Assembly: GCA_963782525.1 (NCBI GenBank)
Contig: CAWAKC010000003.1
Coordinates: forward strand, 32,001 to 96,000
DNA length: 64,000 nucleotides
Source of the DNA: Candidatus Bathyarchaeota archaeon
GTDB taxonomy: Archaea > Thermoproteota > Bathyarchaeia > Bathyarchaeales > Bathycorpusculaceae
Direction: 5' to 3'
The notes beneath the pieces are model-generated. The model was not told the origin of the DNA and ran no database searches. It worked only from the letters and a program-made list of their open reading frames with translations. This document shows positions 1-64,000 of this stretch, in pieces; the first letter of the stretch is position 1, and each line of letters begins with the position of its first letter. Both the position numbers and the translations under genes were made by a program.

Positions 1-264
1 ACAACCCAAAGATTCAGACAGAACTCAACAGTAACCACTTACTGGTTTAAAGAATTTGAGCCATTAAGAGACGCTGATGCTTCCACAAATATGCTCCTCA
101 AAGAGATGGGTTTTGCCTTTTGTTATAGCATCCTAATCGACGCCTTAGTCGTGCGAACCTATCTGGTGCCTGCTGTGATGTCGACGTTTGGAAAATGGAA
201 TTGGTACAACCTCATAAAACGCCCTCAAAGACTCAAAGAAATAGGAGGCTCAAAAACCGCATAA
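1..264 (+). pseudogene. C-terminal remnant of an MMPL/RND-family membrane transporter
   Basis: Frame 1 reads NMLLKEMGFAFCYSILIDALVVRTYLVPAVMSTFGKWNW, the typical last helix of MMPL proteins. The in-frame sequence upstream of ~85 is not hydrophobic, suggesting a frameshift or truncation. Confidence 0.55.
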
Positions 265-352
265 GCAACTTGGGAAAGGCAAACCTCCCAAGCAACATTT
301 TAATAATCCACCCAACCTTTTGCGATAAAAAAGCTCAGTCAGATGTTGATTT

Positions 353-2056
353 ATGGTACAGTACAAATGGGTTGCATTATCGAACACGACTCTTGGCATG
401 CTGATGGCTTCCATCGACATGACCATCGTTTTAATTGCGATGCCATCGATTTTTAGAGGCATAAACATTGACCCCTTCACATCTTTCCAGTACCTGCTCT
501 GGATAATGTTCGGCTACAGCATCGTCACAGCGACCCTGCTGGTTACTTTCGGCAGGTTATCTGACATGTTTGGTCGAGTTAAACTCTACAACTTAGGCTT
601 CCTCATCTTTACTATAGGTTCAATCCTGCTATTCCTGACGCCCAGCACAGGCGACGCTGGAGCCATCGAGCTGATAGCTTTCAGAATCGTCCAAGGCGTA
701 GGTGCTGCGTTTCTTTTCTCCAACAGCGGAGCAATCATAACTGATGCGTTCCCAGCAAACGAACGAGGCAAAGCCCTAGGAATCAACCAACTAGCTTTCC
801 TCGCAGGCTCACTCATTGGCTTAGTCTTAGGCGGCGTCTTAGCGGTTTTCGATTGGAGACTGGTCTTTTTAGTCAGCGTTCCCGTCGGAATCATCGGCAC
901 AATCTGGTCTTACTGGAAACTTAAAGAACAAAACATTGTACGCAAAAAACAAAAGATGGATGTTTGGGGCAACATAAGCTTCGGCGCAGGCTTAACACTG
1001 ATCCTTATAGGCATAACATATGGGTTGACGCCTTATGGTTCATCTCCGATGGGCTGGGGCAATCCATGGGTAGTTGGTTCACTTCTCAGTGGAGCCGCCT
1101 TACTGTTTGCGTTTCCCTTCATCGAAAAACACGTGGAGCAGCCATTGTTCAACTTGGACCTGTTCAAGAACAGGGAGTTCGCAACCGCAAACATTGCAAC
1201 TTTCCTAAGCTCCATCTCAAGAGGGGGCGTCATGGTTATGCTTGTCGTGCTCCTTCAGGGCATCTGGCTTCCTCTTCATGGCTACAGTTACGATTCTACA
1301 CCTTTCTGGGCGGGCATCTTCATGCTTCCAATGTCAATAGGCATAGCGCTCACTGGTCCTTTGAGCGGCTGGTTATCTGACAAACATGGTGCAAGGGTTC
1401 TTGCGACCGCTGGCATGGTAATTACAGGCGTAGGGTTTCTGGTTTTCACGTTATTGCCTTCGAACTTTGAATACTTGCCCTTTGCTCTAATTCTCCTTGT
1501 CTTAGGCATTGGCAACGGCATCTTCATGTCACCTAACATGGCTTCAGTTATGAATTCTTGTCCGCCAGAACATAGAGGCGCAGCCTCAGGAATGCGCTCA
1601 ACCCTGCAGAACTGCGGCCAAACCATCAGCCAAGCAATCTTCTTTGCCATAATTATAATTTCTCTCAACGCCACGCTACCTGTTGCGCTTTCTACTGCAG
1701 TATCTAACACTGGCGCTTCACCACAGATTGCATCAGCATTCAGCCATACCCCCGCGGCTGGGGCACTCTTCGGCGCTTTCTTAGGATACAACCCCATTGA
1801 AACAATGCTGCATGGCATGGGTTCAATAACTGCAGCGCTGCCTCAAAGTACACTAACTACTCTGACAAGCCAAACCTTCTTTCCCAACGCTATTGCATCG
1901 CCGTTCATGACAGCTCTAACAACAGCTTTCATATTTGCTGCAATCTTGTGTTTCTTAGCGGCTGCGTTTTCAGGGTTAAGAGGCAAAAAAACCGCTTGTT
2001 TCGAGACTGGAAAGGTTGAGGAAAAAGCTGTAATTGAGTCCACTGTGGAAGTATAG
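353..2056 (+). CDS. MFS transporter, DHA2 (EmrB/QacA-like) drug:H+ antiporter
   Basis: About 14 hydrophobic segments, motif A GRLSDMFGRVK, and FRIVQGVG. Confidence 0.9.
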   Translation: MVQYKWVALSNTTLGMLMASIDMTIVLIAMPSIFRGINIDPFTSFQYLLWIMFGYSIVTATLLVTFGRLSDMFGRVKLYNLGFLIFTIGSILLFLTPSTGDAGAIELIAFRIVQGVGAAFLFSNSGAIITDAFPANERGKALGINQLAFLAGSLIGLVLGGVLAVFDWRLVFLVSVPVGIIGTIWSYWKLKEQNIVRKKQKMDVWGNISFGAGLTLILIGITYGLTPYGSSPMGWGNPWVVGSLLSGAALLFAFPFIEKHVEQPLFNLDLFKNREFATANIATFLSSISRGGVMVMLVVLLQGIWLPLHGYSYDSTPFWAGIFMLPMSIGIALTGPLSGWLSDKHGARVLATAGMVITGVGFLVFTLLPSNFEYLPFALILLVLGIGNGIFMSPNMASVMNSCPPEHRGAASGMRSTLQNCGQTISQAIFFAIIIISLNATLPVALSTAVSNTGASPQIASAFSHTPAAGALFGAFLGYNPIETMLHGMGSITAALPQSTLTTLTSQTFFPNAIASPFMTALTTAFIFAAILCFLAAAFSGLRGKKTACFETGKVEEKAVIESTVEV

Positions 2057-2129
2057 GCAGACAGCGCGTTTCTTTGAGCCTATTTTTCTTTTAATAACTT
2101 CTGAACTCTGCTTTTAGCCGCTTGCATTC

Positions 2130-2335
2130 TAATAGAAGAAGAAAAACACATTTCCTACAGAATTGTCGTCCTTCTTTTTTCAAACAACTACAAAGTCAAT
2201 TCTTAACTAATAGAAGAAGACAGTGACCTGCAAACAACGCTGTCTTCTTCTTTCAAACTTAAATCAAATTTCCCCCGAGACATCAGTTAACTTGTAGAAG
2301 AAGAAATAGGGTAAATTTTCCAACTTTCTTCTTCT
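2130..2335. repeat. Three tandem inverted repeats with shared AGAAGAAGA/TCTTCTTCT arms
   Basis: 2212-2223 agaagaagacag pairs with 2240-2251. 2296-2306 agaagaagaaa pairs with 2325-2335. A degenerate copy lies at 2130-2185. The array sits between convergent genes. Confidence 0.7.
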
Positions 2336-2452
2336 TTTAGTTCAGATTCTGGTCGATGGGACACTAACAATTGAGGAAATGCACGTGTTTTTCTGCCAAT
2401 TATCAGTTATGTCTAAAGTGCCTCTGAATATTTTCCAAAGGAACGTAGATTG

Positions 2453-4975
2453 TTATTTGCGTTTTTTTATTAGGACAACGACCAAAAATAGTACCGCTAA
2501 CATAATCAAAATCATGACTGCTTCCAGATTTTCAGGAATTGCTGAAGGGTTAGTATATGGTAAACTTGTGGGGGTTGGAGAAGAGGGTGGTGAAGATGGA
2601 GCTGAAAATGGGGAAATGGTCGTTGCAGGTGAGAGAGTTGGGTTTGTGGGTTCGGGTGATGGAGACGGCGTGGGGGTTTGTGTGGGAGTTGGAGAAGAGA
2701 TTGATGTTGGCGTTTGGGTTGCTGTAGGTTGTAGCGCTTCAAGAGTCAACGTGTAATTGAATGTTGATGTTAAACCTGCATTGTTCATGAATTGGACAAA
2801 CACTGTTTTTTGGCCATCTCCGCCTTGTAGAGTCCACGTTTTCGATGATGAATATGGCTCCCAATTTGACCAGGATGAGTTATCGTTTGAGAACCGCATT
2901 TGTGCAATTCCTGTGGTGGCATCGGTTGCTGATAAAGTCAGCGTAATTATTGGAGTTTCAGTGACTGAAGGTGTTGTTATGTTTCCTGTTGGGGGAGTCT
3001 TGTCTATCTGAATTCCTGTTATGGTCACGTGTGGAAGTTCATTGAGACCTGACCCGTAAATGTTCCATGTACACCAGTATTCGAGCGTGTTATTGCTGCC
3101 CTCTGTTGTTATCGTTGGTTCCCCGTTAGCTGTAACATTGAAAATTGGTCCCCCATTTATACTGTAAAAGGTTTCATTCACAGCAAAGTCAGGAGTAAGG
3201 TTTATGGTAATGTCGGATGCGTGCCATCCGTTCACGTAATCGTTGGCAACCGTTGGCAAGCGGGTCAAATTAACGCAGAAATTACTGTTTCCATCGTTTA
3301 TTGTAATTGTGTGTTGACCTGCAGTTGTAGTAGGCACAATGAAGGTTGTGTTGAAAAACCCGTTGTTGTCGGTGGGTATTATCCCCAAGTTAGTTGTGTT
3401 GTCCCATAACAGTGAAACGCTGCCAGGATCGAACCATTCACCAGAAAAAAGTAGAGCATCGCCGTTTTGGACAAATACGCTGGTTGCCAAATTAGTGCTG
3501 TTTCCGAATAGTCCTTGCGCAGTTACGTTTCCTACCAGCGATAGGCCGCGTCTCCATTCCGCAAATGGAACAACGGTATTGTAAGTGCGACCATTGCTGT
3601 TATCTTGAACTCTGAAAACAATGTTGTCGAAGGCTGCCTGGTGATCGCCTGCAGTGTTGTTTTGGGCTAAATCCGGTGCGTTCATGCTGTAAGTAAAGTT
3701 TTCGGATGTAAGATTGTAGTTGTTGATTATAGGGGTCCAGCCGTTGGTTACTGGGTTTAGGTACGAAATGTTTACTGAGCCCCCAGAAGTGAAGCCGACT
3801 CCGTTGAGAATTATTGCCCCGTTAGGTGGACCGGAAGAGGGAAACACATCAAGAGAGGTCCCAAACCTATACGTAAGAGGGCTACCAAGCCCTGTTACCA
3901 AATCGTAGCCTTGGTTTGCAGAGTTAACTTTGTTGGATCCTTGGGTTATATCTCGGAAGTAAGTTTGATAGGATGAGTTTGCTTTACTATAAAGGTTAAT
4001 GTTTGTGGCGGATTGTCCGAGCGCTTGAATGGCTGCCCACTGAGGTGCCCCAGCGCTTGTGCCGCCAACAATCCACCATGTGCCGTTATAAACTGAGACA
4101 CCTGTTGAAGGGTTTGCGTTATAAGAGACATCGGGAACTACCCGATTTGGATAGTTTAATCCAAAGTTTGTTTGATAATTAGGCCTGGCAATGTAGTGAC
4201 TCACTCCTCCACTACTGCCAACCCAAGCAGTTTCAGAAGATACTGAGCCGTTTGGGTAAAAATATAGCGATGTTCCTCCTACACTAACAACGTTCGCTGA
4301 AGAAGCCGGCCACATTACACTTGAGCCATCATCACCTGATGAAGCGAAAAAGGTGATGCCGGGTTTGTTGAAATGACTTTCATAGAAGGTTTGGAATGAT
4401 GATTCGTTTCCTCCCCAACTCATCGAAACTGCAACTACGCCTGGCTGACTTGCCGCGTAATCAACAGCTGATAGAAGCGCAAAATTGGACGCGGAAGTAG
4501 CTTCAACTAGAAGTATCATTGCGTTGGGAGCTATGGCATGAGCCCATTCTACATCTAAACAAGTTTCCAATGACCAACCATTATCGACTTGTAAATTTGG
4601 AGCCATCTTATGGACAAAAAAGTTGCTTGTCGAGTTGTCTGGAAGCCCATATTGACTTGAAAAAGTGTTGTAGTAATCTAGTATGTTTGGCGTGTCAAAT
4701 GCGTCAACTATGGCGATTGTAGTGTTGGCGCCTCCTGATGAGGGCAAGTTATAAGCTGATCTCATCTGTTCAGGCGAATATCCATGCGGACTAGATGAAC
4801 CTGCAAATGGAGAAATATACATGGGGTGAGCCACCCAATCGTTCTGATCTTTTTGTGTAGCCAAAAAGGCTCCAGATGGAACAAAGTAAGCAATCATAAA
4901 CATTGAACATGTAACGAATACTAGAATTCGAGCTACTTGTATTCGATTCACTTTAGCTGGTTTCCCTTTTTTCAT
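2453..4975 (-). CDS. Secreted, membrane-anchored S53 (sedolisin/kumamolisin-like) protease
   Basis: Signal peptide; motifs ETCLDVE, SSGDDG, GGTSAGAP and GYDLVTGLGSP; beta-rich domains; P/T/S linker; IPE + TM + KKRK tail. Confidence 0.85.
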   Translation of the reverse strand: MKKGKPAKVNRIQVARILVFVTCSMFMIAYFVPSGAFLATQKDQNDWVAHPMYISPFAGSSSPHGYSPEQMRSAYNLPSSGGANTTIAIVDAFDTPNILDYYNTFSSQYGLPDNSTSNFFVHKMAPNLQVDNGWSLETCLDVEWAHAIAPNAMILLVEATSASNFALLSAVDYAASQPGVVAVSMSWGGNESSFQTFYESHFNKPGITFFASSGDDGSSVMWPASSANVVSVGGTSLYFYPNGSVSSETAWVGSSGGVSHYIARPNYQTNFGLNYPNRVVPDVSYNANPSTGVSVYNGTWWIVGGTSAGAPQWAAIQALGQSATNINLYSKANSSYQTYFRDITQGSNKVNSANQGYDLVTGLGSPLTYRFGTSLDVFPSSGPPNGAIILNGVGFTSGGSVNISYLNPVTNGWTPIINNYNLTSENFTYSMNAPDLAQNNTAGDHQAAFDNIVFRVQDNSNGRTYNTVVPFAEWRRGLSLVGNVTAQGLFGNSTNLATSVFVQNGDALLFSGEWFDPGSVSLLWDNTTNLGIIPTDNNGFFNTTFIVPTTTAGQHTITINDGNSNFCVNLTRLPTVANDYVNGWHASDITINLTPDFAVNETFYSINGGPIFNVTANGEPTITTEGSNNTLEYWCTWNIYGSGLNELPHVTITGIQIDKTPPTGNITTPSVTETPIITLTLSATDATTGIAQMRFSNDNSSWSNWEPYSSSKTWTLQGGDGQKTVFVQFMNNAGLTSTFNYTLTLEALQPTATQTPTSISSPTPTQTPTPSPSPEPTNPTLSPATTISPFSAPSSPPSSPTPTSLPYTNPSAIPENLEAVMILIMLAVLFLVVVLIKKRK

Positions 4976-5153
4976 TCACAGAGGATACGTTAGTAACTGA
5001 TATTGGCTTATGTGGTTGGTTATTTCATTTATGGTTTGTCAATCAAACTTATCAAGCATTGTGAGAGCATTTGGGATCTAAAAATCCATCAATTGCACCG
5101 CAGCCATAGTGGGATGAAAAAAGCTTCAAAAGAGTAATCCAAGTTTTTAGATT

Positions 5154-6377
5154 TCAAACTTTCATTTTTGTTTTAATAGGCAGTTTTACTTTAAACGTTG
5201 TTCCCTTATTCACAGCTGTTTTCGCCGTTATCGCGCCCCCATGTGCCTCCACGATGCGTTTGCATATGGCTAAGCCTAAGCCTATTCCTTTGGTTTTTGT
5301 AGTGACAAGCGGTGTAAAAATTTTAGAAAGCAATTCTTCCGTCATTCCAATTCCTGTATCTGTAAAAGTGAATTCCAAATACTGTCCTTCTTGAGAACTT
5401 GCTATTTTGAGTTCTCCACCGTTGGGCATTGCTTCAAGAGCATTATTTACAAGATTAATGAACACTCTCTCGATTTTGTTAACATCAACGGAGATTAAAG
5501 GAAATGCTTGAACTCTCTCTGATACTTTAACATTCTTTGGCAATGCAATCGTATACAACAAGTTTACTATTAGTGATTTAGGAGAGTACTCTTCAAGATC
5601 CAAATGCATCTCTCTGCTAAAATCAAGTAAATCATTAACAATTTTATTTGCTTTTTCTACCGATTTTTCAATAACCGTCAGCATTTCTTTGCCGGTATCA
5701 TCCATTACAATATCTTGCTTCTTTCTAAGATAATATGTTGCATTGTTGATACCTGTGAGAGGACTGCGGAGATCGTGACCAACCATTCCTGCCATTTCAC
5801 CGATAGCTGCTAAACGCTCAGTTTTCAGGAGACGCTCTTGGGCTTCAACTAACTCCTTTGTTCTTTCTTGAACGGTAAACTCCAATCCTTGCGAATACTC
5901 CTCAATTTTTTTGCTAAGTTCTTTTTGTTCAGTAATATTTTCAAATACGGCCGCAAAATAACCCTTTTGAGGACTATATACCGAAATAGACAGCCAAATG
6001 CCCAAAGGCTTAAACTCCATTTCAAAACGTTGATTCTTTCCCGATAAAGCTACGCTACCATATATTTCAAAGAGTTCTGGATGAGCTTCCTTTGTTCCTG
6101 GTATTGCTTGACTGACAAGCTTTCCGAGAACATTTGACCTTTTTAGCCCCGTTAATTTTTCAAAAGCATCATTAATCTCCAGGTAAACAAAATCTTTTGG
6201 CTTGTTTTCGTCGTCAAAAGACATCTTACAGTATGCAAAGCCTTCTGTCATGTTTTCAAATAACAATCGATTTTTTTCTTCACTTTGTCTTAATGCTTCT
6301 TCAACTTGACTATGATTGGCTCTTAATTTGGAATTGAAAATGATTATAGTGTCCTTTTGTTTTTGCCAATCCTCCAA
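5154..6377 (-). CDS. PAS-domain sensor histidine kinase
   Basis: PAS domain, H-box GHDLRSPL, N-box NLVNNA, G boxes DTGIG and GIGLGL. Confidence 0.9.
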   Translation of the reverse strand: MEDWQKQKDTIIIFNSKLRANHSQVEEALRQSEEKNRLLFENMTEGFAYCKMSFDDENKPKDFVYLEINDAFEKLTGLKRSNVLGKLVSQAIPGTKEAHPELFEIYGSVALSGKNQRFEMEFKPLGIWLSISVYSPQKGYFAAVFENITEQKELSKKIEEYSQGLEFTVQERTKELVEAQERLLKTERLAAIGEMAGMVGHDLRSPLTGINNATYYLRKKQDIVMDDTGKEMLTVIEKSVEKANKIVNDLLDFSREMHLDLEEYSPKSLIVNLLYTIALPKNVKVSERVQAFPLISVDVNKIERVFINLVNNALEAMPNGGELKIASSQEGQYLEFTFTDTGIGMTEELLSKIFTPLVTTKTKGIGLGLAICKRIVEAHGGAITAKTAVNKGTTFKVKLPIKTKMKV

Positions 6378-6581
6378 TCTAAGACCCCTTGTAATTTAGA
6401 CGATTTTTTTATTGATGGAAAATCGAAAATAAAGCCTTTGTGAATCTTAAATAATCATTTTACAAGCTAAGATAGAAAAGTCTTGCGTTGAAAACAGGGA
6501 TAACATTCAAGTTCGAATTTGAAAAACCTTGGTTATTTAAATATGAAAAATAAAAAAACATGTGTTAATGCTTAATTCATA

Positions 6582-7022
6582 TTAACTTAGAGCTCTAGCT
6601 CTTGATTCTATAAATTCTGCGACTTTCTTCTCACCAAAAGTCTTTTCTTGTTTTTGCAATGATAGTTGTTCTCGAATGGTATCTAAGAGTTTTTCGATGT
6701 CTACGGGTTTGATGAGATAAGCATCTGCTTTCTGGTTTAGAGCTAAAATGGCGTTTTGCTGTGAAGGGAAACCAGTTACCATTATCTTCCGGATCTTAGG
6801 AACTGTATCACGCATTTTGGACAGCAGTTCTATACCTTCCATATCTGGAAGCTTGATGTCTAGTAACGCAACGTTGTAGGTGGAATCTTGTGTTTTTCTA
6901 ATAGCCTCACGTCCACTTGCCGCCAAATCGACCTCAAAGCCTTCATCGAGAAGTATGGCAAGAACAGTTTTTCGGATGTTCTCATCGTCGTCAACAACTA
7001 AAATTCTAACTGGATTATCCAA
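6582..7022 (-). CDS. Response regulator receiver protein
   Basis: ILVVDDD, LLDIKLPDMEG, YLIKP. Confidence 0.92.
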   Translation of the reverse strand: MDNPVRILVVDDDENIRKTVLAILLDEGFEVDLAASGREAIRKTQDSTYNVALLDIKLPDMEGIELLSKMRDTVPKIRKIMVTGFPSQQNAILALNQKADAYLIKPVDIEKLLDTIREQLSLQKQEKTFGEKKVAEFIESRARALS

Positions 7023-8952
7023 TCTTATTCACCTCCCGTACAAAATCTTGATTAATTGGCAATGTAACCTTGAAAGTTGTTCCTTCACCTAACTTACTTG
7101 TAACCTTGATTTTTCCGCAATGTGCTTCAACCAACCGTTTGCAAATCGCCAATCCAAATCCCATACCTTGCGCTTTTGTTGTAACTAATGGTGTGAAGAG
7201 TTTTGCTTTGGTTTCTTCAGAAATACCTACACCTGAGTCGATAAAAGAAAATTCCACGAAGGACTCAGTTTGTAGGCTTTTTATTTCCAAGGTTCCTTTT
7301 TCTGGAATTGCATCAATTCCATTTTTGATAAGATTCATAAAAACTCTTTTGATTGAACCTACATCAGCTCTGAATGAAGGTGTGCTTTGTGTATTATCGA
7401 CAATTATTATACGATTTGGGACTTCAAGCGTAGACAAGGCGTCCAACAAGGCTGCTTTAGGGGTGGTCTCCGAAATTTCTAACTTTATGTTCTTTGAATA
7501 ATCTAGGAGATCGCCGATGATCTTGTTTGCATGTTCAATTGATGACTCGATTATGCTAAACATTTCATTTTTAGATTCGCTGGGGCAATCGGCTTCTTTC
7601 TTTTTCAAATAATAAACAGCGTTTTTTATTCCAGAAAGTGGGTTCCGAAGATCATGTCCTACCATTCCAGCCATTTCGCCTATGGCGGCAAGTCTTTCAG
7701 TCTTGACAAGTTGGTTTTGGGCTTCTTTAAGTTCGCCTGTTCTCATAGCAACCGTTTCTTCTAAGCTTTTGGAATAATCTTGAAGCTTCTGTTGAATTTG
7801 TTTTTTCTCGGTGACATCGCGGACAATACTTACCCCAAAAAATGTCCCATTCATTTGAAGTTGCGCATAAGAGATTTCTACAGGGAATGCTGTACCATCT
7901 TTTTTGATGGCGGTTCTTTCAATAATTCTAGTAGATTCAGTCTTGGGTTGATTCTCGATGAACTCTTTCATCATAGGCATTACCGCAGACACATTCTCTT
8001 GAGGTAGTAGGCAGGAAATGGGTTTGCCAATTATTTGGTTGTGAGTGTATCCGAATAGTCTTTGGGCAGCCGGGTTCCAAAAGGATACGTTAAGTTTATT
8101 ATCTATTACAATTATGGCATCCATTGCAGCCTCCATCGTTGCTCGGAATCTTTCTTCACTCTCACTCAAAGTCTGTTCCATTTTCTTACGTTCTGTTATG
8201 GGAACCGCAAGTTCTAAGGCGGCAATAATTCGACCGGTCTTATCTTTTATTGGAGTTGCTGTCAACTCTATCCAAATCAGGTCATTTTCGTTTCTTCTTT
8301 GACAGTATTCGTGGGAATCAGTTTCAACCCCATCTTCAAAAACTTTCCGAACGCCACAATCGCTGCAAAGCGTGTTAGAATGGTTAAAAACGGAAAAGCA
8401 ATACTCGTTTTCCAAGCGGTATTTTGAATTGAGAGTTTTATTGGCCCACAAAACATGGTAATCTCGGCTAATAAGTATGAGACCTGCGTCCAAGTTTTCA
8501 GTCACAGCCTCAAGCATATCTCTTTCCTGTCGGAGTGCGTCCTCGATTTGCTTGCTTTCGGTGATGTCTCTGAAAATACCTTGGACAAGTCTTTTACCAT
8601 TTATCTCGAACACGCTGGATTTAATTGAAACATCTCGAAGATTTCCTTCCTTGGTTATGATTTGGGTTTGCCGAACGCTACTGCCTATGTTTTGGCTGAG
8701 CCTTTTGAAGGCTTTGTTTACTCCTGCTTCGTTTTCTTTTTCGGGATACAGAATTCCATTGTGTTTGCCAATTATTTCTTGACGTGGTCTATTTACCAGT
8801 TGTTGTGCTTTTTTGTTGCAATCGATTATTTTTCCGGTTTTAGCTTCACTTACAAAAATAGCCTCAACTGCTTCTTCGAATAGTGTTTTGTATTTTTCTC
8901 CCGGTTCAATAAGTGCATCAGGTATAGACTTTCTTTTGTTCTGTATCAGCAA
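7015..8952 (-). CDS. Three-PAS sensor histidine kinase
   Basis: Three PAS repeats (one Cys-rich), GHDLRNPL, DSGVG, GMGFGL. Confidence 0.9.
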   Translation of the reverse strand: MLIQNKRKSIPDALIEPGEKYKTLFEEAVEAIFVSEAKTGKIIDCNKKAQQLVNRPRQEIIGKHNGILYPEKENEAGVNKAFKRLSQNIGSSVRQTQIITKEGNLRDVSIKSSVFEINGKRLVQGIFRDITESKQIEDALRQERDMLEAVTENLDAGLILISRDYHVLWANKTLNSKYRLENEYCFSVFNHSNTLCSDCGVRKVFEDGVETDSHEYCQRRNENDLIWIELTATPIKDKTGRIIAALELAVPITERKKMEQTLSESEERFRATMEAAMDAIIVIDNKLNVSFWNPAAQRLFGYTHNQIIGKPISCLLPQENVSAVMPMMKEFIENQPKTESTRIIERTAIKKDGTAFPVEISYAQLQMNGTFFGVSIVRDVTEKKQIQQKLQDYSKSLEETVAMRTGELKEAQNQLVKTERLAAIGEMAGMVGHDLRNPLSGIKNAVYYLKKKEADCPSESKNEMFSIIESSIEHANKIIGDLLDYSKNIKLEISETTPKAALLDALSTLEVPNRIIIVDNTQSTPSFRADVGSIKRVFMNLIKNGIDAIPEKGTLEIKSLQTESFVEFSFIDSGVGISEETKAKLFTPLVTTKAQGMGFGLAICKRLVEAHCGKIKVTSKLGEGTTFKVTLPINQDFVREVNKIG

Positions 8953-9328
8953 ATAAGACCCCCATTTTGCAGATTTCTCCAGCTTTTTGAATACTTTGCC
9001 TTTTCAACCTAACATAGGACTCGAATGTTAATTCAGGAACTATCCAATCAGGTTCATTCCACTCATGTATTGTTTTAGTTTTTGTTTGAAGTTTTTTCAT
9101 AAAACTTATTTCGAGAAGCTTGGCCCCCTCGCCAAGAAGTTTTCCGAGCGCATCTGAAAAGCCAGAAAGATTATCAGGAATTTTTTTTCTACTAATTCCA
9201 AAGTCCTTCCATAGATGAAAATAGATTTCATCCTTTGGAGTTTCACCTAAAAAAGAAAGAACTTCATCAATCGTTTCAAGTACAATGGCATCTAAATCTT
9301 GACTTGTTTCAGCTTTTTTTTGTTTCAA
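8918..9328 (-). CDS. Stand-alone NitrOD5/DUF3227-like archaeal signalling domain protein
   Basis: Pattern LETIDEVLSFLGE..IYFHL..IP...FSDALGKLLGEGAKLLE. First gene of the kinase/receiver operon. Confidence 0.65.
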   Translation of the reverse strand: MKQKKAETSQDLDAIVLETIDEVLSFLGETPKDEIYFHLWKDFGISRKKIPDNLSGFSDALGKLLGEGAKLLEISFMKKLQTKTKTIHEWNEPDWIVPELTFESYVRLKRQSIQKAGEICKMGVLFADTEQKKVYT

Positions 9329-10100
9329 GATTTTTAACTCCGTAATCGGTATGATTTCAATATTGAGATGGGTAACCTGGAGGAAGGTCTAAAGTAATTA
9401 ACTTTATGAACTCATAGCAGAGCGAAATTAGTCAGTTGACATTTCAGAAATGTTTTCTCTTTTGTTTTGTAAGTTACGTTTGTGACAAAAAAGGGACTTA
9501 AATTGGGCTTTCGCGCCAAAGGCGTTAATGATTACGCCACTGAAATGATCCTGTTCCTCAACAGGTTTGATGAGGAATAAGCTTACTTAACCGAAAACAA
9601 TGGGAGAAGTATTGGCTGTCGCTTACGCAGTTTGGGTATATTAGTCAATTGCCGATAAAACGGGATTAGAAGCTGTCCAAATCATAATCAAACTTGCAAG
9701 GGAAAGTTCGCATTCTACAAAAAAGAAAAAGATCTATTTTAGATATTGTAGGAAAATTTGCAGCGGACAAAAATCTCCGGTACTTTGGTTTGATTGATTT
9801 GACGAAAAAATGCTTAAACCTGAAGTGGAAAAAACCAGCAATCTGTTTGGTGTTTTGACGATTCTTTTTTTAAGGAAACTGAGGGTTTTCGCTCAATTGA
9901 TTTTCAATTGCCCATTTTATGGGAATGCAGAAGGGGCAAAATTGCGCTGTCTATCACCAAAATTTTGCGCCTCTTGATTTCCATTATTATATGAACCTAT
10001 CATCTCTATTTCAAAATTACTATATTTGTTAATAAAATGTTGTGTTTGTATCGAGAGATAAGTATATGGTAAAGTTAGCTTCATTATGGGCCAGGGGTAG

Positions 10101-10424
10101 ATGCTTCAAATGAAATCAACATCGCTGGAGAGAGAATTCAATTTCCGGAAAGATGAACCTAGAAAGAGCCACTCCAAATCTAAGCTTGAACAATATTTTG
10201 ATATTCTTGATGTTTTGGCTGACAGTGGTCCGCTTAAACTCGTGGTGATTATGCAACAAATTGAATTCAACTGTGCGATGGTGATAGAAGATTTGAGTTT
10301 TTTGGTTAAGCAGAATTTGGTTGATGAAATGAGCAACAATCGACAATCAATTTATTCTATAACTGCGCAAGGTGAAAGGGTTGTAAGGTTTTTTAAAAAA
10401 CCCTCTTTACATCCACGATTTTAA
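10101..10424 (+). CDS. ArnR1-like winged-helix transcriptional regulator
   Basis: SKLEQYFDIL...GPLKL...YSITAQG. Clear paralog of 60133..60426. Confidence 0.75.
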   Translation: MLQMKSTSLEREFNFRKDEPRKSHSKSKLEQYFDILDVLADSGPLKLVVIMQQIEFNCAMVIEDLSFLVKQNLVDEMSNNRQSIYSITAQGERVVRFFKKPSLHPRF

Positions 10425-10472
10425 ATTAACTGTCTTTAGATTCTTCAATTGTTGGCTTGCGTCTAAATTGCG

Positions 10473-10973
10473 TCAGTACCTAGTTTTTATTATCTGCGTT
10501 ATTTTCTCTTCAATTTTCGTTTGGTCCTCAAAGGGTGAATAATTCATTTTTTCCCAAGCAAAACCCACGGATACATGGATGGCTTCTGCGTTTAATTCTT
10601 CAAGGCAAGCTCTTATGTCTTGGATTATTTCGCCTTCTTTGCCTCTAGCGCAAAAAATTACAAGTATCAGGTTGTGTTCTCCATATGTTCGCCAAAGAAA
10701 TCTGACATGACTGTTACTCGCTAATATTTTGATGGCTTTGTCCATTATTGTTTGTGGGATTGTGACTCCAATTGTTATTGGTGTGATATCCATTTGTTCC
10801 AAGTTTACAACGCAATTAAGTACGTTTTTGATAATCCCTCTGTTTTCAAGAGCAGATATTCTTCGGTAAACAGTATTTCGGGTGACGTTACAGGTATTCG
10901 CTAATTCTTCATAGGAACTTGTTCCAGCGCTTAGTTGTTGCAGTATTCTTTTGTCTAACTCGTCAAGAGCCAT
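10473..10973 (-). CDS. Lrp/AsnC family transcriptional regulator
   Basis: LDELDKRILQQL...SYEELA...TVYRRISALENRGII followed by a RAM-like domain. Confidence 0.88.
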   Translation of the reverse strand: MALDELDKRILQQLSAGTSSYEELANTCNVTRNTVYRRISALENRGIIKNVLNCVVNLEQMDITPITIGVTIPQTIMDKAIKILASNSHVRFLWRTYGEHNLILVIFCARGKEGEIIQDIRACLEELNAEAIHVSVGFAWEKMNYSPFEDQTKIEEKITQIIKTRY

Positions 10974-11132
10974 ACATGATTACCTATCTGTGTTATCGGT
11001 AGATTTAAGTTATAAGACGTTGTTGGTGGAAGTTCTACCCAACAGCAGAACAATCTAACAGTACAACATCAATGGATTATGACAATACTTAAATTACGAA
11101 TAAAGTACAATCAGTCTGTTCTGAATGGTTGA

Positions 11133-14100
11133 ATGAAAGGGCGACGGCTATTGAGTGATAATGACGAGAACATCAGAACATTAATTAATCTTGGGCTCAC
11201 AGGGGCACAGGCGAAAATTTTCCTTTCTCTACTCAGAATTGGACAAGCGTCAACAAAGGAAATTGCACAAGTTTCCAAAGTTGCTCGCCCAGACACCTAC
11301 AGAGAACTTACAGAATTGCAAGACATGGGAATTGTTAAAAAAATTGTATCAATCCCAATCAAGTTTACTTCTTTGTCCATTGAAGATGCCATTGAAATTT
11401 TGATGGCGCGGAGAAATCAAGAAACCTTAGACTTGAACAAAAAAACAACTGAGTTAATTGAAAGATTCAAAAAATTAAATTGTGAACCACAAGTAAATGA
11501 CGACAAACTCATTTTAATTCCAGAAGAAGCATTAGACCTTGAATTGCGAAAACTGCTTGAAAAAGCGGAAGACAGCGTTTGTATTATGGTTTCTAGCCAA
11601 AAAATGTATGGTTGGGCTTGTGAAAGCTTCGAACTAATTGAGGAAGCTTTGAAAAGAAAAGTTTCGTTTCGGGTTGTAACTGAAAAGCTTCCAAAACCAG
11701 CATCTTCAAAAGAAATAAATGCGCTAAACAAAAACCCAAATTTTGAAATCAGACATATTTCTGCCCCTCTTGGTGCTTGGTTTACGATATACGACGGCAA
11801 AATAGTTGTACTTGCAATCGGTCCAGATTCCGCAGTTAGGTCAAATAATAAAATCTTAATAGAATTAGCAAAAGACTATTTTGACTCCACATGGTCCTCA
11901 GCGATAGAACCAATAGACCAAATCTTCAAAAAAGATAGCCAACAATTTGATAAACTTTTTGCAAACATGATTAACGGTTTCGCCTACTGTCAAATGATAT
12001 TTGACAAAGAAGGAAAGCCTTCAGATTTTATTTATCTCCAAGTGAACGATGCTTTCTCAAAAATAACTGGATTTGAAAAAAATGAAATAATTGGTAAAAA
12101 GGTCTCTCAAGCAATACCTGGAATAAAAGAAGCTAACCCCGAACTTTTCGAAATTTACGGTCGAGTATCTCTCAGTAGGAAGAGCGAAGAGGTTGAAACT
12201 TTTTTCAAACCTTTGAACATTTGGTTATTTATTTCTGTTTACAGTCCTAAAAGAGGCTATTTTGCCGCCTTATTTGAAGATATTTCGGAATATAAGAAAA
12301 CCGAACAGAAGTTAAAGGAAAGCGAGTTAAAATACCGCAACATTTTCAACAATTCGGCAGCCGGAATGTTTAGGACTGTCTTGGACGGTTCTAAAATCCT
12401 TGACTGCAACGCCCATTTCCTTGCGATTTTTGGTAGGTCCTACGATGAAGTCGTAGGTAGACCATCAATTATTCATTGGTTTGATCCGAGTGATAGGCAA
12501 GAAATGGTTCGCTTACTTCAAGCCAAGGGACAAATTGAAGATTTTGAATGTCGGATGTTAACCAAACAAGGTGAAATTAAAACATGTCTGACATCCTTGA
12601 AGCTCGACTCTGAACAGAAAATATTAGAAGGCTCAATAATCGACATTTCCGAACGCAAACGAGTAGAAAATGCTCTGAAGGAAAATCAATATTTTGTTGA
12701 AAAAATTCTTAACACCACACCCACCCTTATCTACATTTATGACCTCATAGAGCACCGCAATGTTTACGCTAATCAAGAAATAGTTGAATTTTTGGGTTAT
12801 GAACCTGAGCAAATCGAAATGATGGGGCCAAACTTGTTTTCCACTATATTGCATCCTGACGATTTCGATCTTGTGACTAATCATCATTCAAAAATCCGCA
12901 ACGCCTCAGGAAATGACCAGTTTGAGGTTGAATATCGCATGAAACATGCCGATGAAAGTTGGCATTGGTTGCATAGCATAGACGTTCCTTTTAGTTTCAA
13001 TCAGGAAGGCACAGTTAAGCAGATTTTAGGATCGGCTGAAGACATAACAGAGCGCAAGAATAATGAATTGGAATTGAAGCGGTTAAATGAGGTTCTTGAG
13101 CGGGTGGGGCAAAGTGTTGATGCGGGGTTGGCTGTTATTGGTAAGGATTATCATGTCATTTGGGCCAATCAACGTCTAAAAGATTTGGGTGTTGCTCCAA
13201 ACAAAAAATGTTACCAAATCTTCAACAAATCCCATTCAGTTTGTATTAATTGTGGTGTAAAAAAAATTTTTGAACAAAACCGACCATTTGATGTTCATGA
13301 ATTCAAGACAATTAACTCAAAGGGTGAAACAACATGGATAGAATTAAGAGTAACTCCCTTGAAAGACAAAAACGGTGCTACCATGGCTGCTCTTGAGCTT
13401 GCAGTTCCAATCACCGAACGCAAAAAAACTGAAGAGGACTTGCAGAAAAGCCTAAAAAGAGAACGTTTTCTGGCAAATCTCATAAGAAATGCTTCGATTG
13501 CGATCGCCGTTGCATATCCTGGTGGTAGATTGATGATGATTAATGAGGCGTTTCAGCGACTCACCGGCTACAAAGAGAACGAATTGAAAAATCTTACTTG
13601 GAATGTAGATCTAACTCCAATAGAATGGCGCGAATACGAGACGAAAAAATTGGGGGAAATTATTCAATCTAAGAAATCTGGCGTTTATGAGAAAGAGTAC
13701 ATTCGAAAGGATGGGTCTATAGTTTCAGTCGAAATTGTTGTCCACCCATTCTTTGATGAAAATGAAAACATCTCTTATTATTTTGGGTTTATAACTGATA
13801 TTACAGAACGCAAAAAAGCTGAACATGAACTTTTGGAGCAGAAAGAAAAAGCCGAGCGTTATCTCAATGTTATTAGGCATGTTGTTCTGGCATTGGACCT
13901 TAAAGGAAATATTACTCTGCTCAATAAGAGAGGGTGTGAAATTCTCGGTTACGAAGAAGGAGAGCTAGATGGAAAAAATTGGGTTGAGAATTGTCTTCCA
14001 ATGGATGTAAGAGAAGAGTTAAGAATGGTTCATGAAAATTTTGTTCACATAGCGAATGGGCTTCCCGAATACTACGAGAATGCTATTTTAACAAAAAAGG

Positions 14101-14573
14101 GCGAGAGAAAAATAATTAGATGGTATAATACGGTTGTGACCGACGAGAGTGGACGAATTATTGGCTCATTGAGTTCAGGAGAGGATATTACTGAAAGGAA
14201 GAAAGCTAATGAGGCGCTGGAAACGAGCGAGAAGAAGTTCCGCTCTCTTTTTGAGAATTCTCTTGACGGATTGATAATTGCTAAGCGAGATGGGAGAATA
14301 CTTTGGGCGAATACTGCAATTTGTGAAATGCTGGGCATGACTAAAAAAGAAGTCTTGGCGGCTGGTCGCCAAGGAATAGTAGTTAATGACAAAAGAAATA
14401 TTGCTGCACTCAAAGAACATGATGCCAAAGACAAAGTTGTAGCTCAATTAGCTTTTAAACGCAACGACAAGTCTGTTTTTGAAGCTGAAATTTCAAGCAG
14501 AAACTTCGAAGATGTCGATGGGTCAACAAGCATTTTTCTTACAATCCGCGATCTCAAAAACAGATTTCGCTAA
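11133..14573 (+). CDS. TrmB-family regulator fused to seven PAS domains
   Basis: N-terminal TrmB HTH (LGLTGAQAKIFLSLL..EIAQVSKVARPDTYR) and effector domain, then seven PAS/PAC repeats ending in DIxE(R)K-type motifs. No kinase domain. Confidence 0.8.
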   Translation: MKGRRLLSDNDENIRTLINLGLTGAQAKIFLSLLRIGQASTKEIAQVSKVARPDTYRELTELQDMGIVKKIVSIPIKFTSLSIEDAIEILMARRNQETLDLNKKTTELIERFKKLNCEPQVNDDKLILIPEEALDLELRKLLEKAEDSVCIMVSSQKMYGWACESFELIEEALKRKVSFRVVTEKLPKPASSKEINALNKNPNFEIRHISAPLGAWFTIYDGKIVVLAIGPDSAVRSNNKILIELAKDYFDSTWSSAIEPIDQIFKKDSQQFDKLFANMINGFAYCQMIFDKEGKPSDFIYLQVNDAFSKITGFEKNEIIGKKVSQAIPGIKEANPELFEIYGRVSLSRKSEEVETFFKPLNIWLFISVYSPKRGYFAALFEDISEYKKTEQKLKESELKYRNIFNNSAAGMFRTVLDGSKILDCNAHFLAIFGRSYDEVVGRPSIIHWFDPSDRQEMVRLLQAKGQIEDFECRMLTKQGEIKTCLTSLKLDSEQKILEGSIIDISERKRVENALKENQYFVEKILNTTPTLIYIYDLIEHRNVYANQEIVEFLGYEPEQIEMMGPNLFSTILHPDDFDLVTNHHSKIRNASGNDQFEVEYRMKHADESWHWLHSIDVPFSFNQEGTVKQILGSAEDITERKNNELELKRLNEVLERVGQSVDAGLAVIGKDYHVIWANQRLKDLGVAPNKKCYQIFNKSHSVCINCGVKKIFEQNRPFDVHEFKTINSKGETTWIELRVTPLKDKNGATMAALELAVPITERKKTEEDLQKSLKRERFLANLIRNASIAIAVAYPGGRLMMINEAFQRLTGYKENELKNLTWNVDLTPIEWREYETKKLGEIIQSKKSGVYEKEYIRKDGSIVSVEIVVHPFFDENENISYYFGFITDITERKKAEHELLEQKEKAERYLNVIRHVVLALDLKGNITLLNKRGCEILGYEEGELDGKNWVENCLPMDVREELRMVHENFVHIANGLPEYYENAILTKKGERKIIRWYNTVVTDESGRIIGSLSSGEDITERKKANEALETSEKKFRSLFENSLDGLIIAKRDGRILWANTAICEMLGMTKKEVLAAGRQGIVVNDKRNIAALKEHDAKDKVVAQLAFKRNDKSVFEAEISSRNFEDVDGSTSIFLTIRDLKNRFR

Positions 14574-15170
14574 ACACAAAAAACCCACGATAAAATTGTC
14601 AAAGAACCGGATTTTGCCATAACTATTATGAACGTAATCTATGTTATGCTCCGCAGGTAAGCTGATTCATTAACTCTAACTCTGAAATAATGATGACATT
14701 TTTTACACGAATAGTCTTGAATGATAAAACTATAGTTTTTTCATTTCCCTTAAAGGCTTTTCAACTTCTCTACCGCAACTAGGACATAGCACCATTTAGC
14801 ATCAATCCTTGTCTTTGAAATCAGAATATGAATATTATGAAGGCCAAATGTAGCAAAAATTTGCATACATTGTTACAGGGATTCAAAACAGAAAAAATCT
14901 GTACATGTTTCTAAATAATTTTAACCATGCGAATTATTTTTTTATGGACAGATGGATAATAAAAAATACGAATAAACAATGAGGATAACAAGAGAAAAAC
15001 TCGTTCACTTTAGGGTTAAAAACATTATCAACTAAAAATATAACAGAGTTTATCTTCAGGCCTACTGCAAAACATCTGTGGATTTTTTCCCGCAAAAGAA
15101 CGAGGCTTATTATATCTTATGTATGATTAATCAATAAATTATATATTCGGGCAATCCTCATCTCTCCAAC

Positions 15171-15671
15171 ATGAACATATTAAACACTATAAAAAAATCG
15201 ACGCCGCTAAAGATAATTATTCCAATCCTAATAATCTCAATAGTCTCCATCGCTTCTTTCGCAGCAAGTGTAGCAGTTAATTCCTCAACTTCTCAGACTG
15301 TCCAAGGTGTCATGTACACAGTAACTGGAGGTTTTACAGCAGCCAGCAACGGATTTGTGGTCACTCAAAGTGCAGCTACCGCAACAACACTACCAGCCAC
15401 ATGGACAAGTAACGGCACCGTGACGACTTCAACTTTTGCAGGAAATTGGCAATACTCTTTAACAGTTACATTAAACGCAGCAGCATCAACAAGCACAACC
15501 TACACAGTAAGCGTACAATGGAACACTGGAACTGGATACGCAGCACTAGGCGCTCCACTTACCTTTACAACACCAGCCACAATAACTGCTGGGCAAACGA
15601 TGACATTCGTCTTAAACACCGGCGTAACCACCTTCAACGCACCAGCAGGTATCCTAATTACAATCGCTTAG
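15171..15671 (+). CDS. Secreted Thr/Ala-rich beta protein, candidate major fibre subunit
   Basis: Sec signal ending ASFA; all-beta-looking mature part almost devoid of charged residues; no C-terminal anchor; upstream of a signal peptidase. Confidence 0.6.
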   Translation: MNILNTIKKSTPLKIIIPILIISIVSIASFAASVAVNSSTSQTVQGVMYTVTGGFTAASNGFVVTQSAATATTLPATWTSNGTVTTSTFAGNWQYSLTVTLNAAASTSTTYTVSVQWNTGTGYAALGAPLTFTTPATITAGQTMTFVLNTGVTTFNAPAGILITIA

Positions 15672-15713
15672 GCGGCACCAACTTTGTTCAACTGGAAACG
15701 AGTCTACAAAAAA

Positions 15714-16952
15714 ATGGCTCGGATTCCTTTTTTTAATAACTTAAAAGCCCCCGGGCTCCTCATTTTCGGGTTGATCGCTCTAATTATATTTTCAATCGGA
15801 ATGATTTCGCTTTCCGCAGCTCCAGTCAACATAACTTCTTCAAGCAGTCAAGCGAAACTCGGAATCTTTATGCTGAGCTATTTTGAAAACGCAAATGCAC
15901 CCTCAAGCGGAACCTCAGTGACAGTAAATACTCAAACATCCATACCTACATCATCAGGATCTTATTTAATTCCACGCGGAACATCCGTTTACATCTGGAC
16001 AACCCAATTTGCATCTTCAATCACAGTTCCTTCAGGAAAAATGATCCTTGATTTATGGGCGGGGTCGACGACGCCTGCTCCCAGTTTGGATGGGCAAGCA
16101 TCAGCAAGCACCAATGGAGCCTCTGGATCAGTTTCCCTCACCACCACTCAAACAAGCGATCTAATTTACGTAGTCGTTTCAACATCCTCCACTCCAAGCG
16201 TGTCAATTTCTGGAGCAGGATTATCATGGAACTTAAGAGGGTCCATAGTTAACGGGAGAACTGGTGCGGTTTGGACTTTTTATTCAATTTCTCCTAGCAC
16301 TCTATCTTCAGCAACAATTACAGCAACTTTAGATTCAAAACAAAAATTCGTGATTTTAGCATTCGCTGTAAGTGGAGTAAACACTTCCGCACCATTTGAT
16401 CCAAATCTTGGAACTGTGGCAATGTCTACAGGTAGCTATTCACAGCCTTCAGTCTCGTTTACAACTAACTTTGCAAATGACTTTCTGATAGGCGCATTAT
16501 ATCTAAATAACAACCCTACGGTTACCCCCAGCCTGGGTTTTTCGACCATTGCGGTGTCTAATTTCGCTAATCAGGTAACAGGCGTCGCAGAAAGCGAAAA
16601 CTCGGAATCCGCAGGAGTTCAAATTGCAGCTTTTTCACTCAGTTCAAGCAATTCGTGGGCAATAATCGGCGATGCTCTGGTTCCATCAACCGTAGGATCA
16701 ACACTTTCAGTGTCGGCTTATACAACCGCATCTTCTGGGGCAAATTCAAACACTCTATTCAGTAGTTTCAACACAAATACGCTTTCCCCTAATGGTGGGC
16801 AAGTGGCAACAGTGTTTCCAGTAACCTCCGGCGTCATACCTGCTCAGGGATATGTAAAGATTATATTAACTGCTCCATCCACTTCTGACATTGTTATTCA
16901 ATGGGGAGCCGGAAAACCAACTAATGTACAAATTGCTTTAACGTATGGATAG
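15714..16952 (+). CDS. Secreted Ser/Thr-rich beta protein, candidate minor/tip fibre subunit
   Basis: Signal peptide ending SLSA; mature N-terminus APVNITSSSSQ resembles that of the upstream protein. ATG 15714 preferred over TTG 15684. Confidence 0.6.
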   Translation: MARIPFFNNLKAPGLLIFGLIALIIFSIGMISLSAAPVNITSSSSQAKLGIFMLSYFENANAPSSGTSVTVNTQTSIPTSSGSYLIPRGTSVYIWTTQFASSITVPSGKMILDLWAGSTTPAPSLDGQASASTNGASGSVSLTTTQTSDLIYVVVSTSSTPSVSISGAGLSWNLRGSIVNGRTGAVWTFYSISPSTLSSATITATLDSKQKFVILAFAVSGVNTSAPFDPNLGTVAMSTGSYSQPSVSFTTNFANDFLIGALYLNNNPTVTPSLGFSTIAVSNFANQVTGVAESENSESAGVQIAAFSLSSSNSWAIIGDALVPSTVGSTLSVSAYTTASSGANSNTLFSSFNTNTLSPNGGQVATVFPVTSGVIPAQGYVKIILTAPSTSDIVIQWGAGKPTNVQIALTYG

Positions 16953-18204
16953 AGCTACGATGAAGTTTACTAAGAAAAAACTGGAATTGTTGCTGTTGGT
17001 GGTCGTTGGCTTAATTATAATTTTGCTTCCAGTTTATGCAAGAACGGGGTCTTATCCGTTAGTTATAGTTGATGGAAATAGTATGTATCCTACCCTGCAA
17101 AACGGAGATGTTGTCTACTATCATGCTGCAACTAACAATGCAAACATTCCTAACGGAACCATAATAGTGTTTGTTCAAGGTGAGACCGGAATATCAATAC
17201 TAGATGGGATGGTTCGACCTGTTGTAATACATAGAATCGTTGGTCAGATTACCCAAAGTGACGGACAGGTTTGTTACACGACTAAAGGCGATAATAATAA
17301 TGTTAATGACCCTTTTCTTACGAGATCTGATCACGTTCTCGGGGCTGGTGGTCTAAATATTCCTAAAATTGGTTTATTGGTCCTTTTTTTGAAGTCCCCC
17401 CAAGGGTTGATAGCCACAATCGGAATTATTTGTTTATCTTACCTAAGCATATATGACATTAAGCGAAGAAAGGACAAGAACAAGGACAAGCTATTAGGAG
17501 CGTTAGCTAAAAAAACCCTCAACGGATACTTATCTGAGCAGCAATTCAAGAAATTGGAATTAGCAGTAAAATATTCTGATGAAATTGAAACTTCAAGTCT
17601 TAGGGATCGAAGTGTTTTTGCTTTAGTTGACTGGTTTAAGAATGGCACTAATGAAACAGATTGGAAAATGCGAATGGTGGCTTGCCCTAAATGCTTCCAT
17701 ATTGCAGTTGGACTTGAGGGGCATGAAGATTCAGTAACTATTTGTTCGAACTGCAACGATGTAAAGACCTGGAATACAACGTTGGTTTTGAATGAAAAGA
17801 ACCTTAATCGCTTATTGTTAGAGTCAATTGATGAAGCTTTGTCAGTTATAGGTAACGAAGCTAAAGCTTCATTATTTCATATACTTGAACACCAATTTCT
17901 CCTTAAAAGAGAGGAAATCCCCAAAAGAATAGATGACTTTTCAGTGGCAATGCAAAAGATATTCGGGAATGGATCTGTGAATATAGATTTACTTCTTGCA
18001 AAAACATTTAAGAAGAATCTGTTTTTGATTTGTAGGGTGGACCCTGAAAGTTTTCCTTTTCAAGAATTTGTAAAACAGATTAGGAATAATATAGACAAAA
18101 TGGGCAATGAAAAAGAGATAAGTAAAATGCTACCTGGCAAGGTTGTGGAAGTTCCCTGCGTTTTATGCAAGGAAAAACAAGATGAAAAAATAGTGGAAGA
18201 CTAA
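16945..18204 (+). CDS. Signal peptidase I (Sec11/SipW type) fused to a Zn ribbon and a NitrOD5-like domain
   Basis: GNSMYPTLQNGD, VIHRI, TKGDNN; second TM; CPKC...CSNC; C-terminal LLESIDEALSVIG..LFHILE..IPKRIDDFSVAMQKIFGNG similar to 8918..9328. Confidence 0.8.
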   Translation: MDRATMKFTKKKLELLLLVVVGLIIILLPVYARTGSYPLVIVDGNSMYPTLQNGDVVYYHAATNNANIPNGTIIVFVQGETGISILDGMVRPVVIHRIVGQITQSDGQVCYTTKGDNNNVNDPFLTRSDHVLGAGGLNIPKIGLLVLFLKSPQGLIATIGIICLSYLSIYDIKRRKDKNKDKLLGALAKKTLNGYLSEQQFKKLELAVKYSDEIETSSLRDRSVFALVDWFKNGTNETDWKMRMVACPKCFHIAVGLEGHEDSVTICSNCNDVKTWNTTLVLNEKNLNRLLLESIDEALSVIGNEAKASLFHILEHQFLLKREEIPKRIDDFSVAMQKIFGNGSVNIDLLLAKTFKKNLFLICRVDPESFPFQEFVKQIRNNIDKMGNEKEISKMLPGKVVEVPCVLCKEKQDEKIVED

Positions 18205-18366
18205 AACTTTTAACTTGTAAGTATTCATTCTAATTTACGAATATTTAAGGGATTTAGTTCAAATGTTAAAGAATTGAGAAGATTGCGCATTAAAGCAAAT
18301 AAAGCTCTTGAACAAAATTAAGAACTAATTATTAGCAGAGAATCCATGAGACTTGGGTAACACTCT

Positions 18367-21108
18367 TTAAGACTTCAGTTCTGAGGTATTCTCAGTATTT
18401 TGGCAACAATTTTCAATTCCTTTTTTGTTTACTTTAGGTATTATTATTTCGAATTTTGCGCCCTCAGAACTGCCTGTTTCCTGAATTTTCCAACCGTAAA
18501 TATCCAGCATTCTTTTAATGAAAAAAAGACCTAACCCTGTGCTGCCCCCCGTGCTATAGCCTTCTTTGAAAAGGAAAGGTTTATCTTTCAAAGAGATGCC
18601 CACACCATTGTCTTCGTAGATTAATGTTATATTTTCGTCATAGTTTTTATTATAACTGATTTTAACTTCTGAGGCTTTTTGCCCGTATTTGCGTGTATTA
18701 TCTAAAAGATTATAGAAGAGTTGTACTAAAAATGAATCTGCCAATAAGCATAATCCATGGCATCTATTGATTATTCTGAAGCTTTGATTGCTGGAAAATA
18801 ATTTAATCGCATCGTCGACCGCTACACCTGCATCGATTGGGCTTAGACTTTCTAGTCCTAGTTGCTCGTACATTTTAGCAAAATTGAAAATTCTATTTAT
18901 ATTTTGGATAGCCCGGTCTATTTGATCTAAAGCCTCAACTATTACTGGCTGCTCTTTATGCTTTTTTCTTAGGATGTAAGAGTAACCTGCTATTCCGCTT
19001 AGTTTGTTGCGAACATCGTGTCTAGTTAATCCGCCGACCACTCTTAGCTTCTCATTAAGCAATTCGGAGTTTTCAATTGTGCAACTTAATGCTTCAAGTG
19101 CTATTGTTAAATCGCGCTGAGTTTGTTTCAATTCAGAAATGTTGGTAACAACACTAACTGCACCAGAATATTTGCCTTTTTCATCGAAAAGCGGGGAATG
19201 ATTTACGATTACTGGAACTGGAACACCTTCTTTATTGATAACTTTCGCTTCAGTATCCCAGCTCACTCCAGACTTTAACCTTTTTATGACAGTTTTTGGG
19301 TTAGCATTTTCTTCGGCGCCCGTTATTTCAATTATGTCCTTACCTGCAACTTCTGTTTCGGTCCAGCCATAGAGATTTTCAGCACCTTTATTCCAGAAAC
19401 GAATTTTTCGATTTTCATCAACCATGATTACGGATTGACCAACACTGTTTAAAAGGTTCACTTGGAACGCTACCCTTCTCTCGTTCTCTTTGCGCTCGAC
19501 AACTCTTCCTAAACGCTCTGCGACAGCATCAATTAAAAATCTTTCTTCCTTCAGAAATGGTCCATCAAAATAGATTATATCTTTCTTTTCAAGATAGTAA
19601 ACTTCAATGCAACCAACATTTTTTTCAAAAGATGAAATATTGGCTTGATATCTCCAAGAACTTTGTTGGAAATTATGAGTCAGATATTGTTGATTTTCAA
19701 ACGTAATCTTGGAGCATGCACTCTCTGGGTACTGCAAAGTTTTGGGAAGTAATTCGTTGGTTCTCTTCATTACATCTTCTAATGAAGTGTTTGGCTTTTC
19801 AATCATTAGTGAAATATCGTAAAGACAACTAAGCGCTTTATTGGCCTGCTGATACCTCTGCAAAAGCTGCTCGAACTCCAATTCCGCTTTTTTATGCTCG
19901 GTTATTGGTACTGCAAGTTCGAGTACAGATGTGATCTTGCCTTCTGAATCTTTTAGAGGGGTGGCTCTAATTTCAACCCAGTTCTTTTTACCCTCTGAAT
20001 TAATGGTCATGTATTCATGGGTGTCTAAAGGAATATTTTCTTCAAAAACTTTTTTGACACCACAACCCGGACAAACTTCGTTTAATTTAGCAATCGTATT
20101 AAAACATTTTTGATTAGGAATAGCTCCTGCATTTGCCAGGACTTTATTGCACCAAATAATATCGTAGTTTTTGTCAATTATTGCTAGTCCAGCGTCGATG
20201 TTTTCTCCGACACTTTCAAGAAGCTGGAACTTTTCGGTGAGCTTTAATGCCGCGTTCTTCTCTTTCGTTATGTCTTGGCATGTTCCCAAAATTTGTTTAC
20301 CCGTCCCTCGAGCAGTTCTACTAAATAATATGTCATAGCTCCGGAACCAATGCCATTCTCCATCGGCATGTCTTATCCGATATTCCACTTCAAAAACCTC
20401 GTTCTCTAAGGCGTTCGTAAACCGGGCATAATGAGCGGTTATTATTTTAACATCTTCTGGGTGCAAAAGACTTATGAACGATTCAGAACCCATTTCTGAA
20501 ATCTGCTCTGGAGAATAACCGAGAAATTTAGCTGCTTCCTTGTTCGAATAAATATATTTATTTTCAAATAAATCATAGATGTAGACTATATTTGGTGTCG
20601 AATCGATTATTTTATGAGTAAAAAGTCGTGCTTCAGCTAATTTCTTTTTTGACTCAGTTTTCTCAATAGAATTTTCTATAACGTGTTCAAGTTCGCCATA
20701 AACCGTTTCTGGGTTGCCTTGTTTGTTTACGTAGCCGTCTGCGCCTAGATTCAATGCTTTGACAGCAAGTTCTTCTCGACCTTTTCCAGTAAACAAAACA
20801 AAAGCAATATCGTTTTTTTGCTCTCTAAGGTTGAGAAGTAAATCCAGTCCATTTTTAATAGGCATTTCATAATCAGAAATTACGGCGACATAATTACCTG
20901 TGGATAGTTTATTTAATGCTTCATCTACGTTTGATGCACAATCAATTAGGTATTCGCCATCTGATTCTAAAATTGTCTTTGTAAGATTTAGAAAACAAAG
21001 GTCATCGTCAACATATAATATGTTCTTTTTACATATTGGTTGTTCTTTTTCTGCCCCAATTTTAAATGTAATAAGGTTGTTTTCATTGGAATTACAATTC
21101 ATCTGCAA
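18367..21108 (-). CDS. Hybrid histidine kinase (REC-PAS-PAS-GAF-like-PAS-HisKA-HATPase)
   Basis: ILYVDDD, SDYEMP, RHDVRNKL, DNGVG, GSTGLGL. Confidence 0.88.
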   Translation of the reverse strand: MQMNCNSNENNLITFKIGAEKEQPICKKNILYVDDDLCFLNLTKTILESDGEYLIDCASNVDEALNKLSTGNYVAVISDYEMPIKNGLDLLLNLREQKNDIAFVLFTGKGREELAVKALNLGADGYVNKQGNPETVYGELEHVIENSIEKTESKKKLAEARLFTHKIIDSTPNIVYIYDLFENKYIYSNKEAAKFLGYSPEQISEMGSESFISLLHPEDVKIITAHYARFTNALENEVFEVEYRIRHADGEWHWFRSYDILFSRTARGTGKQILGTCQDITKEKNAALKLTEKFQLLESVGENIDAGLAIIDKNYDIIWCNKVLANAGAIPNQKCFNTIAKLNEVCPGCGVKKVFEENIPLDTHEYMTINSEGKKNWVEIRATPLKDSEGKITSVLELAVPITEHKKAELEFEQLLQRYQQANKALSCLYDISLMIEKPNTSLEDVMKRTNELLPKTLQYPESACSKITFENQQYLTHNFQQSSWRYQANISSFEKNVGCIEVYYLEKKDIIYFDGPFLKEERFLIDAVAERLGRVVERKENERRVAFQVNLLNSVGQSVIMVDENRKIRFWNKGAENLYGWTETEVAGKDIIEITGAEENANPKTVIKRLKSGVSWDTEAKVINKEGVPVPVIVNHSPLFDEKGKYSGAVSVVTNISELKQTQRDLTIALEALSCTIENSELLNEKLRVVGGLTRHDVRNKLSGIAGYSYILRKKHKEQPVIVEALDQIDRAIQNINRIFNFAKMYEQLGLESLSPIDAGVAVDDAIKLFSSNQSFRIINRCHGLCLLADSFLVQLFYNLLDNTRKYGQKASEVKISYNKNYDENITLIYEDNGVGISLKDKPFLFKEGYSTGGSTGLGLFFIKRMLDIYGWKIQETGSSEGAKFEIIIPKVNKKGIENCCQNTENTSELKS

Positions 21109-21483
21109 TGAAAATCATCCTGATTCAATTTTGAAATATTCATGAAGTTGTCAAAGGCTGCATTAATTGGGTCAAGCGACTTATCATGGTCTCTAAAGGT
21201 TTGAGATTTGGTGCGGTTTTTCATTTTTAGCTAAGCCTCAGCCTTCAAATAACGATTGTCGACGATTAATTGCTATTATCCCAAGGGGAGTGAACAGTTA
21301 ATAAGTTTATGAATTTCGAGTGTAACATGCTCTGCCAATTCTTTGGTGAAATTCACGTTTAGTTTCATAATTAGAGACAGTTGTCCCAAAAAATGGGCCT
21401 AAAACGAGTTTGTTGTATCAGCCGTTAATGATAACCCTGCCAAAAACTGTTCTATTTTTAGTCTTTCGTGAAAGGAATCCAAA

Positions 21484-21870
21484 ATGGATACGTTAAAACG
21501 AATACCATTCGAAGAAGTATTAGCAGCATCTCATATTCTATGGACAAGTAAATCATTGGCTGATCAGATCGCTTTAGACTCACTTGAAATTATTAACAAG
21601 TCATATAGGCGGAAATTTTCGTTCTTTAGTGGAAGAAGGTCAACATGGATTGTTGGAGGCTTACTGTATCTTTTAAGCTACAGATACGATTCAGTCAAAA
21701 AACAAAAAGAACTAGCAGACGTTTTAGGTACAACAGATGGAACAATTAGGGATTCTTATAGACTCTGGCTTAAAACATTCCCGGATCTGTTTATGGATGT
21801 AATCGGCAAGTTTGCTAACGACGAAAAGCTTCGTTACTTTGTCCGAATAGATTTAATAAAAGAAGCATGA
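21484..21870 (+). CDS. Single TFIIB/TFB cyclin-repeat-like protein
   Basis: SGRRSTWIVGGLLYL...KKQKELADVLGTTDGTIRDSYR resembles the second TFB cyclin repeat with its BRE-binding HTH. Confidence 0.6.
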   Translation: MDTLKRIPFEEVLAASHILWTSKSLADQIALDSLEIINKSYRRKFSFFSGRRSTWIVGGLLYLLSYRYDSVKKQKELADVLGTTDGTIRDSYRLWLKTFPDLFMDVIGKFANDEKLRYFVRIDLIKEA

Positions 21871-22262
21871 CTAACAAACTAAATTGTGGTAAAACAACAA
21901 CACGATGAATTTTTGTTGGGCCAATCTTATCAGTTTTTAACGTAGGGCTTCTTCAAACTGAAAACTAAAACTCTAAAGGCAGTGGTTTCTGAAAAGAACC
22001 AATCTCTAACCTTCCGCTCAACCTCAACTAGCCATGGTTTGCCTTTCGTCATGTTTTCTGCAAAACAATACCTAACTCTTTGGATATAAGTTCAACAGGC
22101 TGAAAAATAGTTTTGGTTGGTCCCGGAAAAATGCAGCCGCAATTTATTTTTTTGACCAAACCACAAAACAACGGCGACGCGACACCAAGGATTGAATAAC
22201 GCCAAGACGAAAACCATAGTTTATTAGGAAGTATTTAGAATTGTTGCGGTAAGCTGCCACAT

Positions 22263-22339
22263 GCGGTAATAGTACAGCTTGGTCAGTACATAGGCTTGCC
22301 AAGTCTAGGACCCGGGTTCAAATCCCGGTTACCGCACCA
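22263..22339 (+). tRNA. tRNA-Gly(GCC), intronless, CCA encoded
   Basis: Acceptor GCGGTAA/TTACCGC, D stem GTAC/GTAC, anticodon arm TAGGC-TTGCCAA-GTCTA, T arm CCGGG-TTCAAAT-CCCGG, then ACCA. Confidence 0.93.
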
Positions 22340-22929
22340 CTGTTATAATTCCAGTTTATTCCAATTCAATCCTTTTTCAAGCATTATAATGCCATCTGAA
22401 TAAAACTCATAGTAGCCCAATTAAGATAACAAATCTTTTATGCAGAAAGAACAGAGTCCATTTGATGCCAATGAAGAAATTAATAATATCAGAAATTCTC
22501 ACAGGATTGTTGGCGTTAACAATGGCCATAATTACGTTGTACCATTTTAAGTTAGGCGCAATTGGCACATACATATTTGCTTTTGGAACAATTATTATAG
22601 CTTCAACAATGCTTGTCGTGGGAATTTTTAGGTTGGCTAACGTTTTCTCGTTTGAGCCTTTAAGCTTAGCTAAAAAAATTGACGTTGGTACAAGTGTATT
22701 AACGATTGCGATGGCTGTTATAATTTTGTATTTACAAATTGTTGCGGGCAGAGAGTTTTTACAAGTTATTGGAGGAGGCGCACGTTGGCTTCATGTCTTG
22801 TTTGGTTTAGGATTGTTAGGTTATGCCGTTGGTTTGGTCGCTATGGGGGTGCTATCACGCGAGTACCGCTATGGTCTAAGAGCCTATTATTCAGCGATAG
22901 GCATCGCAATTGGAGTTTTATCATTTATT

Positions 22930-23952
22930 TAGGGGTGTGCAGAATTTAAGCTGCTTCCCAATTATGTTCTAGTATGGAAGCCTGTGAAGTTGTCAGGCTT
23001 TTCGTCAACAAAGCAATCGTTTCTGTAGAACCCAAAAGACGCGGAAATCCAGGCTACGGACGCCTAAGAGCACTAAGAGTTCTCGTTTATGCCAGACTGA
23101 AAGGATTAGAGAACGACACACGTGTAATTGAACATCTAAAGAAGCATACGGACGTTGCTAGAACACTTGGCTTATTCAAAGTACCCAATAGAACCACTGT
23201 TGGAAGATGGTGGAGACGCTATCTTGACGTTCTTGAAGAAACTTTTAAGAAGATATCGGCTATGCTTCAACTAGTGACACCGACCACTATTCTAATTGTT
23301 GACTCAACGCCGTTAGTGGATCTCTACGATATGGAAGCGGGCTGGGGTCACACGAGCCGTGGAAAATTCAGAGGTTTCAAGCTTCATGCAGCGGTAAATC
23401 AGCTGGGGTTGCCGTTGAGAGCAGTTGTTACGCCTGGTAATCGTTATGACTCGCCTTTTCTTCCCGGTCTCATTGAGGATTTGGAAGCAGAATACGTTTT
23501 GGCCGATGCGGGTTATGACTCGAAAACAAACAAAAGAGCAGCCAAGGGCATTGAAGCTGAGCCTGTTATTGCTCCTAATCCTAGAAGGGGAAAACGCAAA
23601 AGAATCAAACATGCTAGACTCTTGGAGACTAAGCGTTATGTGGTTGAGCAGTTTAATGGGCATCTTAAAGCTAACGTTTTGAGGAATTGCTGGGTGAGGC
23701 CTAAGGGTTTGGTGAAGAAGGCGGCTATGGTGATGGCTGGCTTGATTAGTTATGATGCTGAAGCAATACGATCGCTTATTGTTGGCGAGCAAAGTCTAAA
23801 AACGGTAAGCAAGTACTGGGCTTGACCCAACAACAAATGATCATGGAGCCCTCAAAGACACCAAATCAATGGTATTTACGGGTACGATCCCAGACTTGCT
23901 CAAAGATAACTTACCTATCGGAACTATAAAAAATGAATTGCGCACACGTCTA
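22930..23952 (+). mobile_element. Insertion sequence with DDE transposase (IS5/IS4-like)
   Basis: Imperfect terminal inverted repeats TAGGGGTGTGCAGAATT / AATTGCGCACACGTCTA. 7-bp target duplication ATTTATT at 22923-22929 and 23953-23959. Confidence 0.9.
22974..23825 (+). CDS. DDE transposase
   Basis: IVDSTPL, GFKLHAAV, LADAGYDS, KRYVVEQFNGHLK. Confidence 0.9.
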   Translation: MEACEVVRLFVNKAIVSVEPKRRGNPGYGRLRALRVLVYARLKGLENDTRVIEHLKKHTDVARTLGLFKVPNRTTVGRWWRRYLDVLEETFKKISAMLQLVTPTTILIVDSTPLVDLYDMEAGWGHTSRGKFRGFKLHAAVNQLGLPLRAVVTPGNRYDSPFLPGLIEDLEAEYVLADAGYDSKTNKRAAKGIEAEPVIAPNPRRGKRKRIKHARLLETKRYVVEQFNGHLKANVLRNCWVRPKGLVKKAAMVMAGLISYDAEAIRSLIVGEQSLKTVSKYWA

Positions 23953-24446
23953 ATTTATTGTATTGTCATCTCAAATGGTCCTGACTTCACCGGTAGTTAA
24001 TGGTGGCAAATTCTATCTTACATATGGGTATTTTGTAAGGATAGCGCTCATCTTGATAGGCGTTAATTGTTTAATATCAGCAATTATTGCTGTGCTTTTT
24101 TTGAAAAAACAAAAACAAAGTCCCATAGGGGTGGCAAATCCTCCCTCACTAGAATAATTTGGGGAAGGTCCCTTTTTCCGACATGAAAAATGAATCGTCG
24201 GGTATAAAAAAATTTCAAGCGCATTGGAGCTCAGCCTCGAAGTTCAACGTCAAACCAGTCAGGAAAAAATGCATCATAATAGAAGTAGCTTCATTTTCTT
24301 TCTGATTCATCAAAAAGCCTCCTAATTAACAAAGATCAAAGAAAAATGGTGCGGGCAAACAGGTGAATTTCCTTTTGGAAATGCAAATAAGTGCGAATGC
24401 AGATTAGCCATCGACAAAGCTCAGGGCAGTCCCGGTGTAGTGTCGG

Positions 24447-24471
24447 GCGGTCGTAGTCTAGTTTGGTCTAG
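24447..24471 (+). repeat. att-like copy of the first 25 nt of the tRNA-Gly at 58573
   Basis: GCGGTCGTAGTCTAGTTTGGTCTAG is identical to 58573-58597. About 90 bp upstream is also homologous to ~58480-58572. Confidence 0.85.
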
Positions 24472-24756
24472 TTCTTAGATGCCGATATCGACATTAGGAG
24501 TTTCGTGTTTTTGCGTTTCTTTTTTTATCAACGAATTTGAAAAGGAAACGCGGATATAGGGTTCTGTAAAATCCAAAATGAAGATTGTGAATAAAAACCC
24601 CGAAGCTGAAGCGTGTGCTTTCTGGTATGCATAATCTTCTAAAGAAATATTGATATACGAATCACGCAATAAGAAAAATAAAGGAGAAAAAAAGAAAATG
24701 ATGGCAGATAAAAACTTATAATTTGTTCTAAAAATTGAAATTTAGAGAAAGTCAAA

Positions 24757-24987
24757 CTAATTTTTCTTCTTCACAAACATCGCAAACAAGTAAAAAACAT
24801 AGATAAAGCTGAAGCCAACGAGCCCAAACTCAGTGTATCTAATGATGAGGTTGTTTTCGCCTAGGATGAAGTATCCCTGTGTTGATATGTCGTAGAATAT
24901 CCAGCTCATCATCAGTACGGAGCCTATTAGTGTTGAAATTCCGACGACGTGGAAAGCGTCTCGATAAACTTCGGACATACTATGCAC
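24757..24987 (-). CDS. Small two-TM hypothetical protein
   Basis: Two hydrophobic helices and a KKKN tail. Confidence 0.5.
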   Translation of the reverse strand: MHSMSEVYRDAFHVVGISTLIGSVLMMSWIFYDISTQGYFILGENNLIIRYTEFGLVGFSFIYVFYLFAMFVKKKN

Positions 24988-25060
24988 TTCAGACGTTGTT
25001 GCGTCAGGTTATCATTCTTTAGCGTTCAAGTTAGTATGGTTTATGACTTTTGAATCTGAA

Positions 25061-26662
25061 TTAAAAATAAGCTGAATTGACGGTACCTACTGATTTTTTC
25101 CTCAACCTCAGAAATAACACAACTGAGGCGGTTACTGCAACGAATGCTACGACTATTATTCCATATGTTACGCCTTGGGGTATGCCTGTCGGATTGATTG
25201 TTTCTGTTGTTGAGGTGGGAGGCACCGGGGTTGGAATGAGTGTTGATGTTGGCGACACGGTAGCGGCCGGTTCTTGATTAGTCGTTGATGTTACGGTCGG
25301 CGTAGGACTACCAGAGGGAGTTGGAGAAGGAGTTGGTGTGGTTATAGGTGTTGGCGTTGGAGTTGGAGAGACTGTTGGAGTAGGACTTGGTGAAAGTGTA
25401 GGTGTAGGGGTTGGTGACGGAGAAGGTGTTGGCGTTGGAGTTGGAGAGACTGTTGGAGTAGGACTTGGTGAAAGTGTAGGTGTAGGGGTTGGTGACGGAG
25501 AAGGTGTTGGCGTTGGAGTTGGACTGGGAGTGGGTGTGGGAGTAGGCGTCAAAGAAATCTTTGATAGCCATGAGTAAGTGTTTGCTCCAATTGAGTAGGT
25601 TCCTGCGATTGCGTAACTTCCATCATTGCATCTAATTATGCCTGAAAGGTTTGTGCCTGTAAATGTGTATGACCATTGATTGTTTCCTGAAGAATCCAGC
25701 TTCAATAAAGTGTTACCCCCTATTACAAGATAGCCATCATCATCAGTCTGAATAAATGAAGAAATATTGATTCCAAAGGTTTGGTTCCATTGAATGTTTC
25801 CAGAAGAATCTAACTTTACAAGCCCCTGTAGTCCGTATAGGCCTGGTCCGTTGGAAACTAAGAAACCGTCATCACTGGTGGTAATAGATGAGCCGAAAGT
25901 CTCGAAAATTGTGTATATTTTATGCCAGAGTTCATCCCCATTGGAATCTATTTTTATTAGTAAACCATTCAGCCCAGCACTTGCACCAAATAAAGCGTAT
26001 CCTCCGTCGTTAAATTGAGATATGCCATTAAGATATGAACCATCTGATGAGGTATTGTAACTTATGTATGTTTTTGCCCAAACTGGATTACCCGAAGAAT
26101 CAATCTTGTTTAGCCAAGGATAACGCAACGCGCGCGCTAAATCACCGGTACCTCCAAAGATTAATCCGTCGTCACTTGATTGGAGTAGCAAGGTTCCACT
26201 GTGGTAGACCTGCAACTTTTCCCAAATCTGATTGCCGTTGCCATCTGTTTTTATGACGTGGGTAACAGTTTCTTGTCCGGATTGGCCGTTATTGTAGCCG
26301 AGGGCAAGCCCACCATCGGTTGTCTGAATTAATCCATAGCCCCATACGCCACGATAGGTACTGATAGGGTAACTTTTGGTCCAAAGTAGATTTCCGGCAG
26401 AATCTGTTTTGAGAATTAATGCTTGGGGAGTGGGTAATGGAATATTAAATATATTATATGATTGATTTGTTGATTGTAATGCATAGCCTCCATCGCTAGT
26501 TTGAACGAGATGGTAGCATGTTTGATTTACTGGTGTGCCATAAATGTTGGTCCATAAAATTGTATATTGGGTTGCTGCCTTTCCAGTCTGTGAAGTTAAT
26601 GTGAACGCTAAAGAGCTAAACAAAAGAGCAATCAGACAAATCGTCGTCCATATTCTCTTCAA
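25061..26662 (-). CDS. Cell-surface protein with beta-propeller-like repeats, PT linker and C-terminal TM anchor
   Basis: Signal peptide; repeated QTSDGGY and [11 protein letters not shown] units; 78-bp tandem repeat (~25347-25520) in the PT linker; TM + RLRKK. Confidence 0.8.
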
Positions 26663-27271
26663 AACTGCAAACCTTCTCCAATGTAAATTAACAGTTCACG
26701 CTTAAAAGCTAGCACTGGAAAAACATTTCAACTTTCTACAGATGTGTAGTGGCAATTTGGCGCAAATCTTATTTCTCTGTTCGGCACAATTAATAATCGT
26801 TGTCTTGTTTTTTGGTGTCTTGAGGGTTAACTCTCTGTTTTGTTGTCTGCTCAAGCTGTTCCCGGAAGCAAAATATGTTTGAAGATTTCAAGGAAAAAGT
26901 GGGAAGATTCCAAAATAAGAATGAACGAGAAATCCCTTCAATGTCAAGTGTCTTACCGCCTGAGATTACAGAGAAACTGAGAAAAAACGGAATTGACCCC
27001 GATAACGTTACTATTTAGCAACTATTTCCAGCAACCTTAGATGGAGATGGCAACGACTTATCGTTGATGTCTGGCGCTGAAAGGGAAATCTTGATAACTT
27101 ATTGCAAAACTCGCAAGTACTTGCTTGAGAAGTATCCGCAGTCGCAAGAAGAAGCAAGAACACAAGAATAAACAATGAGATTAGAAAAAGCTTTAGCAGA
27201 AACAGATTAACCATTTCGATAAGGTATGCAGATAGCATACTCTAAGAAAAAAGAAAAGGGAAATTATTTTT

Positions 27272-27637
27272 TCAAATGAATGGAAGCCCTAAACCTATTA
27301 CCGCGATGCCTATCAAAGCCAGTATGAAAACTATCACTACGAAAACTATCACTGCTATTACCGCTATCGCAAACGCCATTAGCCAGCCACAGTCAAAGAA
27401 GTGCTTAATCAATGCGAGCCAAACTACAAACATTATTAGAGCCGCGATTAAGCCGCCGATTAAAGCTCCAACAATTGCGCCGATGACGACTCCAAGAACA
27501 ACTATCCAGATGGCATCGGTGAACTTTGCTTTCTGTTTGCCAACGAGTGCTCTTCCAACAAGCCAGAGTACGGGTGCAACTATGATTATGCTTACGACTA
27601 TGCTTATCAATAGTCCAACAAAATCCATAAAACTCAT
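27272..27637 (-). CDS. Small polytopic membrane protein
   Basis: Almost entirely hydrophobic, with KHFFDCGW loop. Confidence 0.65.
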   Translation of the reverse strand: MSFMDFVGLLISIVVSIIIVAPVLWLVGRALVGKQKAKFTDAIWIVVLGVVIGAIVGALIGGLIAALIMFVVWLALIKHFFDCGWLMAFAIAVIAVIVFVVIVFILALIGIAVIGLGLPFI

Positions 27638-28078
27638 TTCCAATAAGTTTTATGGAAGCCTTTACTAATAAATTAAGCGGTTTTTTGGTTAATGCAAAAG
27701 CCAAACTATGTAAAAATGCTACAAAGTTTTTTGTCAAGAATTTAGTTGTTGATTGTGAATTCGTTAGTTTCTTTTCTATTCTCACGCGCTTAAACATAGG
27801 CGTTCTTAAACTATTGTCTTAGTTACCGATTGGTATGATACCTCGCAAACTAATAATGACTTAACCAAGTAACCTTGCCCTTCAATCTTGATAGGGAAAA
27901 AATCCAGTAAAGATTCAAGTATTTCTTGACTAAGAAAAGACGAAGCATTACAAGTATAAACAAATTCCTTTTGTTCATCGTGGAGTCCGACGAGAAGAGA
28001 TCCAAAAGTTGAAGCCCTGACTCCCTCACCTTTAGTGTAGCCTAAGATACCGAAGTCAAGTGGCCGCAACGGTTTTAT

Positions 28079-28647
28079 TAAAATTCGACGAGAATACTGC
28101 AGCCGTAGGCTGCAGATGAATCGTCCGTAAGCTCTTTTTGCCAACTTGCTATTTTGGGTTTCCTAGACGGCAGTTTGCGTCTACCGTCTAGGAGGTGTCA
28201 CAAAATGGGTTTGGAGTCTTTAAGCCATGGCTATGGGCAATGTGCGTTCCATATTGTGCTTGTGCCTAAGTATAGGCATAGGATATTTGTGGATCTTGGC
28301 ATTAAAAGCTGTTGCGAGAGGGCTTTGAGGGAGACTGCTTCTAGAATTGGCTGTCAAGTGTATGCTTTGCAGGTTGGTGCTGATCACGTGCATATCTTCG
28401 TCGGGTTGCATCCGGATTGTTCGGTGTCTGAAATGATTTGCCTCTTAAAGTGTAACAGTGCAAGGAGGTTGTTTTTGGAGCATCCTGAGCTTAAGAGTAA
28501 GCTTTGGAAGGGGCATCTTTGGTCTAGGGGTAAATTCTATCGTTCAATTGGCCAAGTTAACGCTGAAACAATCAAACGCTATATAGAACAGTCTAAGCAT
28601 CAATAGTTTTTTTGAGATACCGCAACCGTAAGGTTGCGGTCATTCAT
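28079..28647 (+). mobile_element. IS200/IS605-family element carrying tnpA only
   Basis: Inserted 3' of TTTAT (28074-28078) and ends in TTCAT, with no TSD. Subterminal hairpins ctgcagccgtaggctgcag and ccgcaaccgtaaggttgcgg. Removal rejoins ligase codons LKIKP. Confidence 0.85.
28205..28606 (+). CDS. tnpA: Y1 HUH transposase TnpA
   Basis: FHIVLVPKYR, DHVH, LWSRG, IKRYIEQ. Confidence 0.92.
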   Translation: MGLESLSHGYGQCAFHIVLVPKYRHRIFVDLGIKSCCERALRETASRIGCQVYALQVGADHVHIFVGLHPDCSVSEMICLLKCNSARRLFLEHPELKSKLWKGHLWSRGKFYRSIGQVNAETIKRYIEQSKHQ

Positions 28648-28963
28648 TTTTAGCTAGGAGTCGCCCTTGTACCCTGCTCGTAAACACTGTCCTTTCTTTT
28701 TGCCACAACGCCTCCAACATATTGGCAACCACAACTCTGTAGTTATTACTGGTTTTTTTTTATCATAGTATGTTCGCCTTCGGAATGTTTTAGTAAAAGA
28801 GGGATGGCGTGTTTGAGACGACCGTTATGATTAAGGTCTTCGCATTTTTTTACCTAAGCACTTACGTTCTGGCAACTCGTCAGCTTTCCACTTTTAACTA
28901 TCTCTCCATTAAGGGTGTTAGTCGTTTCAGCGCCTTGCTTTTTAAGTCATTTCGGAAATAGCA

Positions 28964-29464
28964 ATGTGCGTTTTATGGTTGATTTGTATAGATCTTGTGA
29001 CGCTTGCGGAAAAAGGATTGGCGGAGGCTTCTATTAACGAAAACAGTGAAAATGGCGTTTTAATGCATAATGTACCCTTTGAATCAGGATCAAACGACAG
29101 AATTAGGCCAAGAGCGCTTATTTTTAAGGCGCGGGATAAGGAGCTTTCTAAAATTAAGAAGATAATTGAGACAGATTTTCCAGAGGTTAAAATATTATAT
29201 ATTACGACTGGTCCTCCGTTGAGCATTCTTCGGGTTATTAAGTCAACGCCTTTAGAAAACCAGAACTCTTCTGTCAACTACTTTATACTATTGAGTAACG
29301 GACCGAAGAGATTTTTCAATAAATTGGATAACTCATTTGGGTTCGCATGCGGAAATAGAGAAGGTATAAAAATAATTGATGAAATCCGCGGTAGCCTTAG
29401 CAGAAAATGCATTACGGTTTCTTTTGCAATATGTGCCTTGACAAATCATTTGCCAATTAAGTAA
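28964..29464 (+). CDS. Hypothetical protein (start and 3' part uncertain)
   Basis: Open frame with a protein-like central part; no recognised motif. Confidence 0.35.
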   Translation: MCVLWLICIDLVTLAEKGLAEASINENSENGVLMHNVPFESGSNDRIRPRALIFKARDKELSKIKKIIETDFPEVKILYITTGPPLSILRVIKSTPLENQNSSVNYFILLSNGPKRFFNKLDNSFGFACGNREGIKIIDEIRGSLSRKCITVSFAICALTNHLPIK

Positions 29465-29492
29465 GGCCAAAACAAATTGTTTAAAAAAATTG

Positions 29493-29933
29493 TTAACGAA
29501 ATTTTCTTGATTTGCTTTCGGAACAGTGAGGGTTAAAGCAATTAAGACATCCTTTAGGGAAGGTTTGGCAGAGTTGTTTTTTCTTGAAACCCCATTTCTT
29601 TCTTAATTCGTCGGCTTCAGCTTCTTGATCGTCTACCTTGTTTTGTGTCTTAGTATAGTTGAGGTAGGCATGGGCGATTTCATGTGCAATTAAGGATTCT
29701 GAGTCGGTTCTTTTTAGAATTATCATATAAGACTTTTTTATTTCTTTTACTTGTATGGTTTGACTTTGGCCTGCATGAAATGAGATTTTCTGTAAGGTAA
29801 ATTGGTAAACTTCTTCAGGTAACCTCGCCAAAGTATTCAGTAATCTTTTATGGAGGGTGCTCCATCGTTGAGCAAGATGAATAAACTCGTCAATATCACT
29901 TTCAAAATCTATTTCAGATTTATCTTTTCTCAT
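29493..29933 (-). CDS. HExxH zinc metallopeptidase-like protein (ImmA/IrrE-like pattern)
   Basis: LIAHEIAHAYL...EAEAD...WGF, with a Cys-rich tail. Confidence 0.55.
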   Translation of the reverse strand: MRKDKSEIDFESDIDEFIHLAQRWSTLHKRLLNTLARLPEEVYQFTLQKISFHAGQSQTIQVKEIKKSYMIILKRTDSESLIAHEIAHAYLNYTKTQNKVDDQEAEADELRKKWGFKKKQLCQTFPKGCLNCFNPHCSESKSRKFR

Positions 29934-30109
29934 ATTTTTTCTCCATAATCTTGTTGTGCACTAAATATAACTTGCTTGATGCCTTCTTGATAGAATTACG
30001 TCGTTTAATTAATTTATTAATGCGCTCAAGTTACAATTTCTTGATACTTCATGAATTATTATTAGCCTATGCTTGCAAAGTCAATTTCTAAGTCTTTTTC
30101 TTGCAAGGA

Positions 30110-31003
30110 TTGGTTTTTTTGAAGTCAAGTGGGATGGTTTTCAAGCAATAGCTTACGTTGACGACTTCTTTACAGTTCAGAGCCGCAACTCAAAGGAACT
30201 GAAACATTTTTTTCCTGAATTTGAAGAACTTAGGCAGTAGGCTAAGAATGTGGTCGTTGATGGCGAAATCGTTACAATGAAGGCGGGAAAAGTGGATTTT
30301 CACTCCCTCCAGGAAAGAGGCCACCAGATTTCAACCAAAGATATATAGCGATTACGACTCCAGTCGCCGGCAACCTACGTTGTTTTTGGTATTTTAGAGA
30401 AGATGGAGAGCCACTTGTTGGACTTCCCTTGATTGAAAGAAAAGGGATTCTGAAAAAATCGGTTAAGGAAAGCTCGCATGTAATAATCAACGATTACGTC
30501 GAAGAGAAAGGCGTAAAATTCTACCAAGCGGTTTTGATCTTGAAGGCATGGTCGCCAAACGCTAGGACAGCAGCTATGAACAAGGGTTTAGAACGGGCAG
30601 CTGGCTGAAAGTTAAGAATCTAAAAACATGCGACTTCGTTATTTTTGGCTATTCAAAAGGTGTCGGCGCAAAAGAATCAAAGTTTGGCGCTTTAATCGTG
30701 GGTCTGTATAATGAAGAAAGAAAACCAGTCTACATCGCTCACGTTGGCACGGGCTTTGCTCAGAAGATGCTCGATTCTCTGATGATTGAGTTTAGAAAAA
30801 TCAAAATTGTCCTAGCACCTTTCAGCGTTCGAAGCATGGACGGGTGATGTGGCTTAAGCCTAAGATTGTTTGCGAAGTTATTTATCAAGTAATCACCAGG
30901 GATTGCAGATTAAGGATGCCCGTCTCCAAATGCTAAGGACTGATAAAGACCCCAGCGAATGCACCATCGACCAAATAGACGGCAAGGGAAAAGATTTTTC
31001 CTA
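30110..31003 (+). pseudogene. Second ATP-dependent DNA ligase pseudogene
   Basis: EVKWDG (adenylated Lys motif), SRN, VVDGEIV, SWLKVK, FGALIVG, VGTGF, WLKPKIVCEV. Several stops and frameshifts. Confidence 0.8.
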
Positions 31004-31914
31004 AATTATGTAATTCAAGGATTAACGACAAACTAAGATAGAGTCTTAGCTGAAGACGCATAACCGTCTCATTACAGTATATTCAAGCTACGTATTAAAA
31101 TTTAATTTAGACGTATAATACTGTTTTACTTCTTTGAATTATCGGCTTGGGTCTGTCTCGAACGATTATCGTTGGCTTGCTTTTGTCTCGAACTATTGGC
31201 AGCATTTGCTTTTCTTGCTACGCTGCTCCTGTTTGGGGCGGAGGTTGCCGATCCTTCTGGTCTGTGTTGTTTACGCAAAAATATTCACCTAAATACTATA
31301 GCACTTTGTTCTTAATTTGTCTTACATTGAGTGCCCGAAACATGTACTTTTGAGTTTTGATTTATAGAATAACTGCCAAAATATTTAACTAAAAATAGCT
31401 GCTCTTGGAAAGCCTTAAGCGTTTACCTTAGTCAAATTACGTTAAAATCGCCAAAGTAAACAAAGTTAATCATGCCTCAGGCACTAAGTTTTCTATTAAA
31501 GTGCGTACAAAAGAAAACAAAGAAATATTCGCGGGATTTTGAACTTTTGTGCCTTGATAAAATCAAAGGCAAGTTAGTTATCTATAGCCAGAATTAATGG
31601 AGCTAGAGGCTGGGAGTTTCACCCAGCGTCTATGACTTTGCAAGTCATCGTCTGCTCTCGACCACCCTAGCATTAATGGAGCCGTACAAGAACCGTTTTG
31701 GCAACACATGATATTAAGGATTATTCCGAAATAAGATATTGAAAAAAAGGAGTTTATCTTATACCAGCTATCCAGGAAAAGATAGACGGAATACAAGAAT
31801 AACCTATGAATTAAAAAGTACATAAACATGGAACGCGCAACAGTTTTTTATGAAGTATTTGGCAAACTAAGGCACCCTTGATTAGATGAAGCTTATATTT
31901 GGAGATCATTATCA

Positions 31915-32307
31915 GTGATATGGTTGCAAATGTGTGCATTTCAAATAGAAAAGTGCCAAGTAGTTTGGTCAAAAGATGCTTCATCCGAAAACGATAGACA
32001 GTCCATGGTGAAAGCATTAAGAGGCATGTCGGTTGAAATCCAAGAAGCTGTGGAGTTCACCAAGAAGTATAGCGAAATAAGAATGAATGAAGTTAAGTTC
32101 TGGCTTAGCGCAGGCACTGAAATTGACTATACTCTGTCTATTTATTATGATTTTCATGCAGCAGCATGGGGTATGCTTCTTGAGGAAATGGATGCAAAAA
32201 ATGGGTCCCCTAAAGTCGTGGGCGAAATTGCCTGCATGGAACCTATGACCTTTCGCTTTATTGAGCAAGAGAGTATTCTTAAAACTGAACCCTTTTCTAT
32301 CCCTTAA
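31915..32307 (+). CDS. Hypothetical protein
   Basis: 130-aa ORF with normal composition; no motif recognised. Confidence 0.5.
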   Translation: MIWLQMCAFQIEKCQVVWSKDASSENDRQSMVKALRGMSVEIQEAVEFTKKYSEIRMNEVKFWLSAGTEIDYTLSIYYDFHAAAWGMLLEEMDAKNGSPKVVGEIACMEPMTFRFIEQESILKTEPFSIP

Positions 32308-32639
32308 TTATTTCTGGTCGACTTTAACCACAAGGCGTAATAAGATTTAGCATATCGACTATCTATAGCCCTTTTCCAGACCTCAAGGCCTGCCCTAGTC
32401 TTAAGAATTTAATAATTTAAAAATTGCTAGAGACTTGTTGTATTTCTGAACGACTTCATCAAATTTCTTTTGTGACAGAAATATTCCTCAGAGTTTTTGT
32501 CTACGCTTTGCTAATAAACTGTAGTGACTGTTAATTTAGCATTCGTTATTCTTTTTTGGTTTAAGGAACAACTTAAAACCATCCATCATTCACGTAACGA
32601 ATAAAAATAGTGGGCAGGCTCTTCGACAAGTAACTCTAA

Positions 32640-32813
32640 CTATTCAAGTTCTTCACTTGAAACAAGAAACACTGGATACTCTTGTGAACCAGCTGCTTTG
32701 TTACCGGTGTTTGTGTGACCTTTCATACATCTCATTCCGTATCTTGTTTTAGTTTCATTTTCCCAAACCTTTTCAGTTGATCCACCACATATTGGGCACC
32801 TAAAATCTTTCAT
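32640..32813 (-). CDS. 57-aa zinc-finger microprotein (absent from the ORF track)
   Basis: GGTGA RBS, then MKDFRCPICGGS...RCMKGH...EELE (CxxC...CxxxH). Confidence 0.6.
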   Translation of the reverse strand: MKDFRCPICGGSTEKVWENETKTRYGMRCMKGHTNTGNKAAGSQEYPVFLVSSEELE

Positions 32814-33094
32814 ATATTTTCACCAAAACCGAAATTTTTAAGGATAAACAAATAGTCGCTGTTTTTCTCCAAGTTCTTCCGCTCAGTATAAACGTATTGT
32901 TGGCTTGTTTCTTTAAGCCTTCCTGTCGTTTTTTCTCTCTTCTTTGTGGGACTTAGAATGTTTTTGAAGTTAATCAAAGATAGAAATCCGGCGTTTGTGC
33001 GTCGCAATTCCGGTATGGGTTCTCTTAACTCTATTAATTTTAATTGTTTTGAGCTCTATGACTTTAAAGTAAAATTTTTACCTATGCCAACTGC

Positions 33095-33739
33095 CTACCA
33101 TTCGTCTCTTTTGCTTATTTCTTCCTGTTTTTGATCTTGTTCTATTTCACGATAAATATTTTTTGCGGAAGATGTAACAACCGTTAGATCTGTACCTGCA
33201 ACACTTTTCACAGTTGGAATTTTCACCAATCTTTCTTCTCTAGTTTTTTGTACATATTGAACAGCCATTTCTTTAGAGGTGAAATTTAGCTTTTCACCAG
33301 AAGACCACATCTCATACATTTCCACCCTAAACAAGTATTCCTCTGCACCAATTCCCTTCATATCCACGATTAAAAGAAACTCAAAAGTGTCATTTAGTAG
33401 AGTACTTTGAGGTATGCTAATTGTTGTTGAATTGAGCAGGTGCTCTTGAAAATATAGATCTAAGTTAACTTTTGAAAAAGATGCTTTTGAAGGCAATAGG
33501 CTAAAGTCAACTTTAAAGGCTAACTCGTCTTCTTTGGTTGTCTCGGAGACGCTGTTGATCACTATTTCTTTTGTTGACTTAATTGGCTCTTTATTTCTGT
33601 TAATGTTGAATTGAAAAGAGAGGTCTTCAAGCGTTGATTGCTTTTTCTGCTTAACATTAACTGATATTATCTCTCTTTTTTGCTGATTCTTAGATAATCT
33701 AACCATTCTCAAATCAACTAATTCATTTCTACGAGACAA
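33095..33739 (-). CDS. Hypothetical protein with a beta-sandwich-like core
   Basis: 214-aa ORF; no motif recognised. Confidence 0.55.
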   Translation of the reverse strand: MSRRNELVDLRMVRLSKNQQKREIISVNVKQKKQSTLEDLSFQFNINRNKEPIKSTKEIVINSVSETTKEDELAFKVDFSLLPSKASFSKVNLDLYFQEHLLNSTTISIPQSTLLNDTFEFLLIVDMKGIGAEEYLFRVEMYEMWSSGEKLNFTSKEMAVQYVQKTREERLVKIPTVKSVAGTDLTVVTSSAKNIYREIEQDQKQEEISKRDEW

Positions 33740-33973
33740 TATATTAGGCGATGTTTAATGGTGTATCTTCTGTCCAGTCTTGTAGATCAGTTTTGCCTGT
33801 TCCAGTAAAGTTATCGTCGCTTTTTCTTGTTTGTCCGGTCGGTTACCGTATTTTTAAGTAAATGCTTATTTTGTCCTTGTCTCAACATGTGATCAAAAGT
33901 TCAATCTGTAATTAAAGGTTAAATCCAACTCAACAATAATAAAGCGTTGAAAAAGTCACGGTGAAATGAAATT

Positions 33974-34291
33974 ATGGACTTAGCGGTCGAGCTTAAAAAA
34001 CTTCAGGGCAAGCGTTTGACGACTATTTACCAAAACAAACCTTTTGAAATTACCCAAGTTTCAAATGACCAAATAACTCTCAAAACGTCCAAAGAATCAC
34101 GTCACCCTATAACCATGAAAGAAATAAGACTTGCCTGGAACCATTTAGAAAAATGTAAAAAATTAACTCGTTCAGAAGTGCGCGCTTTGGGAGATTCTGA
34201 AATTAACCCTACTTATGTAATGGCTATTCTTGCGAGCCTGTCCGGAGTTACTCACAGTCTTGGGCCACTCATATTAAGGCTCCCTGAATAA
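33974..34291 (+). CDS. Hypothetical protein
   Basis: 105-aa ORF preceded by GGTGA. Confidence 0.55.
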   Translation: MDLAVELKKLQGKRLTTIYQNKPFEITQVSNDQITLKTSKESRHPITMKEIRLAWNHLEKCKKLTRSEVRALGDSEINPTYVMAILASLSGVTHSLGPLILRLPE

Positions 34292-34569
34292 CATGCTTGT
34301 GACTGTTTCTTAAATCCAGCACAGCAGCGCCCAACGGGTTCTTTGGCTGGATGGAAATCTGCTTTGGATTTAGAAACAGCCAACCCTACAACAACCAGAA
34401 CGTAGGCCCACAAGTGTTACCCACCCTAAGTTCAGTTTCGGCACCCAACCAAGGCAGCTAAGGTTACGGATACGGCTAGTGGTCCTGCATGAAAAGATAA
34501 TAATCCTTTAAAATTCATTCCAAGGAACCTTTTCGTAATCCTTTTGGCTTGTTTATTCTTTTCTGTTTT

Positions 34570-34810
34570 CGAGCGACCGTCGAGTTCCAAGAATACAAAA
34601 CAGAGGTCACAGTTATGGTCCTATTGGGCCACAAAACAACAGCTTACCTATGGCTCTGCGTTCAATTAGCCCGTATCTGCTTCCGCGGAGCACCAAAAAA
34701 ATACATCAGTCTCTGGGTTACAAATCGGGAAGAAGAATCAAAAGCAGTCGAAGGCGGATTTGAATACGTTTAGAATAGCAACAGATGGAGCAAGCCTTTA
34801 CCGACGAGCA
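34570..34810 (+). pseudogene. Tyrosine integrase C-terminal remnant
   Basis: VMVLLGHK...AVEGGFEYV, paralogous to 35017..35355. Catalytic Tyr appears lost; boundaries approximate. Confidence 0.6.
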
Positions 34811-34955
34811 GACACAACAGCAACAACCATAATCGGGCACGACTAAAAACCGAAAACCAAAATAATATCGCCCTCGGATAACAAATTCTGGCAAGCGACT
34901 AAAAGCCGATATAATCATCGACACTGGTCGCTAGACCACAAGAAAGCATGTATGT

Positions 34956-34978
34956 GCGGTCGTAGTCTAGTTTGGTCT
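34956..34978 (+). repeat. Second att-like copy of the tRNA-Gly 5' end
   Basis: GCGGTCGTAGTCTAGTTTGGTCT is identical to 58573-58595 and lies between two convergent integrase remnants. Confidence 0.85.
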
Positions 34979-35016
34979 TAGACTTCAGTGTCGATGTCAC
35001 CACTGGCATTTCTTGT

Positions 35017-35355
35017 TTATCTGCGTTCATACGAGAATATCCTCTTTTTGTATATTTTTACTCCCGGTTCCCAATCAGTGTCGTAAGAATAGCCATCATT
35101 AGTCAGCTTCAATGCTTCCTCAAGTGTCCTTGCAACAGCAGATACCCAATTCTCCTGACCTGTAGCGGCGGCAGCTTTAACTAAGTCAACGTACAATTGC
35201 GCGCTTGACCAGCTTTTATGTCCCAAAACAACCATAACAACCGCCAAGCTTTTTGTTGCAATGTAAATATCAGTGCCTTTCTTGTACCGCAAAGTATGGA
35301 AGTGAATCTTGCGCAACCGCGTATTTCCAGTGCGTATTATAATTCGTTTACGCAT
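35017..35355 (-). pseudogene. Tyrosine integrase C-terminal fragment
   Basis: HFHTLR, LGHKS and AQLYV catalytic motifs. N-terminal part deleted and fused to a GNAT fragment. Confidence 0.8.
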
Positions 35356-35729
35356 GCGCGATATTTCGGGTGAACAACTAAGCGGCTAATCAAGCTGATT
35401 TGAGCGTTAACTTCAAACATATTCATCTTTGGTAGAGCTAAGCGACGTCCAAAACAGGATGGCGAAGGATAACAATAAACGATCACTCCGCAGAGCTCAT
35501 TGCCACGCATTAACCTAAAGAAGTGCCTAGCGACTGATGTGTTATGTCCGCGGTAGTGGAAAGTGGCGAGTTTTAGCCAATCTTCCCGGGTGCCGACTTC
35601 AACTCTCATTTCTTTAATTAGGCTGCATTCGCTGGCTTTTGCGGATAGATATTTTATGTCGATTTCTTCTCCAAACCGCTTAATCACAAACACAGAAGGC
35701 GAAAGATCCTCAACTAGGTCGCTATGAGT
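35356..35729 (-). pseudogene. Internal fragment of a second ABC-ATPase/GNAT gene
   Basis: FHYRGH, ELCGVIVY, SRLVVHPKYR, collinear with the middle of 42589..44040. Confidence 0.85.
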
Positions 35730-35790
35730 ACTGTGTTCTTAATGTGTCTTAGCTTTTTTCTGGTTTTAAGTTTAAATTTTTGTAAATTTG

Positions 35791-35884
35791 AGATGTGCTT
35801 AATACATTAAGCGAATCCCCTTTTTGCCTTGGAAAATAACTATTGCGGGCTCGCTGGGAGTCGTTTAAACTATTAGGCGAATCC
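35791..35884. repeat. Two 28-bp imperfect palindromes left of the oxidase cluster
   Basis: 35791-35818 AGATGTGCTTAATACATTAAGCGAATCC and 35857-35884 GGAGTCGTTTAAACTATTAGGCGAATCC. Confidence 0.75.
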
Positions 35885-35990
35885 TGAATAAATTTGGGGC
35901 AAACCTGGGCAAACCTTCTCCCAATAGGTGAACCTGACTGGACTTAACCCCGAATAGGCATGGTCCATATACTGCAGCATGCGCTTAACT

Positions 35991-36434
35991 TTAGCTAAAG
36001 ATAAGATGTAGTGGATAATAGGCGATGCCAAGTCCGAGGGTTATTATCCAGATTGTTAGGATTTCCCACATCAACTTTTTCCGCGGCGCGCAGAACCGCG
36101 TTTCGCTAGATTCTCCCAACGCCCACTTGCCAACTAGCCAAATGCCAAGAGAAATTGTTACCAAACCTATGACGCCGTGAACAACTCCTAAAAGTGCAAC
36201 AACATTGAAGTCTTCCAACATTTCCGCTACTACCCGAACAAAAGAAGGCCCCATGTGAGCAATCGTTAGCAAGGTAGCAATCATGACGACAACCATCATG
36301 GTGTTGCCATGCCAAACAAACTTCTTTCGCCTTTGAAGAAAAATGCTTAGAATTATTAACAAACTTAAGACGGCAACTAAAATGATCAGATTTGCCTGCG
36401 ACATCCATTCATGAACCTCATTATAAGTTACCAT
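35991..36434 (-). CDS. DUF420-like four-TM protein, possible oxidase assembly factor
   Basis: RRKKFVWHGNTM, VVHG..G, WIITLGLGIAYY. Divergent from ccmF. Confidence 0.6.
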   Translation of the reverse strand: MVTYNEVHEWMSQANLIILVAVLSLLIILSIFLQRRKKFVWHGNTMMVVVMIATLLTIAHMGPSFVRVVAEMLEDFNVVALLGVVHGVIGLVTISLGIWLVGKWALGESSETRFCAPRKKLMWEILTIWIITLGLGIAYYPLHLIFS

Positions 36435-36801
36435 CCTTCAATCCTCGTCTTTGACTAATTAGTTTAAAAAACAATAAAACAGTTACTATCTAACCTGTTT
36501 TACACGTCATTTAAAAAAAAACTATACTTTGTCAAAGCCCACTACCAGCCCATTATGTTTAGCAATATGTTCTCAAAATTCTTTTTCTAGTCTCTTGTTT
36601 ATTCGCAGAATTCTACGATTAACCTGGAACCGCTGGACTAAGTTGTCTCAAGACTAAAGCCCAAATCTTACTGCCGTTAAAATGAAATCCCCGTTGTAGC
36701 TTTGGCCGTTGTTTTCCTTCAGTTTTCCTTGGATAGAAAAGCTGACAATAATTTTAAATAAGAATTCAGCTAAGCACATTTCTATAACTCTGGAATTCAA
36801 T

Positions 36802-38703
36802 ATGGACTTTGAAGTATTTTTTCTGCTCGCGGCCAGTTTGTTGCTCTTATTAGACATTGCTCTCTTGTCAACCATGAAATTAACTGCTAAACTAAAAAGA
36901 CAGTACATCCTTTTCGCCGCTTTTTCCATATTTGCCTTAATAATAACATCTTACGCGATGCTTCTGCAAGCTTTCATTGGCAACGATTTTTCTCTTGTTG
37001 GGGTGTACTCTTCCAGCTCCTCCAGTGCTTCTTTGTTTTCAAAAATTTACTCCAGTTGGGCTGGAGCTGGGGGCTCGATGCTTTTCTTAACAGTTCTGCT
37101 AAGCATATTTTACTTTATATTAAGAATTATAGCTTTCAAAAAACCCAACAAATTCAACACAATCACCTGTCAGATCTTCGGTGTGGTCCTCTTTGTTTTC
37201 ATAATTGTGTGTTTGCTAAGAAACCCATTCGAACGTTTTCCCACGGTTCCAGCGGAAGGAATTGGTCTCAACCCACAGTTGCAAAGTGTATGGATGGCGA
37301 TTCACCCACCAATAGTATTTTCAGCTTATGCCTTCGCGGTTTTGACCTTTGCGTTGACGATAGCAAGTATCAAGACAGATAGAGAACTTGATGACTCAAA
37401 ACTATTCAAAGCTTCAACCTACGCAGCTTGGTTACTTCTCACAATTGGGATAGCTCTTGGTGGACTTTGGGCTTACGAAGTCTTAGGGTGGGGTGGATAC
37501 TGGGCTTGGGATCCAGTTGAAACAGCTTCTCTGTTGCCTTGGCTTTTTCTAGTGGCGTATTTCGTAGTGAAAAATATTTCCAATGACAAGAAGAGCTTAA
37601 CACGAGAATTAATGATTATGATAACATTTGCCAGCCTAGTTTTCTTGAGTGCCCTAACCCGTGGAGGATTGACTCAATCAGTCCATTCTTATGCAGTATC
37701 GGCAATTGGTCCCATAATGCTTACATTTGCGGTGGGGATGGTTGTTTATTTCTTCTATGTGGCAAAAAACAAAAGAAAGCCTCTCTTCCAACTGGAAGTT
37801 AATAGGGCTTCTTTGTCGTCTCGTTCTTACTATCTGGGTTTCTGGGCGCTGATTCTCATAGCCGTCGTCTGCCTAGTGGGGCTGGCTTTTCCAGGTTTTG
37901 CCTATAGCTATTGGACCTACCCGTTTGTCGTTTTATTCGTCGTGGCTTTGATCGGTTACAGCTTCAAAGAGAAGACGCATTACGTTCGTCAACTCCTAAT
38001 AGTGGCTATTTCGTTAGTCGCGGGAGTAGCTATCTCGCTGATTGGATTTGCATCTGTAAATATCCTTGTCACATTTACAGTTCCTCTTTTACTGACTGCG
38101 TTTTTTTGCCTTATTTATAAACTGGCTAGAACTATTCGTCGGAGATCTCTACTTGGACAAAGCATATTCGCGTTAGCTGTAATTGTTTTACTCTTGGGTG
38201 TTTTTATGAGTGCGGGAGCAAAAACAGTAGTCACCTTAAACGACGTGAAAATTAATACGCCCCAAAAAGCTATGCAATTCGATATCGTGGTTACGGGTAT
38301 ACATATTGAAAACAGTACGATGCAGGTTTACAATTCACAAGCCAATTCTGTTATCCCGGAATATTCGATTATTAAAGCCGATGTCACAATGCGAGATTCT
38401 GATAGAATCTATCAAGGAAGCCTTTCTGCTTCCTTGTACCCAAACTATGGGTTGGTGATTAAGCCTTTAATTATTACGACAGAGACTGGTGATCTTTATG
38501 TCCATATAGAGTTCACGGACTCGCTTTACAATACTTTAATGCAAGCATCAAGCGGCAACAGTGTTGCGCCCAATGAAGTGGCAATTTCGGTTCAAAACAG
38601 TCCGCTGATCTACTTAGTCTGGGCAGGTGTTGTGCTCATGGCAATCGCCATATTAATTCAGTTCGCGAGCGATCTTTCTTCACAAAAAGAGTGGCGCTAC
38701 TAA
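36802..38703 (+). CDS. ccmF: Cytochrome c biogenesis heme lyase CcmF
   Basis: GIGLNPQLQ, MAIHPP, WAYEVLGWGGYWAWDPVETASLLPWL, LTRGG..SVHSY. ATG 36802 preferred. Confidence 0.92.
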   Translation: MDFEVFFLLAASLLLLLDIALLSTMKLTAKLKRQYILFAAFSIFALIITSYAMLLQAFIGNDFSLVGVYSSSSSSASLFSKIYSSWAGAGGSMLFLTVLLSIFYFILRIIAFKKPNKFNTITCQIFGVVLFVFIIVCLLRNPFERFPTVPAEGIGLNPQLQSVWMAIHPPIVFSAYAFAVLTFALTIASIKTDRELDDSKLFKASTYAAWLLLTIGIALGGLWAYEVLGWGGYWAWDPVETASLLPWLFLVAYFVVKNISNDKKSLTRELMIMITFASLVFLSALTRGGLTQSVHSYAVSAIGPIMLTFAVGMVVYFFYVAKNKRKPLFQLEVNRASLSSRSYYLGFWALILIAVVCLVGLAFPGFAYSYWTYPFVVLFVVALIGYSFKEKTHYVRQLLIVAISLVAGVAISLIGFASVNILVTFTVPLLLTAFFCLIYKLARTIRRRSLLGQSIFALAVIVLLLGVFMSAGAKTVVTLNDVKINTPQKAMQFDIVVTGIHIENSTMQVYNSQANSVIPEYSIIKADVTMRDSDRIYQGSLSASLYPNYGLVIKPLIITTETGDLYVHIEFTDSLYNTLMQASSGNSVAPNEVAISVQNSPLIYLVWAGVVLMAIAILIQFASDLSSQKEWRY

Positions 38704-38912
38704 GAATGTTGTTGGTTATCGAAGCTTATGTTCTGAATATACCTCAGTGTAATTAATGCAACAACGCTAACAAATTATTAGCTAATTTCACCGAGCATAC
38801 ATTATTGAGTTACAAAGTAAGCGCTTAATTAGATATGCTGTTGCTAACTTGTTCTAGCATAGTTTTAAAAAGCGATCGCAACAAAAGTACATTCGGAAAT
38901 TAGGGGTTTTTC

Positions 38913-40355
38913 ATGGCTGAGGCAGAGGCAACAAAAGCAGTAGTTACTAATGGGTTAGAGCCTGCTGATCTTAAGAGTGCGGACTCGGTGGCTAAGTATT
39001 GGCTTTATTCTGCTGTCCTTTGGTTCCCCATTTTTGCAACATTTGGAATGATAATGGCAATAAAGTTTTTTGTTCCAACGTTTCTTGTCGATTCTGCCTT
39101 CGATACATTTGGTAGAATCAGACCCGCCCACGTCAATGGACTGCTTTTCGGTTTCTTATCTTCAGGCCTAATAGGCGCAATGTACTACGTGGCTCCGAGA
39201 TTATCCCACGTTTCTCTATACAAGCCAATTCTCGGAAAAATTTCTGCAGTGTTGTGGAATGTCGGAGTATTGGCGGGAGTTCTCTTGATCATGAGTGGAG
39301 ACACACAAGCCCGAGAATACGCGGAATTTCCCTGGATAATAGATGTAGTGATTATGATTACATTGATCATCATTGGCATTACAATAATTGGCACAATCAT
39401 AAAAAGAAAAGAACGCAAACTCTACGTTAGCTTGTGGTTCTTTGCAGCCATATTTCTCTGGTTTCCCATAGTGTACTTTATCGGAAACGTGATGTGGCGA
39501 CCTCCATCTGGAGCGCTTTTCGGCTTGACCGATGCCATAGTCAACTGGTTTTACGGACACAACGTTTTGGGACTCTGGTTCACTCCATTCGGATTAGCCC
39601 TATGGTACTATTTCATACCTAAACTCTCAAAACGAGCTCTTTACAGCGTAACTCTATCTTTGATTAGCTTCTTTGCTCTGGCATTCTTTTACACCGGTGT
39701 AGGAGGGCATCACCTGCTACAGTCTTCAATTCCGGAATGGTTAAAAACTATAGCCGTTGCAACGAGCGGTCTGATGATGATTTCTGTTTTGACGTTTGCT
39801 ACGAACATTGGAATGACCCTTCGAGGCGCTTGGCACTCTGTTTGGAGTAATGTACCCTTACGGTTCATTGTTTTCGGCTTCATCAACTACATACTTGTTT
39901 CAATTCAGGGAACTTTCCAAGCGTTTCGTGATATGAACTTGTACTTGCATTACTCACAATGGCCTGTGATGCATTCGCATTTAGCGTTGTATGGTTCTTT
40001 TGCAATTACGATAATGGGGATGATGTATTTTTTGGTGCCTCGCCTCTCAGGAAGAAAACTCTGGAACAAAAAACTAATGGATGTCAGTTGGTGGCTAACC
40101 TTATTGGGTTTTATAATATTCATGGCCGGAATGATGCTAGCCGGATTAGTTGCAAACGCTAGCTGGTACACCCATCAGACTATCGTTCAAGCTTTACCAA
40201 CATTGACACCTTACTTAATTGTCAGAGCCATTGGTGGCGGCATAGTTGTTGTTTCCGCTTTCCTTTTCGCGATTGATATCATTATGACTATTTTTTCAAA
40301 ACCTTTGTCATCTCTTGAAAATGCAGAAACAATTGGAGGTGTGCGGAAAGAATGA
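38913..40355 (+). CDS. ccoN: cbb3-type cytochrome c oxidase subunit I
   Basis: FGRIRPAHVN, QAREYAE, NWFYGHNVLG, FFYTGVGGHHL and MHSHLALYG contain all six His ligands plus the helix VII Tyr. Confidence 0.9.
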   Translation: MAEAEATKAVVTNGLEPADLKSADSVAKYWLYSAVLWFPIFATFGMIMAIKFFVPTFLVDSAFDTFGRIRPAHVNGLLFGFLSSGLIGAMYYVAPRLSHVSLYKPILGKISAVLWNVGVLAGVLLIMSGDTQAREYAEFPWIIDVVIMITLIIIGITIIGTIIKRKERKLYVSLWFFAAIFLWFPIVYFIGNVMWRPPSGALFGLTDAIVNWFYGHNVLGLWFTPFGLALWYYFIPKLSKRALYSVTLSLISFFALAFFYTGVGGHHLLQSSIPEWLKTIAVATSGLMMISVLTFATNIGMTLRGAWHSVWSNVPLRFIVFGFINYILVSIQGTFQAFRDMNLYLHYSQWPVMHSHLALYGSFAITIMGMMYFLVPRLSGRKLWNKKLMDVSWWLTLLGFIIFMAGMMLAGLVANASWYTHQTIVQALPTLTPYLIVRAIGGGIVVVSAFLFAIDIIMTIFSKPLSSLENAETIGGVRKE

Positions 40356-41965
40356 GTGATGCTGAAAAGAAGTTTGAGGAAGAATTGGAGAGGCTAGAAC
40401 GAACTGCGGAGAAGAAAGTCAGAATAATAAAGAAGAAAACTCAATTTAAGAATTTGTTTCCGCTTGTTGCAGGTGGAGTAGCTGTCTTTCTTCTCATGGT
40501 TAGTATGGTTGTAGTTGCTCCCTACATGTTTCTTTTAGACATTCCTCCAAGCGATACCGCTCACGTGTATACAACGCAGGAAGCAGAAGGAAGAAACTTA
40601 TTCATGAGTTTGGGATGTTTCTACTGCCATTCTCAACAAGTCAGAGCTAGCGATTGGGGAATCGGCAATGTCTCTCAAGAAGGAGATTACGTGTACGATA
40701 GCCCAGCCGCGTTGGGTACAGAGAGGACGGGTCCAGATCTTGCTCAAATCGGTGGAATGCGCCCAACCCTGTGGCAGCAAATGCACGATAGGGACCCACG
40801 CAGTGTAAGCCCAGGTTCTTTAATGCCGAATTTCGGATTCTTAAGTGATGAGCAGATAGATGCTCTAGTAGCTTATATTCAAAATCTAGGTCAAGAAAAC
40901 CTCCAAGTTGAAGCTTCAATCACTAATGGTTCTTCTTTTCACCCTGCCGTACCAGACGAGTATGTGAACGCGACTAACCAGTTTACGCCAATGTTGATGA
41001 CTGCGTTGGCACAATATGACGTTGAAAATGACGCTTACAATGGAAATGCTACGTTTGGTGACCAATGGGGAGTCCTTTTTGATGCTGCTAAAGCTGATTA
41101 TACACAGTTTTGCCTGTCTTGCCATGGATGTTCAGGAAATGCAGAAGGCCCATATGCTCGGCATGTAGCGACTCAGCCTGCAAATCTGCATGAACGCATA
41201 GCTACATTTCCAGGTGACAGTTATGACATCTGGCGAGTGAGCGGCGGGGTACCTGGAACAGCCATGCCTGAATGGAGCCTTACACTTAATGCTACTGAAA
41301 TTAGGCTTTTAGCAGCTTATGAGTTGAGCTTTGTTTTTGGTTCCGCTAGAACAATTTCTGGCGATATCTCTGATGCTGAAGGAGACAACTTTGCTCAAAC
41401 AGTTCTTAACGTGCCGCCCATAGGTGGAACGATGCAGGATTACCAGTCGGGTAAAAGTCTATACACCTTGTACTGTGCACAATGCCACGGGAACGATGGG
41501 CAGGGAGATGGACCTGCCTCAAGTAAGGTTCAAGGTGGCTACATTGTCCCTGAACCCGCCAACTTTACCGAATCCGGAAACGACTTCATGTACTATGGAC
41601 GCTACGTTTGGAAAGTACAACAAGGCGTCGAAACAACAAATATGCCACCCTGGAAATATGCAATGACGGATAACGAAATTTACCAATTAGTCTTCTATGT
41701 GCAAAGCTTCTCAAAAGCCAGTGACTACAATACGAAATGGGCACCGCAGTATACTGATCAATATGCAAGGGACCTCAAAGGTGGCCCTGTCCAGTCTGGG
41801 TTGTTCACAAATCTTGAAACAAATCCAGTAGGAGCCTTAGTTGCTTTCATAGCTGTTCTTCTTTGGGATCGTAATTTTGAAAAACTACGAAATCTTTACC
41901 AAAATGCAAGGATTCAAATGCCAACCAAAGCTTTGAAATTATGGAGGTTAATCCCCTGGACATAG
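40352..41965 (+). CDS. ccoO: CcoO fused to two further cytochrome c domains (triheme)
   Basis: GCFYCHSQQVR, GTERTGPDL, SLMP, then CLSCH..AMP and CAQCH..NMP. Confidence 0.88.
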   Translation: MSDAEKKFEEELERLERTAEKKVRIIKKKTQFKNLFPLVAGGVAVFLLMVSMVVVAPYMFLLDIPPSDTAHVYTTQEAEGRNLFMSLGCFYCHSQQVRASDWGIGNVSQEGDYVYDSPAALGTERTGPDLAQIGGMRPTLWQQMHDRDPRSVSPGSLMPNFGFLSDEQIDALVAYIQNLGQENLQVEASITNGSSFHPAVPDEYVNATNQFTPMLMTALAQYDVENDAYNGNATFGDQWGVLFDAAKADYTQFCLSCHGCSGNAEGPYARHVATQPANLHERIATFPGDSYDIWRVSGGVPGTAMPEWSLTLNATEIRLLAAYELSFVFGSARTISGDISDAEGDNFAQTVLNVPPIGGTMQDYQSGKSLYTLYCAQCHGNDGQGDGPASSKVQGGYIVPEPANFTESGNDFMYYGRYVWKVQQGVETTNMPPWKYAMTDNEIYQLVFYVQSFSKASDYNTKWAPQYTDQYARDLKGGPVQSGLFTNLETNPVGALVAFIAVLLWDRNFEKLRNLYQNARIQMPTKALKLWRLIPWT

Positions 41966-41967
41966 AT

Positions 41968-42108
41968 ATGTTGATCTATATTATCGGTGCATTAGGAATC
42001 ACATTCATAACTGCTGGTTTTGTTGTCTGGAGTTTTGTAACCAAAGCGTTTGAAGGTAATGAAAATTTGAGGTTTAAGCCGCTTGAGGAGGATGAAACCG
42101 AGCAATGA
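41968..42108 (+). CDS. CcoS/FixS-like assembly microprotein (absent from the ORF track)
   Basis: MLIYIIGALGITFITAGFVVWSFVTKAFEGNENLRFKPLEEDETEQ: TM, then W..F, then acidic tail. Stop overlaps the next ATG. Start could be 41941 or 41956. Confidence 0.65.
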   Translation: MLIYIIGALGITFITAGFVVWSFVTKAFEGNENLRFKPLEEDETEQ

Positions 42109-42398
42109 GCTGGGACCATTTAGCTGCGACTGCCCGAATTGTTTTTGTGAATCCCACATATGCCTACTTAGCGCTGGTATTTGTTGGAGCAGCAGTGCTT
42201 GTCATTTACTTGATTGTTAGAAGTTCGGACGAGTTTTCGGTGAAAGACACTGAAGCGAACTCTGAAGACTTCGCTGGTGAAATACGTGACTCAAAGGGAC
42301 CTGTAACCATGTGGCTTTGGGCAGTTTACATTGCTTTAGCAGTATGGGCAATAGCTTATTTAATTCAGCACTGGGGAGAATTCGCTAGTTTTCCATAA
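42105..42398 (+). CDS. Two-TM protein resembling the CcoP N-terminal membrane domain
   Basis: EDFAGEIRDSKGPVTMWLWAVYIALAVWAIAY parallels the CcoP DGIxExDNPLPxWW..F..TI.FA..Y pattern. Confidence 0.6.
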   Translation: MSWDHLAATARIVFVNPTYAYLALVFVGAAVLVIYLIVRSSDEFSVKDTEANSEDFAGEIRDSKGPVTMWLWAVYIALAVWAIAYLIQHWGEFASFP

Positions 42399-42498
42399 AA
42401 AACCTTCATTAGGCATCGCCTAGACTTGAGGCATTGTTCTTCGCAAAATTTCTATTTTAAAAATATTAATAGTTTTCTTATATGTAGCACGCTATAGG

Positions 42499-42526
42499 GG
42501 ATTCGCTTAATATATTAGGCGAATCC
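42499..42526. repeat. 28-bp near-perfect palindrome right of the oxidase cluster
   Basis: GGATTCGCTTAATATATTAGGCGAATCC (13 of 14 pairs). The following ~40 bp is homologous to 35819-35860. Confidence 0.8.
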
Positions 42527-42588
42527 TTATTTTTTCTTGGAAAATATTGGTGGGGGGCTCGCTAGGATGTGGACTTGCGGCTGCAACA

Positions 42589-44040
42589 TTAAAATTCAAC
42601 TAACCTTCCTTCCAGAAGAGGTATTACTTTTGTTTGAAGTAGTAGCGCAACAGTTTTAATTAATTTGGCTAATTTTTCAGAGTCAGCAGCTTCAATGTAT
42701 TTAACATAATCCGCTGTTATTCCATAAGGCATATGTCTACTAGACGTTACTTCTTTTTTCAGGCGTGGCTGCGGATTCTTAAGCAAAACCTCGCGAACAC
42801 TACAGAGTTGCTTAGTATCCAAAGTATCCAGTTTAAGTTTAACGTAATGTTGGCTTCCCAGCAGCTGAACATCAAACCCCAGAGAAGATAATGTCTGTGA
42901 GATCTTAACAACAGATTTCACCTCTGTCTGTTGAATAATGCGGACCATACCTGCTTTCTCTGCAAAAGGCGAATACTTAGCCATAACCGCAATCAACTCA
43001 ACAAAATCCGTACCAACCAAAGGAAGTGACTCACGAATTAACTTCGCACCTAAACCAACAGTTCGGTATTTTGGATGAATAACTACACGGTTAATAGTGC
43101 TTAGTTGCTGGTTGATTTCTTGCATTGACATTCGAGGAAGAACCATACGTCTCCCAAAACACGCGGGCGGTGGATAAGTATATACTATAACTCCACATAG
43201 CTCCATCCCACGAGTTAGTCGGAAGATTTTCCGGACAACTGATGTTTTATGGCCGCGATAATGGAACCTGCAGAGTTTTTCCCAGTCTTGCCTGTTGCCC
43301 TCTTCAACTTTCATCTCTCGGATAAGGCTGCATTCATCCACGTGACTATTTGGGAAATATTCGATCTGAATTTCTTCCCCAAACCGCTTAACCACAAACA
43401 CAGAAGGCGAAAGATCCTCAATTAGGTCGCTGTGAGTTGTGGCGACAATTGCCGCTCTTCCTTGGGACCGTGTGATTTTCTGCAGGTTAAACGCAATTAT
43501 CTTTGCTGTGTCTCGGTCTAAGCAGGCTGCGAATTCATCCATAAGCCACCATTGCTTTTGGCTCTCGATGAGTTTGGCGATTCGGTAACGGTATTTCTGG
43601 CCATCACTGAGTTGACTGTAGGTGCGCAGGAAAAGAAAAGCATCATTCAACCCCACCTTACTTAGCAGCTCTATGCCTTGCTCAACAGTAGCGCCAACGG
43701 TTTCAATCAGTGGTTTTTCTGGGTCCACCTGGACCTCGCTTAGGTCGATTGCTTCTTCCCCCAAGTCTGCTCGAATGGCTCTTATCAAGACGCTTTTTCC
43801 GCTGCCACTATCGCCGGTGATGTAGACGATGTCTTTGGGTCCGATCTTTAGTTCAGCGTCTAAAACCTTGAATTTCCGGGTCTCATCGATGCCTAACCCG
43901 AAGGCTTCGGCGACAACTATGCTTCTAGGTGTTATCTTTGTGTTGGTTTCATAGCTGATGTTGAAGGTAAACTTGCCCGTGGTCTTATCGTATGTTCTTC
44001 TGCAGGCTCTTATTCTAAATCCTCGGCGTTTTCGTCTCAT
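42589..44040 (-). CDS. ABC-type ATPase fused to a GNAT (Mom-like) acyltransferase
   Basis: GDSGSGKS, LSDGQ, LMDEF, ATTH; then FHY, INRVVIHPKYRTVGLG, FAEKAGM. No TM partner. Possible frameshift in the last ~10 codons. Confidence 0.8.
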   Translation of the reverse strand: MRRKRRGFRIRACRRTYDKTTGKFTFNISYETNTKITPRSIVVAEAFGLGIDETRKFKVLDAELKIGPKDIVYITGDSGSGKSVLIRAIRADLGEEAIDLSEVQVDPEKPLIETVGATVEQGIELLSKVGLNDAFLFLRTYSQLSDGQKYRYRIAKLIESQKQWWLMDEFAACLDRDTAKIIAFNLQKITRSQGRAAIVATTHSDLIEDLSPSVFVVKRFGEEIQIEYFPNSHVDECSLIREMKVEEGNRQDWEKLCRFHYRGHKTSVVRKIFRLTRGMELCGVIVYTYPPPACFGRRMVLPRMSMQEINQQLSTINRVVIHPKYRTVGLGAKLIRESLPLVGTDFVELIAVMAKYSPFAEKAGMVRIIQQTEVKSVVKISQTLSSLGFDVQLLGSQHYVKLKLDTLDTKQLCSVREVLLKNPQPRLKKEVTSSRHMPYGITADYVKYIEAADSEKLAKLIKTVALLLQTKVIPLLEGRLVEF

Positions 44041-44985
44041 CTTGGCACCATCGTTACAAATTGTTCAGGAACAAGCTCGCAGGTTGCAAAGGCTGCTAGA
44101 GCAGTAGCCCAAAAGACGTCGTCGTGAGTGCCTTGGGGGTGGCTAAAAGCTAAGCCGCCATCCTTTCGCAGTGCGAAGCGTTCAACGTTAAATTCATTGC
44201 AGATGTCTATGCGGTAGGGTTTATCCCAACTTAGTAGTGGATAGAAGAAGCGTTTGTCTTACATTCTTTTTTTGAGAATACTTGCCATCTCGCTTTTTTT
44301 TGGTGAACTAAAGATTACCCCTTCAGCGTTATCGATTCCGGCGTTTTCCATATCTGCAATGAAGCTTGGACCTTCCCTGGTTATGTCCACTCGAATCTTG
44401 TTGAAGCCGCCCCAGCGATCCTGCAAGGCTTTGATGTAACCCAGAACGTAGGCGTCATAGGTTGGGTGCGGGAAAATCTTTAGATGCCTAAGCAACAGCT
44501 TTTGATCGACTCTCCCACCACACTTAGGACATAGAAATCCCGTGTTTGCGCAGGATCCAACCCAGCATAGAATTCACCTTCAAACTCCTCTTCAGGGTCA
44601 AACTCCGCTAAATCCTCGCCGCAGTTCTTGGTTGTCCCAATACATGAGGAGATTAGGCTTTGGGATAGCCAGACGTCTTCATCCTCAGCCCACTCTGCCT
44701 CCATTTCACGTCTCCATCTGGAGGGATCGTCACGCATTTGTTTTTTGATCTTCTCAAGAATAATCGTTTTCAGTGGACCGTTGGGTTCTTGGGCACGTTC
44801 CCAGGTTATGTGGTGGCGTGCAAAGTCATCGAAGTCCTTGTTGTTGCAAATCCGATAGAACAAGCTATCCGTGTTCCAGGGTGTGCTTGTGCAGATAAAC
44901 TTCCCGTTAGTGGTGCCTAAGGTGAAGAGTGCAGCGTCGTAGAGATCCTCGGCGTTTGGGATGAAGTTGAATTTCGTCAGCGTAG
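44037..44985 (-). pseudogene. Terminase large subunit remnant
   Basis: Walker B (YADE), coupling motif STPW, WRREMEAEW, nuclease AGLD.A, VDITREG, HDDVFWATALA. Several frameshifts; Walker A region missing; stop overlaps the ABC-GNAT start. Confidence 0.8.
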
Positions 44986-45086
44986 ACACAGTACAAATGA
45001 TTATTAGAAACTGAAAGAAAGTGTGGCACATATTATAAGAACACATTAATTGGGCGAAATATCACAGTTATTTGAGGTAAAATGAA

Positions 45087-45290
45087 ATGCCGATAGTTCA
45101 AGTTTCTGTTTGGGAAGGAATGACTCCTGAGAATAAGAAAAAAACAGTTGAAGGGATAACTAAAGTTTTTGAAGAAATGGGGGTTCCTAAGGACGCAGTT
45201 CATATTGTCATCTATGAAGCGCCAAAAAATAATTGGGCAACGGGTGGACAACTGCATTCAGAAAGACACGCCCAAACACCCTCGCTGTAA
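45087..45290 (+). CDS. 4-oxalocrotonate tautomerase family protein
   Basis: N-terminal MP, 67 aa, NWATGG. Confidence 0.9.
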   Translation: MPIVQVSVWEGMTPENKKKTVEGITKVFEEMGVPKDAVHIVIYEAPKNNWATGGQLHSERHAQTPSL

Positions 45291-45400
45291 TCCGCATAAT
45301 TAGCGCGCGGCCAAATTCAAAAAGTATAACTAAACTTCAGGAAACCTTCAATAGTTCTTAGATGCCTTCATCATCGAAAAAGAGGTCCTTGGAATCTTTT

Positions 45401-46972
45401 TTATTTGCCAGAATTCTCAGGATCCTTAGAGACTTCAGCTTGCTCACTGTTGATTCCTCGCCATCTAATTCTGTAGCCCAGCATCTTCAACACATTGGCT
45501 GAGTCATCGATGCCTTCTTCCTCGATGATTTTTGCTGCTTCCTTAAGGGGCATTTTCCCCGATTGACTAATGGCTACTCTGATTCTATCGCCGATTTGCA
45601 GAAGCTTTTCATTGCTAACCAAAATATCCGCCAAAGCAACATAGCCGAAAGGCGGACTAACAGCTAAGAAGGCTCTTGCCGCTTCGGCAGAAACGCCAAT
45701 CCTAGCCGCGAATTCCCTAAAAGCAACCACTGGTTCAGTAAATCTAATAGACAAACCCTCCAGAAGCTTAATCTCCTTAGATTTGACATCTTCAAACTTC
45801 GTTTCCAGATACCGCAGAATCGGAGCCAAAGAAATTTTGTCGCGGTAATAAATCAAGTCAAGCTGCGGACGTTTTTCCAAGGCAGAGAGTTTTTCACATG
45901 CCAAAGCTTCATTGACCAAAAGCAGCATCTTCACTTCCACCTGCTTTAACTTCTCTATCTTTCGCAGCAAGTACTCTTCTGTCCAGAACCCAACAATCTC
46001 CAAGTAAATTTTGATGCTGGCTTTTTCAAGAGAGAAATCAGGAATGATCACTTGTTTTCCGGCAGTTACAGGTTCAGGTTCTCTTTTTAGCACCCAGCCA
46101 GTGGTTAAGGCTTGAAACTTTGAGGCAAAATCCTCTTCGATAGAGCTATCATAAGACAGAGTCGGCAAATATGGTTTCGTTAGCAGAGGTGCGTGTTTTT
46201 GGTTTTCAAGTTTGAAGTCGCAGATTTCGTTTGTAAACCTCCAAAGAACCTTCGCCCTAACAGTCCATTCAGGGTTAGCTATGATGATGGGCAGCAGCTT
46301 GGCTATGCCCACGCCATACCTTCGAGTCAACTTAAACAGGCTACCTGGACCATCTATTTTCACCCACAACCCATTATCTTGGTAAACTTCATAGATCAAC
46401 CCAAACTTCTTTATTGCATGGAAGAGGTCTTGCCAATTGCCAGACGCCGTGAAACTAAGCTCTGTGGCATCAAAAAGCAACGTTTGAGTTAAACCCAAAT
46501 TATACTCACCCAACAAGTCCGATGCTGAAGGCGCAAAAAACTTTTCAAGAATTAACTCGCCATCCAAATCCGAGTAAAAATCCTCCTCAACAGCCTCTAC
46601 CTCAAGAGCCATCTTAGAAGCTACGATCTCCAGGATTTTTCGTCGGTTCTCAGAAGTGGTAGGCAAGCCAAATTGTTCGGTGGCTTGAAATATCTTTCTT
46701 CTCAAATCAACCGGGTCAACTTTGCATTGGCAAACAAAGGTGCTTTTTCGGTCAAGCAACAAAGATAAAGCCCTGACAAAGCGGTACTCGTAGCCTTTGT
46801 CTTCCAGCTCAGCGACCAAAGATTTTAGAACTTTCTTCTTTTCTCCAATATGTGACTTGTATGCTTCAATGAGAATATTCGTAGCTTCCTCGTTGCTGCT
46901 GGAAGATTTGGCGTAGCGTGGCTGAATCTCGCCTTTCCTCTTCCACACTGAAAGCAAGTTGCTTGGAAGCAC
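45401..46972 (-). CDS. DUF790/Bax1-like endonuclease
   Basis: MLPSNLL, YNLGLTQTLLF, DGPGSLF..TRRYG, YDSSIE, REPEP, IPDF, LEIVGFWTEEYL. Confidence 0.85.
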   Translation of the reverse strand: MLPSNLLSVWKRKGEIQPRYAKSSSSNEEATNILIEAYKSHIGEKKKVLKSLVAELEDKGYEYRFVRALSLLLDRKSTFVCQCKVDPVDLRRKIFQATEQFGLPTTSENRRKILEIVASKMALEVEAVEEDFYSDLDGELILEKFFAPSASDLLGEYNLGLTQTLLFDATELSFTASGNWQDLFHAIKKFGLIYEVYQDNGLWVKIDGPGSLFKLTRRYGVGIAKLLPIIIANPEWTVRAKVLWRFTNEICDFKLENQKHAPLLTKPYLPTLSYDSSIEEDFASKFQALTTGWVLKREPEPVTAGKQVIIPDFSLEKASIKIYLEIVGFWTEEYLLRKIEKLKQVEVKMLLLVNEALACEKLSALEKRPQLDLIYYRDKISLAPILRYLETKFEDVKSKEIKLLEGLSIRFTEPVVAFREFAARIGVSAEAARAFLAVSPPFGYVALADILVSNEKLLQIGDRIRVAISQSGKMPLKEAAKIIEEEGIDDSANVLKMLGYRIRWRGINSEQAEVSKDPENSGK

Positions 46973-48319
46973 TTATGCTGCGCCTCGTATTTTTTGGTGG
47001 CGCCTACGACTTGTATCCACTTCCATGGTTTCTTTGGAAATTATCTCAATTAGTCGAGCTAATTTGCCTTCTTTTTTCCTGAGCAAGCGTCCGAGTCTTT
47101 GGACATATTCTCTGTTGCTGCCTGTTCCACCCAAAACTAAACCTACTGAAGCATCGGGCACATCCACCCCCTCGTCGAGAACCTGAGACGTAACAACCAC
47201 AGGGTATTTGCCGCTCCCAAAGTTTGATAGTATTTCTCGGCGTTCCTCTCTTGAAGTTTGATACGTTATTGCAGGAATTAGGAAACGCAGACTAATTCTG
47301 TAGACCAGGTCGTTGTAGAGAGTGAAAATCAGGATTTTCTCATTTTTGTAAGTGTCAAGTTGTTGGGATAGCACTTTTAGTTTTGCTTCTGAGTTGACTG
47401 CAGCTCTTATGGCTTTGTTTCTTGCGAGTAGTGCTTCACGTGCTTTTGGGTCTCTTCCTGTAGTCATTATGAACTTTTGGAAGTCAGCGGCCCTTCTTAA
47501 AGTAATTTTTCGCTGCTGAAGAAAGCTTCTAAAAATGTTCATTTGAGATTTGTATATTTGCTGTTCTTGGGGTGTTAATTCAACTGATATTTTCTCGTAT
47601 GTGTATGGCGAAAGATGCCCAGCAATTTCTTCGACGCCAACGGAATAGACTGGGTCGCCGACGAGTTGTGAAAGCAAAGAGTGTCTTTGATCGCTTCTTT
47701 CGTAAGTTGCTGTTAAGCCCATGCGGTATGGTGCAGTGTACATTTCAGCTATCTGTATGTAGCCTGTGGAGGCTAGATGATGAACTTCGTCAAAGATTAT
47801 TAGCATGAACTTGTTGCCTAGCTGTTCTGCGTGTATGTAGGCTGAATCATAAGTTGTAACAGTTACCATGCGCAGAGTGTTTTCACCTCCGCCTACGACA
47901 CCCGCTTCCAAGTTGAGGCATTCTTTGATGCGTTTTTTCCATTGATCAATTAGGTCCAAAGTGGGAACCACAATCAACGTCTGAACCTTCAACTGTTGAA
48001 TTGCTTTTAGGGCGATGAAAGTTTTTCCAGCTGCAGTAGGCAATACTAGAACTCCCCTGTTGCGTGCTTTGCACCAATTGTTCAAAGCCTCGTTCTGGTA
48101 ATCTCTTAGCTCAACATTACTTTTTTGTTGTTCAAGTGGCGGCAACATCGGAACATCATCTTGAACTTGAAGTTTGCTTTCAGCCAAGTATTCTAAAACG
48201 TCTCGGTAATGGTATGCCTTGATTCTGTAGCAGCCCACTCTTGGGTCCCATTTTCCGTATGGAGATCCCGCTTCGCCCTTCAAGAGAAGGGTGCCTTTGT
48301 CAAACCACAAACGAAGCAT
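46973..48319 (-). CDS. xpb: XPB/Rad25-like SF2 helicase
   Basis: LRDYQ, PTAAGKT, DEVH, GLTAT, DEGVDVP, QRLGRLLR. Adjacent to the Bax1-like gene. Confidence 0.85.
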   Translation of the reverse strand: MLRLWFDKGTLLLKGEAGSPYGKWDPRVGCYRIKAYHYRDVLEYLAESKLQVQDDVPMLPPLEQQKSNVELRDYQNEALNNWCKARNRGVLVLPTAAGKTFIALKAIQQLKVQTLIVVPTLDLIDQWKKRIKECLNLEAGVVGGGENTLRMVTVTTYDSAYIHAEQLGNKFMLIIFDEVHHLASTGYIQIAEMYTAPYRMGLTATYERSDQRHSLLSQLVGDPVYSVGVEEIAGHLSPYTYEKISVELTPQEQQIYKSQMNIFRSFLQQRKITLRRAADFQKFIMTTGRDPKAREALLARNKAIRAAVNSEAKLKVLSQQLDTYKNEKILIFTLYNDLVYRISLRFLIPAITYQTSREERREILSNFGSGKYPVVVTSQVLDEGVDVPDASVGLVLGGTGSNREYVQRLGRLLRKKEGKLARLIEIISKETMEVDTSRRRHQKIRGAA

Positions 48320-48469
48320 AACACTGATTCAATTCCAAACCAATTAAACTTGTCTTAAAAAGAGTCAGCACAAAAACACTTTTCGTATAAGACTATCCTT
48401 TCTTTCTTACTGCTCGCAAAACTAAATAAAATGATTCGAGCACATAAAAACTAAAGTTTGTACGTGATC

Positions 48470-48988
48470 TTATTTGTTAAAGAATTTGGTGAGCACAAGG
48501 TCTAGGTGTTTTAGGTAGTCTTCTTCTGGTTCTCGGTAGGTTTGAACAACCAATAAAGATCTGTCCAAGATTTCAGCTTTTGAAACTTTCGCTTTTTTGA
48601 TGCAGGCTTCTATATCTTGCAGGTCTCTATCGTTTAATCTGCCGATTTTGGTCACTATAATATCGAGTGGCTGAAGGGCTCTGAGCGATATGTGGCTGAA
48701 CTCTTTGATTTTGATGCTTTTTTCCAAGTAATCCTTCGGTAGCGTCTGACAAAAAACGCATCCGTCGGTCCATCGATCAACTCTATAGCCGGGTGGGTTG
48801 TTTTTTAGTGCTTGTTCAAATTCTACCCTCTCGCTGCCTGGAATTGTAAAGTCAATATCGATGGTTGAGGTTTTTAGGTCAAGAAGAGTCATTGCTGTGC
48901 CGCCTGCAGCAACGAGCGTGATTTTTTTAGTTAGGTCCACGTCCAGAACGCTGAGAAAGTCTAAGAGTGCAGTTTTGTCACAGGGCAT
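48470..48988 (-). CDS. DUF6036/AbiEii-like nucleotidyltransferase
   Basis: AGGTAM...STIDIDF, DIIVTKIGR...RDLQDI. Confidence 0.75.
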   Translation of the reverse strand: MPCDKTALLDFLSVLDVDLTKKITLVAAGGTAMTLLDLKTSTIDIDFTIPGSERVEFEQALKNNPPGYRVDRWTDGCVFCQTLPKDYLEKSIKIKEFSHISLRALQPLDIIVTKIGRLNDRDLQDIEACIKKAKVSKAEILDRSLLVVQTYREPEEDYLKHLDLVLTKFFNK

Positions 48989-50030
48989 TGTAGAGTTCCA
49001 GCTTTTGTTTTATGCTTACTTCATCTGCAGGAAGCTCTTGTAAATTTGCCGCTTTTAAAATTTTCATCGCAGCATTAACTTCTGGCTTCGGATTTGTTTG
49101 CCATAGGATTTTCAGTATTCCTGATAATCTTGGAGCTGTCTGGTACTTCTGGCTTAGGAATGCGAGCAGGTTACTGTTGAATCTGTTTTTAGCAAGGATA
49201 ACTGCTACTGCGTTAATTCCTCGTGCCTCTTCCCTGAGAAGCAACATGGTCGTTATGTATTCAACACAGAATTTTTTACCCTGAGTGAAGCTGGCGCCAA
49301 ATTCGCTGTATCCGAACCTGTTGAGGTTAAAAGTTAAGTCAGAATCGGAGATGTTTAGAGGTTTTGTCTCTGCGTCGATGGTTCGAATTTGGCTCTTTTT
49401 GGCGATCTCTTTAATTTGGCTCCAGAAGGCTTGGGGGTTGTAGAGGGTAATTTGTTGGCTTAAAGCTTCTCTCACTGGATTAACCTCATCGGAGGTTAAA
49501 AGATCGACGAAATCGAGCTTATCAAGTGTGAGGCTGCTGATTTTTAAGTTATATTTTCTCTCGAGGTTTAACATCTTTTCAGATAATTCAATTGTCTCTT
49601 TGAGGTAATCAGGTGTTTCCTTGAGCAGAAAAAGCAGTTCAACTCGGTTAAGCTTAACATTTTTTAACGGATTAATCGCAGTAACAGATTTTATCGAGCA
49701 TTTGTCAGTTATGATTTCGTCCATATCCGCCAAAAGCGAGAGCAAGTTTTTTTTCTTGGACAGAAAATCTATTTTTTTCTCAATTTCCATTTCTGCCAAG
49801 TTGTCAATCAGAAGGTAATTGTTAAAGTTCAGTTTAACGCTCGATGACCTTCCTATAGGCTCCAGATCGAGTAAGCCTTCGTTTTTCAGTTCTTGCAATT
49901 TCTGGTAGATATTTGCATAATAAGCTGATCCATACGTATCTTTGATTCGTTTGGTGAGTTGGTTTATTGACAAAGAATCGCCTATGCTTGAGGAGATTGT
50001 GTTTAGTATTCGGATTGTGGCTTTATCCAT
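48978..50030 (-). CDS. Winged-helix protein overlapping the nucleotidyltransferase gene, putative antitoxin/regulator
   Basis: N-terminal wHTH (SINQLTKRI..YANIYQKLQELKNEGLL..IGRS). Stop overlaps the downstream gene. Confidence 0.6.
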   Translation of the reverse strand: MDKATIRILNTISSSIGDSLSINQLTKRIKDTYGSAYYANIYQKLQELKNEGLLDLEPIGRSSSVKLNFNNYLLIDNLAEMEIEKKIDFLSKKKNLLSLLADMDEIITDKCSIKSVTAINPLKNVKLNRVELLFLLKETPDYLKETIELSEKMLNLERKYNLKISSLTLDKLDFVDLLTSDEVNPVREALSQQITLYNPQAFWSQIKEIAKKSQIRTIDAETKPLNISDSDLTFNLNRFGYSEFGASFTQGKKFCVEYITTMLLLREEARGINAVAVILAKNRFNSNLLAFLSQKYQTAPRLSGILKILWQTNPKPEVNAAMKILKAANLQELPADEVSIKQKLELYNAL

Positions 50031-50054
50031 TTCCTGAATCTTTGCCTTTTCTTA

Positions 50055-50096
50055 GTTATATGATTTAACTATAACATTATAGTGAATTACTATAAT
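50055..50096. promoter_or_regulatory. Two adjacent 21-bp palindromic operators
   Basis: GTTATATGATTTAACTATAAC and ATTATAGTGAATTACTATAAT (RTTATA-N9-TATAAY), 25-66 bp upstream of the 50030 start. Confidence 0.65.
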
Positions 50097-50634
50097 AAAT
50101 ACTTGATGCAACCACGAAAGAGGCATTCTCAATGTAAACAACAAGAAGCACGCAGCAAAGCGATATGTAAGGCAGGGATGATTAACTCAATTCACGTTAA
50201 CAATACATAAGTGAAATAGCATAATTAACGTGCCGAGAAATAGTTCCGTGCTTAATTTCCTTAAAAGAAGTAACTGATACAATAAGGGGTAGTTTGATTG
50301 TTTTCTTGAATCAGCGGTGTCCATAATATTTGTTGTAGGATGTTATCTCGGGAGATTCTGTTTTTTCTAGCAAATCAGTAATATATTTACTTGCGGATTC
50401 TGAAGTGTCGATGTGTTGCCTCAAAGTTTTAAACAAAGAGGTAATGTATTATTTTATGCGAGTAAGGCCTATCCGAGGCAATGATGCCCGCAGTTGTGGG
50501 CTGGGAGTACTAGGATAGGGGTCGCAACTTTATTTTCGCCACAAATACCTGGATGTAAATGTTCCAAAAAAGATGAAAGAAAACTTCATAAGCAATAAAT
50601 TTTAATTAGAATTAGTAAATTGTGAGGAAAAAAC

Positions 50635-50843
50635 ATGCCCGAGCAGAAAGACGAATTTGCGTGTTTATTATCTATGCCTGACTTGGGAAAGTTTGTTGGA
50701 AAATGGATTGTTATAGTAAAATAACACCCGTTGTCCGTTCTGGAAATGTTGGCAAAGAAGTGTTTGCTAAAGCAAAACAAAAATACCCTCACAGCAAACT
50801 GTTGCTTCTAAAAGTACCATCCGATAATGTCATGCTTCTCTAG
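50635..50843 (+). pseudogene. DUF5678-like small protein pseudogene
   Basis: MPEQKDEF..GKFVGKWIVIVK*, then in another frame KEVFAKAKQKYP..LLKVP. Confidence 0.5.
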
Positions 50844-50860
50844 AAAGGTGCACCTCTTAA

Positions 50861-51016
50861 TTGCCCGCTAAAGAAACCATTCATCCACCAGTAAAATGCA
50901 GATACTTGGATTATCGACTACCAAATTCCCGTGTTATTTTTCTTCCAGTCATCCATGTTGAATTAACTTCAGAAACCCAAGAATTTACCGCTATTGGTTT
51001 ACTGGATTCGGGCGCT
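50861..51016 (+). pseudogene. Retropepsin-like aspartyl protease truncated just after DSGA
   Basis: LPVIHVEL...IGLLDSGA, after which the frame runs into the 3' end of the opposite-strand gene. Confidence 0.6.
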
Positions 51017-51034
51017 AAAAAAAGGATAAAAATA

Positions 51035-51625
51035 CTATTTCCTTTTGCCTTTTTCTTTAGCTACTTTTCTTAATTGCTTTTTTACAGCAGTATGCATTTT
51101 GGCTTCAGAAACCTCTTTTCCGCTCTGTTTAGACAGAGCTTCAGCTAAAGCGTTTCTAATTGCCGTTGTCATGGCCGCGCTAATAGCTTCGGTGGCAACT
51201 CTCTCGACAATACGACCGCCTGGGGTCGGACAATCATTACCACATGAGCTACAGATTTCGACTGGGCAATCATTACCACATGAGCTACAGATTTCGACTG
51301 GGCAATCATTACCACATGAGCTACAGATTTCGACTGGACAATCTTCAGCTATAACTCGCTCGCCAAATGCAGAATTCAACCATTTTTTGTATTCGGGCAT
51401 CGTTTTTTCAACGACGTCATGTATTGTTGATTGCAGTTTTGCATAGATTTCGGGGTTCAATTTTTCAATAGCCGGACTCTTTGCCAAGAGTACACGTAGA
51501 CGTTCATTTTGAACTTTAGTGAGTTTTTTGGTTGGAACATAGGCAGTTATTTTTTTCTTAGGAGCTGTTTTAGTTGGGTTTTTCAAGGGGTCTTTAGTCG
51601 ATGATTTATTTGTTGGCAAAAACAA
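51035..51625 (-). CDS. Hypothetical protein with an internal triple Cys-rich repeat
   Basis: (DCPVEICSSCGN)x3 + DCP between helical, Lys-rich flanks. Confidence 0.65.
   Translation of the reverse strand: MFLPTNKSSTKDPLKNPTKTAPKKKITAYVPTKKLTKVQNERLRVLLAKSPAIEKLNPEIYAKLQSTIHDVVEKTMPEYKKWLNSAFGERVIAEDCPVEICSSCGNDCPVEICSSCGNDCPVEICSSCGNDCPTPGGRIVERVATEAISAAMTTAIRNALAEALSKQSGKEVSEAKMHTAVKKQLRKVAKEKGKRK
51231..51343. repeat. 36-bp tandem repeat, three copies
   Basis: caatcattaccacatgagctacagatttcgactggg at 51231, 51267 and 51303. Confidence 0.95.
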
Positions 51626-52150
51626 TCACTACGTTGTTTCTATGAAGTATCAATTATTTATATTTACTGTAAAGTTAATTTGAGGTTGGACTGAGCTTTC
51701 ATCGTTTTCGTGTCCACAAAATTGACAAGGCCACAAAACAATATCGCTCCTACATTAGCTCGTCAAACATGCTGTCAGATTCTTCTGTTAACTGGTCTTC
51801 CCAGCATTCCCAACACATATCCTCAAAGTCTTCTCTATCTTGCTTGCCGATTGCTTTTCCACAAACCTTGCATTTTCTCACATTTTTTTCTTCAGTCACT
51901 CAAGTTTCTCTCCAATTACATTCTAATATCGCAGACGCAGCATCGCTTTGTTTTTTTTAATATGCGAGGGCTAAGCTAAGGGATTTTTAGTTTTGAGAAA
52001 AAATTGGGTTAGATGGAATATGGCCTTAAAGGTGACTAACTACGTGACAAGCTCCAAGTGTTTCTCCTATTTCTTATTTTTTTGTTGGTAAGGTTTTTAT
52101 GTGTATTTACGCTTATTAATTACAGTAAATATGTGCAGAATGTGATGTGC

Positions 52151-52372
52151 ATGAGTAACGTAACCGTACGTGTTCCTGAAGAGTTAAAAGGGCGCATGAA
52201 ACGCTGCAAAAACGTCAACTGGAGCGAAGTTGCAAGAATGGCTTTTGAAGATGCCGCAAGAAAAGAAGAGATACAGTGCGCTACAGAGGCAATTAAGAAA
52301 CTTCGATTGGAAAGCAAAGCTGAATGGAATGGCGCTAAGGAGATACGCAGATGGCGAGATGCCGAGAAATAG
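52151..52372 (+). CDS. vapB: VapB-like RHH antitoxin
   Basis: MSNVTVRVPEELK..M...NWSEVAR; overlaps the PIN gene. Confidence 0.8.
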   Translation: MSNVTVRVPEELKGRMKRCKNVNWSEVARMAFEDAARKEEIQCATEAIKKLRLESKAEWNGAKEIRRWRDAEK

Positions 52373-52773
52373 TTCTTGATTCATCAGTAGTTGTCAAATG
52401 GTTTAGTACAGAAACAAAATCAGTCGAAGCACTAAAACTCTTAGATTCCCACATACAAGGAACAGTAGAATTAACAATCTCGGAAATTCTAATTTGCGAG
52501 ATAGGAAATGCCTTAAGATATAAACCAGATTACGACATCCAGAAATGGAAAACCGCCCTCACTCAACTATACAACCTTCACATGAACCTAACTCACCTAA
52601 CTGAAGATCTCGCATCTAGGACAGGTAAGATAGCTTACGAAGGGAAAGTAACATTTTACGATGCCTTGCCTGTTGCCATTGCTGAAAACAGAAAAACCGT
52701 ATGCATAACAGCAGATGAAGAAACACAGTATAAAAAACTTAAACCAAAAGATTTTCCTATCGAACTCTTATAA
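52351..52773 (+). CDS. vapC: VapC PIN-domain toxin
   Basis: IVLDSSVVVKW, EIGNAL, TFYDA, ITAD. Confidence 0.88.
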   Translation: MARCREIVLDSSVVVKWFSTETKSVEALKLLDSHIQGTVELTISEILICEIGNALRYKPDYDIQKWKTALTQLYNLHMNLTHLTEDLASRTGKIAYEGKVTFYDALPVAIAENRKTVCITADEETQYKKLKPKDFPIELL

Positions 52774-52983
52774 GCGGCAGAAGTGGGAAATCGATTTTGA
52801 GATAATGGCAAAAAATGCTAAAAGTACGACCCCCTGCTCAATTTGCGGGGCGGAAAGTTGCATACAGAAAAACATGCCCAAACACCTCACTAAAATATGC
52901 ATAATTAGTGACTAAATGCTCGACTCAAAATACTCCCGTAACAAAACAGCAAACGCTCCTTTAAAAATAGCTTTCGGTTAAAG

Positions 52984-54213
52984 TTATTTTGCATTGTTCA
53001 TGGAAAAAGCTTTTTCTGCGACTGCCCTGCCCAGTTGTCGTGCCTTCTGACGATCATTATCTGCAGGGTTACCGTATATTGAAAGCGGTTCTCCCACCAT
53101 TTCAAATCCCAAGGTAGCCAGTTCGGAAGCTGTTTTCCTTGTTGCTTCTCCACTCCACCCAAAACTTCCGAATACCGCGGCACATCTGTTGGAAAATTTT
53201 TTTGTTCTGAGCAAGTTTATAAAATCTGTGACTTTGGGAAAGATCTCGTGTTCATATGTGGGTGTTCCAACAATCAGTGCGGGTGATTCAACAAGAGCTG
53301 TTAAGGCGTCAACAGAATGGACTTCTGATAGATTGAAGCTGCTCATTGCACCTCCAGCTTCTGCGATACCATCGGCTATGGCAGGTAGGCATTTGGCGGT
53401 CATCCCATACATAGAGCCGTAAACGACGACAACTTTTTTCTTGTAAGTGCCCTTGCTCCAAGCGGCCCATTGGCTTAATGTTTCTTTTACGCTTTGGTTG
53501 TAAACTGGACCGTGACTTGGCGCTAAGACATCGATTTGTAGATTCATTTTTTCGAATTTCTCGATTGCTTTTTGAACCCATTCTCTTTGTCCGTTAAAGA
53601 CCGAGGCAAAATATTTTTGAGAGCATTCACAAATGTTCTGTTTCTCCATATCGATATCGGATTCCATTATGGTTCCCTGTGGTAGTTTTTTGAATGCTCC
53701 AAAGGCGTCACAACAAAACAGAATCCTATCTTCTGGTAGGTGGGTGGTCATGGTTTCAGGCCAGTGAAGCCAGGGAGTTTGAATAAAATGCAACGTTTTG
53801 GTTCCCAAAGAAAGCGTCATATCGTCACCTTTAATAACGATTGCTTGTGGGTCGGTTGCGTAGAATTTTTTAAATATACTTTGAGCGATTGGGGTATAGA
53901 CTATTTTGATGTTGGGTGCTTTTTGCAGCAAAGCTGGAATTGCACTAGTATGGTCGGGTTCCATATGATTGATGATTAAGTAGTCTATTTTAGAGATGTC
54001 AATTATTTGGCTGATTTTTTCGAAGTGCTCTTGGGCTTTTTTTTCGTGAACGCTATCTATGAGAGCGGTTTTCTCTGAGCCTTTAACTAGGTATGAGTTG
54101 TATGAAACTCCTTCTGGTATACTCCAGAGTCCCTCGAATAGTGGGGTTTCGGTATCGTTGACTCCCACCCAGAAGATGCCTGAGGATAATTGGAGAGGTT
54201 GATTATTGTACAT
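52984..54213 (-). CDS. fprA: FprA-type flavodiiron protein (O2/NO reductase)
   Basis: GVSYNSYL, NHMEPDH, HWPE, DAFG, PSHG, and flavodoxin YGSMYG.T, FGSFGWSGEA. Confidence 0.92.
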   Translation of the reverse strand: MYNNQPLQLSSGIFWVGVNDTETPLFEGLWSIPEGVSYNSYLVKGSEKTALIDSVHEKKAQEHFEKISQIIDISKIDYLIINHMEPDHTSAIPALLQKAPNIKIVYTPIAQSIFKKFYATDPQAIVIKGDDMTLSLGTKTLHFIQTPWLHWPETMTTHLPEDRILFCCDAFGAFKKLPQGTIMESDIDMEKQNICECSQKYFASVFNGQREWVQKAIEKFEKMNLQIDVLAPSHGPVYNQSVKETLSQWAAWSKGTYKKKVVVVYGSMYGMTAKCLPAIADGIAEAGGAMSSFNLSEVHSVDALTALVESPALIVGTPTYEHEIFPKVTDFINLLRTKKFSNRCAAVFGSFGWSGEATRKTASELATLGFEMVGEPLSIYGNPADNDRQKARQLGRAVAEKAFSMNNAK

Positions 54214-54382
54214 AGAATTACCTTCAATAATAAATCATGCTAAAGCATACTTGGCATTTAACTTTTATGTTAAGATGGATCTTTAAGTTAGATTTGTTTT
54301 AATAAAAAAGGTTGTCAGCTAACTTGAGTTAGTTAGCTTAATGTTATTTGAATCAATGTGGTCTTCTTTTGAGATTGGATTG

Positions 54383-54802
54383 TTAGATGAACATTGAAAC
54401 GTCTGCGCCGGCAGCAATGTCAAGGAAGGTTGCAGCGCCAACCATGCTGTCAACTTCAGGAACAAGGTCTTCTCTTTTGATTCCAAACATTTCCATCGTT
54501 GGTGTGCATGCGTAGATTGTACATTTGCCGGATTGCTTTATGCGTTTGAGCATATCGTATGGCGAAGGATATTTCATGCGTTCTAGATTCTTTCGCATGG
54601 TTTCTTCTAGATGTTTGTAGTCTCCAGGCAGCACTGCTTTTTCCATAGCGCCTTTTGCTAGACTTTGTAGCCCCCAAAATGTAAAGTATAAGTGTGCTTC
54701 CCAGCCCATGGCTACAGATGTGGATGCCAAAATGAAAGCGCAGTAGAGTTTGTCGATTGTTCCGCTTTGAACGACTAATGCTAATTTTTTGGTTTGACTC
54801 AT
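54383..54802 (-). CDS. DsrE/DsrF/DrsH-like (DsrE2-type) sulfur-relay protein
   Basis: LYFTFWGL, YACTPTM..FG, VGAATFL. Start ATG 54802 after GGTGA. Confidence 0.85.
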   Translation of the reverse strand: MSQTKKLALVVQSGTIDKLYCAFILASTSVAMGWEAHLYFTFWGLQSLAKGAMEKAVLPGDYKHLEETMRKNLERMKYPSPYDMLKRIKQSGKCTIYACTPTMEMFGIKREDLVPEVDSMVGAATFLDIAAGADVSMFI

Positions 54803-54954
54803 TTTTTTATCACCTTCTTTTCCTGTGGTGCACAATTTTGGCAGCAAAAACTAACTTTTTTTCCGTCTACTTCGGTGGTGTAAGCCGCAAGTTGGCAAGG
54901 TTCTTCCGAGATTTCAGCGTCGCAACATTTGCATTTGGTAGTTTCTTTTTTCAT
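54799..54954 (-). CDS. 51-aa Cys-rich TRASH/YHS-like metal-binding protein
   Basis: CKCC...PC...VDGKKVSFCCQNC; overlaps both neighbours. Confidence 0.65.
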   Translation of the reverse strand: MKKETTKCKCCDAEISEEPCQLAAYTTEVDGKKVSFCCQNCAPQEKKVIKK

Positions 54955-55336
54955 TATTTCACCTCTTTGCTTTTCTGTTTTTTTTGGTAGTCTTCGATGG
55001 CGGCGTGGAGTGCATCGGCTGCTAAGTTTGAGCAGTGCATTTTTACTGGGGGAGGCCTCCAAGTGAGTCGGCTACGCTTGCGCGAGAAATTTTCATGGCT
55101 TCATCGATTGTTTTTCCTTTTGCAAGTTCTGTTGTCATGCTGCTTGTTGCAATGGCTGCTCCGCAGCCGTAGGTTTTGAATTTAACGTCTTCAATGCGGT
55201 TGTCTTTAACTTTTATGTACATCGTCATTAGGTCTCCGCAGGTGGGGTTTCCAACTGAACCCACTCCGTCGGCATCTGGGATTTCTCCCATGTTTTGAGG
55301 TTTCTTAAAATGTTGCATCACTTTTTCAGAATACAT
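54954..55336 (-). CDS. iscU: Fe-S scaffold IscU/NifU with an apparent 1-nt frameshift
   Basis: GNPTCGD and YGCGAAIA. LPPVKMHCSNLAADAL is recovered by adding one base in the G5 run at 55048-55052. Confidence 0.85.
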
Positions 55337-55337
55337 A

Positions 55338-56525
55338 CTATTTCAGCTCCTTAGGAGTTAGAGGAGACATATCTCTTAGTCTCTTAACAATATCAGGCAT
55401 TATACTCGTTATTTTATCTACGTCTTCTTGAGTGTTTTCTTTTCCCAAAGTTGCCATCAAGGAACCATGTGCATCCTCAGGTTGTAAGCCTAAAGCAAGT
55501 AAAACATGTGATGGCTGAAGTGTTTTGGCGGCACAAGCTGATCCCGATGATGCAAAAACACCCATAATATCTAAGCTTAAAAGTATTGATTCACCTTCGA
55601 TGAAGCTGTATCTAACTGAAACGTTGTTGGGTAGCCTTTGGGTTGGATGCCCGTTTAAGTATGAATACGGTATTGGTTCGATGAGACCTTTAATCAGGTT
55701 GTTTCGCAACAAAGTTAGTCTTTGGCTTTCGTTTGCCATTTCATTTTTGGCGATTTCGGCAGCTTTAGCAAACCCAACTATGCCCGGTATGTTTTCGGTC
55801 CCAGAACGTAATCCTCGTTCTTGGCCGCCCCCTTGATTTACAGGTTCTATTGTGGTGCCGGGTTTGATGTAGAGTGCTCCTACGCCTTTTGGTCCATAGA
55901 TGTCGTTGCTTGACATTGTGAGCAGGTCAATATTTTCAGTTTGGACATCAATTGGGACTTGACCACAAGCTGTGGTAGCGTCAACGTGAAGAAAAGCTTT
56001 TTTTGCATGCACAATTTTGCTGATTTCTTTAATCGGTTCAATGGTTCCTATTTCGGGGTTTGCGTAAACTATTGAAACAAGGGTAGTTTGATCATTTAAC
56101 TCAGCTTCTAGCTTTTCTAAATCTAAAACCCCAAATTTGTCAACGGGCAGGAAAATGACTTGAAATCCATTTCGAATCATTAACTTACAAGGGTTGACAA
56201 CTGACATGTGCTCTACGCTTGATGTTATAATTTTGTTTCCGCGGCTTTTGTTTCGGCCTGCGGTGCCTCTAATGGCTAAATTGTTGCTTTCCGTGGCGCC
56301 TGAAGTGAAAACTATGGCTTCTGGGGTTTCTGCGTTGATTAATTTCGCGACAATTTCTCTGCTATTTTGCAATGTCTGTTTGGCTTCCTGCCCTAAAGTA
56401 TGCACTGAAGAAGGATTTCCAAATCGTGAATTAAAGAAGGGCAACATCGCATCAGTTACACGTGGGTCAACTGGTTTTCCGGCTGAATAATCCATGTAAA
56501 TTCTTTTTTGGCTATCGTTTTCCAA
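55338..56525 (-). CDS. iscS: IscS/NifS-like protein with Asp replacing the PLP Lys
   Basis: FGNPSS, TSGATESNN, EH, SSNDIYGPKG, RSGTEN, SSGSAC. Confidence 0.9.
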   Translation of the reverse strand: MENDSQKRIYMDYSAGKPVDPRVTDAMLPFFNSRFGNPSSVHTLGQEAKQTLQNSREIVAKLINAETPEAIVFTSGATESNNLAIRGTAGRNKSRGNKIITSSVEHMSVVNPCKLMIRNGFQVIFLPVDKFGVLDLEKLEAELNDQTTLVSIVYANPEIGTIEPIKEISKIVHAKKAFLHVDATTACGQVPIDVQTENIDLLTMSSNDIYGPKGVGALYIKPGTTIEPVNQGGGQERGLRSGTENIPGIVGFAKAAEIAKNEMANESQRLTLLRNNLIKGLIEPIPYSYLNGHPTQRLPNNVSVRYSFIEGESILLSLDIMGVFASSGSACAAKTLQPSHVLLALGLQPEDAHGSLMATLGKENTQEDVDKITSIMPDIVKRLRDMSPLTPKELK

Positions 56526-56545
56526 AATTTGGTCCCTTCGTTGGG

Positions 56546-56776
56546 CTATTTCAACTTTTTAATTATTATTCGAGTTACGCCTTCTTCTTGTTTGCTTTCC
56601 ATGACTTGGTCGCCTAAGTTTTTAGCTAGGTTTTCGATATCAGATTTTGCTGCCGGATCATCTGCAGTGACTTCCAGAGTTTCTCCAACTTTCATTTCGT
56701 CCAACTGCAATCTAGTGTTAAAGACCGGTTCGGGACAGAACAAACCTAAGCAATCTAGCGATTTATCAGCTTTTAT
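56546..56776 (-). CDS. tusA: TusA/SirA sulfur carrier
   Basis: LDCLGLFCPEP, LEVTADDP. Best start is an ATA at 56776 after GAGGT. Confidence 0.85.
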   Translation of the reverse strand: MKADKSLDCLGLFCPEPVFNTRLQLDEMKVGETLEVTADDPAAKSDIENLAKNLGDQVMESKQEEGVTRIIIKKLK

Positions 56777-57101
56777 AAAAATAACCTCACATAGATTGAG
56801 AAAAAAGGTAACAATAAATGTTTTGCAAAAAGTACCAAAATAATCTGCGTAAAAGCTTTACCAAAAAAGAATGATGGGTTAACTTGAGAATTTTTGGGCT
56901 GCACAACAACCATAGGCGCCCTAACAAAAGGCATACTATCAATACACTGCAGAGAAGAAAACTCACCGTAAATAGCTCAAGATACAAACCTTCCAAACTT
57001 CCTTGTCTGAGATTTGTCAAGGTTTCTTGAACAACAAAAGTTGTTGGGTTGGGGTTCTTGGAGTCCAAACGAAAAGACAGAAAAAATAGAGCAGATGCTC
57101 A

Positions 57102-57932
57102 CTACTTTGCTATAACCCAAACCTCATCTATCCAGTAAAATGGATAGTCATAGGTTGCGCCTCTGCACCAAAACTCTGTAGTTACGTTTTGATTTACTGG
57201 GAAGTTATGGGCTAGGCGGATCCACTTGTTTTGAGGCAACGGTAGAGCCCGAGGTTTCTTAATAACTCCGCCAACAGTTACTTTGATCGCATCGTCATTT
57301 GCGTTTCCATCGTGGTAGAGGTGATAAATTATGCGTGCTTTGGTTTTGGCTCCAGTGTTGAGTGTTTTGGTAAGGGTTCCAGGACCATAGTTGCTGCCAT
57401 AGGAAGTAAAAGACATCTGAACCGCGGCAGGTGAGGAATAGAAATGCGTGTTAACTATGGGATTTGCTCCGCCAAATCCTCCAACATATGCCCAGCCGCA
57501 GACATCATTTGTAAAATCAGCATGCTCCAAAACAGTCCAGGAAGGGTCACTGTGGTCAAAGTGGTGAACGATAACACTTAGGGTTTGGTTTGCGTAGGCT
57601 ACCGAATACCCTGCATCGGTGTAGGCATCGATTCTAAAACTCAGCGTCTCGTCATATTCTCCTGCAGTCAAAGTTGGCTTAGCCCGAACGGGTGTAAATA
57701 CAAAGAACCCGCTCGCCCCCGGCGCCAAGGATCCAAGGTTTGTATATTCCACTGAATAGTCTGCAGGAGCCGATGCGATAGAGGCTTTAAAGTAAAGTGT
57801 ACTCGACGGATGAGTGTTGGTTATCCCCAAGAGTATGTTTAAGGTAAAAGATGTTGGCAGGTCGCAGACGTCATTGTAAATATCGGGTTCGGCAACGTCG
57901 GCTTTGAAGCTAATTATAGGATTTGTAACCAT
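57102..57932 (-). CDS. Beta-rich hypothetical protein, possibly a virion structural remnant
   Basis: No signal peptide; Ig/lectin-like composition; close to the att-tRNA end. Confidence 0.45.
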   Translation of the reverse strand: MVTNPIISFKADVAEPDIYNDVCDLPTSFTLNILLGITNTHPSSTLYFKASIASAPADYSVEYTNLGSLAPGASGFFVFTPVRAKPTLTAGEYDETLSFRIDAYTDAGYSVAYANQTLSVIVHHFDHSDPSWTVLEHADFTNDVCGWAYVGGFGGANPIVNTHFYSSPAAVQMSFTSYGSNYGPGTLTKTLNTGAKTKARIIYHLYHDGNANDDAIKVTVGGVIKKPRALPLPQNKWIRLAHNFPVNQNVTTEFWCRGATYDYPFYWIDEVWVIAK

Positions 57933-58572
57933 TACTCAAAACCTTCTAGAGTTTTAAATCCAACTTTTCCCCAAGCGACAAGATCATCCTTGCACCGGAG
58001 CTTCAAGGACCCCTTCTTAGTACTGATCAAAAACAACCGCAACTTACTGTAGCTTAAACAAAATGGGCAAGTTGTACTATTGAAAGGATCAATGCCTTTT
58101 TCGGTAACAGTTGCAAACTTATGGGATAGCCTTTAACTTGATTTCTTGACTGTCAGTTTTAAAGAACACAGACTGCTGCAAATCATTCTCAGCTCTCTCC
58201 TGGTTATGCCAATGCTTTTTCTGCAGGCTTGACGTAACATGAATTTTACCGAAAATAGGAATGTTCATGGGTTTAGGCAACTCAAGAAACCTCCTTGGGA
58301 GATTCAACATTGCCCAAAGCACGCTGCGTAATTTCCTCTAACTCATGGAAATCAGCGTTATAGTGCAAGGCAAGTTTGACGAGAAAAAGACGCATCGTAT
58401 TTGCTGCGGCTTCTAGCTCGTTTTGATTCAATTAAGAAGTCTCCGCGTTATTTACTAAAAAAAGAAAAAGGGGGATAGGGCAAAAAGGCGAATTTGCTTT
58501 TGGAAATCCAAATAAAGACGCTTGCGGATTACCCATCGACCGAGACCTGAAACAGTCCCAGTCTAGTATCGG

Positions 58573-58678
58573 GCGGTCGTAGTCTAGTTTGGTCTAGGAC
58601 ATCAAGTCCACTAGTACTCTTTGGACGTGCAAGCCTGCCACGCTGACGACCCGGGTTCAAATCTCGGCGACCGCACCA
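58573..58678 (+). tRNA. tRNA-Gly(GCC) with a 28-nt non-canonical intron at 29/30 (58605-58632)
   Basis: Acceptor GCGGTCG/CGACCGC-ACCA. Spliced anticodon arm TCAGC-CTGCCAC-GCTGA. BHB formed by TAGG ACAT CA|A GTCCA ... TGGAC GTGC AA|G CCTG. Confidence 0.88.
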
Positions 58679-59866
58679 CAACCGCACCTATTAATAACAC
58701 TCAGAAAAACTAAACGCTCTACAGATTAGCTGCAAGAGTTTTTTCAAAATTGAAAGAATTCTCTATCTTCTGCGATTAGTCATAATTAAGACCGATTGTT
58801 TGCATGCTATTTGAGCTCATAAAACCATAGTTATCGCAGAAAGAAAAAAAAGTACATGTCACAGGAATGGAAGCGCCAACATTGCTTCACACAACACTCA
58901 CACATTTCAACATAGCATCCATGTTGACTGTGTGGTCAACCCCTCTTCCCACACTCAAATCGCAAGAGGAAAACGACCCAAAACAAAAACGGGATCTCTT
59001 GCCAAAGCATCCCCTACAGTGTGCAATTTTTAGCGCCCACACCCACACACAAAAAGAGAAATACTTGGGTGTGTAACTCGGTAAGCGCACCATAGCCCAT
59101 CCTAAAACCCGTTTTGATGTTTCCTATGCATCAAAATCTAGTCTAAGAAGTCTGTGTTGGCATTTAGAATCTTTGCAGCCGTACAGGAGTAGGTTGGGGT
59201 TGTTGTGGTTGGTTGTTAAGACTTCGGTTTTTGATTTGCAGTTTTCGCAGCGTTCTGCTCTGACTTGATCGTTTGCCACATGCCCTTTGACTAACAGTAT
59301 GCTCCACGATTTTTCTTTAAAAGAATTAAACAATGACCAAGAGCCTTCTAGAAAATAGTGGGATTGCAATCCCAGCTTTCCCAATATAAAAGTACTGTGG
59401 GTCCTTAAATTTGTTTGTGATTGTAAACAAACTACAACTTCAATGCGGTCAATCGATGCAGCAACTTATCGATTGTTGTTTTAAATATTAAAATGCAAAT
59501 ATGCTTTTTGTATGCGGCAGTTCAATTTTAAACCTGCGTAAAATTGGTCCCGTCTCCAAAAGTTTCAACGCGTCTCATGATATCGGTTATACTGCCCAGT
59601 TTGTAACGGTGCATTAATCTATATTAACATGTCATCTCTCGTAGTGACACATAAAAATTCCTATACAGGTACTTCTTTTTCTTTACTTAAAAGAAACTGC
59701 CTGGCCAGGTGCAGACAAAAATTTCCAGAGCAACCTCAATATCATGCATAGTATGGCGCGATTTTGTTTTTGGGTATTAATTTCTGATTCATAGGTTGCT
59801 TTCATAAGTGAGTTATATGCCTTCAACCATTTTGGATGGTCAATATGATTGGGAGGATATGTGTGT

Positions 59867-60046
59867 ATGAAACAAATTGCGGAAAAAGAAAGAAAAGAAA
59901 TTGAAGCCAAGTTAGCGAATGTTTTCGATGAAGAAATCAACGGTTTGTCAACCGAATTGCGTGAAATACTGCTAGATGACATGGTAACAGCATTCGAAAA
60001 TAGATTAAATGTGTTAAACAACGCCATCCGAAAAACCCCTAATTGA
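59867..60046 (+). CDS. Small helical hypothetical protein
   Basis: GGAGG upstream; amphipathic helices. Confidence 0.55.
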   Translation: MKQIAEKERKEIEAKLANVFDEEINGLSTELREILLDDMVTAFENRLNVLNNAIRKTPN

Positions 60047-60132
60047 CAGCTGCTATGGACAAAAACACTGATTACTAATACATAAATGATTTATAACCAA
60101 ACGGAGCATTAAACAAAAAAAGAGGAATATAA

Positions 60133-60426
60133 TTGCGTCGATCAAAACTCGAAATGTACATTGACATCCTGACGGTCTTGGCTCATAAAGGACCATTAAA
60201 GTTAACGCATGTCATGTATAAGGCAAACGTTAACTGCAGCGTTCTCAAAGAATACTTAGAGTTCCTCATGAAGCAAGGTTTAGTTGAAGAACGCATCGTG
60301 GGTAAAGCTCGAACAGTTTTCGCAGTGACACCACGCGGGATAACAGTTTTAAAGTACTTCAAGGAACTGAAGCAAGTTTTACCCATAGTAGAGGAAGCAA
60401 GGAACCAAACTCCCATTCCCTACTAA
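60133..60426 (+). CDS. ArnR1-like winged-helix regulator
   Basis: MRRSKLEMYIDIL, THVMYKANVN, FAVTPRG. Confidence 0.85.
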   Translation: MRRSKLEMYIDILTVLAHKGPLKLTHVMYKANVNCSVLKEYLEFLMKQGLVEERIVGKARTVFAVTPRGITVLKYFKELKQVLPIVEEARNQTPIPY

Positions 60427-60602
60427 AATCTCCAGTTTTAGAACTTTAATCGTTTAATTTTAGTTTTATCTTTTTTAGCGCCATGTTTGTTTTTGTTTTA
60501 CTTATTTCAAATAAGTACTGCAGTGTCGCAAGACATAATAAATAGCATAGACTTATTCTATCAAATTGTAAATATGAAAAACATACAACTCGGGGAAGAC
60601 TA

Positions 60603-60995
60603 ATGATAAGAAACGATTTATCAAGTAAAAAACCGCTAAACATTCTAGAAAAAATTGAAGAAAGCCTCGAGAAACTAAATGATAAGATCGAAGTCATGAT
60701 TGTGCTTCAAAAGAACGGAAACGCAAACGACAATAACCCTAAAGCGCTCTTACCCTTACCCGATGCTTCTCTTGACGTTATGACTTTGTTATCCATGCCT
60801 GATCACTTACGCAAGACAGCCATGACGATCTGTAGGTGCAGCCGAGCTACAGCTGAAGAAATTGCAGATCAAACCAAACGGGCCCGAGCCGTGGAAAGTG
60901 CATACCTTAACCAACTTGTAATTATGGGTTACTTAAAGAAGGAACGAAAAGGTAGGAAAGCCTACTTCTTCATAGACAAAGAAGTACAGAGTTGA
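60603..60995 (+). CDS. Coiled-coil plus winged-helix regulator
   Basis: ATAEEIA..TKRARAVESAYLNQLVIMGYL.KERKGRKAYF. Confidence 0.75.
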   Translation: MIRNDLSSKKPLNILEKIEESLEKLNDKIEVMIVLQKNGNANDNNPKALLPLPDASLDVMTLLSMPDHLRKTAMTICRCSRATAEEIADQTKRARAVESAYLNQLVIMGYLKKERKGRKAYFFIDKEVQS

Positions 60996-61000
60996 ATGCC

Positions 61001-61780
61001 ATGAGCAAAATAATTGCAGTACATTCATACAAAGGCGGTACAGGAAAAACCCTTTTCTCAGTTAATCTAGCGGCAACATTCGCCAAAGCTGGAAAAAAAG
61101 TATGCGTATTCGACCTCGACTTTCGCGCCCCAAGCTTATTTGCCATCCTTAAAACTCCAAACGCAGATTTCTGGCTCAACGACTACCTAAACAACACCTG
61201 TGAAATCAACAAGACCCTCATAAACTTAAGCAGCCGAATCCCTGGAGACGGAAAATTCTACGCATGCCTTGCCAACCCCTCAACGGAAGCTATCCGCGAC
61301 ATGTCATCAAAAGACCGCAAATGGGAAATGCGTGCTTTAGGTCGATTGTTGGCCCTGCGGGAAACTTTGATTAAAGACCAAAAATTCGACTATCTCTTCT
61401 TCGACACAAGCCCAGGACTCCAATACTCATCCATCAACGCCATCGTGGCTGCGGATTTCGTGGTTGTGGCAACAACTGGCGACCGGTCAGACGTAGACGG
61501 AACAAAACGTATGCTAATTGAACTCTACAACCTTTTCGAAAAGAAGACAGGTTTGGTTCTAAACAAAGTGCTCGATCCTTCAATAACAGCAAAGAAAGCT
61601 GAAATGCAGGCCAAAATCAAAACTGAGTACCAAGTGCCGATGCTAGGTATGGTGCCGTGTTTCTGTGAAATCTTGCGAGCGGAAGGAAACCTGATTTTCG
61701 TGCAGGATAAACCTGACCATCCTTTCACTAAGATACTTGCTGAGATGTCTAAGAAAATAGAAAACAACGAAGTAGAATAA
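61001..61780 (+). CDS. MinD/ParA family ATPase
   Basis: KGGTGKT, DLDFRAPSL, DTSPG, VLNKV. Confidence 0.88.
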   Translation: MSKIIAVHSYKGGTGKTLFSVNLAATFAKAGKKVCVFDLDFRAPSLFAILKTPNADFWLNDYLNNTCEINKTLINLSSRIPGDGKFYACLANPSTEAIRDMSSKDRKWEMRALGRLLALRETLIKDQKFDYLFFDTSPGLQYSSINAIVAADFVVVATTGDRSDVDGTKRMLIELYNLFEKKTGLVLNKVLDPSITAKKAEMQAKIKTEYQVPMLGMVPCFCEILRAEGNLIFVQDKPDHPFTKILAEMSKKIENNEVE

Positions 61781-61857
61781 CCACCTTCTTTTTCTTTAAC
61801 AAAAAAGCTTAAACAATACTGCGCATGCTAGAATTTCCTGATTGGAGATGTGTTTGT

Positions 61858-62514
61858 TTGGATAGGTCAGCTGTTATCTTGGCTAGTGATTCATCCGCGA
61901 AGTTCAGCGGTGATAAGGGACTTTTGGATTTACATGGAAAACCCTTAATCAACCATGTGATTGATGCTGTGAAAGGTCTTGTCGATGAAATCATCGTTGT
62001 TACTGGTTCGCAGCAATGCGCTGACCTGTATGAAAAAGTGGTTTCTTCAGATGTCAAGTTTGTAGTTGACGATTACGAATCCAAGGGACTTTTAGCCGGA
62101 GTTATTGCAGGTTTTGAAGCGTCCCAAAGCGAATACTCAGCGCTTTTGCCCTTTGACAGTCCCTTTGTTTCCCAAGAAGTTATGTCATTGCTCTTTGACT
62201 GCGCCATTGGAAAAGCCGCAGTTATTCCAAGGTCAACCGACATGGTATGTGAACCCCTACACGCTGTTTACCATACCAAACAAGCGTTGCAAGCAGCTAA
62301 AGAGGCGTTGGCTAATAACGAAGTTGACCTGCAACCGATGGTGGATAAACTGCGGGGCGTACGTTACATGTCTATAATGGTGATTGAGCAGTTGGATCCG
62401 GACTTGAAAACGTTCTTCAGAGTAAAAACTACCTTTGATTTGAAAAAAGCAGAAGTCATGGGTAAGACAAGGAAAACTTATAAAACAAAAGGTAACGTCA
62501 AACAAAAAAGGTAA
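61858..62514 (+). CDS. mobA: MobA-like molybdenum cofactor guanylyltransferase
   Basis: AVILA...DKG, GLLAG, PFDSPF, EPLHAVY. The GGxSxR loop is divergent (SDSSAK). Confidence 0.75.
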   Translation: MDRSAVILASDSSAKFSGDKGLLDLHGKPLINHVIDAVKGLVDEIIVVTGSQQCADLYEKVVSSDVKFVVDDYESKGLLAGVIAGFEASQSEYSALLPFDSPFVSQEVMSLLFDCAIGKAAVIPRSTDMVCEPLHAVYHTKQALQAAKEALANNEVDLQPMVDKLRGVRYMSIMVIEQLDPDLKTFFRVKTTFDLKKAEVMGKTRKTYKTKGNVKQKR

Positions 62515-62570
62515 AAACATTTTTTTAAGCATTGAAATTTAAATAACTTTTTCTTTTTCGTTTCTGAATG

Positions 62571-63377
62571 TTAGCGTTCTATCTTTAATGAAGTCATTGT
62601 TAGTGAACCGGCAACTGGTTTATCGTTGAAGAAAGTTATTTCTTCGTCTTCTTCTTTCAGTGCCAATGCATACAGCAGAGGCAGATAATGTTCAGGTGTT
62701 GGGATTGCTAAATCGAATGCCCTGCCTTGAGATCTGTAATCAATCAACTGCTGATGGTTATTGTTTACGATGAATTTTTTCATTCGGTTACTTGCTTCTA
62801 TTGCCCAGTCATAGCCAAAACCTGAGTCCAAGTTGTCCCAAGCAAGCAGGCCCAAGTTATGAACCATGTTTCCGCTTCCAACAATCAAAACATCTTTGCG
62901 AAGTGTCGACAACTCTTTTGATAAATCATAATGGAACTGGGCTGGTTTAGAATATTCCAAACTCATCTGCACTACTGGGACATCAGCCTCTGGAAAAATT
63001 CGTTTTAGAACAACCCAGCAGCCATGGTCAAGTCCCCAATCATAATCCAAGCTGACCTTTGTTTTAGTTACTAAATCCACAACTTCTTTAGCTAAAATTG
63101 GGTTGCCAGATGGGGGGTACTGTACCTGATACAATTGCGGAGGAAAACCGTAGAAATCATGAATAGTTTTGGGTTTATCCATTGCAGTGACGAAGGTGCC
63201 TTTGGTTTCCCAATGTGCAGAAACACATAGAACTGCTTTGGGTTTGGGAATTTTCTTTCTAATTTCTCTGAATCCCTCTACGAACTCGTTTTCTTCAATG
63301 CCGTTCATGGGGTTTCCGTGTCCCAAAAAGAGAACAGGCATTCGTTTTGCAGACTGGATGTCTTCTCTGCTTTTCAT
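62571..63377 (-). CDS. ygiD: 4,5-DOPA-type extradiol dioxygenase (YgiD-like)
   Basis: FLGHGNPM, SAHW, IHDFYGFP, WGLDHG, GSGNMVHNL, PTPEHYLP. Confidence 0.9.
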   Translation of the reverse strand: MKSREDIQSAKRMPVLFLGHGNPMNGIEENEFVEGFREIRKKIPKPKAVLCVSAHWETKGTFVTAMDKPKTIHDFYGFPPQLYQVQYPPSGNPILAKEVVDLVTKTKVSLDYDWGLDHGCWVVLKRIFPEADVPVVQMSLEYSKPAQFHYDLSKELSTLRKDVLIVGSGNMVHNLGLLAWDNLDSGFGYDWAIEASNRMKKFIVNNNHQQLIDYRSQGRAFDLAIPTPEHYLPLLYALALKEEDEEITFFNDKPVAGSLTMTSLKIER

Positions 63378-63541
63378 GAGTTTCGCCTCATTAAATTCTA
63401 TTTGAGAGATGGGATAAACCTTTTCTACTCAACTATTGATCTGCTTTTTGTATTTGCTTTCTTGCGCTCTCTTGCTGTTGTAGTGAGGCAGCAACCACAA
63501 ACGGTTATGTTATCAAACGCAAAACTATCTCTAGATTGCTA

Positions 63542-64000
63542 ATGTCGGATATAATTACTGTGAAGAATCTTGTTGAAATCTATTCTGACGGCACTAAAGC
63601 TGTGGACGATATCACTTTCAACGTGGCAGATGGCGAATTCTTTGGTTTTTTAGGTCCTAACGGCGCAGGGAAAAGTACCACCATCAAAATCCTGACCTCT
63701 CTACTCAGGAAAACTTCCGGAGAAGTTACAGTGGCAGGTTTTAACTTGGACAAAGATGCTGCTGCAATCCGTAAAATAATCGGTGTACAAAGTCAGGAAA
63801 CAACGGTTGACGGTGATCTTACAGGCAGAGAAAACATTGACTTGCAGGGTCATTTTCACCAGATGAAAACCAGCGACATAAAAGCAAGGGTTAATGAGCT
63901 TATAAAATTAGTTGGGCTCGAAGAGGCTGCCGATCGACGTGCCAGAAACTATTCTGGAGGCATGAAAAAACGGCTTGACCTTGCCACGGCTCTCGTTCAT
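63542..64000 (+). CDS. ABC transporter ATP-binding protein (DrrA-like), runs off the window
   Basis: GPNGAGKSTT and YSGGMKKRL read from ATG 63542. Confidence 0.9.
   Translation, partial: MSDIITVKNLVEIYSDGTKAVDDITFNVADGEFFGFLGPNGAGKSTTIKILTSLLRKTSGEVTVAGFNLDKDAAAIRKIIGVQSQETTVDGDLTGRENIDLQGHFHQMKTSDIKARVNELIKLVGLEEAADRRARNYSGGMKKRLDLATALVH

Follow-up and report, generated by a model that had tools for sequence, protein, structure and literature searches.

Palindrome-bounded gene cassettes associated with tRNA-Arg genes in Bathyarchaeia, and a relic array with a cbb3-like oxidase module

Within a 64,000-nt stretch of a Candidatus Bathyarchaeota contig (hereafter the window), three related 28-bp palindromes bracket a group of oxidase genes, raising the question of whether these palindromes mark the ends of a mobile unit and, if so, what that unit inserts into. 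A preliminary description of the window had read them as sites of a site-specific cassette system that loads cargo into integrative elements. All three sites lie where that description had placed them, and the other repeats that it reported are likewise present: a linker repeat (35792-35859 against 42500-42567, 68 nt, 76% identity) and a 14-mer at 33738-33751 (2 occurrences, against 0 in 100 shuffles), which is possibly a relic half-site. With at most one mismatch allowed, the palindrome arm TTARGCGAATCC has 4 matches in the window where 0.64 are expected, and 4 were reached in 0 of 100 shuffles; three palindromes together with a repeated linker are not a product of chance. The features of the locus are as follows.

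33738-33751, plus strand: 14-nt copy of the inner part of palindrome 3, without a second arm or an adjoining core
35017-35355, minus strand: tyrosine recombinase fragment comprising 112 aa from the C-terminal part, PF00589 at 26.9 bits against a cut-off of 27.1, outside the cassette
35337-35729, minus strand: truncated and diverged remnant of an ABC-GNAT gene, with 71% identity to 43064-43437
35791-35818, plus strand: palindrome 1, AGATGTGCTTAATACATTAAGCGAATCC, palindrome_b type with a decayed left arm
35819-35846, plus strand: spacer 1, 28 nt, with a T-run and a small inverted repeat (TTTTSC..GGAAAA)
35847-35860, plus strand: core 1, GGGCTCGCTGGGAG, which in reverse complement gives the 3' end of a tRNA-Arg (3' strands of acceptor and T-stem)
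35857-35884, plus strand: palindrome 2, GGAGTCGTTTAAACTATTAGGCGAATCC, palindrome_a type with centre AAACTATT, sharing 4 nt with core 1
35885-35984, plus strand: conserved flank after palindrome_a, AATAAATTTGGGGCAAACC ... GGACTTAACCCC
35991-36434, minus strand: ORF147 (cluster c2), small protein without a Pfam or NCBIfam family, constant companion of the oxidase genes
36709-38703, plus strand: CcmF/NrfE/CcsA-like cytochrome c haem lyase, 664 aa, under NCBIfam cut-offs
38913-40355, plus strand: CcoN-like haem-copper oxidase subunit I, 480 aa (PF00115, 7e-80; TIGR00780, 270 bits where the cut-off is 583)
40352-41965, plus strand: fusion of CcoO/FixO and a CcoP-like multihaem cytochrome c, 537 aa
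42105-42398, plus strand: orf97 (cluster c5), conserved final gene of the oxidase module
42499-42526, plus strand: palindrome 3, GGATTCGCTTAATATATTAGGCGAATCC, palindrome_b type, right end of the oxidase cassette
42527-42554, plus strand: spacer 2, 28 nt
42555-42568, plus strand: core 2, GGGCTCGCTAGGAT, followed by unrelated sequence without a tRNA remainder
42589-44040, minus strand: complete gene for an ABC-ATPase/GNAT fusion, part of a provirus-like element; contig C6 has a copy with 83% identity
44037-44996, minus strand: large-terminase gene, broken; its counterpart on contig C6 (84% identity) scores PF03237

The oxidase cassette and its surroundings

Palindrome 3 is a single T.G away from a perfect 28-bp palindrome and reads 11-6-11 (GGATTCGCTTA-ATATAT-TAGGCGAATCC, 28 bp), the geometry of dif/pdif-type sites. 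The repeated linker resolves into a 28-nt spacer and 14 nt that duplicate a tRNA-Arg 3' end and are termed the core below; for comparison with core 1, the tRNA-Arg(CCG) gene of the window genome terminates in ...ATCCCAGCGGGC. This tRNA 3' segment forms a direct repeat at both ends (35847-35860 and 42555-42568), as it does at loci L148, L152, L153, L157 and L160, and at the last four of these one repeat completes an intact tRNA gene. The window differs from them: no tRNA-Arg gene was found in it, and neither core is joined to a tRNA body. We take palindrome 2 to be the putative left end of an oxidase cassette spanning 35857-42554, and palindrome 1, which matches the position of palindrome_b in the arrays of other genomes, to be the likely right end of a decayed element on its left. 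The window array is a relic, having no tRNA body and sitting between decayed provirus-like remnants.

The cargo of this cassette is a cbb3-like oxidase module, and Pfam and NCBIfam profiles matched no integrase between 35857 and 42554. The same core|palindrome|flank|ORF147 joint occurs at L073, where the segment with ORF147 and the palindrome has the opposite orientation with respect to the oxidase genes; in a palindrome-free copy of the module (L068), homology to the window starts at 35985 and not before. Because 10 of the 11 other Bathyarchaeota oxidase-module loci compared are palindrome-free, the module moves by other routes as well. The GGACTTAACCCC motif also precedes a DUF772 transposase gene on L001.

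The ABC-GNAT/terminase backbone was rejected as the carrier of the cargo: the palindrome (at most 3 mismatches) occurs within 10 kb at 0 of 80 ABC-GNAT/terminase loci in other genomes. Nor do the flanking ABC-GNAT sequences form a duplicated backbone, the left one (35359-35729) being a truncated copy, just 71% identical to the right one. Since relatives align to the window no further down than 42611-42612, they offer no empty-site comparator. Contigs of four runs (X1, X2, X20 and X7) covering 34500-44000 were 90-97% relatives only, with neither a 35860>42568 joint nor a circle joint among them, an absence that at this distance carries no information on excision; the joints listed for these contigs reflect ABC-GNAT paralogy. 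The recombinase fragment has its closest in-genome relative at C6:36992-37249 (38% over 90 aa).

Across the 2.87-Mb genome, the motif is confined to the window sites and one unit at C3:200755-200849, which rules out a genome-wide REP-like repeat; the window genome has 4 copies, and each of five other genomes has 7-26 pattern matches (both strands counted). A search for the 121-nt unit in 100 other genomes of the same family returned weak partial matches in 3 alone. A known RNA was rejected as well (no Rfam match at E ≤1 within 30000-48000), as was the attR of a tRNA-Gly element, the 32-nt match at 58648-58679 being part of a separate intron-containing tRNA.

Recurrence at tRNA-Arg genes and transfer between genomes

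When related genomes were scanned with the consensus, paired sites around variable cargo were recovered as 12 two-ended modules of 0.75-6.8 kb in five genomes, all of uniform polarity and including a tandem pair in L153; a reversed-pattern control gave 0 matches in the genomes with two-ended modules. The order in Bathyarchaeia is a core abutting a palindrome, 0.75-6.8 kb of cargo, and then palindrome, spacer, core and the remaining tRNA-Arg gene, either singly or in tandem. The spread is patchy, with 15 of 401 genomes of the class and 9 of 41 in the genus of the window positive (G000 is in both counts), and all comparisons are based on metagenome-assembled genomes. The cargo ranges from histidine kinases and Nramp to ABC transporters accompanied by regulators and, in the window, the oxidase; cassettes hold 1-5 genes in both orientations and their own regulators, and in most modules the 3' ends of the outer genes face the palindromes. 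One and the same flank can lead into different cargo: next to a radical-SAM flank (81%), one genome has a kinase cassette where a second has an ABC/HTH cassette, and a LysRS-tRNA-Arg(GCG) anchor (76%) is followed by either a cassette encoding a 592-aa protein or an ABC/PadR cassette.

A tRNA-Arg 3'-end core (at most 3 mismatches) accompanies 44 of the 51 archaeal occurrences of the palindrome pattern, against 255 of 20000 random positions and 0 of 5 bacterial palindrome occurrences. The core either adjoins one arm (15 occurrences) or lies 5-47 nt beyond the other arm (31), these counts including 3 sites with both arrangements and 2 with the mirrored orientation alone; spacers of 27-28 nt make up 13 of the 31 palindrome-spacer-core sites. 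At many loci the core runs on into a full tRNA-Arg gene, with anticodons GCG, CCG, TCG, TCT and CCT read by eye (GCG, CCG and TCG were additionally called by ARAGORN). Because cores with the ends GCTGGGA, GGTGGGA and GATGGGA all meet the palindrome at one identical base, they point to independent insertions into different tRNA-Arg genes. The dyad itself is real, since nearly all Bathyarchaeia sites keep the outer GGAT although it was not imposed by the search pattern. Its centre is mostly AAACTATT in palindrome_a and TACA, TGTA, TAAA, AACA or TATA in palindrome_b.

Transfer is seen in the kinase cassette of genomes G101 and G104, which is 99-100% identical from the left core through the right core, while the neighboring radical-SAM flank, a gene of housekeeping type, is 78% identical and located elsewhere in G104. 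The identity spans both palindromes and stops in the tRNA-derived cores, and 2 positions distinguish the left cores, which fits an origin of these cores in the target. Two further cassettes, that of the 592-aa protein (97-98%) and the PadR/ABC cassette (89-90%), start at the core and have unrelated left flanks. Judged by these blocks of identity, cassettes pass from one genome to another, and these sites are where they end. Behind the four intact or contig-end tRNA-Arg genes of the window genome the palindrome is absent, which indicates that it is brought in by the cassette. Abutting contig ends C7 and C1 of this genome yields an intact, palindrome-free tRNA-Arg(CCG) gene beside a radical-SAM gene, which we read as the unoccupied version of the site that is filled in G101. 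The preliminary idea of a site-specific cassette is partly supported, in that paired sites flank variable cargo elsewhere and that there is movement between genomes, but integrative elements are not supported as its destination: the target is the tRNA-Arg 3' end, which had been overlooked within the "linker." The junction pattern CCGNTGGGATTCGYTTAA matched 49 loci (16 archaeal, 33 bacterial), with about 100 chance matches estimated for so short a pattern.

How the cassettes may integrate

These data show a recurrent architecture with variable cargo, no integrase among the array-region ORFs scanned, and transfer between genomes that has its ends at the cores. The palindromes probably terminate small integrative cassettes without an integrase, whose target is the 3' end of tRNA-Arg genes in Bathyarchaeia, and the joint, as the aligned ends place it, lies at the edge of the palindrome and not at its centre. 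A free cassette would bear the joint palindrome_b - spacer - core (GGGCCCGCTGGG) | palindrome_a, and would insert Campbell-fashion by recombination in the few bases, TGGGA(T), that it has in common with the tRNA T-stem. The core of the cassette would complete the tRNA, the displaced original tail would be kept at the far joint, fused to palindrome_a, and repeated insertion would build tandem arrays. In the window, palindrome 1 and its spacer would be the end of an older neighbor, and loss of the anchoring tRNA body would have left a relic array. Site-specific recombination would presumably be performed by an enzyme in trans, which itself, or through an accessory protein, would bind the 28-bp dyads (11-6-11 in one reading). 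None of the 72 array-region ORFs scanned around the 12 two-ended modules is an integrase, and among the 147 ORFs located no more than 2 kb from the sites there is only 1. Its family, a 443-501-aa integrase upstream of tRNA-Arg(TCG) at L163 and L170, was rejected as the candidate recombinase: the best homologue in the window genome reaches 28-32%, and in a comparison of six genomes family and palindrome do not occur together (the family alone is present in G016 and G398, the palindrome alone in G366, G456 and G462).

Homologous recombination alone, with conserved ends acting as portable homology arms and palindromes as terminators or operators of the cargo, is an unlikely explanation. The ends have 40-90 nt in common, an amount of shared sequence that may suffice for recombination, and homologous recombination across conserved ends of ~40-90 nt would yield the same identity blocks between genomes. 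In a terminator scan of 35500-43000, whose model leaves archaeal terminators outside, palindrome 3 was the best hairpin (14 pairs and then ATTTTTTCTT) and palindromes 1 and 2 were not reported; a terminator role would also fit the outer genes, whose 3' ends point toward the palindromes in most modules. However, the T-run is absent from palindrome 2 and from short-spacer forms, and arm variants are uncompensated (e.g., GGATGCG opposite CGAATCC), which argues against an RNA hairpin. Moreover, the tRNA fragment meets palindrome_a at one base for at least three tRNA-Arg types, and homology by itself leaves this unexplained.

The chances are also slim that these are ordinary tRNA-Arg-integrated elements, later stripped of their integrase and most genes, even though there is an integrase fragment at a distance of 440 nt from palindrome 1, the window region is rich in decayed mobile DNA throughout, and integrase loss after integration as well as tandem integration are reported for archaea in PMC8371274. 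Distant genomes share near-identical cassettes that are compact and complete in their genes but have no integrase, and 0 of 72 array-region ORFs is one; 2.9 million viral contigs gave a single exact palindrome match, within an ORF and coreless, and the 80 ABC-GNAT provirus loci gave none. We regard as unlikely a dif/pdif-like exchange inside the palindrome, modelled on the targets with which the preliminary description had compared the sites, in which a Xer-type recombinase would bind the 11-nt arms and exchange strands across the 6-nt centre in a palindrome-to-palindrome cut and paste. The dyad with its conserved outer GGAT can be read in the 11-6-11, 28-bp form that PMC8371274 gives for bacterial and archaeal dif, and the inversion at L073 could be a product of symmetric-site recombination. 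Yet the two ends differ in their centres, which such exchange requires to match, and identity between genomes covers both palindromes entire and ends in the core; multiple copies per genome contrast with single-copy dif, to which a fixed association with a tRNA fragment is also foreign.

Relation to known systems and implications

Integrase-less cassettes at tRNA-Arg genes have partial counterparts elsewhere. Bacterial cis-mobilizable elements (CIMEs) are att-flanked, lack recombination genes and accrete in tandem at a tRNA-gene attachment site, and the present modules resemble them in having att sites at both ends, no recombination genes and tandem copies at one site. They differ in being far smaller (0.75-6.8 kb), many, widely shared, archaeal and bounded by 28-bp dyads, and no integrase-bearing parent with the same ends was found among the loci, viral contigs and ABC-GNAT proviruses searched. 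With pdif modules and Xer-dependent elements they have in common that recombinase-free gene modules are bracketed by 28-bp 11-6-11 dyads, but here the boundary is a tRNA-derived core at the edge of the palindrome, the ends differ in centre, and the sites are direct, with a polarity fixed relative to the core.

In integrons, attC sites are longer and conserved in structure, and cassettes are mostly promoterless, single-ORF and in one orientation. The present cassettes instead carry sequence-conserved 28-bp dyads, are bidirectional and bring their own regulators, and they adjoin neither intI nor attI, being anchored at a tRNA-Arg gene. What they share with integrons, including the archaeal integrons of 10.1101/2022.02.06.479319, are arrays of small units, imperfect palindromes, one anchor and a content that varies between relatives. 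Integrative elements that target tRNA genes (PMC8371274 and PMC6563490) likewise duplicate a tRNA 3' segment, restore the tRNA and integrate in tandem, but the cassettes encode no integrase, have an identity segment of only about 14-15 nt and end in palindromes; for cryptic integrated elements, the definition in PMC6563490 includes an integrase. The papers searched contain no description of palindrome-bounded cassettes at archaeal tRNA-Arg genes.

Tentatively, we suggest that these loci may belong to an undescribed gene-capture system of Bathyarchaeia of the window's genus, in which tRNA-Arg genes are platforms and a trans recombinase, encoded outside both cassette and platform, inserts self-contained cassettes there, stacks them and exchanges them between genera, every cassette ending in a conserved 28-bp dyad and a tRNA tail of 12-14 nt. 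If so, it would be a functional analogue of integrons that originated independently in archaea and could spread cbb3-like oxidase respiratory modules, offering a concrete, testable route of gene gain, including spread of a haem-copper oxidase module, in these abundant, uncultured archaea. Should the recombinase be found, a tRNA tail plus a 28-bp dyad would constitute a compact archaeal system of site-specific integration. Such a system would also account for the orphan tRNA-Arg tails in these assemblies and for contig breaks at tRNA-Arg genes. Arrays behind tRNA-Arg genes were found in related soil and peat archaea.

Palindromes and tRNA-Arg tails in the window

All three 28-bp palindromic sites lie where the preliminary description placed them, and their common arm, TTARGCGAATCC, occurs four times in the window against 0.64 expected, a count reached in 0 of 100 shuffles. 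The repeated linker also held up: sites 1 and 3, each extended by 40 nt, make up a 68-nt direct repeat with 76% identity. The 14-mer at 33738 does duplicate the inside of site 3, but as an isolated copy. Because the motif recurs beyond the window sites at a single locus of the 2.87-Mb genome (C3:200755-200849), a dispersed repeat was ruled out.

Palindromes and cores (14-nt copies of the tRNA-Arg 3' end) in the window
35791-35818: site 1, palindrome with a decayed left arm
35847-35860: core 1, GGGCTCGCTGGGAG
35857-35884: site 2, palindrome with a weaker left arm
42499-42526: site 3, 28-bp palindrome with one T.G only
42555-42568: core 2, GGGCTCGCTAGGAT

Scanning the pattern TCGYTTAANNNATTARGCRAATCC against one genome per prokaryote species returned 56 loci (45 Bathyarchaeota/Bathyarchaeia records, 2 Nitrososphaerales, 4 Thermoplasmata-type and 5 bacteria). 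Among the loci read in register there are two contexts: in one, a gap of 5-6, 27-28 or 47 nt separates the palindrome from a subsequent GGGCCCGCTGGGATTTGAACCC..., which is a tRNA-Arg gene in reverse complement, read from its 3' end; in the other, a 14-nt tRNA tail (GGGCCCGCTGGGAT) is fused straight onto the palindrome's other arm. The core occupies one of these positions in 44 of 51 archaeal occurrences, versus 255 of 20,000 random positions, and lies beside none of the five bacterial occurrences. The linker is thus a 28-nt spacer plus the 14-nt core; site 2 is a palindrome fused to core 1. Across loci, the palindrome is joined at the same base to cores from at least three tRNA-Arg types.

A second type of joint, in which TCTCAG(A)CCC... 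(neither palindrome nor tRNA) comes after the same core, occurs at L148 7864-7890 and near 5453-5465 of L151 (G103:C33), and suggests another element family with the same target. A related palindrome followed by CGACCGGTCCA, without a tRNA core, occurs at L014, L020, L022, L062 and L066 (Thermoplasmata-type plus one Paracaedibacteraceae record) and may represent a separate family. The motif GTGARCC..GGACTTAACCCC, possibly an insertion-sequence end, follows the left-end palindrome at several loci (window 35925-35955; L001 9385-9410; L060) and on L001 also lies just upstream of a DUF772 transposase gene.

Cassettes at tRNA-Arg genes across Bathyarchaeia

With at most one mismatch, the palindrome is present in 15 of 401 genomes of the class (control: 1 match); 9 of 41 genomes of the window's genus and 3 of 12 of one sister genus are positive, a patchy distribution that suits mobile DNA. 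Five Bathyarchaeia genomes reached through the loci carry 7-26 matches each (at most two mismatches, both strands counted), clustered in pairs, and a reversed-pattern control gave no match in the same genomes. The pairing of sites around variable cargo, raised in the preliminary description, was borne out by 12 two-ended modules found elsewhere. In the fetched regions these follow a single plan: core and left palindrome, cargo, then right palindrome, spacer and core, running on into tRNA-Arg.

Modules and the tRNA-Arg genes into which they run
L157: 6.8 kb, tRNA-Arg CCG
L152: 3.9 kb, tRNA-Arg GCG
L160: 2.2 kb, tRNA-Arg GCG
L153: two tandem modules, 0.75 and 3.3 kb, tRNA-Arg GCG

In L148, L150, L154 and others the plan is unchanged except that the tRNA is truncated, and the window has the tandem-joint form at the left (palindrome 1, spacer, core, palindrome 2) and the end form at the right. 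Cargo comprises PAS histidine kinases; an ABC ATPase and ABC-2 permease with a PadR or HTH_10 regulator; an acyltransferase with an HTH protein; a 592-aa zinc-ribbon protein; a methyltransferase with Nramp; DUF1801; and small ORFs. Of the 72 ORFs scanned in array regions (modules and near flanks), none encodes an integrase; around the original archaeal sites, out to 2 kb, one of 147 does. The portions of the literature consulted, which treat archaeal integrons, archaeal tyrosine recombinases, thaumarchaeal integrated elements and bacterial CIMEs, yielded no description of palindrome-bounded cassettes at tRNA-Arg.

None of the tRNA-Arg genes of the window's own genome bears the palindrome. One contig end (C1) falls inside tRNA-Arg(CCG) and another (C7) lies 520 nt past the orthologue of a radical-SAM gene; abutting these ends (C7:412145-412164 and C1:616317-616389) restores an intact tRNA-Arg(CCG) with CCA and T-run, which we infer to be the empty counterpart of the site that is filled in genome G101. 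The assembly break between C7 and C1 falls exactly in the core.

Transfer between genomes and a proposed mode of insertion

The kinase cassette of G101 (L157 3980-10874) and that of G104 (L148 4106-7875) are 99.4-99.7% identical in three blocks (99-100% in a second comparison); between the radical-SAM gene beside it in G101 and the G104 counterpart, located on another contig, identity is 78%. At the left joint identity starts at TGGGATTCG, and two positions distinguish the cores on its left side (GGGCCCGCTGGGA versus GGGTCCGGTGGGA); at the right joint it stops after GGGCCCGCTGGG, beyond which lie tRNA in G101 and unrelated sequence in G104. These limits assign the right-hand core to the cassette and the left core to the target, and place the exchange point within about TGGGA. 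Homology likewise begins at the core, with unrelated left flanks, in the 592-aa-protein cassette of G102 and G103 (97-98% identical) and in the PadR/ABC cassette of three genomes (89-90%). One anchor, the radical-SAM flank (81%), bears different cassettes in different genomes, as does the LysRS-tRNA-Arg(GCG) anchor (76%).

We consider it reasonably probable that cassettes enter by Campbell-type site-specific insertion at the tRNA-Arg T-stem, catalyzed by an enzyme that would be supplied in trans. A dif-like exchange within the palindrome has the 11-6-11 geometry of the sites in its favor, but fits neither their centers, which differ between the two ends, nor the identity boundaries, which fall elsewhere. 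Cassettes could be shuffled by homologous recombination between their conserved ends, and a hairpin scan picked out site 3 as terminator-like; however, neither such recombination nor a terminator role explains a fixed joint with different tRNA tails. Cassettes that are compact, free of integrases and nearly identical in distant genomes are likewise not explained by the decay of ordinary elements bearing an integrase.

At L163 3396-4869 and L170 2731-4406, tRNA-Arg(TCG) is directly preceded, in the same orientation, by a tyrosine recombinase gene (443-501 aa), and the palindrome stands behind the tRNA. This layout resembles an integron platform, but the recombinase gene does not co-occur with the palindrome among the six genomes compared, and this integrase, the only one seen beside such loci, was rejected as the candidate enzyme.

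The oxidase module and its surroundings

The oxidase cassette (35857-42554) carries five genes: a CcmF/NrfE/CcsA-like haem lyase, ORF147, a CcoN-like subunit, a CcoO/CcoP-like fusion and orf97, with every oxidase subunit scoring under NCBIfam cut-offs. The same set occurs in the 11 other Bathyarchaeota loci compared (of 80 returned), with CcoN 73-96% identical and different neighbours each time. The closest copy (L068, 92%) is homologous over 35985-42442 only, just inside the palindromes. A joint (core, palindrome, flank, ORF147) is shared with L073 alone, where that segment is turned round with respect to the oxidase genes; the remaining 10 lack a palindrome within reach of the module. The cbb3-like module (window 38913-41965; L068-L147) is a compact unit in many Bathyarchaeota genomes, and the nearest CcoN outside them (52-58% identity) are Chloroflexia, Dehalococcoidales, Syntrophales, Desulfosporosinus, Methanoperedens and Methanolobus records.

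On its left the cassette has remnants akin to a primase-bearing element on contig C5, together with a truncated ABC-GNAT copy and an integrase fragment of 112 aa; on its right, the ABC-GNAT gene is complete and the terminase broken, both being related to a provirus-like region on C6, the contig on which an integrase adjoins tRNA-Pro(GGG). Loading of cargo into integrative elements had been proposed, but the palindrome is present at 0 of 80 loci of this ABC-GNAT/terminase backbone, though the backbone is common in Bathyarchaeia; the adjacency is therefore incidental, and the array a relic in a mobile-DNA hotspot.

The terminase-wHTH-ABC-GNAT block (window 42589-45046; L002 6068-9253; L223-L302) is a multi-copy provirus-like hallmark across Bathyarchaeia, and short copies (18-23 nt) of the tRNA-Pro(GGG) tail are present on C10 and where C7 starts. 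Between tRNA-Gly and the cassette, the decayed stretch holds a DDE transposase gene (22974-23825) and an IS200-like Y1 transposase gene (28154-28606). Further right, Rfam identifies a DUF3800-X RNA at 50456-50527 (67 bits versus a gathering score of 38.2) and, at 58573-58678, an intron-containing tRNA missed by default ARAGORN, which is called as tRNA-Gln(TTG) when introns are searched.

Follow-up and report, generated by a model that had tools for sequence, protein, structure and literature searches.

A probable cbb3-type oxygen reductase cassette resident in Bathyarchaeia

Described cbb3 oxidases and their accessory systems

The C-family (cbb3-type) haem-copper oxidases of Proteobacteria, CcoNOQP/FixNOQP, are represented by the P. 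stutzeri enzyme (3mk7, 5djq) and rhizobial FixN, whereas Bathyarchaeia, the archaeal hosts considered here, are regarded as strict anaerobes. In a 64,000-nt stretch of a Candidatus Bathyarchaeota archaeon genome (GCA_963782525.1, contig CAWAKC010000003.1, positions 32,001-96,000; hereafter the window), we identified a cassette of ~6.5 kb that we consider probably a genuine, intact C-family O2 reductase cassette resident in Bathyarchaeia, with the mechanism, role, and history proposed below. We found no paper describing such a Bathyarchaeia cassette in the literature.

The window CcoN has the same catalytic fold and family as the canonical enzymes, and it retains six ligand His along with the helix-VII Tyr and an EYAE motif. 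As in those enzymes, ccoN is followed by the gene for a FixO-type mono-haem subunit, and the cassette also encodes a di-haem c domain and a FixP_N-like membrane segment. However, CcoN is only ~27-35% identical to canonical sequences and falls under the NCBIfam ccoN equivalog cut-off (270 vs 583), and CcoP is split between two genes, with the haem domains in a fusion with CcoO and the N-terminal membrane part in a 97-aa gene of its own. Further, a ccoGHIS cluster or System I/II machinery was not seen beside the window cassette, and the host is an archaeon. The closest relatives are fused CcoN-O-P oxidases of Chloroflexota, Actinomycetota, Bacillota, and Methanoperedens (L025-L034; 49-58% identity), which have the same three-haem O-P arrangement and, in 9/10, are followed by a homologue of the 97-aa FixP_N-like gene. 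In these, a single ORF of 879-956 aa encodes N, O, and P together, whereas ccoN and ccoOP are separate in the window, the start of ccoOP overlapping the ccoN stop (ATGA). The bacterial clusters carry their own cytochrome c synthase, ResB and CcsA (System II) and not CcmF-like, beside the oxidase in 2-3/10 loci, and the DUF420-like gene and the 55-aa gene were identified in Bathyarchaeia loci but not in L025-L034.

The streamlined archaeal System I for cytochrome c maturation, CcmABCEF, is described as needing CcmABC and CcmE, and its genes were interpreted as acquired from bacteria (Gupta, Shalvarjian and Nayak 2022, PMC9084895). The window CcmF-like protein resembles that system in its family, WWD domain, conserved P-His1 and TM-His1, and apparent bacterial acquisition, but CcmE was identified in 0/120 genomes of the genus, CcmC was not found in the host genome, the His after WWD (the second periplasmic His) is missing in 11/11 proteins, and CcmF is not split. 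CtaM/DUF420 proteins are needed for haem-copper oxidases and were proposed to export copper, and according to a review, CtaM is required by oxidases of the A family that contain haem A (PMC13344008, PMC9145763). Like CtaM of Bacillus subtilis and Staphylococcus aureus, the window protein is small, spans the membrane with four helices, and is encoded alongside a haem-copper oxidase; unlike CtaM, it accompanies a C-family enzyme and had no Pfam DUF420 match (no Pfam match at all even at E<=10). Among Bathyarchaeia, the genus Houtuousia was reported to have cytochrome c oxidases, which are Sulfolobus-like and occur in genomes without the Wood-Ljungdahl pathway and PFOR (PMC10321748). Oxygen-dependent genes were also reported in Bathy-6/Baizomonas, on the basis of pyruvate oxidase and SOD (PMC7110647, PMC12694404), and the main text behind that claim never uses the word "cytochrome." The cassette, like these traits, points to some Bathyarchaeia living at low O2; in contrast to Houtuousia, the host here encodes CdhC, and its only oxidase is of the C family.

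Gene content of the cassette

Six intact, uninterrupted ORFs were identified at window positions 35991-42398, as in the preliminary description of this DNA:

35991-36434, minus strand: DUF420/CtaM-like, 147-aa four-helix membrane protein, candidate CuB/copper assembly factor
36802-38703, plus strand: CcmF/NrfE-like cytochrome c haem lyase, 633 aa (PF01578, 1.9e-29)
38913-40355, plus strand: CcoN, catalytic subunit of C-family (cbb3-type) haem-copper oxidase (PF00115, 7.3e-80)
40352-41965, plus strand: ccoOP, three-CxxCH fusion of CcoO and a CcoP-like di-haem cytochrome c (PF02433 FixO 3e-32, PF13442 3.1e-25, PF00034 3.2e-22)
41941-42108, plus strand: single-helix membrane protein of 55 aa, a candidate for a small subunit or an assembly factor
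42105-42398, plus strand: free-standing FixP_N-like domain, 97-aa two-helix protein (CcoP membrane-anchor part)

The CcmF-like ORF is open from a TTG at 36709, and homologues begin at the ATG at 36802. The protein aligned over its full length to TIGR03145 and TIGR00353 (173 and 167 bits, under their cut-offs) and scored 144 bits against Thermus CcmF (6zmq), with the WWD motif, H199, and H326 invariant. A full-length copy adjoins CcoN in exactly the 16/120 genus genomes that have CcoN, which upholds the earlier claim that the oxidase has its own haem lyase. Haem c attachment by this protein alone stays putative because of the missing second periplasmic His and of CcmC and CcmE not being found in the genome. 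The ccoOP product, earlier called a triheme CcoO, has a FixO domain and two further cytochrome c domains, in agreement with that name.

The names given to the small genes fared unevenly. The DUF420-like label derives solely from language-model likeness, which supports it (28/30 Atlas matches were clusters partly labelled PF04238/DUF420, top score 0.95), and the Pfam search gave it no backing. The gene lies beside the cassette in 10/10 Bathyarchaeia loci examined, in three different positions or orientations, and its VHEW, WHGN, and HMGPS motifs are invariant. For the 55-aa ORF, the name "ccoS-like" found no support by HMM search, which returned no family match, and likeness to CcoS/CcoQ is unproven; Bathyarchaeia loci conserve the protein, in which GFV.W and PL.ED are invariant. 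For the 97-aa protein, named "CcoP-N-like," the FixP_N match was weak (E 0.004, 17.3 bits, under the cut-off of 24.9). A complex model of this protein with CcoN scored 0.78 (best control 0.01), a mark reached by 58/80 solved complexes and 2/110 mismatched pairs; at least 78% of contacts were common to the runs, with a partner pLDDT of no less than 72. The model supports a predicted binding to CcoN, and since solved cbb3 structures include the CcoP N-terminus, the score may reflect likeness to them.

Distribution, borders, and history of the cassette

CcoN was identified in 16/120 species of the genus (14/73 high-quality genomes) and in 11/401 class genomes (5/131 sampled genera), and the CcmF-like gene always accompanied the cassette. 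One genome (G107) has two copies, and several relatives (G107, G112, G104, G106, G097, L018, and L024) have broken copies, so the cassette is dispensable in some lineages.

In the CcoN IQ-TREE (49 rows), Bathyarchaeia formed a clade at 100/100, with 7 bacterial rows as the next to join (100/99) and Methanoperedens after them (100/100); NorB and the A/B oxidases lay outside the ingroup. A quick tree of 92 rows had the same topology, and the AU test rejected a single archaeal clade (p 0.0025). Bathyarchaeia CcoN is thus nested within a bacterial C-family subclade (Chloroflexota, Actinomycetota, Bacillota), with Methanoperedens as a separate archaeal branch, which agrees with the earlier view of an acquired module, with the caveat that the transfer, which would have run from bacteria to archaea, is old. 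The nearest bacterial CcoN are 52-58% identical, whereas Bathyarchaeia copies span 65-100%, so this genome's source was other Bathyarchaeia or descent and not a bacterium directly.

The surroundings of the cassette in the window hold the following features:

24447-24469, plus strand: partial tRNA gene copy, an exact 23-nt match to the 5' part of the gene at 58573
34956-34978, plus strand: second partial tRNA 5' copy, beside the integrase fragment
35017-35355, minus strand: integrase fragment, C-terminal part only, 112 aa, beside the tRNA 5' copy (PF00589, 4.7e-6, profile positions 115-168 of 172)
35337-35693, minus strand: ABC-type ATPase gene fragment, 118 aa, paralogous to residues ~201-328 of the gene at 42589-44040 (66% over 128 aa; 89% over 81 nt)
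35792-35885, no strand: left border repeat, motif with palindromic core present twice (repeat search)
42496-42567, no strand: right border repeat, 76-87% like the left (repeat search)
42589-44040, minus strand: intact 483-aa ABC-type ATPase with C-terminal GNAT-like part (PF00005, 5.1e-10; phrog_293, 1.4e-33)
44259-45046, minus strand: terminase large-subunit remnant, two ORFs of 78 and 188 aa (phrog_2, 2e-12; the 188-aa ORF covers profile positions 373-500 of 807)
58573-58675, plus strand: intact intron-bearing tRNA gene (Rfam tRNA, 41.9 bits; 39-nt insert in the anticodon arm)

Across the 2.87-Mb genome, the 12-nt core of the border repeats has 4 occurrences, each of which lies at one of the two cassette borders. 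Similarity to relatives' cassettes begins at 35857-35985 and ends at 42442-42466, contigs of DNA from other samples depart from the window sequence at 42458, and one relative (L017) is 92% identical in nucleotides over 35985-42442 only, the similarity ending sharply on both sides and the flanks having no match in the window. The 23-nt tRNA 5' sequence had 3 matches in the window (0 expected), the sequence upstream of the copy at 24447 is also similar to that of the tRNA at 58573, and synteny with relatives resumes at ~59.7 kb; the tRNA gene is likely the integration target bounding a variable region. The 483-aa ATPase belongs to a repeated terminase-ATPase element, with a second copy on contig C6 beside a second terminase fragment, and a 484-aa terminase homologue lies near the cassette in L012. 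IS elements are also present in the region, the cassette was kept in 10/10 loci compared with almost no common flanks, and the flanks of G001 map to other contigs of the host genome. The mobile region with decayed flanking genes proposed earlier was therefore recovered, with flanks differing in every relative examined; as synteny is generally poor in the genus, these differing flanks are weaker proof of cassette mobility than in a group with better-kept gene order.

That poor synteny would also suit a history that we regard as possible but rather unlikely, in which an early Bathyarchaeia ancestor had the cassette, vertical descent with many losses followed, and the differing contexts reflect general genome shuffling. 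It agrees with the monophyly of Bathyarchaeia CcoN, with the GC of the cassette (0.41-0.44, equal to the genome), and with a CcoN identity that falls with distance, from 94-96% in the closest genus members to 73-78% in other genera and another family and 65% in another order. However, just 16/120 species and 5/131 genera carry the cassette, and same-genus G022 groups with other-genus G345 and G434, at weak support (86/83). The two copies in G107, the sharp-ended similarity to L017, and the setting of the window copy, enclosed by tRNA-fragment repeats and accompanied by remnants of an integrase and a terminase, likewise argue for patchy spread as a cassette.

From its gene content, the host is otherwise an anaerobe, as had been presumed: acetyl-CoA synthase (CdhC) is encoded, and a second haem-copper oxidase, cytochrome bd, and cytochrome b were not found in the genome. 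PF00115 and PF01578 each had a single match in the whole genome, the latter being the CcmF-like gene, and at least two CxxCH motifs occur in 1 ORF of 8229, the ccoOP fusion, with no other multi-haem protein among these ORFs. Another scavenger of O2/NO, a flavodiiron protein, is encoded 10 kb from the cassette. The genome search for an electron donor found no cytochrome b (bc complex) and a single small Rieske protein. CcmE and a second PF01578 gene (CcmC) were not found, and AhbC did not reach its curated cut-off (best 221.6 bits vs 650). The term "self-contained" of the preliminary description was thus not borne out, as no electron donor, CcmABCE, or proven haem synthesis route was found.

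These gaps, the broken copies in relatives, and the position among decayed mobile genes would fit an orphan cassette unable to work in this host and carried passively on mobile DNA, which we nevertheless consider improbable. Five cassette genes gave dN/dS of 0.04-0.15 in two comparisons, in line with the earlier claim that the module is kept under selection, none of the six ORFs is broken, 16/16 holders of CcoN also have the CcmF-like gene, and CcoN copies diverged to 65% identity keep every ligand. Three short contigs in one RNA-library run were 98-99% identical to ccoN and ccoOP; as DNA can occur in such a library, they are a hint only of expression.

Active site, host assignment, and proposed role

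By its sequence, CcoN is a true C-family (cbb3) catalytic subunit. Its best NCBIfam matches were the ccoN models, and against solved structures it scored 226 bits with cbb3, 50 with ba3, and 33 with cNOR. Aligned to P. stutzeri CcoN (3mk7_A), it has all six ligand His (in RPAH, YGHN, HH, and HSH) and a Tyr six residues ahead of the HH pair, residues that we take to be the His ligands and the helix-VII Tyr. Y-x5-HH was present in 89/89 ingroup rows. The HLWVEG motif of NorB is absent from the window CcoN and from all ingroup rows (0/89), and was present in the control, S. meliloti NorB (verified against PDB 4xyd at 666 bits). The alignment and the trees thus confirm what had been described from the sequence, namely six His ligands, a helix-VII Tyr, no HLWVEG, and membership of family C and not of the NORs. 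The FEGP Glu of P. stutzeri, which in canonical cbb3 is hydrogen-bonded near haem b3, is Gln in the window CcoN and in 64/89 ingroup rows, so the difference is a trait of the subclade.

The closest relatives of C-family oxidases are cNOR and qNOR, and an enzyme whose main activity is nitric oxide reduction or NO detoxification, and not oxygen reduction, is a reading to which we give little credence, slightly less than to a passive orphan. A-, B-, and C-family oxidases reduce NO, less efficiently, and repeated oxidase-to-NOR transitions were described (Murali et al. 2024, PMC11214002). The Gln near haem b3 and the nearby flavodiiron protein gene would also agree with it. Nevertheless, NOR families are described as lacking the active-site Tyr (PMC11214002), which all ingroup rows have, the three CuB His are intact with no HLWVEG/FeB Glu motif, and both the bit scores and the position of NorB outside the ingroup in both trees favor an oxygen reductase.

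The host is a Bathyarchaeia MAG of 2.87 Mb (completeness 96%, estimated contamination 2.7%). The archaeal assignment of the contig (463,547 bp, GC like the rest of the genome) agrees with an XPB-Bax1 pair and the intron-bearing tRNA in the window and with close relatives labelled Bathyarchaeota/Bathyarchaeia, two of whose loci are identical to loci of same-genus genomes. Although the genome is a MAG and the nearest relatives outside Bathyarchaeia are bacterial, bacterial contamination or a chimeric join is extremely unlikely, since the cassette also lies within single-contig 2.7- and 2.9-Mb genomes of the genus (G014, G085) and in 8 loci labelled Bathyarchaeota, Bathyarchaeia, or uncultured archaeon, contigs of other samples bridge ccmF-ccoN-ccoOP, and the closest bacterial CcoN are distant.

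In the mechanism that we propose for the C-family oxidase, CcoN would carry a low-spin haem b and a haem b3-CuB site with a cross-linked Tyr and reduce O2 to water, with electrons entering through the membrane-anchored three-haem CcoO-CcoP fusion at the outer membrane face. The 97-aa FixP_N-like and 55-aa proteins may be small membrane subunits or assembly factors, the DUF420/CtaM-like protein would supply or insert copper, and the CcmF-like candidate lyase would attach haem to the three CxxCH sites, presumably for this oxidase alone, as no further multi-haem c-type cytochrome was found in the genome. The core ccoN-ccoOP-FixP_N unit would have come anciently from the bacterial subclade with fused N, O, and P, and in Bathyarchaeia would have been split, joined to the CcmF-like and DUF420-like genes, and then spread patchily. 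The most likely role, in soil, wetland, or sediment where oxic and anoxic zones meet, would be to scavenge O2 or to support microaerobic respiration. An intact and well-conserved high-affinity oxidase cassette with assembly genes suggests that some sediment and soil Bathyarchaeia can probably consume oxygen.

Composition and family of the oxidase

The presence of the cassette was confirmed, and ORF calls on the window returned all six of its genes, between 35991 and 42398, as uninterrupted. Besides a gene for a 147-aa DUF420-like protein and a 55-aa ORF, it comprises the following features.

36709-38703: CcmF-like gene (ORF; probable start ATG 36802); PF01578, with end-to-end alignment to CcmF/NrfE models at 167-173 bits
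38913-40355: ccoN; PF00115 (7.3e-80), with ccoN models as the best NCBIfam matches (270-284 bits)
40352-41965: ccoOP; PF02433 (FixO, 3e-32) at residues 43-170, then two further cytochrome c domains
42105-42398: gene for a 97-aa protein; weak match to FixP_N PF14715 (17.3 bits against a cut-off of 24.9)

CcoN had been described as a family C oxidase with six histidine ligands and the helix VII tyrosine, lacking the HLWVEG motif of NorB, and all of these points held. Against all solved structures, the cbb3 CcoN chains 9g6b and 3mk7 ranked top (224-226 bits), compared with about 45-50 bits for ba3 oxidases and 30-33 bits for cNOR NorB. The NorB, ba3, and CtaD references also fell outside the C-family rows (the ingroup) of our CcoN trees, with a support of 86/88 for the ingroup branch. 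In the alignment to Pseudomonas stutzeri CcoN (3mk7_A), the histidines of RPLH/RPAH, YGHN, the HH pair, and HVH/HSH were all kept, along with the EYAE motif, and H73, H216, H266, H267, H354, and H356 were invariant in 13 sequences of an alignment reaching 36% identity. Following the P. stutzeri structure, we take these six to be ligands of low-spin haem b (two), haem b3 (one), and CuB (three). A Tyr six residues ahead of the HH pair aligns with the Tyr of VYIWAGPHH in 3mk7_A, which places it on helix VII rather than helix VI, and the pattern Y-x5-HH was present in all 89 ingroup rows. For comparison, we used a NorB encoded on S. meliloti pSymA, confirmed by its match to PDB 4xyd (666 bits); it lacks Y-x5-HH and carries HLWVEG, the FeB Glu motif of cNOR/qNOR, which a motif search found neither in the window CcoN nor in any of the 89 ingroup rows.

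The Glu of FEGP, which in P. stutzeri presumably lies near the proximal His of haem b3, is replaced by Gln in the window CcoN, and this Gln is invariant in the 13 sequences. Of the 89 ingroup rows, 64 have Q at this position, 8 have T, and 2, which are the proteobacterial references, have E; the search pattern left 15 unresolved. Gln is therefore characteristic of the non-proteobacterial members of the family. The score against the ccoN equivalog TIGR00780 (270.3 bits in the NCBIfam profile search) lies under its curated cut-off of 583.15, which places CcoN, as judged from sequence, in a divergent subclade of the C family other than the canonical proteobacterial type.

The CcoN complex is of the type with cytochrome c subunits in place of the CuA subunit, and a FixO-type mono-haem CcoO adjoins ccoN; CcoOP matched solved CcoO at 74-83 bits. 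The last gene had been labeled CcoP-N-like, and its profile match lies below the cut-off. When modeled as a complex with CcoN, the 97-aa protein scored 0.78, whereas the best of three controls scored 0.01; 58 of 80 solved complexes attain this level, as do 2 of 110 mismatched pairs. Contacts agree between runs to at least 78%, and the partner pLDDT is at least 72. Because solved cbb3 structures contain the CcoP N-terminus, this model of the 97-aa protein as a CcoN partner indicates likeness, short of proving binding, and the score may reflect likeness to solved cbb3. The ccoS-like label of the 55-aa ORF was not sustained, with no relevant Pfam or NCBIfam match at E<=10, including the CcoS/FixS and CcoQ/FixQ profiles; its likeness to CcoS/CcoQ is a motif resemblance that we presume.

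Accessory genes and host metabolism

The CcmF-like gene probably starts at ATG 36802, since its homologues are 630-640 aa long, and an A/T-rich stretch (TTTTAAATA) about 30 nt 5' of this ATG may be an archaeal-type promoter. Its scores against the NCBIfam CcmF/NrfE models lie far under their cut-offs, and Thermus CcmF (6zmq) was matched at 144 bits. In 11 Bathyarchaeia sequences, WWD, H199 before it, and H326 of SVHSY are invariant, and we take these histidines to be P-His1 and TM-His1 of CcmF. The His that follows WWD in Thermus CcmF is replaced in all 11 sequences, and H424 (9 of 11) and H599 (10 of 11) are candidates for the remaining positions among the two periplasmic histidines that flank WWD and the two transmembrane, haem b-binding histidines of CcmF. 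Among the matches listed in a homologue search, the protein found only its own clade, at 54-95% identity.

The proposal that the module has its own heme lyase drew support from gene distribution. A full-length CcmF-like gene was identified in exactly the 16 genomes of the genus that carry CcoN, adjoining it in each, and the CcmE and CcmC partners were not found. System I CcmF acts together with holo-CcmE, which receives its haem from CcmABC(D). Profile searches identified CcmE (PF03100) in none of 120 genomes of the genus, nor in this genome (completeness 95.8%). The single PF01578 gene of the genome is the CcmF-like gene of the cassette, with no second gene of the CcmC type. In nine more genomes of the genus the matches were weak and partial (E ~1e-11), and they fell on another PF01578 gene. 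Passages of PMC9084895 give the archaeal maturation system as CcmABCEF, with CcmABC and CcmE required; the system as printed there is absent from this genome, where the CcmF-like gene stands without CcmE and CcmC. The best match to the AhbC profile TIGR04546, among 22 radical-SAM matches in the genome, reached 221.6 bits against a cut-off of 650.

For the 147-aa protein, no Pfam match was found at E<=10, PF04238 included, and what persists of its DUF420-like label is a likeness: 28 of 30 matches in Atlas, a protein-cluster likeness search, are clusters in which 26-32% of members carry PF04238. We consider the DUF420 assignment a lead, short of membership. According to passages of PMC9145763 and PMC13344008, CtaM, the studied DUF420 protein, is needed for active haem-copper oxidases, and copper export was recently proposed.

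The contig with the window (463,547 bp) belongs to a 2.87-Mb genome of 12 contigs with 2.7% contamination, and its archaeal taxonomy was borne out. An intron-bearing tRNA and an XPB-Bax1 pair are present in the window, the GC content of the cassette (0.41-0.44) is the same as that of the genome, and among named public genomes the eight CcoN loci nearest to this one (74-96% identity) carry the titles Candidatus Bathyarchaeota, Bathyarchaeia, or uncultured archaeon, two of them being identical to loci from G015 and G022, genomes of the same genus. Continuity was also seen in DNA contigs from three other runs, which span ccmF-ccoN-ccoOP at ~96-97% identity, with points of divergence near 35.9 and 42.46 kb.

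The host had been presumed to be an anaerobe, and its gene content agrees. CdhC, an acetyl-CoA synthase subunit, is encoded, the cassette copy is the only haem-copper oxidase, and profile searches of the genome found neither cytochrome bd nor cytochrome b, which together indicate an anaerobe by core metabolism. The search for a bc/ACIII-type donor gave no candidate complex, with no cytochrome b and a single, small Rieske protein in the genome. Complex I-type antiporter subunits are present in two sets, one ~32 kb downstream of the cassette. Only 1 of 8229 ORFs in the genome has two or more CxxCH, namely CcoOP, and the cassette encodes the only evident multi-haem cytochrome of the host. About 10 kb from the oxidase, in the same variable region, the segment 52984-56525 (-) groups genes for three proteins: a flavodiiron protein with an ODP beta-lactamase fold and a flavodoxin part, a DsrE-like protein, and a class-V aminotransferase/cysteine desulfurase. 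The first of these is another candidate for O2/NO scavenging, and a paralogue of it (33% identical) is encoded on contig C1.

Relatives, distribution, and mobility

We analyzed CcoN in a quick IQ-TREE run of 92 rows, including the window, 8 loci from named genomes, 78 of 80 genome-contig loci (L023 was too short and L024 split), and as references P. aeruginosa ccoN, R. etli fixN, S. meliloti NorB, ba3 subunit I, and CtaD, and in a careful IQ-TREE run of 49 rows hand-picked to cover every clade. The two trees agree in their picture. Bathyarchaeia CcoN form a single clade (100/100), sister (100/99) to seven bacterial rows from Thermoleophilia, Dehalococcoidia, Dehalogenimonas, Chloroflexia, Dehalococcoidales, Clostridia, and Humimicrobiales; three Methanoperedens rows branch next (100/100), and all of these are nested among sequences of Chloroflexota, Actinomycetota, Bacillota, and Desulfobacterota. 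The canonical proteobacterial pair also belongs to the ingroup, where its very long branch makes the exact placement unsure. Forcing a single archaeal clade, a group named after seeing the tree, was 25 log-likelihood units worse (p-AU 0.0025). With the archaeal rows separated in both the tree and the AU test, C-family oxidases must have crossed between the domains at least twice, separately for Bathyarchaeia and for Methanoperedens and in one direction or the other. Given the bacterial surroundings, transfer from bacteria to archaea would be the more economical direction, subject to where this subclade is rooted.

The closest bacterial and Methanoperedens relatives differ from the Bathyarchaeia loci in gene structure. 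In all ten, CcoN, CcoO, and the di-haem part form one ORF of 879-956 aa, whereas in Bathyarchaeia ccoN and ccoOP are separate genes that overlap at ATGA. In nine of the ten, the gene after the oxidase is a homologue of the one for the 97-aa protein; the exception is L032, which had no match. In contrast, the CcmF-like, DUF420-like, and 55-aa genes were identified in the Bathyarchaeia loci only; the CcmF-like query gave a weak partial match in 2 of the 10, both to CcsA. ResB and CcsA lie beside the oxidase in two bacterial loci, and a third has ResB at a contig end, while in the Methanoperedens loci the neighbors instead include a P-type ATPase and glycine-cleavage H proteins. In three bacterial loci (L025, L027, and L030), a small FixP_N-like gene comes after the fused ccoNOP, along with genes for a DUF4399-domain protein and ResB/CcsA; judged by its predicted genes, this arrangement is a bacterial "self-contained" version of the module. 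With a CcmF-like protein here and ResB/CcsA in bacteria, a private cytochrome c synthase beside the oxidase appears as a recurring theme served by different systems. On these comparisons, four predicted features distinguish the cassette: the split between N and O-P, the free FixP_N protein, the DUF420-like gene, and the CcmF-like lyase without CcmE/CcmC.

CcoN was identified in 16 of 120 species representatives of the genus (14 of 73 high-quality genomes) and, class-wide, in 11 of the 401 genomes sampled, from 5 of the 131 genera, at 65-100% identity. Metagenome proteins contributed >80 additional CcoN clusters at >=70% identity, and the automatic annotation of JGI already calls many of these homologues cbb3 subunit I/II. 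The distribution is patchy, in archaea regarded as anaerobes. Several relatives carry damaged copies. Genome G107 has two on contig C14, in two places and both interrupted, and broken cassettes are present in G112 (contig C12) and G104. A stop lies in ccmF of G106 (C1), ccmF is split in G097 (C6) and at locus L018, and both ccoN and ccoOP are split at L024. These duplicated or interrupted copies, with frameshifts or stops in ccoN or ccmF, indicate ongoing loss in some lineages. Carriage of the cassette by viruses was rejected, as IMG/VR, searched with CcoN and the query alignment A1, held no relative to these patterns.

The five-gene core and the 55-aa gene are kept in all ten Bathyarchaeia loci compared, with flanks that have almost nothing in common. 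The DUF420-like gene occupies three positions: upstream and divergent in the window and in L017, the closest relative; downstream in G001, a genome of the same genus; and between ccmF and ccoN in other loci. The match to L017 (92% nucleotide identity) is limited to 35985-42442 and that to G001 to 36750-42466 plus an inverted 35857-36489, and the sequences that flank the cassette in G001 have their counterparts in this genome on contigs C5 and C1. Because synteny in the genus is poor overall, the differing contexts are weaker evidence of mobility than the sharp ends of the cassette. Repeats of ~70-95 nt mark these borders, their 12-nt core occurring four times in 2.87 Mb, always at the borders, and they are absent from the loci of relatives. 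Beside the G001 cassette, a sequence of 170-190 nt (locus L010, 15566-16033) has matches on many contigs of this genome at 76-87% identity and may be a small repeated element or an RNA gene.

The cassette had been placed in a mobile region with decayed flanks, and such a region was found. Its surroundings include a C-terminal integrase fragment, an ATPase gene fragment with an intact ATPase copy, and a terminase fragment; a 484-aa terminase homologue lies near the G015 cassette. The first 23 nt of the intron-bearing tRNA gene occur in three exact copies (0 expected) at 24447, 34956, and 58573, the last being the intact gene, and the truncated integrase fragment lies beside the middle copy. Synteny with relatives returns only at ~59.7 kb, and the variable region looks like piled-up integrations at a tRNA gene. 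Relative to the putative element outlined by the tRNA repeats, the borders of the cassette are separate and sharper, and no empty site turned up. Junctions of 35486/35498 to 43529 in run X1 were rejected as a cassette-free form; their sides are only 20-29 letters long, and we read them as cross-alignment of the ATPase fragment with its full paralogue.

Further elements were noted in and around the variable region. The pair of terminase fragment and ABC ATPase (42589-45046) recurs at 86-93% identity on contig C6 (14557-17225; 84% nucleotide identity); the C6 ATPase copy is frameshifted, and more terminase fragments are present on C7 and C1. Only window positions 42610-44996 are shared with the C6 copy, and no empty cassette site was seen there. 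The left part of the region holds a tRNA-Gly (22263-22339) and two IS transposases, at 22974-23825 (DDE_Tnp_1) and 28154-28606 (IS200-type Y1). A DUF3800-X RNA was matched in Rfam (67.1 bits, gathering score 38.2) at 50456-50527 (+), flanked by ORFs of 350 aa (no known family) and 196 aa, and a 44-nt unit in three overlapping copies (36-nt spacing, 95-100% identity) lies at 51228-51343, in or beside the ORF at 51035-51625. The family of the 913-aa protein on the left flank, at 18367-21108 (-), is strongly expanded, each of five relatives having 20-59 matches in its genome, and the protein is unusable as a synteny marker.

Selection, expression, and implications

The claim that the cassette is kept under selection was upheld by comparison of the window with L017 or G001, which gave dN/dS of 0.04-0.07 for ccoN and ccoOP and 0.08-0.15 for the CcmF-like, DUF420-like, and 97-aa genes. 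In one wetland RNA-library run, three short contigs of 98-99% identity cover ccoN (39489-39682) and ccoOP (40691-40841 and 40918-41068), at most a hint of transcription given possible DNA carry-over. The run leaves most of the cassette uncovered, including ccmF and the DUF420-like gene, from which we conclude nothing.

In the literature consulted, passages of Murali et al. 2024 (PMC11214002) describe C-family oxidases as sparse in Archaea and report new NOR families without the active-site Tyr. For Bathyarchaeia, passages of Hou et al. 2023 (PMC10321748) restrict reported cytochrome c oxidases to Houtuousia, a soil genus, where they are described as Sulfolobus-like and the genomes lack the Wood-Ljungdahl pathway. 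The microoxic lifestyle of Bathy-6 rests, in passages of Pan et al. 2020 (PMC7110647), on pyruvate oxidase and SOD, and passages of a 2025 review (PMC12694404) restate both points. Where cbb3 oxidases appear in passages of PMC7565565, PMC13502194, PMC10386581, and PMC13503563, they are assigned to bacterial MAGs. Full-text searching returned no paper ascribing a cbb3 oxidase to Bathyarchaeia; Datasets S6/S7 of PMC11214002 and Table S7/Fig. 3A of PMC10321748, outside that search, may list such genes, in which case the distribution is already known.

Taken as sequence evidence, these results support the interpretation of the preliminary description, an acquired cbb3 oxidase module in a presumed anaerobic archaeon, with high-affinity O2 reduction and proton pumping as predictions for the enzyme of this uncultured organism. 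A more specific reading, which we regard as speculative and rather unlikely when taken with all its details, is that the cassette would act as a plug-in unit of O2 respiration without the classical partners. A lone, CcmE-independent CcmF-like protein would both deliver haem to the three-haem CcoOP and attach it there, the oxidase would be exposed on the surface of a cell without an outer membrane, and electrons would come from a non-cytochrome donor. This donor could be the membrane carrier that serves the complex I-like enzyme encoded nearby, a small protein of the copper or Rieske kind, or, outside the cell, reduced humics or Fe(II). If the plug-in reading were true, Wood-Ljungdahl "anaerobes" among Bathyarchaeia could respire or strip O2, and the trait would move between lineages as one 6.5-kb piece.

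The cassette raises two questions: whether a CcmF-family protein can mature cytochrome c without CcmE and CcmABC, and what supplies electrons to a cbb3 oxidase in a cell without a bc complex or other cytochrome c. Bathyarchaeia are among the most abundant archaea of sediments, wetlands, and soils, and carbon-cycle models treat them as strict anaerobes. A conserved high-affinity oxidase in about one-eighth of the species of one genus and in a few other genera would, if functional, allow some Bathyarchaeia to use O2 at oxic-anoxic interfaces, and O2 consumption, if true, would change the view of the niche, cultivation, and oxygen tolerance of Bathyarchaeia.
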